DNA of 64,000 nt from Laetmonice hystrix (GCA_965235115.1 OZ249437.1:27590001-27654000); one strand, 5' to 3'. Shown: positions 1 to 64,000, counted from the stretch's first letter. Notes: a model not told the origin generated them from the sequence alone. Numbers and translations are program-made.

Positions 1-1127
1 GGGGGGGTCGGGGTCTCAAGGCCCAGAAACGATTCCTCAAGGGTTCAGCTGGACACAAAACCAATTTAGTGGGGAGGCAGGACGTCGAGTGAGGCGGAGT
101 TGTCAGCGTGTGTGTGACGTTCAGTGGAAACCTACACGTGCCTCGAGACATGCACGTGCCTTGATACCTGCACGTGTATCCGACACAATCCTTGGCTTCC
201 CGGAGATCGTTAATCAAGGAGGTCATGATGATGTCCAAGGTTTTCACGACATGTGCTGACCTGCACTTTTACTGTGCTCGGCTGTAGCAGGCCACAATAA
301 TAAACGCGTGAGATTGAGCGATGGTAGGTCTACTACAGGGAGATTACAGGGAGAGACTGGGCGGTATGTTGGCGTGTTGTTTATAGGGACGATCAAACGA
401 TGATAATACTGACAGTCAGAGATGAGGAGGTGGTCATTATGGATTCCATACTGATCGGCCCTGATTTATTATTCTAGGACCGCCTCGGTGACTCTCCCGC
501 CATTCGTTCATTTATTCTCACATGATGAGGCACAAAAATCGATTCCTCCATTCAGGGCTAATTCTGAGTGATATCGCACACCGTATGATGTCAATTTTCA
601 GAGTGAAAAATAGAGATTGTTCAACACCAGCTTGAATATTTGTATAATATTTTATTACGCACGGTTATCTCGGTATCTGTACACTAGGCAGTCCTTATAT
701 TGGATCTCTTACTCTTGATTAACTTCTGGCAGTCCACTCTATGGAAAATTCATTTTGTTAGCCGAGTGTTTAAATACAAGAGATGTGCATGGCCATGAGA
801 TAATAAGACTATACTTTAATATAGGAAGAATTTGTATATAGGGAGTACATGCCGTAAAAAAATACCAAGTAAAAGTAGAAAAAAAGAACGGAACTTGAAA
901 ATGAAATTTGTTACGTAATTTGTTCGTCCGTAGAACACTAAGTTCATGATGTTGGGACCGGGTAATAAGTGGGCCAATGAAATTACTGATCTGCTGTTAG
1001 GTTAGGTTATGGAAACATATAGTGACTTGGTCTGGGTCCTTAAACATGAACAAGATTAAACTGGTTGATATTACATCATGATTATTGTACGGCAAATGTT
1101 AGGCTTTACCAGTTTAGTGTTGGACAG

Positions 1128-2348
1128 TGTTTGGTGTTGTTGTGGGGCAGACCCAAAGGTTCAGCTGTTTGGTGTCGTTGTGAGACAGACCCAAAGGTTC
1201 AGCTGGTTGGTGTTGTGGGGCAGACCCAAAGGTTCAGCTGGTTGGTGTTGTTGTGGGACAGACCCAAAGGTTCAGCTGGTTGGTGTTGTTGTGGGGCAGA
1301 CCCAAAAGTTCAGCTGGTTGGTGTTGTTGTGGGGCAAACCCAAAGGTTCAGCCATTTGGTGTTGTTGTATTGCAGACCCAAAGGTTCAGCTGTTTGGTGT
1401 TGTTGTGGGGCAAACCCAAAGGTTCAGCCACTTGGTGTTTTGTATTGCAGACCCAAAGGTTCAGCTGTTTGGTGTTGTATTGCAGACCCAAAGGTTCAGC
1501 TGGTTGGTGTTGTTGTGGGGCAGACCCAAAGGTTCAGCTGTTCGGTGTTGTGGGGCAGACCCAAAGGCTGAGCTGTTTGGTGTTGTGGGGCAGACCCAAA
1601 GGTTCAGCTGTTTGGTGTTGTTATGGGGCAGACCCAAAGGTTCAGCTGTTTGGTGTTGTATTGCAGACCGAAAGGTTCAGCTGTTTGGTGTTGTTGTGGG
1701 GCAGACCCAAAGGTTCAGCTGTTTGGTGTTGTATTGCAGACTCAAAGGTTCAGCTGTTTGGTGTTGTTGTGGGGCAGACCCAAAGGTTCAGCTGTTTGGT
1801 GTTGTTGTGGGGCAGACCCAAAGGTTCAGCTGTTTGGTGTTGTTGTGGGGCAAACCCAAAGGTTCAGCTCTTTAGTGTTGTGGGGTTACCATAAAGGTTC
1901 AGTTGTTTGGTGTTGTTATGGGGCAGATCCAAATGTTCAGCTGTTTGGTGTTGTTGTGGGGCAGACCCAAAGGTTCAGCTGTTTGGTATTGTTATGGGGC
2001 AGACCCAAAGGTTCAGCTGTTTGGTGTTGTTGTGGGGCAGACCCAAAGGTTCAGCTGTTTGGTGTTGTATTGCAGACTCAAAGGTTCAGCTGTTTGGTGT
2101 TGTTGTGGGGCAGACCCAAAGGTTCAGCTGTTTGGTGTTGTATTGCAGACCGAAAGGTTCAGCGGTTTGGTGTCGTTGTGTGGCAAACCCAAAGGTTCAG
2201 CTCTTTAGTGTTGTGGGGTTACCATAAAGGTTCAGTTGTTTGGTGTTGTTATGGGGCAGACCCAAAGGTTCAGCTGTTTGGTATTGTTATGGGGCAGACC
2301 CAAATGTTCACCTTTTAGTGTTGTTATGGGGCAGACCCAAAGGTTCAG
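1128..2348 (+). repeat. Minisatellite, 38-bp unit (35-38 bp variants), about 33 copies
   Basis: Unit GGGGCAGACCCAAAGGTTCAGCTGTTTGGTGTTGTTGT; explains the overlapping ORFs 1065-2318. Confidence 0.95.
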
Positions 2349-4098
2349 GTGTGTAGTGTTGGTTTTGGTAACCCACAATCACTGGATCCAGTAGACTGAA
2401 TGGTTACTTCTAGACTGCCAGGGTGTAAAGCCATGCAGTCAAAGCGAGGGTTACTGCCCACGTTCCTCTGATTTGTATCTAGCACTTGTCTTATCTTTCC
2501 AGTATGAAGCCCGTAATGCCTTTGCGTAATTACGTCTACATCCGTAAATATTCTCGGGATTTATAAAGAACACAATGTTGAGCATTTAAACTCTTAATTT
2601 TGACCGAATAAAAGAACGCCCCATTCTCCTCTGCTCCTCCAAAAAAGTCTCCATATTTTCAAATTAGAACCGTTGGTTGACTGCATTATTAATACGTTTC
2701 CTTTCCTATTCATGGTTGCTTTCATTAATCTTCAGTTGAGAGGTTTCCCAAAGCGGAATAGAAGCAAACGATGCGACTTGATCTATTAGTGTCTGACGAT
2801 TTTTTTTTCTATTGGTTGGGGGGGGGGCTGTGTCTGTGTGGTTGATGATGACCTGTGTTGAAGAGAACAGGACCGGGGAATAGGAATGTGGGTGGGGTGG
2901 GATGGGGGCTCCCGTGTTGTTGGTGGGGGTGGACTGGCGGGGTGGGGTATCGGGTTGGGTGCGAGTGGATGGGATGAGTGGGTGGGGTAGCGTTGTGTTA
3001 CCAGCCCCAGGATGTTTCGGTAAAGAGAGACTACATTCTCAATCCCTGCCAACATGTAGAATGCCTGTTTTGCAGTGGACAGAATAAAAATATACGATCA
3101 AAGATGTATGAGATGAATGGAGGCAAATAACTTTGAAGGGATTCGAAGTGGAAGGAATATTTCCTTCTGATGAGTGAGTCCTGTGAAGTGTTTTAACCCT
3201 CTTAACGGTTTAACCGTTACCACACCGAACAGATCGGGTGCTGTTATCATGTAGAATGACCACTCTACCGGATTGATACTATGTATTGATATTCTATTCA
3301 CTACCGGTATTTGTTATGTTGGAGCAGCCAATCCATTTATTGTTTAAACCCACAGTCATGGGGTTGTGTCCGTTCAAACTGGAGTCTGTCCAGGTACGGC
3401 AAATACTTTTGTTGTTGTTGGTAGGGGGGGGGGGGGGGAGAAACCTCAGTGCACGTAACGGGCATCTCTCTGTTAATCTTTAATTCCTAACAGGCCGTTA
3501 TGTTAGTACTAGAACTGCCAGTTGAGCGCCAGTGTCGCGTGTGACTTGTTAATTACTGTCGCTATGATATTGTGAATTCCAATTATCAGATACACGCTGC
3601 CGTTAGGGAAGGGTTAACTCACGCGGGACAATCACTGCATGCCGAGCTGCTGATACTCATGAAGGATTTATAATACTCCCGGCCCAACTTATCTCTCTGT
3701 CACAGCGGGAGGTAGGCTGAAAACATGTATGAATTATGGCCTTGGGTTGGCGGTATTATTGCAAACGATGAGGGTAGACCTGTGTGTGATGATACCTGTT
3801 GATTTAAAAAAAACAGTGGAGATTATGTGATCAACCTTGGACCTTTTAAAAAAGGGGATTTTTAACTATATGGTCCTCAGCGTTTGGAACACTTTACAAT
3901 TATTGGAGGACTGCCGATTTCATCACCACTTCTTCAAACATCTTACAGAAACATCCTTTGGGTCGCGATCCGGGTATGTGTAAGGGGATCTGATGATTCG
4001 TTGTCGACAGCGGCCGGTAGATCATGGAACACCTTAAAATGTGTTAATGTGTAGGAGATCCTGTCTAATACCTATTGTGTATTGTGCACGTTTGTATA

Positions 4099-4530
4099 CG
4101 AGTATTTCTCGTTCCAATGACTCCAAAATGAAGACATAGGCTGTTAGGTTATAGCTACATAAATCAATAAATTTATACCCATAGAAATGGGGGAATCTAA
4201 TGAAATTCAAAATTCCAGTTGCCTATTGTTATCGCTATGAAGCGAACGGCTCATATCTGGGTGTTGCCATAGTATTAACTTGAACAGCCAATAAAATTCA
4301 TCGCCTGATGAATTTCATTGGCTGTTCAAGTCAGTGCCAGGTCAATGACTTTGTCAATAACCAGCCATAGGACGATCGCTTCATAGCGACAACAGGCAAC
4401 TGGAATGTTGAATTTCATTAGATTTCTCCATTTCTGTAGGTAAACATTTATTGACTTATGTAGTGTAAGGCCTTATCTAACTTACCAGCGGATGTCTGCA
4501 TTTTGGAGTCATTGAAATTAGAGATACTCG
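4099..4530. mobile_element. Foldback/MITE-like imperfect palindrome, about 430 bp
   Basis: Arms pair along the whole length (CGAGTATTTCTC...CAATGACTCCAAAATG vs CATTTTGGAGTCATTG...GAGATACTCG); central hairpin ACTTGAACAGCCAAT...ATTGGCTGTTCAAGT 4278-4331. Confidence 0.75.
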
Positions 4531-5204
4531 CGGATTGCTTTAAGGTTAGGCAGTGTACTGGTCGTTATTGAGCCCAACGGCCAAGGAACTGGATCGAACA
4601 TTGTGTTCTTGCCAAAGGCTTCCAGACAACGATTGTCCAGATAGAGATACAAGTTCATTGACCTAAGCTCTGCTGTCATGGTAACAAGATGAGTACAGGG
4701 AGGGCACCTGTCGTCAGCCCCTCCTTCCCCTCACTCCAAACACACATTTCCCAGAAACCTAATCGGAAGTAAGGGCCAGCGTTTGTTGGCTGGACACCTG
4801 TCTTCATCAGCCTGGCACACCTGGAGTCCTTCCTGTGTCCGTGGACGTACATCAGATCTGCTAGCACGACAGGAAAAATCCGAGTTGTCAGAGCGGAAGA
4901 CTGACCCTCCCCGCCCGCGAATCTCCCCACCCCCCATGTCGGTGGGACCAATGCGGACCTCATTCGCATATGACAAATTTTGTAATATAAATATCCCTAG
5001 ACCTAACTTATTTTGAAGAAATTGAGGGGAAAAACACAAAAAACGACAAACAAGGGCAGGTGATTGGTTTGTGATTGGGTAAGCTACGCTTTGGTCCCGA
5101 CCTAACAAATCCCACTGCCGCCCAGCGCTCACATTATAGTGACATGGAGGCAAGTCGGGCCAAAACTAGTTTTACCGCAGGATTCTTTTTTTAAAGTCAG
5201 TTAA

Positions 5205-5429
5205 AGGGTGACCCAGCAAAATTCAGGATGAAATATTTCATGATTTAATCAGAATTCATTTTCGGGAGCAAAGGGAGTACATGTACTAATGTCGTAAACG
5301 AACGCTCCTAAGTGGTAAATGTGTACACACACATGTACCTGTATGTAGAAAAGGGTTGAAGTTAATTAATATGAACAGTAATAAGAAGTACTATGTCAAC
5401 TCCCATCCTGAATTTTGCTGGGTCACCCT
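5205..5429. mobile_element. Kolobok-like MITE (TTAA target duplication, TIRs beginning AGG)
   Basis: TTAA|AGGGTGACCCAGCAAAATTCAGGATG...CATCCTGAATTTTGCTGGGTCACCCT|TTAA, perfect 26-bp TIR. Confidence 0.82.
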
Positions 5430-6312
5430 TTAATTATACCCGTCATGAAGGCTTAAACATTTGTTATAGAGCTCTGATGGGTTCTGAAGGTTTATTATCG
5501 TGAACTTCGAGTGCCAGATTTCATGAAAAAAACTGGAATAATGTCAAAAATATGCCATGGCTATATGTCACGACTGAATATATTTTGATATGTTATCGTT
5601 CCCTCAAATAAAACGTTGTCGACCTATTTTGGCAAACCTTTTGTTAACTAACCTCGTAGACAGGTATAAATGTGACCAGGCTGGAAACCTCTTGACATTT
5701 TTATCATGTGTTGGAGTGAATCAACGTCCGCTTCATGATTCTGTGGCCATTCGAAGGCGTGTTAGCCTCGGTTGTCACAATGCAACAATTCTATGACCGG
5801 AGATAGGATGTGAATAGGACGCAGGTATATATAACCATGACAGCGGTAGTTAGGATGACGGGGCACGCCTCCGGCTTGTTACAGCTAGAGCTCATTAAGG
5901 TAGGATCCACAGTAATGATACCAGTACTCCAGTATCCTGAGTATAGAAATACAGTGTGGGCGGTTTATTTCTGGACTCATCACCTGGGATTAGTGCCACG
6001 TGATGGGTAGGCCTACGCCACCAGGCCCCCGCCATTGTACGCATTGTGCCATCTATTTGTTAGTGGAAAGGTATTTCAAATAAAGCGCACGGAATTTGGG
6101 TTGTCAGACATTTCGCCGAGCTCTCCGGTGTTGTGGAGGAGAGGTTTGGTAGGATCTGGTGAAGATGGATGTGTCACTTACTGATCTTTGACAACATGAA
6201 AGGATCGTCACTCTAGGACAGTTTATGAAGACTATATCCGTTCACCGAGAATAAAAGTCACCACCCCTATTATGACAACGTGAGAATGAGAAGGTATGGT
6301 GTCAGAAGCCGT

Positions 6313-7133
6313 GTTACAACCGATAATGTAATAACTGACCGATAATGTAATAAAGGTCAAAATTTTATAAATTATTACATTATCATTACATTATCAACAC
6401 CCTCTCCAACCGATAATGTAATAATCGACCGATAGTGTAATAAAATTCGGGAAAAATTGCTAACCGATATTGTAATACAATTTTGACGGATAATGTAATA
6501 AAATACGCTATTATAATGTAATACCATCTTGACCGATAATGTAATAAAGTGAAGAGGCAAATCTCTACCCTGCCTTGGGGGCTGTCCATAAATTACGTAA
6601 CGCTTGGGGGGTGGTTGGGTATGTAGGGTTCCGTTACAAAGCGTTACAGAGGGAGGGGTTGGGGTTAGGGTTAGGGTTACTTAGGGTTAGGGTTAGGGTT
6701 ACTTAGGGTTAGGGTTAGGGTTAGGGCCTTCGTAGGCCTACATGTAACAAACGATGGCCAATTTCGATACTCATGTTCATGGCCACGAAGCATGAATAAA
6801 CAAGCCAAGGTAGGCAGGATAGATGTTTGCCCTCTTTTGACTTTATTATTATCGGTCAAACTTTATTACATTATCGGTTAGCGTATCTTATTACACTATT
6901 GGTGAAAATTGTATTACATTATCGGTTAGAAATTCTATTACATTATCGGTCGATTATTACATTATCGGAGTCAAAATTGTATTACATTATCGGTTAGAAA
7001 TTTTGTTACACTATCGGTCGATTATTACATTATCGGTTGGAGAGGGTGTTGATAATGTAATGATAATGTAATAATTTATAAAATTTTGACCTTTATTACA
7101 TTATCGGTCAGTTATTACATTATCGGTTGTAAC
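6313..7133. mobile_element. Non-autonomous DNA transposon with about 130-bp near-perfect TIRs, 7-bp TSD and an internal (TTAGGG)n tract
   Basis: AAGCCGT|GTTACAACCGATAATGTAATAA...TTATTACATTATCGGTTGTAAC|AAGCCGT; subterminal CCGATAATGTAATA repeats; TTAGGG run at about 6665-6726. Confidence 0.88.
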
Positions 7134-7784
7134 AAGCCGTTTATAGAAGGCTCTCCCCCCTTGATATATTGGGCGCTGACTACAACAGCACAATGTGGTT
7201 CAGGTAGTGCCTTTATTGATCGTGACTCGCTGTACGTCTCTGACGACCTGCATGTATAGAGAGGGGTAGCCACACCCTGTACATTAACTGACAGAAAGGA
7301 GGATTTTTAATGGAAGGATATAGAGTGCCACAGTACATTTGTACAATAATTAAGTGCATAATTGTGGTTCCACACAGGTATACTAAGCGGTCCTGGTTTA
7401 ACATAATAAGGGCTAACGAACATGTGCACATAATTAACGGGATTATTATACCAAAGGCCTGTATTAGGAGTACCATGGCTATTCTTGTGAAGCTCCAAAA
7501 CCTGCCGCACTGCAGGCAGATATCATTGGTCATCAATTAGCCTTGTGGTCGTTTCTCTTCATCAATAGTAATTTCGACTTGAGTCATGGATCCAGTGGCA
7601 ATCTGCAGGTACTATTTTCGTCCTACCGAGGACGCATCGCTCACCGAGAACCAGTTTCGGAGTGGTGTAGTCGAGTTTTCGTATTTACGTTTGAAAGCAC
7701 GATTAAGTCGTTTCTCTCGTACCATGTGTCAATGGTGTCGGGAAGGGAGGCTTGGGTAACTAATGGTCTGTTTTATATTGTTAG

Positions 7785-7879
7785 ATCAATGGCCAAGTCC
7801 TGTACGGTCGATGTCACCTGAATGCATCCGCCATCATCAAGGGCATCACCTCATCAAAGGTCAAAATGATCATTGTCAG
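7785..7879 (+). CDS. MPDZ: MPDZ exon, PDZ8 C-terminal half
   Basis: ttag|ATC...GTCAG|gtacga, phase 0-2, [31 protein letters not shown](R). Confidence 0.9.
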
Positions 7880-10800
7880 GTACGAACAATTAATGGAATA
7901 TTTGAGTATTTATTATTGACGATAACAATATTGCTCCGTTAACCGTGGAAGATTGGTTTTATTTTGTTTTCCATTTAACTGGTTTTGTTTGTCGGAACTT
8001 ATTGTAGAAGAGAAGACTTCATGAAACGCATGGCTGTCAAACCACTCCGACTACCGCCGGTTCCGTTACGGGTAAGCTACCCTTTTTCTAAATGTCTCTT
8101 CAAACGTAGAACGTATTGTGGATTTTGCATGTCGTGAATGGCATAAGCGTATCGCAGGATTTCTTTATAATTAACCAGTTCATAAATTATATTTCTTCCT
8201 CAACTACCACTGCTATGGCAGTAGGATCCGATTTCTTGGCGAAATTATAGGGTATAGACGGTAACTTCAAAATTTAATATTTAAAAAACTATGCATTATA
8301 ATTCAATAATATCACTTCATGATATTATCGCTGGTATGTTAAAGTTTCAGCTCAATAGCTTTGATATTAATCCCGTGGCGCTAAAAACAAAAATCATTGT
8401 CTTAAAGCGCAATGCCGGAATTAAGTCAAATATCATGCAGCTGCCAGGCGTCCAATTTGACACCTGTTTGATGCACCGCATTGTACCTTGGGTAAAAAAG
8501 TTTTCAATATTTAGTTTTTGCATGTTTTACAATATGTATAATCCTAGTACTTCTTGAGAAAACCAGATGTTTAATGTGCCAAACCCTACAGAGAAACTGC
8601 AACATTAGGACGTTATGACTGTAACCAGAAGTTCAAGGGAAATCGTACCATTATCACGTTTAGTAACACGTTCAGAACGTTGCGTATTTCCCAATGTTGG
8701 GAAGATATTTCCCTATCAGAGATCAGGAAGTGCATTGGCTCATGGAAAAAGAGACTGAGAGCAGTATGAAGTGAAAACAGGGGACCGATTGACCACCTTT
8801 TGTAGTGTGAGGCCAGGGACTCTGGGTGCGACTACTCGCTTTAGCCCGGCATTGCGCTTTTGTACAATGATTTTTGTTTTTAGCGCTACGGAAATATTAT
8901 CCAAGCTATTGAGTTGTAACATTAACAACTAAGAGACAACATCATGAAGTGATATTAAGAAAAATTTCATTGAATTACAATAATTACTTTTTGAAATATT
9001 GAAGTTTAAAGTTCGGGACGTTTTTTTTTATCCACCCGATATAATATCTAACGCGATATTTTTCAGGACGACCCGAACACCCTCATCCCAAAGAAGCCGC
9101 GGTTATCAGAGCAACAGTCGGAACTCTCCCGGGTAGGTCTCACCGTCGTCATAACATCAGGGAGGGGTAAAAAGGGGGTAATTAACCCCCCGGGGGAAAT
9201 ATCGGGGAAACCGGTGGGAAATTAACTCCTCGCTAAACTGTTGTCTTTCGCGATTGAGCTGCCAAATGGTTCTCCGAAGGGAAAGGTCAAACTGGCGGTT
9301 TGTGGTATCAAGTGGGGAGTCATTAGCAAAAAGTAACTTGTTAAAAAAAAGCTACACATCTGCCACTAAATGATGGATGTTTCATTTTCAACTTTTCTCT
9401 CATGTATTTGGTCGGTATGGTAATGGAGGGATTGCCCTATATGTTGTGTTGTGGTGTCCAAATTATAAATCATGGATNNNNNNNNNNNNNNNNNNNNNNN
9501 NNNNNNNNNNNNNNNNNNNNNNNNNNNNNNNNNNNNNNNNNNNNNNNNNNNNNNNNNNNNNNNNNNNNNNNNNNNNNNNNNNNNNNNNNNNNNNNNNNNN
9601 NNNNNNNNNNNNNNNNNNNNNNNNNNNNNNNNNNNNNNNNNNNNNNNNNNNNNNNNNNNNNNNNNNNNNNNNNNNNNNNNNNNNNNNGCAGGTCTGGCTC
9701 GAGCCGACAGCAAGCCGAATACCAGCGTGTTAAACATAGATTTATGATCTCGCCAGGAAACTCGTCAAGAGAGACTCCTGGAGGGGGCCATCTGCATGGA
9801 ACGTGTTGCAAATAAACCCGTCATAAATCTGTAGGTCGGAGGAATATTTCCATCAGCGAGTGGCCTTAATAATGCCCAGGGGACCAGCGGTTGTGACGTC
9901 ATCCGAAATGATACTGTTCTCGTAAGGCTTGGGCTGAAGTAGCATCATGCAGGCCTGAGTATATTTATGTTCGGAAACTGTTAATGAAATGTGCACATTT
10001 CGAGGAAGGGGGCCGGGGGGGGGGGGGTTGCAATCTCCCCCAGGATGGAAGGGCTTCCCGCTACTGCTGAAACCCATGTTCTAACAGTTCGAGTTAAGAG
10101 AGTATGTGAGAAGAAAGGGCCGGTACGAATCAGAGATTCTAGAAACGGAAGAGAGCTAATTCAGGGAAATTAGGCTATCAGAAGGGAAAGAGGGTACCCC
10201 AATAACTCCTGTATGTCACAGAAGTTGGGTTAGGAACCCGCTAGGCGGCGCCCTGTGCAGGCGGGTGACCGTAATACAGCGGACCATTCAAACCGACTCT
10301 GGGTCATATTCAGGTACTCTGGCGGCGACCAAGGTCTAAGAGTGCGTGATGCTGGAGCACTAATAATTCATAACTCTCTTTGGTAGGAGAACAAGGAGAT
10401 CTATATTTACTATAGGGATAGAAAGTCTTTTACATGCTTTTCCTTAAGTTTAAGGTTGATCGCTAACAGGTGTGTACATTTGACCCTGACCTTGTCGGTC
10501 AAATATTTATATCTTGTACCTTTGTAATCTCCCGGAGCAACTAAGACTAAGATGACAAAGTATGTTCCACGGCACCATTAGATTGTTAAAGCTGATTGTA
10601 ATTTGTGAAAGCTGGCAGGACCATAAAAACCAGTTGTACTACTGAGGCTTACCAGTGAAAGTAAACTAATCGACCAAAAAATTATTATTTTTAATTTAAA
10701 AAAAAGAAAATAAGGAAGTTACCTTCTCATGCCGGGTATTGAATATAGGAAGCATGTGCTGCGACAGCCAAATTAAATTACAGCTTCATCGTTCATGTTG

Positions 10801-13800
10801 GAAATCCTCTTATATTAATATACATGTATTATACTTACCGGTATATAAAAACAGGTGGACTTTTCAATTTCCTCGTCTGGTCTTTCTCTGTGTGGGTGTG
10901 ATATGGCGTTTTTCCTGATTAAAATTATTATTACTGCTGCTCAAGCAGCTGCAGTGAAGATAGCGACATCTAGTGGCGGTCCGAGTATTAAATGCGATGG
11001 TTTCTATTGAATGTTGTCAGGATGAAACAGATGAGGACAATTCGGAAGACAACCACGTGCCACACCTCCCTCCCTTCAGTAAAGTAGATCTCTCATCGTT
11101 CAACACAAAGACCGTCACGTTACAGAAGGTAAGGCCAGAGATTCTTGTATTTTTTAAATACACAAATCTTAGTTTTCCACTGTTTGATAGTAAGTTTCAC
11201 CATTAATTTTGTCCTCTCCCTTTAGTTTCCTTCATGTTGATGAAATAGATAATTTCTTTCTGTTTAGGAAAAAATAATGTTCATAAAAGAAGAAAGAAAT
11301 GCATCTAAAATAATTGCTATCAGCCAGCTTACTTGCTGGCAATTTGACATAACATGTATATGTTGGTACGTGTCTTTTTTTCCAGGGTTATGCCGGTCTT
11401 GGTTTTGCGATACAAGAAGGCAATTCAGAAGGGCAGGAGGGAATATATATCAAGAATGTCACTCCGGGCGGAGTTGCAGATCAGGTAACGTGTTTTATCC
11501 TGAATTATAGGTTTCAGACTGGGAAAATATTGCCAGTAAACAGCACTGTTTTTGACATTGTTGCATCAAAGACGTCTGTGTAAAAGTTGTCTTATTATTG
11601 TCCACAGGAAGGCCATCTACATATTGGTGACAGATTACTCTCCGTTGATGATTGTTCTTTAGTAACACTTGGATATGACAAAGTGAGTATTTTATTGTAA
11701 CATCCAGTATTTCAGGGTGAACAGCTCGAAGTCGTGGCCAAGACGATTCGTCGGCCACTTTGTGTTGTTCACACCAGGGGGCGCGCGTTGGGGTGGTGAC
11801 ACCTAGCGTGGACGGTGATACTAACTCGAGATAAAGTCATGAGGAATGAAAAGCTCCTGTATATTACATTGTACTTGTCAGAAACATACCGGATGAGCTT
11901 TTATTATGAGCTCTTGTTTAATAGGCCAAGTACTTCGACATATTTACTGGGTGGCCAAAACGAACAAGTACATAGTTGTGAGACTAGGTTTTGCTTTTCA
12001 AACTGCAGGCAATAGAAATGTTACGCAAAACGAAAGGAACAGTGAGGATAGTTGCTGAAAAATCTGGCGAGAGCGACAGCTCATCGGCTGACAGTGAAAG
12101 CGCCGAGCCAATACAGGATTCCCAACCGAAGAAAATCTCTCCCGAGGTGATCGCCACCACCACTACCATCACCACCTCACAACATAACAAACCTGAACCA
12201 CTACCCGTGGAGAAGAAAACTTCAGGTAGGTTGACTGCTGCTAAACCCGATCTCTGGACTGAGTGTCTATCTGAGGGTGATGATACCCCTACCGCTCTAC
12301 GAGCAAACTGGTTATTGGATATGACATCAGAGAGTTCACCCAGTACGTACCCCTTCATCATGGTGTTAATATCTCCCGGAGTGACGTCCTCAAGGTCGAC
12401 AGGGCAACTGGAGGTGTCCATATTGTGTAGTGTCTTCCCCCAAAGTGTTTCAAGTTTCCCCCGTTGATTTTCTCCCCCCCCCCTCCAATGCGTGCTATAA
12501 TTTACATACGTGGTCTGTGACTTGTTCCTATGTAGTCGACGAGGCAGACTCCTTACCTGAAGATACCCCAGGCGAAGGTTCCCACGATGATGCTGACAGC
12601 TCAGGTGAGAGAGAGAGAGACGTCTTGGAACCAGCACGGAGAGTTTACTCAAACCAGCAGATACTAGTGTCAGTCGCCGTCTGTGTTTGTCCCGTTTTAT
12701 TTCCAACAGTATCTTTTGTTTTCAGCTGTTGTGATGTCGTTCAGTTGTACCCGTAGACAGTTTGCGCATTCCAGAAACTTAGACCCATTGAAAACGAAAA
12801 TTCATTCTTTGGGGGTCATCCGTTCTTCTGTCATTTTCGCTTTCTCGACCTCCAGACGGGTGCGATATCCTATTTGTAAAACCGACATTAGAAATATGTT
12901 TAACTTTGAGCGTACATTCATTGGGTCGAAGATTCTGTAATCTCGCAATCTCTTTGACCATTTCAGTTGCATGTCGTTTTGATTGCAGCAGTATTTTTCG
13001 TTGTGACCTATGGCCTTTGATATTTCTTGACTGTGATGAAATTAAAATTTACACTTAAAATTTAGTAATTGATTGTTGTGAAAGGAAATAGGTGGAAGTA
13101 CTTTTATATGTATTATGAAAGTACCCTGATCCCTTTAGAGAACCGTGTGTATTAAACATCCGCATTTCTTCTATGGACGATATGTCATTGCAGTCAAGAA
13201 ATGACAACGGTGTCTCTCTTAGCATTTCACGGCAAAAGACTTTACTTTGTAAAACTCCTCGAAGTACGAGGGGATTAATATTTACCGTTAGTATGGTTTA
13301 GGTTTTGATAAGTCGCCTTGATTTTACGTACAGTCGTTTGATATAAAGTTAATTGTATTGAATTGGTTGATGAGAATTAGTTGTCACCTGCTGACTGGTA
13401 TTGTTGACATGAAGACTACTGTCCTCAAAGGTAGGCCCTCTCTGTGCACGGATAGTTTCTGTGGACAATATTTATTTGTGGTATAGATATTTTTGTTTTG
13501 CCTAGCCTGCATGCTTATTTATCCTTTGCGTTTCGTCGCCAGAAATTGAGAAACCAATTGAAAATGGAGATGCCGATGTTGCTGTGGAAGTTGCTTCACT
13601 AGAAACAACTGCGGTAGAAGGTCACAAGCCGGAAACACAATCAGGAGAAAAACATGCAGGTACATATGAGGAAAACGCTTCACATGCTTTACAGGAATGT
13701 GTATCCGAATAGCCTCCCGGGATGTAAAATGAAAAGGATGGCTTTATTTCTGTTCGTGGTTAAAATTGTATTTTAGGCAGTGTTTATTTTTTTTTATATA

Positions 13801-16800
13801 ATTGGTTCGGTTTACTGTCTTATCTGCATGAAGTGATGTTTGCATGGTTTTTGCTGATAAAGAGGACGCGGAAGAAATAGTGCCACCTGGTGGCATGGAG
13901 GAGAACTGGGGAGAACTCGGCGAGCCTGTTGAGGCAGAGCAAGGTATACATGGTGCGTCCGTCGTGCAGTGTTTTCTGGAAGTATCACCACACGTAGTGA
14001 CCAGTAGACACTTCCTCGCACAGACTCTGTGTTTGTCGCATGCACCCGCTGTGAAGTGTCTGTGATGCTGTAGGGCTACACTGGCCAAGTCTGTCCCTTA
14101 AACTTTGACCTGCTGGCATTGCTGCTGGATGAAAAAAAACAGGTCGTAGATAAAGAGATTTAGGCCGATTGACTATTTCAGAACATCATCACAAACCCAA
14201 CACAGTTGTTTTCCAGGGCGATTATAAGTCTGGTCTGACAGATTGCTTATAACAATCACTTAATGATCTTGTGTGTAACCATTGCTAATAAAGCTATTAC
14301 CAGCGTAACCGTTGCTCAGACATTATAACATTTGGACGATGTAGACATATGACCAGACTTTAATCGCCCTGTATTCCTGAATCACCCTTTTATCAAGACC
14401 CGGTGCTACTTTGGTATGGAATAAAAAAAAGTCAAGTTCATCGTTTGGAGGGCTGAGATAACTTTGATGTCGAGTTTGTTGAGGAATCTTTATGAATACA
14501 GACAGATGTATGTGGTGATCGGAATAATGGGAGACGTCGTTTACCGTTGGCCAACTCTTGCTTTGTTCTCTGGTAGACAATGGGTGAAAGGGTGCCTGTG
14601 GCAATGCTTGGAATTTAAAGGAACAAAAGAAAAATTGATGAGAGCGTGCGACAGTGAAGGAATTGAAACAGTAGTGGTATTCACTCGTCTTGTGTATGGA
14701 CTAATCGTTATAGATTAATGCTAGGACAGCCACGACTGGGAGATTGACACAGGGCTGGTAGATTGACACAGGACTGGTAGATTGACACAGGCAGACGAGT
14801 CCTCTAAGATTAATGCTGACACAGCCACGACCTTTAGACACGGTCAGACGAATGGTTTCAGATTGATGCTAGGACAGCGACGACTGGTAGATTGACACAG
14901 GACTGGTAGATTGACACAGGACTGGTAGATTGACACAGGACTGGTAGATTGACACAGGACTGGTAGATTGACACATGGCTGGCAGATTGACACATGGCTG
15001 GCAGATTGACACAGGACTGGTAGATTGACACAGGACTGGCAGATTGACACAGGACTGGTAGATTGACACAGGACTGGTAGATTGACACAGGAAGACGATT
15101 CCTCTCAGATTAATGCTAACACATGCGAGGCGATGACGGCAACTACAAGCCTAAACCTGGTGACTATCGGAACCAGTCACTTTCTCGTTACTGCCTACCG
15201 CCGCTGCTGCTGGCTGCTGCTCCTGCTGCTGCTGCTGCTGTAGGGCTGGAGCTTGGACCAGCAGGAAATGAAAGCTTGATTGAAAGTACCATGTCACCAG
15301 GCACCCATCAGTTCTCCGCTGGTGCCTGACGCTACCAGTCAGTTGTTCCGTGTCCACCGCCGCTACCACTCGCAGCACCATCAAGACCTCCACCAGCTGC
15401 AGCGACTTGGCCAAGCTTCATCAGCTGTGTACACTACCGTTAACAGCTGTTGTGTCCACGCCACCAACGCCCTGTCCTGTCGTCACCTTTTGTTCAGGTG
15501 TTAGTGGGCACCTCTCGGAACATTTGGAGCTACAGCCGGGTAGTGGCCAATGTTGTGATGCTTGGTGAGAAGGACGGGGGTGGGGAAGTGGTCGCTCTGG
15601 AGGGTCAGCCAGGAGAGGCTGCCTTGGACTGGAGGGGAGAGGCCGACCAGGAGGGGACTGCTGGCGAGGCCACCCTCACCGTGAGGGGAGAGGCCGACCA
15701 GGAGGGGAGTGCTGGCGAAGCCACCCCCACCGTGAGGGGAGAGGCCGACCAGGAGGGGAGTGTCAGCGAGGCCACCCCCACCGTGAGGGGAGAGGCCGAC
15801 CAGGAGGGGAGTGCTGGCGAGGCCACTCCTACCGTGAGAGGAGAGGCCGACCAGGAGGGGAGTGCTGGCGAGGCCACCCCCACCGTGAGGGGAGAGGCCG
15901 ACCAGGAGGGGAGTGCTGGCGAGGCCACCCCCACCGTGAGGGGAGAGGCCGACCAGGAGGGGAGTGCCAGCGAGGCCATCCCCACCGTGAGGGGAGAGGC
16001 CGACCAGGAGGGGAGTGCTGGCGAGGCCATCCCCACCGTGAGGGGAGAGGCCGACCAGGAGGGGAGTGCTGGCGAGGCCATCCCCACCGTGAGGGGAGAG
16101 GCCGACCAGGAGGGGAGTGCCAGCGAGGCCATCCCCACCGTGAGGGGAGAGATCGGCGACCAGGAAGCTGAGGGCGTGGCTAAGGGTGTGGCTGAGGATG
16201 GACCAGAGGGCAGAACTGTAGAAAATACTGCAGGGGAAAATTTGGAGAGTGAGAATCGCCCTCGCCAGGATAAAACTGGGGAGGGCAATCACCCAGCCAC
16301 TGAGACCGGCGGGGACAGGACTGGACTGGCGCTAGGACTGGACACAACTGCGAGCACAGTGCCGATAGTTGTAATCAGTTTGGACGGTGGTGAGTGTCAG
16401 TGCCGGTAGTTGTAATCAGTTTGGACGTTGGTGAGTGTCAGTGCCGGTAGTTGTAATCAGTTTGGACGTTGGTGAGTGTCAGTTCCGGTAGTTGTAATCA
16501 GTTTGGACGTTGGTGAGTGTCAGTGCCGGTGTAACACCCTCAAATCACTACCCCGCTCAAACCACTACCGTAGTGTTTTGAGCGTAAGCTCAAAGCACTA
16601 CGGTAGTGGTTTGGGGGTACACCCAAAGCACTACTGTCACGCTCAAAGCACTACCCCTAGAAATCTCAAAACACTACCCACGCTCAAAACACTATACCCC
16701 ACCCATAGGCGTCGGGGGGTTCTGAAAGTGGAGGGGCGGGGGTCCTGAAACTTGTCTGCTTTTATTTTAATGTTTGCAGCGGGTGTTCGTGACAGAGGAA

Positions 16801-19800
16801 TCAAGCAAAGTTAGGGACTCTGAGGCATAGTCCAGAAAAAGATTTTAGGACTATGGAGTGATCTGTTGTACCTTGAGTGCATTTGTGAAGGTCAAAAATT
16901 ACACTTTATGTCAAATAACAGAAAAAGAACTTTTTCTTTGGTGACAAAAGTGGGGGGGGGGGGGTCCCCTAAAGGCGTGTGCTGGGGGTCGGAAAAGAAG
17001 AAGGTTTTTGAACGAATCCTGGGAGTTGTAGCTAAATTAAGCGAGGGTAGTGTTTTGAGAGTGGGTAGAGTGTTCTGAGCATGACAGTAGTGGTGTGGGC
17101 GTGGGCAGGGTAGTCCTCTGAGCGTAGGCTGACTTACGCTCAACCCACTCTACAGTAGTTTGGGCGTACACTCAAACTACTACCGTAGTGCTTTGGGGGT
17201 AGAGTGGTTTGGGCATAGTACACCTGTAGTTGTAATCAGTTTGGACGGTGGTTCGTGTCACAGTGCCGATAGTTGTAATCAGTTTGGACGGTAGTGAGAG
17301 TCACAGTGCCGGTAGCTGTAATCAGTTTGGACGGTGGTGAGTGTCAGTGCCGGTAGTTGTAATCAGTTTGAACGGTGGTGAGTGTCAGTGCCGGTAGTTG
17401 TAATCAGTTTGGACGGTGGTGAGTGTCAGTGCCGGTAGTTGTAATCAGTTTGAACGGTGGTGAGTGTCAGTGCCGGTAGTTGTAATCAGTTAGGACGGTG
17501 GTGAGTGTCAGTGCCGGTAGTTGTTATCAGTTCGGACGGTGGTGAGTATCACAGTGCCCGTAATTGTGAGGTGAGTGTCAACAGTGCCGACCATGGCCAA
17601 TGGTAAAACATAGCCAGTCGTGTTGGTAGATGATCATGAACTTTGCCCGTGGTTATATTAGTAAGGAAGATATACACCTGAATTACGAGGTTTGAGAGTC
17701 ACAACTTCATGCATAGTGTCCCTGCTGTTTTGGAATGCATGTTTTAATAGATGGTTGTGAGTGTGGCCCACACAGGACAGTTTGAGTGAGGTTCTTTATT
17801 GTACGCAGGGGTTGGCCTGTGTATCTTATATGAATGTAACTAACACTAACCCTAACCTTAACCCTGACCGTAACCCTAACCCTAACGGTAACCACGTGGC
17901 CAAAATGTCCTAGGTTGCAGGTTCGTGGCCCAAAACGTCCGTGGCCCAAAAATCCGTGCACCATCTTATATACAGGACCTAACAGGTGACTGTGGCACAT
18001 GTTATAATGGGAGTGGCAGGATGATGATTCCCATGTTATAACATAGACCTACACTAAGTGGAAGGTCAGCGCAGCGCGGACTTATGTAACACACAAGGTA
18101 TGGAGAAAAGGGCCCATACAAAGGGCGTGGGAGGCCAGCGTAGCACCAATATTGCCTAGCTGATCGCTGGTTACAACAATAAACTCTGTTTAGTAATACG
18201 ACCAGGGGTAGCTGTCGTTTTCTCACCTTTGTTTGAAGGTGCCAATCAGGTAGGCCTATTTTACCACCGCCTATTGGGAGGTTGCGTCACTACACCTGGC
18301 TCCGTGCCTTTACCTGAAATACCTGGGCCAGGCCCCCGGAGACATACCAGTGCAAACACCGAGCGGCGAGCTCCCCAGGCGAGGCTAGTGTACAATTGTC
18401 TGTACGCCTGTCTCGCCTGGGGAGCTCGTCGCTCGGCTTATGCAATGACTGTGTGATGTTGGGGCCAGAATAACGAGCTTACCTTTCCTTCATGGCACCG
18501 ACTGTTTCACGCTAGACTTCCATCAATCTAGAAGACACTTCACTTGACTGACTGTATGTTATAATGTTCCCAGCTCTAGATTATGTTGTGACACGTTATT
18601 TTCATATATCACTGCCACATACGAAGATCTTCATCATGTGGTTTCCCGTTGTATCTGGGACAAATTTCAGATTTTAGAGTTCATAACTCTAAGCTTGTTA
18701 CAGTGTATAATTTGTGATGCTATATTGTAATAAGTGCTATTACAACAATCACGTCCTTGTCAAACCTGTCAATTGTCGCCTCTATGACACTGCTGTACGT
18801 GTGCCACGTACTTCTCTGGAAGCAAGACCAATTGTTTCTTTCCAGACGACTGGGGGATCCAGGGGAGCCCAAGGGACCTGGGCACCCCTTAAATTTTATT
18901 ATTCGGACCCTGAAACCAGGATTCCAACACAATTCTTTAAAAAGGCCTCCTATATTGTACGTGATAGTAACATCGGGCCCAAGAGGGCCTCCTCAGTCAT
19001 CCAGGAGCAACGTAACTCTGGGCCATGCAGCATTGAAATAGACCAAAAGGGGCCCAAAATGGCCATAACCATAACAAAAGCATGCCGAGCGTAGCAAGGC
19101 TAAATTTTTTTTAGTTGGGCCCCTCTTGTCAAAATCCTGGATCCCCCACTGCAGACCGGTAGTAGGCGCTGTACTAGAACATTTGCTACAGCGGCAGAAC
19201 GATCTTTATTACTAGACCTTGTCATACTGATAGTTGTCTCATAACCGTCCCTTCCGTTCCTGACTTACAGAGCCCGTGGAGAGCACCCCCGCGCCGCCTC
19301 CCCCGCCACCGTCCATACAACTACCCCAGCCGGAGAAGGAACCAGTTGTCTCAGACCCCGCCAAGTGCGCCATCGTCCCTGGCAAAGAGACGACCATTGA
19401 GATTCAGAAGGGGAAGTCAGGGCTCGGGTTGAGCATCGTCGGAGGGGCTGACACTTTACTGGTGAGTAGGAACAGAGGAGAGGATAATAGCCGGGAACTT
19501 ATCTCAGAGGGGTTTTAACGAAAGTTATTAAATTAGGAACAAAAAGGGAATTACTCGGTTTGTAGGGGGAATCTGAAAACAAAGTATTGACCCCGTTAGG
19601 ACATGTTCATTTTGGTCTGTTTCATTTGAATTCCTGACATAATTCAGTCATGTTTTGTTTGTTTTATTCAGACCTTTTTTTTAAATTGCCGCTTGTTACT
19701 GAGTGTGCATTCCCCGCGCATTGCAGTGGTTAGGTTTGACAGCGTCTAGAGTCGACATTAGATCTGCCTTGTGTCTCTGTGGTGCAGCCTCCGCAGGCCG

Positions 19801-22800
19801 TATCGTAGATCTGATCAGGGTGGACGTCTAGTCAAGGAGTCATTAATTAGCCGGGGGAGGGAAGATGATGTTCATAGTAAGGCTAAAAACAAACAAGAGG
19901 AAATCTAATTTTAGTTGGCGTTAGAGATAATAGCTTTGATAAAAGGGGAAACTATAAAAAAAAATACCGACGTTTTTGGATACAGTGCAGTTTATATGAG
20001 AACGATCTCTCCCTTACTCTTAGATAAAACAAATCAAAGCAATAGTTACGTTTTATCTCCTTACCATGCTTTCCTACAACAATCATTATGTGTATAATTA
20101 GGACTTAATTATGTCTCTCCGCTTACCTCTGTTACGAATCCCTTCAGGATCTCATTGTGCCTGCTAAGGTTGTAGTGAGAAGGAATCTTATAATTTACCC
20201 CCCCCCCCCCGCCCCTGCCTCTCCTGTCGCTGGAGCTATTCTCTGAACCTCCCTCAGGCATTCAGTTGTATTTATTTAATGCGTAAACCAACCCTTTAAA
20301 TTTCCCCTATCAGTTTTAAAAAAGAAATTAAGCTTTAAAAATAGGTGCTAATATGAGGAGACTTGAGTTATATAAGAGTATGTCGAAGGGTAGCTGTTTG
20401 TGTACTGTGTTGCTGGTAACATAGGCCTACAGAGCACACGGCAGTCGAGTTGGAAGGGGGTGGGGTGGGGGGGGGGGGCGTTTGGCACACGCCGTACTTT
20501 TGTGACTGATGCCAGTAGAATGGTAAGGGGCCGCGCTTAAATTTGATCCGAGTTGGCTTAGAATCAACAGGGGACGCTCTCCTCCGCATTTGTAGTCTTT
20601 ACAACAGTGTTTGATGTCGAAGGAATTATTTAACAAATATTGGATAGATTCCATGTTATGAAAACCTCTTAGAAGTTGACATGTAACGCTAGCAGTCAGT
20701 GACTGGCCTGCCCAGTTTATGTTTCAATGGAAGTTAGAAGACAAACCATCGATAATCTTTGTTTTTTTTAAAGTGAATTAATGTCTATATTAAAGTACGC
20801 CTGTTTTTGTTCTTGCTTATTGCTTTACTTAAAACTAAAATTTGTTAAAAAAAAAGATTAACCAAAACATAAATATGTGCTAGATACGCAGTTCCTTATG
20901 ACCAGCGTAAAAGCAATTAATCCACTTAAACCAACTTGAAAATGCTAAAATAGATTAATTTGTTAATTGAAAGATAAATATATATTTCATATCTAAGAGC
21001 TAGATGTTATTCAAGATTGAAGATGTATGTAATTAGTAGTGTAGATGCTAGAGAGTCCGGTCAAAGATATGTACATTTGTATTGGTAATATTATCTTCAC
21101 TTATAATAACCTATCTCGTTGTATAATAAGGAACGACTCGTTAACGGGATCCTCGTTAGCAAGTATTCTGCCCCATTTGTCTCTTGGTAAATTAGTTCTA
21201 TCGTTATTAACGATGAAATCATAAATACGGGCCCCAGCTGGCTGCCATATTTGCTTGTGTTCTCAGGCCGACCTGTATGTATGTTGTGATGGCTGTGACC
21301 GGCCTAGCCAGCAAGTTGTGCCATATACCTTCCCATCTTTATATGAGTTCTGCTTTCTTCCCTTATGTCAATCTCCAGCATGAGGTGACCGTAAGTATAA
21401 ACGTATGCCTGTGTTTTCACGACCGTATTAGTCGGCACCACACCCCCGTCTTCCAACCCCACCCACGTCTGTACCACCACTGTGGTGTGGCCACCTGCAT
21501 GGCACCGCATCGTCATAATATAGACACATCATCAGTTACTGCATCACGTCACGTACTACTACCGTCGGCTCGCTACAGTACAACATGCATGACGACGTTT
21601 TATCATTCCATGAAGTCCCTGACTAACGGTGGAGTTTTCAGATGGTCGTTTTCCCGGCATTCCTTTCCATCCCCGTAGGTTTCCCATTGTGTTTCCGAGA
21701 GCCTGCGGAGGGCGTTATGAACAACGTTACGATACTCTGTGTCATGGCAGCTCGAGTTGAAACAGTTATCACAACCTGAGTGGAATAGATAGGCACCCAA
21801 GTTTGATGTGCACGACAAGGGCAGTTGTAGTTTTGTGCTGTGATTGGATGTGAAAGTATGCACACTTCATTGTCTATTGCCGTTGACTTCAGGGGGACAA
21901 TTCTGCAGGTCAGGGGGTTCGATTAGCATAATTTTTTTTAAACTAGATCTACATACATATTTACCAACATTGGAATCTTCAAATTAACGGACAAAATTGT
22001 ACTCAGTGGTGATTTGATTAGAGGAAGGTGTTGGACTTTGAATTACGATTTCCATTGAATTCCCTTGAAAGTGTTCGTTGTGCAGGAACTAAGGTGTCTT
22101 CCCCCCAGCCGGTTTCTAATATATTTTTCGGGAGGTTGGTCAATCTAATGCTTGTTCTGTTAGCCATTCTTTACTGTGGTTTATGTGGTGGGATTTTTAT
22201 GGCCACTTTTTCCTTGAGATTTCAAAGTAAAGTTGATTGGGAGATATGTTCTTAGACTCTGGAGATGAGGGGGTGAGGTGCAGGCTGCATGTCAGTCATG
22301 GAGGGGGTTGACTGTGGAGATGAGGCGGTGAGGTGCAGTCTGTATGTCAGTCAGGGAGGGGGTTGACTGTGGAGATGAGGCGGTGAGGTGCAGTCTGTAT
22401 GTCAGTCAGGGAGGGGGTTGACTGTGGAGATGAGGCGGTGAGGTGCAGGCTGCATGTCAGTCATGGAGGGGGTTTACTGTGGAGATGAGGGGTTGAGGTG
22501 CAGGCTGCATGTCAGTCATGGAGGGGGTTCACTCTGGAGATGAGGGGGTGAGGGTAAGTCTGCATGTCAGTCATGGAGGGGGGTTACTGTGGAGATGAGG
22601 GGGTGAGGGTAAGTCTGCATGTCAGTCATGGAGGGGGTTGACTCTGGAGATGAGGGGGTGAGGTGCAGGCTGCATGTCAGTCACGGAGGGGGTTGACTCT
22701 GGAGATGAGGGGTAGAGGGTAAGTCTACATGTCAGTCATGGAGGGGGTTGGCTCTGGGGATGAGGGGGTGAGGGTAAGTCTGCATGTCAGTCACGGACGG

Positions 22801-25800
22801 GTTGACTCTGGAGATGAGGGGTTGAGGGTAAGTCCGCATGTCAGTCATGGAGGGGGTTGATGGAGGGGGTTGACTCTGGAGATGAGGGGTGAGGGTAAGT
22901 CTGCATGTCAGGATTCACACTGGCCGACAGTTTACATTGGTAAGATTTACATCGGTAAGATTTACATTGGTAAGATTTGCATCGTTCCATCGTTGTTGTA
23001 AGGGGCCGTGAGGTCCGTCAGATACCCAGACCTCCCGAACAGGATGTTACATTGCTGGGGACCACCTTGCTGTCACATACTATTTTCATATCTCATGTTC
23101 TCACCACTCGTACGCCCACTTTACGCATAGACACAGAGCACAGTCGGAGGCAGTCGTTGGGAGTCGTCCGACAGATATCTCTACCTATTGAATGGGGTGC
23201 TTTGGCTCTATCGGAAAGGCCATATTCTGTGTCATTATTGATATAGGTTTTAATGCTCCTCAATAGTAAGACCTTTCTGCTTAAAGTGTCTAGATTTCTG
23301 AAAGAGGTTCTTGTTCATCATCCTGTATGGTCTTACAAGAGTTACATGGTGTTAGTGCTGGAGTTTGAGTAAAAACACGGGAAACCTCTAACTTTTATTC
23401 TTTGCCAGCAGTTCATAACTTGTTCTCAGGCTAATTATCTGCCTAATATTATATATTCACGATGCTTTGGTTTTTTGGAAGCAAACATGACGAAAGCGCA
23501 AGCTAGAACGTGTAGTGCTGTAAAGTTAGATACAAATCGGTAGCTATATTTGATGTTGGCTGGCGCGTAAGATGATATGTTCCCGTTAGAGTGTTCAATA
23601 ATTAATGGTGATGGCCAGTCTGATAATTAATCTCGGATGTTTGTTACAGAGAGCTATCATCATTCACGAAGTGTACGAGGATGGAGCCGCCGCCAAGGAT
23701 GGCCGACTCTGGGCGGGAGACCAGATATTGGAGGTAGGTTTCAAACGCTCGGTCGCTGGTAGGTTTCAAACGCTCGGTCGCTGGTAGGTTTCAAACACTC
23801 GGTCGCTGGTAGGTTTCAAACGCTCAGTCGCTGGTAGTTTTCAAACACTCGGTCGCTGCTAGGTTTCAAACGCTCGGTCGCTGGTAGGTTTCAAACGCTC
23901 GGTCGCTGGTAGGTTTCAAACGCTCGGTCGCTGGTAGGTTTCAAACGCTCGGTCGCTGGTAGGTTTCAAACGCTCGGTCGCCGTTAGAACTCTGAATCTT
24001 GACGTGGCTGCCAGACAGCGGCGTCAGTTCACAACATTGGGCGGTGTTGTCTGATGTAATGTCGGTACAAGTTTACATTGACTGTGGATGTTGAAAGTTC
24101 TGGTAAGGGAAAGCGTCCTCCATGATCAGTGGTGTATTGACTTGTAGATTTCTTGGACCCGGTAAACGCTAGACGAAGGTGGCTTGTTACCACGAAATCT
24201 GAGGACATTAGTGTTTTCATGTTATCTCGACATATATAATCTATAATGTCACTCTATAATCACAACAAAAAGAATATTAGATGTTTCATTTCGAAGCAGC
24301 TTGATTTACTCATGGCTGGGATTTTTAGGATATTAAACCGAATGTCAGTCCATTCTTATTTGTGTTAATTGCACGATACTTGTGCAGTATCAGAGAACCT
24401 TTCAGACAGCCGTTTCATAGCCGGTATGCTATAACACAACAGCCTGGTTTCTCCGGGGTAAAATGACTGGATTTGAGGATCTTTCCCATCGATCTTCAGT
24501 GTCGTTTCTGCTTATTTTAACATGGATATCACAATAAATATGGAAATGTTTTGAAGACATACCTACCCGATGTGTGTGGGTATGTATGTGCATGTTAGTG
24601 AATGCAATGGAGTTTGTGAATTGATCGTGAGCGTGGAGCGTGCTTCCATGGGCGTGGTTGTGCCAGCCCATGGCGGAGACCTGTCTAGGTGTAACCCGAT
24701 ACCAATCTCCATTATAATCCTAGTGGTAAAACGGAATGGGGACCGTCACATGGCACGGAGTGTGGACCTCCGCTTACCTGACAAAGTGGGCGATCATCCC
24801 GCCTCCTCTTCCTCACTACAAACACTGTACCGAGGCCACTTTGAAAAGAATCTGATACTGAAAACAGGTGGCAGTTCGGCGCTGCCTCGGTACACTGGTG
24901 ACGGCGTGGCTACCACTGAATCCGCCCAACTGTGTGCAACCATCAGCTGCGTATTTAGGTGCACAAGTGTAAGCAAGATGATTTTGATAGATCAAAGAGA
25001 TGATTTTTTTTCTTGTCAGCACAAAGCTCGCGTTCATATACATTCGGGGCGTGCTTTGGCATGGCTATACCATTCCTAGCGGAGAGGCAGTGCTACAAGA
25101 TATGTTTTATATGTGGGAAGGGCGCCATGAAATCAACATCACGTTTTAATTAGCATGTCTACACGTGTGTTTTAATCTCATTGATTGAAGCAAACCTAAG
25201 ACTAATTACCGGGGTATTGATTTGAATGTACTCGTGACGGCCTGAATCCCACCTGTTGGACCGGGGGGTTGGGGGGTTGGTCCGTTCCTGTTGACATAAC
25301 CCTGATCTGACCAACATAAAGTCAGGTAGAGTAGGACGTGGAGTCAACCCGACTGTTTCGACCCAGTGTACCGCATTCCTCACACTTCACCAGGGGTGGG
25401 GGCGTACACAGATACACGTCCGGGCAATGCTACAGGGACCAGAAGGACGTAAAAACCAAATATCAAAATAATTTCAGAAGTTTAGAAACTTCCAATGGTG
25501 ACATCGCCTCTCATGTGGTTTCCACGCCTTCAGGGCCTCAGTTCTGGAGTTAGGTCACTGGAAGTTGAGCGCTGTAACCGACAACTTGGCAGAGAGGCCG
25601 TGCGTACATTAATTTCTTGAACTCTTGGATGGTACCAGCGGATTTGTGTGCCAACGAAGTGTTCCACAGCCATATCATACAAGTAAAAACAAGATTCACA
25701 CGGATCTGACGGAAGGTTCACACAAACATCAGTGCCTTGACATTTTGCTAAAATTTAGTCAAATAGATTTTTATAGCCAATAGATGAGAGCAGAGCAACG

Positions 25801-28800
25801 CATCAATAATTGGGACATTGCTTGTTTTGCATAGTCCGGAAATAATTGAAAATAAAAAGCAAGCAAATATAGGAAAGTTGGCATCAGTTCCCCGAAGACA
25901 ACTACCGCTCATCAAAAGGCGGTGATGACCTGAGGACAAAGGGGTGACCAGCCTGTTGTCACACTCTTCACATGATGTGTGATGCGTGAAATTATGACTC
26001 ATTTTGTCGAGGTTGCTGATATGTGAAATCCTTAAATTACCGGTCATGGATCGCCAGGTCCGTGTGTCACAGTGCTAGTAGTCATCGTGTACCGGTACGT
26101 ACATGTAGGACTAGGTGTTGATTTAGATCAGTCGCCTGGGAGACCGCGGGAGCTGGCTGTCGGTCGGAAAGGTTGAAATGCGTGGATAGGGTCCTAGCGG
26201 GGGTACTCTGGGGTTATCCATGTGGAAGGACGTGCGAGGAGAGGTAATCATTCGCTTTCATTATGTAAGTATCGGGGTACTCTGGGGTTATCCATGTGGA
26301 AGGACGTGCGAGAAAAGGTAATCTTTGGCTTTCATTTATGTAAGTTTCATTAAGTAAGTAGTTCTGGAGGGGGTGGGCCCATTGGTCCTAAAGCCCATTG
26401 TGTTGGTCCGACAGCCCGTTGGTCCGACACCCTATGGGTAAGGGTTAGGTTTGGGTTAGTTATATTTTCCCATTGGTCCGACAGCCAAAATGGGCGTCGG
26501 ACTATTGGGCTCTTGGATTGTTGGTATCGGTGGACTCACCAGGGTGCCGTCTGTGGTGTTGGTCGGAATATCTTGGACTGTAGTTTACCTGTACCCATAT
26601 TATATTGGTGGCGTACCACGTTCAGTCATCACTTTGATGACCAATGCGTGAAGGATTGTATACATACCTGTAGTAGGCTTTTAGAGTACCTTGCCGTGAA
26701 GCGACACGCAGGCCTACATGGTTTCCGTGAAGATGTTTTAACCACATAATACCGATCGGTTCGGGTTGTGAGGGGTCTGAACAATCAGGATTTCTCAATA
26801 CTTCCAGTCCGTCGGCCTTGATTTTAACGAACAAAACACAGTATGAAATGACATTTTGTGGGGAGGGGGCAAAGGTTTGATACCTTGGAACTGAGCTGTG
26901 AGCTCGCTGAGCGTCCTTTTGTCTTACGTCACGCCACAGAGTGTGCTCCTCTCGTCCAATCACAACGGGTGCCCATTTTGTCGGGTTTTCAGGAGTTTGA
27001 TTCAGATTTATACATATCATATGGGCCATGAAAAATTGGCTCACTAAAGATATGAAAACTAAAACTTGAAACCGTCGACTTTTGCAGGTGAACCACGAGG
27101 ACCTGCGTGAGGCGACCCACGACCGTGCCATCCAGGTATTACGGCAAACACCACCTGTCGTTACCATGGTCGTGTACCGTGACGAGACTCAGCTCAAGGA
27201 TGAGGAGCTCTACGACAGCTTCACCGTGGAGCTCATGAAGAAACCAGGCAAGGGACTTGGCATCAGCATCGTCGGCAAGCGTAACGGCAACGGCGTCTTC
27301 ATCTCAGACATTGTAAGTCACACGCCTTGGCTGTTTGTCGATGGTTTGATAATAATATAATGTGTTAGAGGTGAAGGTAGGGGTAGCTGAGGCAGACGGG
27401 AGGTTGATGATGTGGTGATGATGTGTTAGAGGTGGTGATGGTGATGGTGTGATGATGTGTTGGAGGTGAAGGGAGGGGTAGCTGAGGGAGACGGGAGGTT
27501 GATGATGTGATGATGATGTGATGATGATGTGATGATGATGTGTTAGAGGTGAAGGGAGGGGTAGCTAAGGGAGACGGGAGGTTGATGATGTGATGATGAT
27601 GTGTTAGAGGTGAAGGGAGGGGTAGCTGAGGGAGACGGGAGGTTGATGATGTGATGATGATGTGATGATGATGTGTTAGAGGTGAAGGGAGGGGTAGCTG
27701 AGGGAGACGGGAGGTTGATGATGGTGTGATGATGTGTTGGAGGTGAAGGGAGGGGTAGCTGAGGGAGACGGGAGGTTGATGATGTGATGATGATGTGATG
27801 ATGATGTGTTAGAGGTGAAGGGAGGGGTAGCTGAGGGAGACGGGAGGTTGATGATGTGATGATGATGTGTTAGAGGTTAAGGGAGGGGTAGCTGAGGGAG
27901 ACGGGAGGTTGATGATGTGATGATGATGTGATGATGATGATGTGTTAGAGGTGAAGGGAGGGGTAGCTGAGGGAGACGGGAGGTTGATGATGGTGTGATG
28001 ATGTGTTGGAGGTGAAGGGAGGGGTAGCTGAGGGAGACGGGAGGTTGATGATGTGATGATGATGTGATGATGATGTGATGATGATGTGTTAGAGGTGAAG
28101 GGAGGGGTAGCTGAGGGAGACGGGAGGTTGATGATGTGATGATGATGTGTTAGAGGTGAAGGGAGGGGTAGCTGAGGGAGACGGGAGGTTGATGATGTGA
28201 TGATGATGTGTTACAGGTGAAGGGAGGGGTAGCTGAGGGAGACGGGAGGTTGATGATGTGATGATGATGTGTTACAGGTGAAGGGAGGGGTAGCTGAGGC
28301 AGACGGGAGGTTGATGATGTGATGATGATGTGATTATGATGATGTGATGATGATGATATGATTATGATGATGTGATGATGATGTGATGATGGTGTGTTAC
28401 AGGTGTGTTACAGGTGAAGGGAGGGGTAGCTGAGGGAGACGGGAGGTTGATGATGTGATGATGATATGATTATGATGATGTGATGATGATGTGATGATGA
28501 TGTGTTACAGGTGAAGGGAGGGGTAGCCGAGGCAGACGGGAGGTTGATGATGTGATGATGATGTGGTGATGATGTGATTATGATGATGTGATGATGCTGT
28601 GTTACAGGTGAAGGGAGGGGTAGCCGAGGCAGACGGGAGGTTGATGATGTGATGATGATGTGGTGATGATGTGATTATGATGATGTGATGATGGTGTGTT
28701 ACAGGTGAAGGGAGGGGTAGCCGAGGCAGACGGGAGGTTGATGATGTGGTGATGATGTGTTAGAGGTGAAGGGAGGGGTAGCTGAGGGAGACGGGAGGTT

Positions 28801-31800
28801 GATGATGTGGTGATGTGATGATGATGTGATGATGGTGTGTTACAGGTGAAGGGAGGGGTAGCCGAGGCAGACGGGAGGTTGATGATGTGGTGATGTGATG
28901 ATGATGTGATGATGGTGTGTTACAGGTGAAGGGAGGGGTAGCCGAGGCAGACGGGAGGTTGATGCAGGGGGACCAGATATTGACTGTTAATGGAGAAGAC
29001 ATGCGTCACGTGACTCAAGAACACGCCGCTGCCGTCCTCAAGGTCAGTTCACCATTTTGAAGTGTCATATTCCTGCACAGGTCGGGATGCTAAGGAGAGA
29101 AGTGCATTCATATCGGGCCAGTAATGGAAATGTGGGGAAAAGGACATGTTGAGCTATAGCCGCTAGGCCTCAATGTTAATAAAATCTTCATGTATGTTAG
29201 AGCATTAAAACTAAACGAGCAATTACATGTATCATGAGAAACAACTTCCAGTTTATAAATGATCCTTTGTCTTCTCTCTTTGCAGACATTAATGGGCAAA
29301 GTGTCTTTGACATTAGGCCGCCTCAAAGGTTCCAGGTCATCATCACGGCGAAGTTCGGCAAGTTCTCATGGGGGTTTGAAGAAATCAGAATCAGGCGAGA
29401 GAAAAAGGGGAAAACATTCGAAAAGTGAGTACACGTCAACCGTCATGTTCATGAAAAAATGCAGCTGACCATGATAGTTTAAAAGGAACTGCCCGACTCT
29501 ATGTTAAATAAGGCGACAGTGTGTTGTACAGAATTACAGAGCGAGAAGTGCTTTAAAAAAAGTATTCTTAGAACTATTCCACATCTTTGATATTGTGTGA
29601 TGTCCATTTGGTATCAAAACAACATGTATTATTTACATTATGTCTATATTGCGGTAGAATGAATGTGTTGGTGTTTATAAAGGCAGTCGCCATGGTAACG
29701 GCTATCTTTGTCTCTCTACCCCGGCAACAGGCAGCGATGATGAGGGTAAAACTGTTATTAAAAACATCCGTGTTGTGTTCTCACTAATCTGGGTTCTATT
29801 GCCAAACTTTTCTTAGCCTCCTGCCACGCTCTTCTATTCCAGTCTTTGAGTGCCTTTTTTTGTCTTCTGTAGAATCCATTCTCAAATAGGAAGACGTTGA
29901 AACTTGTTACCCCAACGCATTTTAATTGTCGTCAAACTAAGGTCAAGACCTCGGCTACTTGGCCGTTTACAGCATCGTTTACGGCTGTCTTTGACTCGAG
30001 TGTATACTTTAGCACTGAAACGTTGTTAAGATTTATACTTTTGAAAATTTCCGAGTAGAAAGTTTAGACAATTTTGAAGTGCTCCTATGCGTTCAGGTGT
30101 TATCATTATTATGTTACCGGTAATTTGCACTCTGTGAAAACGATTTTTCTCTGACATTGAACTATAAACGACCTCTAAAAATATTTCGGCCTGGAATTAC
30201 CTCTGACAGGTCCTTTAAAATGCAGGTTTGCTTTGCTTCGTGTAGACAAATTAACAATTTTTCTTTAGAATCCAATTTTATGGTTAAATCTAAATTTGTT
30301 CAGCGTATAAGTCTGGACCTGGGGGAAAAAGACACATGCAACATGTTCAGTCCCAGTGCACCCATAAGATACACACACACAAACCCTACACACCTGTGAT
30401 GTCAAGATTCCATGACCACCAGCACAAAGTTCTCTCACCAATCGGCACCAGCTCAACTTAGCTCTCGAGACTAATACTGATCTGAACAGTATAGGATATA
30501 CAGCGCACCAAGCCTCTCGAAAAGAATGCACGCACATGATAGTAATACCCACTATTGTTAGGCACTAAGGCAGATCATCACGAATATTGCTGTTTCAAGT
30601 GAGCAGACCCTTTTGAAGCTATAGGAGATCATGTTGTCAAACAGCATTAAGACATGTAATATCATGTACTTATGCAGCTCTATTCATAAATCTGGTGGCT
30701 AAGTTTGATTTGTGATTTTTAGGTTTATTCCTGGGCGATACTCTACCTTTCGTTCAACTTTCTTTAACAAAATGTTCGATATTGTAGGACCTAAGAATTG
30801 ACTGTGAACATTCCGACACGAACTCGCTTTCACCAGTGGATTCTGATTCCTAATCAGATTGAAAGGCTTAGGCTTAAATTTCTTTTGCATGATTCCCCCG
30901 GACACATTAAGAACCTGTCAAATCATGAGCCTGTCGATAAAATGAAAGAAATTGGGTCGCAACCATTCCTACGAGTATGAATTTCGTCAGAATGATGATC
31001 GAAACCATGATCATAAAGTCCATCCGACATCTCCAGTTAGATAAATGTATATTTACAGGTACTACAGCACTGTGTATGACAAGCCGAAGTGGTTGTTTCG
31101 TGAATTTACTCCAAATGTTGTGCCTTGCATTGGTGGCCAGTGGTTGCCTAGGTGACCAGGTCCAGTCGTGATGCAGTGTGTGCGGGTTTCTTACATCCAG
31201 ACTGTAACCCTCTCTGAAACTAGAGATTTTCTCTCAGCTCTGGTAACCACTGCAATCTTCTTCGGCCAATTCCGTCAGAAATCAGGCATCTTGTGACATA
31301 CGTCTTACCAATATAATAAATGTGGTTTATCTGGTGTGCAGTCACAGGGCTGATACATAGCACAAGTCTGTTTTATTTGTGTGGTAAGTGGCTTTTCTAA
31401 ACACAACAAAGGCTCACAACAAAATCCTGGACAAGATCCTCAGTCAGACCGACAGAGGACTGTTTGCTCCTGTATCTACGTAAAAGTAATATTTGCAAGC
31501 GTTGGAAAATGACCGAAATGGCCGAAGGAGTTCGAGTGATCTGGTAACAAGTACATATCTCGCTAAGTGATTTCATTCCTTCCTAACATTTATACGTGCT
31601 GGAATGCTCTCTTCTTCCCCGTTGTCATTCAATTCAGGAATGGACACATTTAGATGTAATGCATCCGTGCATGTCGGAATCAAGCAATCAAGGACGATGC
31701 ATGACGGAACATTGGGAGGTGTGGGGTTATTTTCAGTAAGCCATGCGAGTGAAACCAAAGGAATATGATATGAAGAGTAGGTCGTGTTGTACACATGCAG

Positions 31801-34800
31801 AAATAGTCCCAGTTTACCGTCCAAGACACGATGTATGAAAATATATAAACCAGATTATGTTTCAAAATTTTGTGTGTATTCCTTTAGTTAATGTATATTC
31901 TTCTTGATACATTGTGTTTGGCTAGCTAGTATAATATTAACTGTAGCCTTGAAAAGATAAACAATTTGTATGGAGGATATCTTTCTAGATATGGTAATGA
32001 TACACTTGTGAAAGTGAAAAGAATTACTGATAGGAAGATTATAAATACCTTACCAGGGCCCGTTTTTTTAGTTGAGGTCGAGTCAAAGTGGAGATGAAAA
32101 ATTCGTCTCAAGCTCACGGCCCTATGAGTCGACTCATAGGGCCCTGAGCTTGAGACGAATTTTTTGTCTCCACTTTGACTCGAGCTCAACTCAAACACCG
32201 GGCCCCGGAGTCTGTCACCTGAAGGGTCTCCTACATGTGCCTGCCGTCAGATGTTGGTGTATGTGTTTATAGGATGATATAATAAAGTAGATGGCACTGT
32301 GTCGGTCATGTCTCTCTACCCTCTCTGTCTCTCTCTTATTTAGAGAAACCAGAGATACCTCTTGATATATGTATATACAGTGATTCGTATAAAGGACCTG
32401 TTAGTTTCGACGAGTACTTCATCTGATCTGTTGTGACTTGATGAATAACTTATATACTTTCTTGTCTTTTTCACAGGTCTGCCATCCTCCAAAAGCTACT
32501 AATACTTGGTTAATTTTTAGTTGCTTTATTAGACAGTATTTAGTTAACACTAGTTCTGATTGTCAAATTTGGCCTGGAGGGAATCGGTTCACGTGTTTAA
32601 AACCCGACGTCCAGACACTATTTTTTGTTAGCTGTTAATACACACACAACCATTCCAACACAAGGGTTGGGAGGGGGCGGGGGGAGGTATGTTACTTTGA
32701 ACACCAAGCAGCCAAAGTTAGCCAAGTTAGTGAGCTTACGGAATCTAGACCTTGTGGAAGGTTAGCACCGATCTCATCAATATACTGTGCCTAGTTGATA
32801 TTGTCCTCTTGTCTTCTTGTTTTTCTTTCTCAGTTCCAGTGCTTCATATTGTTAATGCTGCGTGCTGTGTTGTCACTATTTTTGATTTGCATGAATATTT
32901 CAGTTTGGGCTTTGGTGCCTTTGCACATGTGCGAAGGGAGTTAGATTGTGTTCGGTTAATTTCGGGTACCTTATGAGTTGAACAGTCACATGTGCATAGA
33001 TCACCTCAGCGGCGTATTAGATGTATCCACTTTCAAGTGTTTGCCCCTCAGTGCCTATTTGTGTGTGCATGTACTGTGTTCTACGAAAACCTGTCACTCA
33101 ATTTGGTTAAAATAGATTAAAGGTGCTACGATATCCCTTCAGTTAAATAGTGCCAAAACCTTCAGTAGATGATTGTGATGTCTGGGCGGCCTTTTCAGAC
33201 AAGGCATGTGGTTATTTAAGATGTTAGCTTTAAACTGTAATTTAAAGCATTCCTTCTTTCTTACGGCCTTAAGGTCTGAAAACTCTTCATGCTTCACCTA
33301 CCTTAAAATTCGATAGACACGGACGATCTTTCCTGACATGTTGGAAGCTGTCGGCAATGTTAACAAAATCAAACTGTTAGAATGAACAGCATGAACATGC
33401 TCTTTATTTTTCAAAGTTAAAATATCAAGAAATGTTTTTTAAAAAATTTAGATACCAGTATACTGGGCCTGTGCAGTTGTGCACTCATGGTGTTTGTTTT
33501 GAAGTAATATGAAAGACGTGTTTTATATGAAATAACACCTGGATCTCCGCCCTTGTACATGTTTTATATAAAATAATACCTGGATCTCCGCCCCTGTTTT
33601 ATTAAGATCCTCTAAACGTTAGAATCATAAAGGACATCACATTTTCTGGTAGTACAGTATCTGCCCGACGTCATTATGAGTAAGATCTCTTGTACCAATC
33701 AAGAGTGACCCCATTACATAATAGTTGGTGACTTGTCCAGTCTTTCTGTGCTCAGTGTGAGCAGTTTGCATGAATTTGAAATGTTTCTTTACATGGCATG
33801 AGTATTGTTCGTGAAATGTTGCTAAAACAACACAACAGGTTAAGATATCGACTCGATATTAAGAAGTTCGGGTGGTTGGGTTGGAGGGAATATTAGCTGT
33901 TATAGATAGTTTGGAAAATGATTATAAGAAAGGTGAAAGGTAATATGGATTACTCGAGATATATGCTTTCATAAATTAGAAAAGAAACAGTCTAAAACAA
34001 CTGAATAGAAATCGCTGAAAAGCGAGGACGATGCAGCTCAGTCAATATCTGTCAGACTCGTAGTTTGAAGCATACATTGGGCAGTTAAACATCGGGAAGA
34101 ATGAATAGATTATGTTCTCACTTTGTAGTTTGGACTTTAGTACTCTGTAGTTTGACACAATCAGACTATTTTACTATCAAATCTACACTGCTATCGACCT
34201 TTGTATGGGCTATCATCAGATTGGCTGTCTACTTCGTTTAGTTGAGTGTCATCAGTTCGAGTTGGTTCTACTTGTAGCGCTCAGTCAAGAAAGTGGCCGT
34301 GAGATTCGATTGGTGGAGCTTCATCGTGACGTCACCAACTCGCTTGGCCTCAGTATTGCCGGTGGCCTGGAGAGCCCGCTAGGTGACACCCCAATCGTCA
34401 TTGCCCATATGCATCCGGATGGACCAGCTGCCAAGTCCAACAGTCTCAGGGTATGTTATTCTGCGAAAAAAACGGGCCAAGAGGTAAAGTTGGGGTTGGG
34501 GACAGCATCCAACGGGGATGGAAAAACTATTAGGAAAAATAATAACAATGTAGTACATTAAATTGTATAATAAGGTGAAAATAAAGCATACTACTTAATG
34601 TCCTTTAATTCTGATGTTGCTTATGCTGTGTGGCAGGTGGGCGATCATATCCTGGGTATAAATGGAGACAGTACAGAAGGTCTGACCCACATCGAGGCAG
34701 TCAATATGTTGAAGACGGCCAGCAGTCCAATCTATCTACAGGTGATCCAAGGTGAGCATACACATCTACTTACATGTGACTCATTCAGGCCACTTAGACC

Positions 34801-37501
34801 CGACAATACACATCTACTTACACGTGACTCATTCGGGCCACTTAGACCCGACAATACACATCTACTTACACATGACTCATTCAGGTCACTTTGACCTGAC
34901 AATACACATCTACTTACACGTGACTCATTCAGGCCACTTAGACCCGACAATAGACATCTACTTACACGTGACTCATTCAGGCCACGTTGACCTGACAATA
35001 CACATCTACTTACACGTGACTCATTCAGGCCACGTTGACCTGACAATACACATCTACTTACACGTGACTCATTCAGGCCACGTTGACCTGACAATACACA
35101 TCTACTTACACGTGACTCATTCAGGCCACGTTGACCTGACAATACACATCTACTTACACGTGACTCATTCAGGCCACGTTGACCTGACAATACACATCTA
35201 CTTACACGTGACTCAATCAATGTGACACACAGAGATGGTGCAGATACCTTGGTACATGAAAGCTGTCGATTGGCAGTCAAAAGTCATTGCTTATTAAATA
35301 AAATCTGGGACAGCAGAGATAGATGTATGGGAAGGTTTCCACCCGGCCATGACTTCATAGTAAACCATTGTGATTATGGGTCGTTTTAGAAGGTGTGTTA
35401 CCCATACGCTTCCCCTGTGTGTGTAATGTGTGTGAAGTAGCAGCATGCCTAGGACATAGTTTTTTTAGGGTAAAGAAAACGGCAGGTAAAGGCAGTATCC
35501 AAGTTTGGAGTTCTTTGTCTAAGAAAGAGCAGTCACACTTGAATATCCTAGGACATAATAAGTAATGATAATTTGAAGCATTTGGTTTGTTCATTCCTTC
35601 AAAATGCATTTTGAAGAGAACCTTAATGATCTGACTCAAGTTTATGTAGGTGTCTTGCTTGCATTGAGTGAAGGTCACCAGACAGAGAAGAAAAACGATT
35701 TCCACATTAGCAGAAATACCATAGAACTATGTCCGTTCGGATACTACACGCTAGGATGCATGTTGTTTGTCATATTCTAACCCATGCCATGACGTCACAG
35801 TTCATGTTATGACGTCATGTGGATACCCTGTCTGCTTGTGCTGTGTGCTGTTGCATGTTGGTCGAGGGATATATTTCCTTAGGCTCTGACACTCTACCTG
35901 CTTGAGGACACACCGATTTGTTCAGCGGAATTCATTCGTGTTTACATTTGAAGAAGAGAACGACCATTTGGTTGTTTAAATTACTGAAGATTGTGAGAAT
36001 TTGTTTATTGGATTGGTTGCTAAGAAAGGGACATGGATCTTTAGCAAAGGGTTTAATTTATAATCTGTTTATGTGAAAAAAATATGAAGTGGTTCTGATT
36101 CCAATGGTGATTGTGTCTCAGCCAAAGTAAAGGTGGATGTAAGCGAACATGGGTTACCCATCCTTTGTGATTTCACCTCTTGTTACAACACCTGGATGGA
36201 AGTTTATCTTGAACAAGTTGACAAATTATGTCTTACACCGTCCCTTGATACAAGAGTCAGGACACAGGCACAAAAATTGCGATGTCGCTGAAAGATCTCT
36301 CTATGTATTTTAACGCTTTTGAAATTTCGACGGCGGAATTCAGTTTTTATCGGAAATGTCATCAGTGATCAGGTAGTAGGGTAACAAAAGTCAAATGAAT
36401 CAAACTTTCATCCAAACATCCTGCCCCTGACGCCAACCCTGACCCTGACCCCCAACCCCACCAACCCCTCAAGCATGTGTTCCTGTACTGTTTCAGGGGA
36501 GGACTTGTTGATTGGCAGTGGCAGTGCCGACATAGGTTTCAGTGGCCTTCAATCCTCCCACTTCGCTGACTTGTCTGACTCCATCAGGTTGGTACCTATA
36601 TCCGTCACTAGAGGGAACTGCCGTATCTGTAGGCGCCACATCGTCCAACTCTCTTGCCCGAAGTGGACCATGAAAGAGTTTTCCCTTCTAGAACCTTTGC
36701 ATGTAAGAGTGGAACTTTAGGAGATATTGATTGCATGAGAGTGGTTTTTTGGACTTAATAAATAGCCAATCCCATAGACAGGAATATCAGTGGTGTTAAT
36801 CTTTCAGTAATGCCAGGAATCCATGGGGTGTAGAGGATAACGGTAGAGTTTTACACCTGCATGAGGTAGCGCCTTGTTCTTGCAGCAGATTTTAATTTTG
36901 CAGCGTCAGTCTGGTCTTTATGTCCCAAGGACAGCTCAAATACTGTGGATATTTTGTGTGGATAACTCGTGTCTCCCTAAACGATAATCAGTGTCAATAT
37001 TGGGGACCCAATCAACATACGAAAACATGTCAGTTAAGATAGGGAAATCACGTGGCATGTTTGTACACCTAGTAGGCCTAGAGCCCACTTTTGGTAGAAT
37101 GTTTCGGAACAGAAGCTTAGCAGGACATCAAAACGATCTTTTGATGATACAACATTTTTGGACAGCATCAATATTTTCTATATATTCTCACGTTTTTATT
37201 ACCACTGATGTTCTTTGTTTTCAGCTCTCATGGTCAAGGTCCTAAGAAGATCACGTTGGAGCGAGGTCCGGACGGCCTTGGTTTTTCCATTGTTGGGGGC
37301 TACGGGAGCCCGCACGGCGACCTGCCAATCTATGTCAAGACTGTGTTTGCCAAGGGGGCCGCAGCCGAGGATGGTCGTTTGAAACGGGGCGACCAGATTC
37401 TGTCAGTGAATGGGATGAGTCTGGCCGGAGTCACCCATGAGGAGGCGGTCGCTATCCTCAAACGGGCAACAGGGGTCATCGAACTGACTGTCGAATCCTG
37501 A
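7785..37501 (+). CDS. MPDZ: Multiple PDZ domain protein (MPDZ/MUPP1, PATJ family), 3' part: PDZ8 (C-terminal half) to PDZ13, spliced; 5' exons not located in window
   Basis: 18 GT-AG exons with matching phases: 7785-7879, 8008-8071, 11021-11128, 11386-11484, 11608-11682, 12009-12225, 12536-12604, 13543-13659, 13863-13943, 19271-19461, 23650-23733, 27088-27312, 28926-29042, 29286-29424, 34278-34450, 34637-34751, 36497-36587, 37225-37501 (2337 nt, 778 aa + stop). The peptides closely follow the vertebrate MPDZ C-terminus as recalled, e.g. [41 protein letters not shown] and [50 protein letters not shown]. Confidence 0.93.
8008..8071 (+). CDS. MPDZ: MPDZ exon, linker after PDZ8
   Basis: tgtag|A...CGG|gtaagc, phase 2-0, [21 protein letters not shown]. 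Confidence 0.82.
8263..9006. mobile_element. Old foldback element with diverged inverted arms
   Basis: 8263-8440 is an inverted, diverged copy of 8835-9006; visible as similar peptides in ORFs 8291+ and 8740-. Confidence 0.6.
9478..9687. other. Assembly gap, 210 N
   Basis: Run of N. Confidence 0.99.
11021..11128 (+). CDS. MPDZ: MPDZ exon, start of PDZ9
   Basis: gtcag|GAT...AAG|gtaagg, phase 0-0, [36 protein letters not shown]. Confidence 0.87.
11386..11484 (+). CDS. MPDZ: MPDZ exon, PDZ9
   Basis: tttccag|GGT...CAG|gtaacg, [33 protein letters not shown]. Confidence 0.9.
11608..11682 (+). CDS. MPDZ: MPDZ exon, PDZ9
   Basis: cacag|GAA...AAA|gtgagt, [25 protein letters not shown]. Confidence 0.9.
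12009..12225 (+). CDS. MPDZ: MPDZ exon, end of PDZ9 and linker
   Basis: tgcag|GCA...TCAG|gtaggt, phase 0-1, [22 protein letters not shown]...PVEKKTS. Confidence 0.88.
12536..12604 (+). CDS. MPDZ: MPDZ exon, acidic PDZ9-10 linker
   Basis: tgtag|TC...TCAG|gtgaga, phase 1-1, [23 protein letters not shown]. Confidence 0.75.
13543..13659 (+). CDS. MPDZ: MPDZ exon, acidic PDZ9-10 linker
   Basis: gccag|AA...GCAG|gtacat, phase 1-1, [39 protein letters not shown]. Confidence 0.75.
13863..13943 (+). CDS. MPDZ: MPDZ exon, acidic PDZ9-10 linker (weak AAG acceptor)
   Basis: taaag|AG...CAAG|gtatac, phase 1-1, [27 protein letters not shown]. Confidence 0.6.
14735..15090 (+). repeat. Minisatellite, 19-bp unit GACTGGTAGATTGACACAG, in two blocks inside a larger duplication
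   Basis: About 3 + 11 copies; the flanking ATGCTAGGACAGC(C/G)ACGACT and GACGA(G/T)TCCTCT.AGATTAATGCT are also duplicated. Confidence 0.92.
15505..16389 (+). CDS. GC-rich ORF with 10 x 51-bp (17-aa) repeat; possible large MPDZ cassette exon
   Basis: Frame open 15444-16409. TAG acceptor at 15502-04 and GTGAGT donor at 16390 give an 885-nt phase 1-1 exon compatible with the neighbouring exons. A stronger out-of-frame CAG lies 7 nt upstream. Confidence 0.33.
15633..16143 (+). repeat. Minisatellite, 51-bp unit x10 ([17 protein letters not shown] in + frame)
   Basis: Direct reading of ORF 15450-16409. Confidence 0.95.
16358..17590 (+). repeat. Minisatellite, 41-bp unit AGTGCCGGTAGTTGTAATCAGTTTGGACGGTGGTGAGTGTC, about 12-13 copies, split by an insertion
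   Basis: 4 units at 16358-16527 and about 8-9 units at 17225-17590. Confidence 0.9.
16528..17224. mobile_element. Foldback element inserted in the 41-bp array
   Basis: GGTGTA...TACACC termini; about 170-bp imperfect inverted arms made of AA(A/G)CACTAC subrepeats; unrelated poly-G-containing core. Confidence 0.65.
18848..19151. mobile_element. MITE of the GG(C/G)GGATCCAG-TIR family, 5-bp TSD
   Basis: CAGAC|GACTGGGGGATCCAG...CTGGATCCCCCACTG|CAGAC. Confidence 0.75.
19271..19461 (+). CDS. MPDZ: MPDZ exon, proline-rich linker and start of PDZ10
   Basis: ttacag|AG...CTG|gtgagt, phase 1-0, [14 protein letters not shown]...[36 protein letters not shown]. Confidence 0.92.
22255..22911 (+). repeat. 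Minisatellite, 55-bp unit, about 12 copies; followed by 15-bp TTTACATTGGTAAGA x3
   Basis: Unit GACTCTGGAGATGAGGGGGTGAGGTGCAGGCTGCATGTCAGTCATGGAGGGGGTT. Confidence 0.93.
23650..23733 (+). CDS. MPDZ: MPDZ exon, PDZ10
   Basis: ttacag|AGA...GAG|gtaggt, [28 protein letters not shown]. Confidence 0.93.
23734..23983 (+). repeat. Minisatellite, 25-bp unit x10, beginning exactly at the 5' splice site
   Basis: Unit GTAGGTTTCAAACGCTCGGTCGCTG; first base is intron +1. Confidence 0.95.
27088..27312 (+). CDS. MPDZ: MPDZ exon, end of PDZ10 and start of PDZ11
   Basis: ttgcag|GTG...ATT|gtaagt, [22 protein letters not shown]...[25 protein letters not shown]. Confidence 0.93.
27361..28964 (+). repeat. Compound tandem array: 21 x [TGTGTTA(C/G)AG + GTGAAGGGAGGGGTAGC(T/C)GAGG(G/C)AGACGGGAGGTTGATG] separated by variable (GAT)n/(GATGT) microsatellite
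   Basis: Unit starts at 27371, 27466, 27549, 27610, 27682, 27743, 27815, 27876, 27951, 28012, 28095, 28156, 28217, 28278, 28414, 28511, 28608, 28705, 28766, 28846, 28926. Confidence 0.95.
28926..29042 (+). CDS. MPDZ: MPDZ exon, PDZ11; its acceptor and first 13 codons are the last unit of a tandem array
   Basis: ttacag|GTG...AAG|gtcagt, [39 protein letters not shown]; missed by the ORF track. Confidence 0.92.
29286..29424 (+). CDS. MPDZ: MPDZ exon, end of PDZ11 and linker
   Basis: ttgcag|ACA...AAAA|gtgagt, phase 0-1, [24 protein letters not shown]...GKHSK. Confidence 0.88.
32053..32208. mobile_element. 156-bp near-perfect palindrome (MITE-like)
   Basis: Centre CTATGAGTCGACTCATAG; arms GAGTCAAAGTGGAGA / TCTCCACTTTGACTC. 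Confidence 0.75.
34278..34450 (+). CDS. MPDZ: MPDZ exon, PDZ12 N-terminal half
   Basis: ttgtag|CG...AGG|gtatgt, phase 1-0, [51 protein letters not shown]. Confidence 0.92.
34637..34751 (+). CDS. MPDZ: MPDZ exon, PDZ12 C-terminal half
   Basis: ggcag|GTG...CAAG|gtgagc, phase 0-1, [38 protein letters not shown]. Confidence 0.92.
34758..35215 (+). repeat. Minisatellite, 48-bp unit, about 9.5 copies, starting 6 nt after the 5' splice site
   Basis: Unit ATACACATCTACTTACACGTGACTCATTCAGGCCACGTTGACCTGACA; explains ORFs 34752+ and 34732-. Confidence 0.94.
36497..36587 (+). CDS. MPDZ: MPDZ exon, PDZ12-13 linker
   Basis: tttcag|GG...ATCAG|gttggt, phase 1-2, [30 protein letters not shown]. Confidence 0.8.
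37225..37501 (+). CDS. MPDZ: MPDZ terminal coding exon, PDZ13
   Basis: tttcag|C..., phase 2, [38 protein letters not shown]...[16 protein letters not shown]. Confidence 0.95.
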
Positions 37502-37950
37502 ACATGTGATTAGTTCACCATCATTATAAACAGGCAACAAGGGTCTGATCTTCGACTCCTGAACTCTTGAGTTATTCACCGCCATCCACAAACGGGCAAT
37601 GGGGTTCATGAACTGACCGTCGAGTCGTAGACTTTTTGATTTGGTCTCCGCCATCCTAAGCAGGAAACTGACTCCCGAATGCTGAACATTCAGTCCGTTC
37701 ACCGCCATCTTGAAATGGGCAAAAGGGTCGTCAAAACGACCGTTGAATCACTTATTCTTCGTCTGTTAATTGCTATCCTAAAATGGGCAACAGGCATCAT
37801 CGAACTGAGTGTCCAATCGTGGATCCTAGATCCAGTAACTGCTATCCTAAAATGGGCAACAAGTCTCATCAAAGTGACCGTTAAATTCTGAACTCTTGGT
37901 TATTCACAGACCGGTTAAAGGGGCCGTTGAAGTAACTGTCGAATCCCCTT
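37451..37950 (+). repeat. Degenerate 60-70-bp tandem repeat derived from the last MPDZ codons, about 7 copies in the 3' UTR
   Basis: The copy at 37772 differs from CDS 37451-37498 at 7 of 48 nt. Confidence 0.85.
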
Positions 37951-40543
37951 GATCTACTTGCCTGATGCTTCATTGATTCTGGAACATGCCGACAACATCT
38001 CCTAAAGTAGCTACTTGTTGAGATGACTTTGAGATTATACTTGGTGACAATGGGTGCAATGCGTTGACAGTGTATCCAGACTTGGGTTGATACATTACAT
38101 TGGGGAACTTGAGGGCAGATTATGGTACCGCCTGCCATGGCTTTTCGCACTGACAGCAAGCTTTATATTATGTATAATGGTACAGACGAGAGGAACTCCT
38201 CGACATGAAGACTTCCTGTGACTGATCTATGGACAACATATATCGTATAACCATCACTGTGATGAGGGAATCGATTCCTGCCTGGCTAGGTTCAAACTGA
38301 CTATGACATAAGTACAGAAATATTACAGCTTATTCGATCTGGAAGCACCTCTCATGGTTTCCAACCAGTTATTATATATGGGTGAAGGGTGCAATTCTTA
38401 TACTTCCCGGTATAAGATAATTTGATACATTATATTCTAAGGACATGGTGACGGTAGTCTATTGAAGCAGTCTTGGCCAGCCATATCATGCAGCTTGAAG
38501 TTAAGGTGTGGCCGTCAATACTTCACATGGACAATACTAACTGCATGACAATGGAACAGTGGTGGGAGCACATCCAATGGTGTACATGTACGTCTGCAGG
38601 GGGAATGTTTGTATGAATGCCTTGTATGGACGGATGGGTGGACGTGTGTGGGTGGATGTATGTGGATGTATATATATGCTATGTATACATTCACAAATAC
38701 ATTAGCATTGTTCTTCACTTGTGTAAAAAATGATAATGAGTCGACCTTTGATCAACCAGGCGTTTTGTTGTTTTGATTTATTTCATGGTGTTTGACTCAT
38801 TTTTTGCAATATTTTCGCTAAGCTGTCTTTTGGGTATAACTATGCAACGTGCCAGATTTTGGGGAAGGCATGTGAATTGCAGCGATGTTCGTTCAAAGTC
38901 GAATATGAAAGCCAGGGACCGTGGGCTGTTAACATTGCCAGTCTATCTTTTATTAATTATATTAAAACTCCCAACTATAGACGATGTACTACAATGGAAC
39001 TTCGCAAAACTAGGAGAGTCACCATAGTTACCACGAACATTGACCGTTATTTGACGTAATTTGAGTCGAGGACTAAAATTTTAAAATGAAACCTGCAGGG
39101 ATGTGTTTGTATAGAAGGAAACATTTTAACTCGAGGTACGTAAGCTGCAGACCGCTGGCGTATTAACAGTCTAATCGATATACTTCAATTCATTATGTTA
39201 CATTAATTGCATAAACATCCAGCTTGACAAATGAATGATACAGTGTGTTTAATCGGGTCGATGGCAAACAGATGCACAAGCTTCCTACCAGTTTAGAGCT
39301 TACAGAATACAGAAAACAGCCTGCTTTCACACTAGGTGGTGCTCACGGGCATTTCGCCACTGCTACCATACAATGAATATAAAATACTATAGCGCCCCTA
39401 ATGGTAAGGTATAGATACATTTTGGGTTGAGGCGTGGTCTGTGTGTAACAGATGTAACAGGTTACAGCGCCATCACGTGACAGTGCATACTTTAGTCATG
39501 ACAAGAGCCTTCCCCCAGTTTGAGATATTGCCGTGTGTAGGCCTACTACCACCGCCCTCTCATGGAGACCGTACGGCAGCATCTTGGTAACTCCATATCA
39601 TGACATTTTAAATGGCAACTCTTCACCCGACAGGCGACGCTACCGGTTGACTGTATTTTTCTTTTGAAATGCACGGGCATCAGGGGTGACAATGTCCCTA
39701 AAGAGAAAAGTTGTATAGTCCTGTACAGGAATCGAACCCAGGCCCTAAGATTACTGCACCCATTCGCATAGCATAAGGTGTCGACATCCATGCCCACTAG
39801 GCCACCGCCACTCCCCAACCTCAAATCTGAATATCAGATTCGGATTCTGTCACCAGATCTAGCTTTCGGCTGTAGCAATGAAAAAAGGATGTTTTGTAAA
39901 GAAGTTTGCCTGAGCGTTCCTTACCATATATTTCAGACGTTGACCGCTGGCAAAAAGGTATAGACGCTTTTTATGTACCGCTTCTAAAGCGTTGATCATA
40001 AGTTTAACGTAGAAAGGGGCAGGGCCACTCAGCGACCAGACCGCATTTATACATTAGCGCCACCTATAGGCTCACCTCAGTCGATTCCTATAATTTTGCA
40101 GTTACAGAAACTTGATTATGATGAGAGCCTGTAAAGCATCACTTGCATTTATTATGCCATTATTAGCAGTTGTTGGGTATTCCGTTATTGTGACACTAGT
40201 TGGGTCAGTAGTTTAGCTTGATGACACGCAAAACTCTGTTAAATGTTTTGCAGTGTTTTTATTTTGGTTTTTAACCAATATGTCATCCGGATCGAACAAT
40301 GTGCTCGTCCTCGTGGAACTGAGGGAAGTGCAGCCCTTGAGGCGCCACCTGGTGATGGAGATGTACATAAACTGCGACTCTTACTCCGTACAGAGATATA
40401 TTGGCGCAAAAACACCTGGGCAAAAATTTCAGCTTTACTTTCTTTAATTGGTTGATCAATGGGACAAATTCATTCGTATTTCTTCAGATCATCAACTCAC
40501 CATTTGAATATGCTACAAATCATTGTAAGTGTAATTATTACTG

Positions 40544-40549
40544 AATAAA
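40544..40549 (+). promoter_or_regulatory. Candidate MPDZ polyadenylation signal AATAAA
   Basis: First canonical AATAAA I found after the stop at 37501, followed by U-rich sequence. Confidence 0.4.
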
Positions 40550-40901
40550 ATTGTTATCTTTATATAAAAGAACTAAAATGTTGCGTTATAAAGAGTCTTC
40601 ACGTCTTTGCGTCCCCAAAAGTCTCAAGGAAATCTGCCGTCAACTTTTCTCATTAACAACTATTAGAGATTTTAAAGCACTACGAGATAATGCACCCGAG
40701 ATGACGGACCATTTGTTTCTACAACAGTGAATTGACAGCTCAGTCAGTCTAAATAACAGAGGACCAGCAAAGCCTATATGTATTTTGTTTTCAACGATTC
40801 ATTTTTATACAAAAATTATCCCGTCGCCTTTTTTTGGTGTCGGTTGGTGCTTTGGTTTAGCAGGTTGAATAAGTGGCCTGTAGATTTAAATGACGATATG
40901 A

Positions 40902-41200
40902 CTATCTCTCTTCGCATATAATTCCCCTTGCCTTAAATATTTCATGAAGACATTTTTCTAGTGCCTCGTTAGTACCTCGTAGTCCATGAACCACCTTTGC
41001 AGCCCACTGAAAATAGTCCCCGACACGTTCCTCAGTCCACGACGTCGGGGTTACCCTTTGGAGGTCACGAAGATTATAGAGTTTGTCGGCCAACTTGACA
41101 AGCTTGGCCCTTGGACTTGTGCTAGCGGCATGTGCAATTTGAAGCTGTTTTCGCTCCAGTTTATCCAAACTTTTGTCATCAGTAACTTCGGCTACAAGAC
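40902..41200 (-). CDS. HDDC3: HDDC3 exon 4
   Basis: ctacag|GT..., [17 protein letters not shown]...[17 protein letters not shown]...RGIICEER*. Confidence 0.93.
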
Positions 41201-43314
41201 CTGTAGAGAGATACCGAGAAAAGAAGAACTATTGAATCAAAGTGAAAATTAGATGAGAAGTGATATAATTCAGAATTACCGTAGAGACTTCTCTCGACAG
41301 CCCTACTGGATTAGAGTTAATAAATTCTTACCAGCCACATCCTCGCCAAAAGCGTGTTTAATTTCCTCAATTGTGGTATCTGTATCTTCTACCGTGTCAT
41401 GTAAAAGTGCAGCCTGAAGATGAAGGATTAAAATTCACTGAGTAATCGGATCTAAACTTCTCAAAAAGTAGTTATTTAGTTATTTAGACTTTGATGGTGC
41501 ATATATCCTGAAAAAAGTTGAGTATTACTGAAAGCCAGATTATTTATCTTTACACTGATATCAAATGTGCAACAATCCAAAGTTTATGGGTTAAGTATTA
41601 CGGTTGGAAATGGGGGAGCATTGAATATCATTTTAACGTACCGAGTACAATGGGGTTGTGTCCAGCAAAACGCATTTTTTATTTCTCATGAGACCATATC
41701 CCCAATTCATTTAGCTTGATAACCAGGCTCTCTAGAATTATACATGACATATTGCATACTGCATAGTGTGTTGGTTTTTTTAAATGATACGGAACATGCA
41801 GCACAAACTGCAGAACTTTTATTAGGAGTATATAACTAAAACACTATAACTTTTCAAGACAAGTCAGCATTTGTGTTTTTCTGAGGTAGAAAATTTAGAA
41901 ATATAGTCCTGCAGGGAGTAGCGGCTCCTCCAAATACATTTAGTTTTTTTATAGACACTAGGGGGCAGCACTCCAACGTGCATGCCTCTGTTCATTCGGG
42001 ATACCCTTGGGCATTTGACGTCATTTCTGCTATTCAAATGACCAAGGGATTCCCCAGTGGTCTCTTGTTGTATGACTGTAATACGTACAGCCAGGTAACT
42101 AAACCTTTAAATAATACAGATTTGTTTCTGGGTACAATGTGTTATCGTATATCAAATTAAAAGATGTTTAGTTTGGCTCACCATGACAACACTGGAATCC
42201 GTCACACCTCCTTCTTCTGTTAGAATATATGCCACACCTGAGAGATAAACAATATTCAGTTAAACATAGCAAATGTTTAAAGTGGATGCATAACAACCAG
42301 TGGCGGATCCAGTGGGGGGGGGGGGGCGCTTTGGGGGCTTAAGCCCCCCCCCCAGCTGACTCCAGATTTTTTTTTTCCACAGGGATTAAATACTCTCTGT
42401 ATTTCAATCTCTCCCAGGGTTTACCGCGCCGGTCTCACATGTATCTAGCCCCCCCCCCCCCCAGTTGCAAAATCCTGGATCCGCCCCTGACAACTGCAAT
42501 TGCTTTCTAAGATTGTGAAAGAGCAAATGTTGAATAGCAAGCATGGTAGGCACTTCGTGGTGGATCCAATTAAGCATGTTGCGTCGAGAAGTTGTGAAAA
42601 TAAGATGATAAATGATGCAGTTTGGGGCATTATTTTTTTGGATTTCATTGTTCAAATAGGCTATGTATAGGTTATATTCACTAGGTGGTGCAACATTCTA
42701 AAAAGGTCAGTCAGTCAGACTATGAAAACCCTATTCTTAGTAAATTAGGGATATATTTTTGGTGAATGTCTGATTGCGTGGGAATTTAGCATGACTGCAA
42801 GAGACCACGACATGGATGCAGAATGCATGAGACTCATGCTCAAATACCCCCCCCCCCCCCATTACGAAAACGGGCTGGACTGGAGCCGCCACTGCCGCCA
42901 CTGGCTCCTCATTTTCTGGAACAGCACGTTGAACTCTTGGAAGGAACAAAAATTAAATTTAAAAAACAAAAACTATTGACTGTCAGTGAGTGACAGTGAG
43001 TGAGTGAGGCCACTGCACTGGCACTGCGTTGCCTACTCAACTCAGTGACATGTCATTTTCAGTGTCAGTGCAGTGGCACTGGGCCGACTGGCACTGCCAC
43101 AACTTGCACAGCCACAACTTTGCACAAGTTCACAACTTGCACAAGCACTGCCACTGGTGACCGAGTTAGATCTAGATCTTTTTAGCTCACTACCTATAGG
43201 GTGATTAATGTATGGTGTTTGCTCAGGGTCTTTTCGCCGTTGATTCTTGTGCTTTGATGCTGCGAACTCCACACAACGCATAAATGTGGCAAGGTCCATC
43301 GAACTGTTGCACAT
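40902..43314 (-). CDS. HDDC3: HD domain-containing protein 3 (MESH1), guanosine-3',5'-bis(diphosphate) 3'-pyrophosphohydrolase, about 185 aa, 4 exons
   Basis: Exons (minus): 43314-43194, 42237-42182, 41413-41332, 41200-40902; phases 1, 0, 1; all GT-AG. Peptide ...[58 protein letters not shown]...[18 protein letters not shown]...[16 protein letters not shown]... has the MESH1 motifs PYINHP, HDTVEDT and KLADKLYN. Start could be M1 (43314) or M6 (43299). Confidence 0.95.
41332..41413 (-). CDS. HDDC3: HDDC3 exon 3 (HD motif)
   Basis: cttcag|GCT...GCTG|gtaaga, [27 protein letters not shown]. Confidence 0.93.
42182..42237 (-). CDS. HDDC3: HDDC3 exon 2
   Basis: ctctcag|GT...ATG|gtgagc, [18 protein letters not shown]. 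Confidence 0.9.
42298..42489. mobile_element. MITE of the GGCGGATCCAG-TIR family, 5-bp TSD, in HDDC3 intron 1
   Basis: ACAAC|CAGTGGCGGATCCAG...CTGGATCCGCCCCTG|ACAAC. Confidence 0.82.
43194..43314 (-). CDS. HDDC3: HDDC3 exon 1
   Basis: [40 protein letters not shown](G)|gtagtg. Confidence 0.92.
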
Positions 43315-43899
43315 GACTGTTTATGTTTACGTCACCGACTCGGCCCACGAGGTCATGGGGTCAAGCTCAGGTCCAGGCTCCACATCCGGTATAACGAAAG
43401 TCGTCAAATCTGATTTGTTTCAAATTATGCATCGAAACCAGTTTTGAATCATTGTATACTGAATTAATTATGCATGCTTCCATCTAGCTCTTTATTTCGA
43501 CGAAATAAGCAGAAATATAAAATTTACGACCCCTCCAATTCCCGCCAAACATGCGGTCTCGCGTGAAGACAGACGAGACACGAGACGATCGGGAAGATGG
43601 CGGCAACCATGGTGCTACGCTGAGCAGCCGAAGATGCAATTTTCTATCAATTTCGCCTAAACTTTGAAAGACCAAGAGGCTTCACTATGTTTAGTTTGAT
43701 CCCAAGGCATCTCTTTTGGTGACTGCCTGGTTATTTCAAGGGTAACTACATCCAGTTGGCGCATCTGTTGCTGACTGCGATTGTGCCGAGCTTCGCCCAG
43801 CGTGAAACTGTCTGTGGATTGCAGTGTGGACGGCCGCCTTCAGATCGACCGACGGCAGGCTACCGCGGCTTGAGAGCCGGTCAGAATTCTGCGTTAAAC
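43315..43899. promoter_or_regulatory. Putative bidirectional promoter between HDDC3 and HDGFL2-like genes
   Basis: 585 bp between divergent ATGs, CpG-rich. E2F-like TTCCCGCCAAA 43539-49, TCTCGCGTGA 43557-66, YY1 consensus AAGATGGCGGC 43594-604. Confidence 0.7.
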
Positions 43900-58302
<14,403 letters not shown>

Positions 58303-59812
58303 GATACACACAGAGAACCGCCACACAATGGTAGCTGATGCTACTGACAAAATGAAGGAGGCCCCAATTGACACCAGCCAAAGGCGGAACAGCGAAACTG
58401 ACCGTGCTGCCGGTGACTCCCAGAAAAGTAGGAAACCGTGGCTTGGTTGGCAGCAAGACAAGGCTTCCAGGGACAACTCTGCCAGCAAAGGCAGGCCCCG
58501 TTCAGGCTGTGGTGTTTATAGGACAGGAATCTTAAAAAGATTCAAATCAGAACATCTGCTAACTGGCCTCGTCGATGTGTGAACCAAAGTATTGTCGCAG
58601 TCACTGTGGCAAACGTGCTCTGACAAAGCATTCTGTGCACGCACTTGTATCCAAGTAGCTGTGGCCAGTCAGTGAGGCATGGCAGGATGCTCAGAGTTCA
58701 AATTATTTAAAGGGTTAACAGTTGTTTCTCATTGTGTGAGAAGTTTGAATCCTTTTGGTGACTCTTGAAACAGTTGCTGTAACGGCGGTTTATTGCAAAT
58801 TGAATTGATGTTCATATATTATTGAAGTTGTACAGAAGCAGTAGCTCAGTTGCAGTGCTAAGTATCCTGGCAGGATATGACAATACTAGCATCATATGAA
58901 TATTCGGCAGTCATCTGAAAGATGCACTTAGAATATTTGTTACTCACAACATTCTCATGTGGGAAAGGTTTTTATACAAAAAGGGATCTTAGCCTAATTC
59001 TTTCTTTATTCTCATCCTCCCTTTCGCAGAGCCTGTCCAGGTCGGTGGCAGTCTTTTTCAGTGCTGCCCAAAGTTGCTTGTGTTTCATGCCATCATTGCT
59101 GATGAATTTATAATGATTTTGAGAGAATCTTCTCGGTTTGATTTGTTGTTGAGTCGGAGGCAGGACGATTTAGTCAGACATGGTATCAGAGGATGGCCTT
59201 TGCAACACAGGGTTGTGCAATCTACCGGTACTTAGGCCAGATGCATGACTAATAACGGTTTTTGTGAATTAAAGAAGGTATCTATAGTGTGCGTACCATC
59301 TACAGGAATAATTCTTTTTAAAGAAATATGTTAGTCATGATAGTCATAAAGCATGCCCACCAAGGATAGGGTTTTCAAAATCTATTTTTTTACATCAGAA
59401 ATTAAGTTTTTTTTTCAAAGGCCTTGAGCCCTAGCTTGGGAACCGATATTCTAAATCAAATTAAGCCTTCCTTAACATACTGAGGGTAATTTCCCCCAAC
59501 CCCACCCCCTATCAAACCATAGTGAAGGTTTAAATTAGAGTGATGTGCATGAGCGGATGAAATAGCGATATTCCTAAGAATGATTTGTACCTGAGCATAT
59601 GATAGACACTGGTCAGTTACCTTTCAACATCATGTCAGGTGTCGTTCAAATCCACGGTAAAAGATTGACGCCAGTGACATAAGGCAACTTTACCTCTTCA
59701 TAAGTTCGGACTTTAAATTTGTCAGAAGTCAAATGATTTATTTATTGAAGAAAGAAATAATCTTCCCTGTGGTGCTGATGCGAGGTTGCTACGTGTTATT
59801 CGTGTGCTCAAT

Positions 59813-59818
59813 AATAAA
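59813..59818 (+). promoter_or_regulatory. Candidate HDGFL2-like polyadenylation signal AATAAA (another at 60632-37)
   Basis: Canonical hexamers 1.5 and 2.3 kb after the stop at 58302. Confidence 0.35.
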
Positions 59819-61777
59819 AGGTCCTTTCTCTATCGCAAATGTGTGAAGGTTGAGGTTTCTGAATTTTCTCAAGTTTCCAGATAATGTGAGCAACAGTACA
59901 GAGTCAAGGAAAGCCTCGGGAGGGTAGCTGTAGTAGAAAAGCATTGTGGAAGGTTAAAGGCCCAACCCGAATATATAATGACGAAATTGGCCCCTACCAG
60001 TATGAATCAGCCTTGCCCATTACCTGTAACCTGAAGTTCAAACAATCACCAAGTAAGAAAAGAAAAGAAAATGCGCAGACACCAGTGATATCTCAAGAGC
60101 ATCACCTCGCCACTAATCCTGTGTCAATAACGCAATTCAATAGTTTACGCTGTTTCGTAAACTCGGCAGGCTGTAGAGTACTTTATCCGAATCCTACTAT
60201 TTAATTTTTCTCACATACAGGCGAGTGCATTGCATGATCATCATGTTTATACATCACATAGCTAGGGGTGAAAGGTATGTAATATCTCGGCGTTATATAT
60301 TTGGGCTGAGCCTTAAGGTCCATTATCTGAGAGAGAAAGGCCTGTTACAGACTCACGGTTTCAGCTCTAACCAAGAGCATCAGCAATGAGTTGAGTTTTT
60401 TAATTTAAGGCGCAGACAATCCAGCTGTTACAATGCAATGCTAGCAACAGGGCACACCGTGATGCACTGTTGGAAGCTTTGTACCTGAATATAGCATGTA
60501 ATTCGTGAGTGTGTGTGTAGTCAAGCGAAAAAGGTCAAGACAATTTTAAGACATCCCAATTCTGTGCAATCTCGTATTGAACTTTCCTCCCTTGATATTA
60601 TAAACATTGTGTCATATATGCACACTGCCACAATAAACAGTGTCACCTGGAAGTCGGTATCTACCGGTAACTGCCTGAAGCTTGAGTGATCTTTTCCGTA
60701 CTGAACAGCACAGCATGAGTGTGGCCGTAGGTTTATTATAGGACTGTGTGAAAAGTTTTCATAAACCCTTCATGACCATCAAGCCAGCACAGTTCAAGTC
60801 GTTTTTTGGCCAGGTATTGTGTAGGGAGATAGTCCCTAATCTGAAAACAAAAATGTTTGATACTTTTACACAAACGACATAATGCAACACCGGCAGGATT
60901 TATATCATAATACGGAATGCTAGTACAGTGTGTATATATTTTAGTAAAAAACCAGACAGTTTGTGTTTGTCCTTTTAAGCAGCCAGCCGTTCAAAGTGAT
61001 TGACAAAAATATGACAGATAATTTAGCCATTCTCTTTTGTTCTGCCCCTTCTCGAAAAAAAGGGCAAAATTCGGTATGCGTGAATACATGTGAAGTGCTA
61101 GCATAGAGTATGAAGTGGAACTGGTTTACGATACAGTGAGATGGAAACACTGTGACAGAGAGTTAGGCCACCCCCTGCATCCCTCTCCAACCCAGCCCAA
61201 CCACAAGGGTTGTTAGGTGTTCTCTAAGGGTTCTGTTGTACATAACTCCCTTGATCTGAGTGAGTGAACAGCCTTATGCAATCGCTCCGGTGATAAGTCC
61301 TGCCAAAAACACGTGGGGACAGTTTTATAACAGTTTGACCATGCTAAACGCAGACGGCAAAAACCTCTATATCCCGGTAAAAACTTTGTGTTTTGTAACA
61401 AGAAAAGAAACTCCCAAAAAAGGCGACAGATAGGGTTTCACGTTAAACGGGTTACAATCGGAGGGACGTTTTATCTGCCTTTTACTCAAACTGGCACCAG
61501 ATGTGCCACTTTTTTTCTGTTTATGAAGCCACTGTGTCTACGGGTGGTACTGGTAGTTGGCGACATATGACAAAGTCTTCAGTTGACTGGAAGGCCGAAT
61601 GAAAATTGAACTCTGGTGTGACTCAATTTAAAGCAGTTGATGTTTGAAAGACGGCGAATCTGTTATTAAAAGAATTTGCAATCGCTGATTGGTCAAGAGT
61701 TGTAACGATCTTTGACCAGGTAATAAGTCGATGTAAAGTGCAGAATTGTCAGTGATTCATTATAAATTTTAAGGTCA

Positions 61778-61851
61778 AGATACACAGACCGATTTACGGC
61801 CGATTTTTCTCCATAGGAAAGGTACTGGTCCGTAAATCGGGCTGTGTATCT
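61778..61851. repeat. 74-nt hairpin (about 22-bp stem)
   Basis: AGATACACAGACCGATTTACGG / CCGTAAATCGGGCTGTGTATCT, one mismatch. Confidence 0.8.
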
Positions 61852-64000
61852 GGGTTTTTGGTGTGTTGAACAAGAACACCTAAAATGACCAGCGGCTGAT
61901 GTCCTTGCAGAGACACTTAGCGATTCTCGGATAAATCTTTCGTCTTCTGTGTTTTAATAATCACTTCTCTCGAATGTTACAAACAGTGGCATTTTAGAAA
62001 AAAAAATAGTTTCTTTTATTCCATACAAAGGGTAGACATACAAAGGGTAGACAACCCTGTGTTTGGATACACTGCTTTACAGTGTAATTTCTGCATAACC
62101 ATGGAGCAGCAGGCTCCAAACCAACACTCATGAATTCTTCTTTCCATTAGTGAAAATCTATGTTACAGCATTTTGTGGCAGTGACTAATCGATTTTCTTT
62201 ATAACGGAGGTTATTTCAAGTGCAAACACCGCGACTTTTTCAGTACTGATCACTGGACATTGGTTCTGAATCGCTACAAGTTTAAAAAAAAATGAAATTC
62301 ACTTCACGACACGTGTCAAGTCTTGTACAGAATGAAGACTAAACATAACTATATATCAAGTATATCAACTGCATTTTGACCGCATATTCCATACATCAAA
62401 AAGGTTATCAGCAAGTTGCATGGACCACGACTAGTATGAAAGGGAGAGTACATTTCAGCGTTGTGTAACACAGTTGCAAGAGTTCCTTGGAAGCGTCATT
62501 AAAAGCAAATATCACATTTGTCGTGCTCTGAATATGATAAATAAAGTATTTTGTAGAACAAGGCTTGTTTTCTTCACTGCTCCCCACGAGGGAGTCTTTG
62601 TACATACAAGGTGATGAGAAGTATCTGTTGAGTATTGATGTACTATCTTAAAGATGCGCGCGTCAGGTTGCTGCTGCACGGTGTAAATAAAGGTCGACAA
62701 GGTTTAGATGTATTTTGTACTTCGTCCTTTTATTTGTGTCTTTCAGCTTGAGCCTATATTCATAAAAGCTCACTAAACCTAGTTGGTTGCTCTATGTTAT
62801 TCCTTAACCTTTTGTAAGCTCAGTTGATCACAAAAGTTAGGTTATCTTGGGTAATACACACGATAGGATCAAAGCAGGATCGGCATTGATTCAGTTCAAA
62901 TTTTAGATCAAGCCATTTTTGCCATGCACCAGAGAGGCTCATAGAGGCGCCAGAAGCAGGGGGCAGGGGGGGGGGGGGGGGGCGACCGCCCCCTCAATAA
63001 TCTGGTTGGGGGGGCATCGCCCCCCCCCCCCAATAATCTGTGATCATGAATGAAAAAAGCCAGGTTTTTCGACATACAGTAGGCCTGTTGAAACCATGAC
63101 TTGGGTGCGTCAAAGACTGGGTCGATTGTTTTAATGATACATAATACATGTAATAATTTGCTTCCGGTGCCACTGGAAACCGCAAGTCTAGTTCAGTCAT
63201 ATCGGAAACTCAACCCTTAAAAGCAGGTTTGACTTTCCGATCAAGTCTTCATGTAAGTTGGCCGTGCCCTGCCGACCCCTTTGCAGGTTACTCCTGAGTG
63301 AAAGTGGTTACCCCAACATGATATTTGCGAACCCCAATCCTTAGTCCCGCTCATGCTGGTAGGAGACGATATAAATATGCAAAGGCGATTTGCATCCATG
63401 AAAGGTGAATTACGCCTAAAGATTAAAAGAAGTCCATTCGTGATTATTGCAACAGAATAGGCCTACATGTGTATAGGTATACACAGACCTGTGCCACATT
63501 TAGATCGACCTTGGACGATCATGTGGCTAAGGTCACCTAAACCTGATCAATGAACCCGAACGTCCCTGCTGCATCGGTTACCAGTTTTAACAATTTTAGA
63601 CGAGCTCTGTGACTGTGGAGTCACACTCAAGGCTTGATATGGTCCTCTCTGGTGCATTCGGGCCGAATGGCCAGCTAGGGGTTAAAACTGACTTCAAATC
63701 CCCATTTCGGGATTGGAAAATCTAGGATCAATCCTTGCTCAAGCTGGGATTAGGCTTAGCTGAAGAAACTCGTCTGGGTGATTAAATATTAAATAGGGTA
63801 ACTAGGGTAGCAAGCATGACTTCAAAAGACGATGTTCCTGAATAGGAAATTGTCATACACAATGATATTGTAGCAATAATCGTTTGTCGTCCGGCGACCT
63901 ACATGTCCGATGTCGCCGGACGAGTGAATTTAACGGGCCCGAGATATGAGGTTCTGGGCAAGAATATTGGGATGGGTCCCAATATTCATGTTCTAGGTGT

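Follow-up and report, generated by a model that had tools for sequence, protein, structure and literature searches.

Host gene and exons at the locus

The window analysed here is a stretch of 64,000 nt from Laetmonice hystrix (GCA_965235115.1 OZ249437.1:27590001-27654000); all positions are those of the window, and a slash within a motif marks the splice position. Three exons of one gene frame the region of interest:

27088..27312, + strand: upstream exon, 75 codons, phase 0, ending ...GVFISDI; its start at 27088 is spliced to 23733 in an RNA-like contig
28926..29042, + strand: real exon, 39 codons, ending ...AAVLK, with boundaries conserved in relatives
29286..29424, + strand: next exon, closing the same PDZ domain; RNA-like contig 28 covers 29297-29424 and continues at 34274-34303

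In the upstream exon the fourth-from-last PDZ domain finishes and the third-from-last sets in, and the donor of this exon, ATT/GTAAGT, begins at 27313; the donor of the real exon, AAG/GTCAGT, begins at 29043. Matches in the PDB were to PDZ8-9 of PATJ (6IRD, E 1.9e-28) and to the MPDZ chains 2QG1 and 2OPG, and the top full-length matches were named multiple PDZ domain protein (Lingula, Branchiostoma, Mytilus and Haliotis); among named full-length matches, that of the brachiopod Lingula had the highest summed score. With tblastn, the upstream exon was 72.5% identical to Lingula MPDZ and 67.5% to Branchiostoma MPDZ, identity to the latter being 67.5-82% in the best-conserved exons, and colinear matches placed the real exon at residues 1884-1923 of 2200, with two further PDZ domains after it. 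These matches identify the host gene as an orthologue of MPDZ/PATJ and place the exon that adjoins the array in the third PDZ domain from the C-terminus. A preliminary description of this DNA had put the array in an MPDZ intron after FISDI; the PDB and tblastn matches bear this out, and the intron is a conserved one of phase 0.

Of the four sequencing runs available, all from one sample and none recorded as RNA, run X4 behaves as RNA. Its spliced RNA-like contigs, with joints at 19461-23650, 23733-27088 and 29424-34274, show that the host gene is expressed; they end at 27254 and restart at 29297, the junction at the array lying between. A G at +5 is carried by all the mapped real donors of the gene (6 of 6). 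When transcript-derived peptides of the species itself were sought with the real exon, the best match was 90% identical and none came from this species.

Structure of the array

Between 27371 and 28964 a 3' splice site, together with the initial 39 nt of the exon that follows, is present in 21 head-to-tail copies. The 39-nt exon-start copies, taken at no more than 3 mismatches, begin at:

27371, 27466, 27549, 27610, 27682, 27743 and 27815, + strand: copies 1-7
27876, 27951, 28012, 28095, 28156, 28217 and 28278, + strand: copies 8-14
28414, 28511, 28608, 28705, 28766, 28846 and 28926, + strand: copies 15-21

All 21 lie on the + strand, and at the same threshold the minus strand of the window yielded none. 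Directly 5' of each copy stands TGTGTTA(C/G)AG or TGTGTTGGAG, the spacing from copy to copy is 61-136 nt, and TRF scores reach 1418. The twenty-first, terminal unit (28926-28964) is the first 39 nt of the real exon, and it is the only copy that reads on, into QGDQIL; the count of twenty decoys with the real exon as the twenty-first copy, put forward in the preliminary description, therefore holds, as does the statement that nearly the whole intron is array, since 27361-28925 is filled within the intron of 27313-28925 (97% of its length). No other occurrence of the array unit was found in the 627-Mb genome. Upstream of the real exon, the intron falls into three parts:

27313..27360, + strand: non-repeated remainder of the intron, 48 nt, with donor GTAAGT and the motif GGTTTGAT at 27343-27350
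27361..28206, + strand: older half, copies 1-12, with acceptors TTAGAG (nine copies) or TTGGAG (three)
28207..28925, + strand: younger half, copies 13-20, with TTACAG in seven copies and TTAGAG in one (28766), plus an orphan TTACAG at about 28403

The cores of the older half have GCT throughout and a GGA variant in copies 2-12, and this half shows higher-order blocks of 133 nt (61+72) and a truncated unit at about 27424-27465. The younger half includes 97-nt units (three) and 80-nt units (two), and four of its decoys (28511, 28608, 28705 and 28846) agree with the start of the real exon in 39 of 39 bases. A derived GCC codon is common to the younger copies and the real exon; three outgroups have GCT, as do the older copies. 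Array units contain a nested sub-repeat of 11 nt, TGATGATGTGA, and a canonical G4 motif is present in 14 of the 21 units, accounting for 14 of the 27 such motifs on the + strand of the window. It is the GGA variant of copies 2-12 that completes a four-tract G-quadruplex motif per unit, and the motif is absent from the youngest, perfect copies. The motif GGTTTGAT in the non-repeated remainder resembles GGTTGATG, which closes the copied piece of exon, and the distance between the two, about 59-61 nt, equals the basal period of 61 nt.

Decoy acceptors

Each decoy offers a branch-point-like TTGAT motif, an AG-free run and an AG. The preliminary description had reported stops soon after the copies that it had read, and we found one behind every upstream copy (20 of 20), 1-2 codons past the 13 copied codons (M*, MV* or MW*). 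Its seven TTACAG decoys were recovered at the same positions (28217, 28278, 28414, 28511, 28608, 28705 and 28846), to which can be added an eighth TTACAG, the orphan at about 28403, followed there by GTGTGTTACAG. In the ten TTAGAG copies the change from C to G gives rise to an acceptor, TAG/, located 2 nt upstream, whose use would yield AGG TGA, and by their sequence these copies are not clearly dead as acceptors.

The decoy at 28846 had been singled out as sharing the upstream context of the true site, and indeed the two are identical over 57 nt upstream and 39 nt downstream. From sequence, 28846 cannot be told from the true site by local 3' splice-site signals; since the identity extends over 96 nt, the two can be separated only by sequence lying further than 39 nt downstream. 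The same sequence leads to the earlier conclusion that the spliceosome must choose the most distal acceptor, the one joined to the exon body. The decoys have neither the downstream sequence of the real exon nor a donor of their own (GTRAG donors inside the array number 0, against 3.6 expected at the rate of the window), so that cross-exon pairing with the only good donor, at 29043, would favour the nearest acceptor, 28926. Exon definition alone, nonetheless, does not cleanly exclude the decoy at 28846, which when paired with the real donor would give an exon of 197 nt, an acceptable size. Splicing from unit to unit, with a repeated VKGGVAE peptide as its product, was also considered and was ruled out because no donor follows the 39 nt and TGA occurs in every frame.

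Support for the assembled copy number

Tandem arrays are error-prone in assemblies, and a mis-assembled mirage is known from the amphioxus draft genome (Ebner et al., PMC3087553), so it might be asked whether the copy number is an artefact, or whether the real allele is longer or shorter than the assembled array. The DNA runs share a single sample, which is probably that of the assembly, and were available as contigs only. Yet contigs of three runs anchor both flanks of the array, and in those entering from either flank the truncated unit near 27424-27465 is seen again; the 1.6-kb array has variable spacers and many variants peculiar to single units; and a 99-nt contig inside it has a word depth of 3.4-3.7 times single-copy, near the 3.16 predicted from the assembly. 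We therefore regard an assembly artefact as highly improbable. A contig joint at 28768-27988 (with GTGATGG between), present in all DNA runs, was considered as a second haplotype arrangement and rejected: it is the truncated unit of the assembly at about 27424-27465 and hence no evidence of polymorphism.

Relatives and other arrays in the gene

One relative (L009) has an ordinary intron of 599 nt at this place and another (L011) an ordinary acceptor, both without the array, while a third (L010) has a 2-copy duplication of 23 nt of its own over the same boundary, with GGTG microhomology at its flanks. On this comparison the array is specific to the present lineage and the duplication in L010 is an independent one; no poison site is conserved among the three, and the array, being absent from two relatives, is not a conserved regulatory element. 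The window contains about a dozen minisatellites, of which 2-3 span exon junctions. One is the mirror image of the array described above:

23733..23981, + strand: donor-side array of this gene, in which a 25-nt unit is present 10 times, each time beginning G/GTAGGT

Its first copy is the real donor of the exon at 23650-23733, and the RNA-like contig that joins 23733 to 27088 shows that this first, exon-attached donor is the one used. Next to two further arrays, at 1128-2361 and 22255-22860, no exon was evident.

Origin and interpretation

The array is made of tandem units of minisatellite size, these units hold a splice site and a piece of exon, and the terminal unit is the authentic junction; it is thus a minisatellite of the kind known from amphioxus as mirages. 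We consider it likely that it is a lineage-specific mirage, tolerated as a by-product of a minisatellite-rich genome, and not an evolved regulator. The ancestral intron was probably only about 58 nt long. Slipped or misaligned replication or repair between the intronic GGTTTGAT and the near-identical GGTTGATG at bases 32-39 of the exon, motifs about 60 nt apart, could have duplicated the stretch between them, namely the last part of the intron with its acceptor, and 39 nt of exon; this microhomology origin is a reconstruction from the present sequence of one species. Unequal exchange and growth of the nested sub-repeat may then, over two or more phases, have produced the 20 extra units, the block with GCT, GGA and a GAG acceptor being presumably the older, and the block that adjoins the exon and is identical to it the younger. 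The spliceosome would use the sole acceptor that is joined to a real exon body, and a decoy, if used, would lead to a stop 1-2 codons on and probably to NMD.

The main competitor is the view, favoured in the preliminary description, that the array is a tunable poison-acceptor device: regulated or copy-number-dependent splicing to decoys, followed by a stop and degradation, would tune the dosage of MPDZ/PATJ or drop its last three PDZ domains. It can point to the stop behind every decoy, to the four decoys with perfect exon starts and the additional 57 nt shared by 28846, and to amphioxus, where mirage arrays differ in length between haplotypes (PMC3087553), so that copy number could vary here as well. 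The stops, however, are explained by a TGA-rich spacer, and arrays of the same kind recur at unrelated junctions in the gene and the genome. No aberrant mRNAs come from published mirages (PMC3087553, PMC3902484), and array sequence is absent from the RNA-like contigs, whose sensitivity at this spot is nil. With two relatives lacking the array, a third carrying an independent duplication, and a class that leaves splicing undisturbed where tested, neither the device nor the truncated scaffold proposed earlier finds support, and we judge such a function improbable. Recursive or re-splicing steps are more doubtful still. Every TTACAG copy has its acceptor directly abutting GTGAAG, and CAG/GTGAAG could be read as an acceptor plus a weak donor that allows stepwise removal of the intron or rescue to 28926, but the regenerated ATT/GTGAAG lacks the G at +5 carried by the mapped real donors, and the intron is just 1.6 kb long, which makes this reading very hard to credit.

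A different question is whether splice junctions are preferred seeds of repeats, with branch-point-like and AG/GT motifs acting as recurrent microhomology and G-quadruplex units then driving expansion. By a rough estimate, about 0.3 of the 11 arrays in the gene would be expected to span junctions, against the 2-3 seen; L010 duplicated the same boundary independently, and two-thirds of the units (14/21) carry the G4 motif. The sample is very small, though, and the youngest, perfect copies are those without the motif, so we hold a junction bias to be unlikely. Little probability also attaches to the combined proposition that, with seven or more acceptors equal to the true one in every local signal, a copy-number-dependent leak to decoys acts as a dial and that the junction-spanning arrays of this genome are seeded preferentially at splice junctions. 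If that were true, a polymorphic array length would amount to a heritable, mutable expression dial on an essential scaffold gene.

As a tolerated mirage, the array adds no new principle, the kind being known. It extends the amphioxus mirage phenomenon to a non-Branchiostoma animal, and it suggests that an intron with an ancestral length of perhaps 58 nt can grow 28-fold purely by copying its own junction.

Comparison with known systems

NAGNAG acceptors lie 3 nt apart and keep the frame, and poison exons are conserved and regulated. The present locus resembles both in having alternative acceptors near the real one and a premature stop if the wrong one is taken. Unlike NAGNAG sites, its acceptors stand 61-136 nt from one another and each alternative ends in a stop, the two AGs of the TTAGAG copies being 2 and not 3 nt apart; unlike poison exons, the array is not conserved in relatives.

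The closest parallels are the mirages of amphioxus, reported for Adh3, troponin C, the globins BflGb6 and BflGb9, and PGBD5 (Canestro et al. 2002, as related in PMC3087553 and PMC3902484). Mirage repeats span the exon-intron boundary and copy splice sites and a piece of exon into the intron, and within an array the units evolve in concert while the boundary units differ (PMC3087553). Amphioxus mirages have been tested for splicing and for length polymorphism (PMC3087553), and those tested leave splicing undisturbed (PMC3087553, PMC3902484). Like the mirage of BflGb6, ours is on the acceptor side and comprises the intron's 3' end and the exon's 5' part. It has 20 decoys, whereas BflGb6 has 3-6, and units of 61-136 nt, whereas those of BflGb6 measure 150-160 nt; the nested 11-nt sub-repeat and the 97% share of the intron also set it apart from the amphioxus mirages.

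In intron 7 of human F7, the first unit of a 37-bp VNTR spans the exon-intron junction (Borensztajn et al. 2006, PMC1557585), and splicing takes the exon-attached site alone, even though the pseudo-sites work when assayed (PMC1557585). There too, a minisatellite provides several identical pseudo splice sites; the F7 repeat, however, multiplies a donor, in 5-9 copies, whereas the MPDZ/PATJ array multiplies an acceptor, so that the direct analogue of F7 is the 25-nt array at 23733-23981, of which the first donor is used. With a donor array and an acceptor array in one gene, the pair could serve to test whether, on both sides, the winning copy is the one joined to the exon body. Which of several identical acceptors is chosen was also the question put to globin constructs with duplicated splice sites, for which the studies cited in PMC1557585 (refs 40-42) are described there as giving conflicting results on the acceptor copy used. 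Those constructs were artificial and had two copies, whereas here a natural array presents eight identical TTACAG acceptors in an expressed gene, and these acceptors, with their one shared motif, make the locus an unusually clean natural test of 3' splice-site choice.

Structure of the acceptor array

The intron at 27313-28925 of this MPDZ/PATJ gene is nearly all minisatellite, its unique part amounting to only 48 nt. Reading of 27100-29300, Tandem Repeats Finder and a fuzzy search placed 21 plus-strand copies of the 39-nt exon start within 27371-28964, while the same fuzzy search found none on the minus strand. The features concerned are as follows:

27088-27312, plus strand, upstream exon
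27361-28925, plus strand, the part of the intron occupied by the acceptor array
28926-29042, plus strand, exon whose acceptor and first 39 nt are repeated
23733-23981, plus strand, donor array of ten 25-nt units, each starting G^GTAGGT (^, splice site), of which the first serves exon 23650-23733 as its real donor

Every copy is preceded by TGTGTTA(C/G)AG or TGTGTTGGAG, and only the last, at 28926, continues into the real exon; all 20 others (decoys) meet a stop once one or two further codons have been read (M, MV or MW). The preliminary description, which had proposed 20 tandem copies of the acceptor and exon start ahead of the real exon, with stops behind them, was therefore accurate, as it was in listing seven upstream copies that keep TTACAG (28217, 28278, 28414, 28511, 28608, 28705 and 28846). 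There is an additional orphan TTACAG at ~28403. The shared upstream context that it had noted for 28846 extends to complete identity with the true site, over 57 nt on its upstream side and 39 nt on its downstream side. The ten TTAGAG copies need not be inert, since their C>G substitution creates a TAG acceptor 2 nt upstream, from which the reading would be AGG TGA.

Unit types in the acceptor array, copies numbered in order
Copy 1: GAG acceptor, GCT + GCA
Copies 2-12 and 19: GAG acceptor, GCT + GGA
Copies 13-15: CAG acceptor, GCT, + GGA or GCA
Copies 16-18 and 20: CAG acceptor, GCC + GCA; identical to the real exon

Successive copies lie 95, 83, 61, 72, 61, 72, 61, 75, 61, 83, 61, 61, 61, 136, 97, 97, 97, 61, 80 and 80 nt apart and form higher-order blocks of 133 nt (61+72), together with three of 97 nt and two of 80 nt. 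Differences in unit length come from a nested 11-nt TGATGATGTGA sub-repeat, detected by Tandem Repeats Finder, that expands in the spacer. The array is 46% G and 3.8% C.

Host gene

The upstream exon matched the PATJ PDZ8-9 structure 6IRD (E 1.9e-28) and the MPDZ chains 2QG1 and 2OPG, and an exhaustive HMMER search returned long multi-PDZ proteins, with matches from Lingula, Branchiostoma, Mytilus, Haliotis and Pomacea named "multiple PDZ domain protein" by their source. Using Lingula and Branchiostoma proteins, tblastn traced PDZ exons in colinear order along the plus strand over ~7.8-37.5 kb, the best conserved being 67.5-82% identical to Branchiostoma; the Lingula protein had the highest summed score among the eight full-length matches compared, and Branchiostoma itself is thereby excluded as the source. 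The array-bearing exon corresponds to residues 1884-1923 of 2200 and is followed by two more PDZ domains, so that it belongs to the third-last PDZ domain of the protein. Under 13-domain numbering this is PDZ11, in agreement with the original assignment. The phase-0 intron after ...FISDI is conserved, and many ORF calls from other species run straight across it.

Support from DNA runs

In three DNA runs, contigs cross from unique sequence into the array at both ends (26460-27389, 28866-28964 and 28935-29500), and a truncated unit near 27424-27465 is reproduced. A 99-nt contig within the array had a word depth of 186.7 against 50.7-55 in the single-copy flanks, a ratio of 3.4-3.7 where the assembly predicts a mean 31-mer multiplicity of 3.16. 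An assembly artefact is accordingly very unlikely, although all runs derive from a single sample, probably that used for the assembly, and thus support the sequence rather than the population state.

That the sample holds two haplotypes follows from heterozygous sites among the DNA contigs: 27 nt are deleted at 26725, and at 27303 the upstream exon shows a C>A change that is synonymous (ATC>ATA). At 26358-26554 word depth reached 1600-3500 against ~50 in the flanks, with many loose-ended contigs, which indicates a high-copy dispersed repeat within the upstream intron.

Splice signals

Each unit closes with GGTTGATG, within which TTGAT matches the yUnAy branch-point consensus. In TTACAG units whose spacers are undisturbed, no further AG occurs over the 27-63 nt before the acceptor, which makes each of these decoys a full unit of branch point plus AG. 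All copies, the real one included, have 8-9 pyrimidines in the upstream 20 nt; the other acceptors of the gene have short T-rich tracts. The array contains no GTRAG donor, against 3.6 expected from the window's rate, and since G occupies +5 in each of the gene's six mapped real donors, the real donor at 29043 is the sole good one downstream of any decoy.

A canonical four-tract G-quadruplex motif, completed by the GGA variant, occurs in 14 of the 21 units, in all of which it belongs to the predicted minimum-energy fold (ViennaRNA, G-quadruplexes enabled); it is missing from the real exon and the perfect decoys. At 27471-28795 the array holds 14 of the 27 canonical plus-strand G-quadruplex motifs in the 64-kb window, all in GCA>GGA units.

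Spliced contigs and the donor array

No run is recorded as RNA, and X4 (58 Mb of contigs) was treated as such by its behaviour. The gene is expressed: X4 contigs are confined to exons and spliced, with a GT..AG joint 23733 to 27088 and continuations matching neighbouring exons (19461 to 23650; 29424 to 34274). The former joint shows that the first, exon-attached donor of the 23733-23981 array is used. X4 contigs are absent over 27255-29296, real exon included, and a protein search with the array-bearing exon retrieved no transcript product from the species itself. The contigs break off at 27254, 58 nt short of the exon end, and pick up again 11 nt inside the next-but-one exon, at 29297; each of the two ends immediately follows a GGG run, and neither coincides with an exon border.

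Origin of the array

Elsewhere in the 627-Mb genome the array unit is absent. At the same boundary in related animals, L009, whose upstream exon shares 88% of its amino acids, has an ordinary intron of 599 nt without repeat, and L011 has an ordinary acceptor. L010 (92% identity in the array-bearing exon), a metagenome scaffold of a related animal, carries its own two-copy 23-nt tandem duplication, ATTTATAAT(A/G)CAG^GTAAAAGGTG, at 530-575. This spans the acceptor and first 10 nt of the exon, is flanked by GGTG, and its upstream copy would reach a stop after VKGDL. It follows that the array is young and specific to this lineage, and that the junction has been duplicated independently at least twice.

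Without the array, the residual intron is ~58 nt. A GGTTTGAT motif (27343-27350) lies ~59-61 nt upstream of the exon's GGTTGATG, equal to the basal 61-nt period, and the first duplication presumably arose by a slip between these motifs. The alanine codon is GCT in all three outgroups and the older units and GCC in the real exon and perfect decoys, so either the exon-proximal block postdates the synonymous change or exon and array still exchange sequence.

Other repeats in the window

Roughly a dozen minisatellites (period 19-74 nt) lie in 1-45200. Within the gene (to 37.5 kb) those with strong skew carry an excess of G on the sense strand (GC skew 0.2-0.45; 1-4, 16-18, 22-24 and 26-30 kb), and the array at 44622-45166, past the gene end, is C-rich. 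A 321-codon open frame (15444-16406) with a 51-nt (17-codon) coding-type repeat, in ten copies at 15632-16151, enters a 41-nt array (four copies at 16357-16530, eight more at 17226-17567) whose units end G^GTGAGTGT; this may be a linker exon with its end and donor copied. At 34752-35219 a 48-nt unit (9.6 copies) begins right behind GTGAGC (34752-34757), the hexamer that is the putative donor of the PDZ12 exon, adjoining the splice site without copying it. No adjacent exons were evident at the arrays 1128-2361 and 22255-22860.

Interpretation and comparison with known arrays

We consider the array most likely to be a tolerated junction-spanning minisatellite. The real acceptor would win on two counts, as no other copy is joined to the 78 nt unique to the exon and none is closer to the only good donor; the donor array of the same gene follows the mirror-image rule, its exon-attached copy being used. 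The poison-acceptor or NMD function raised in the preliminary description found no support, as the array lacks conservation and the stops are of generic origin, and a functional NMD dial thus seems unlikely. Recursive or rescue splicing is very improbable. It may also be that seeding of such arrays is biased to junctions, perhaps aided by G-quadruplexes: by a rough count 2-3 of the 11 arrays in the gene span junctions against ~0.3 expected, yet the sample is tiny and we regard this as rather doubtful.

According to the accounts in PMC3087553 and PMC3902484, the name "mirages" was given in amphioxus Adh3 to tandem repeats across boundaries of exon and intron, with later reports from troponin C, globins and PGBD5. 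RT-PCR showed regular splicing of amphioxus mirages despite AG/GT signals in many units, and length instability and concerted evolution have been described (PMC3087553, PMC3902484). The present array is a large acceptor-side addition to this class, and its main use is as a natural test case for splicing. Early two-copy splice-site duplication constructs, as PMC1557585 recounts them, gave conflicting answers on which copy is used. In the human F7 intron 7 VNTR, which is donor-side, the pseudo-donors are functional and only the exon-attached donor is used (PMC1557585), the same situation as in the 23733-23981 array, the donor-side twin of the acceptor array. BflGb6, whose two haplotypes carry 3 and 6 units (PMC3087553), is an acceptor-side mirage like the MPDZ/PATJ array.
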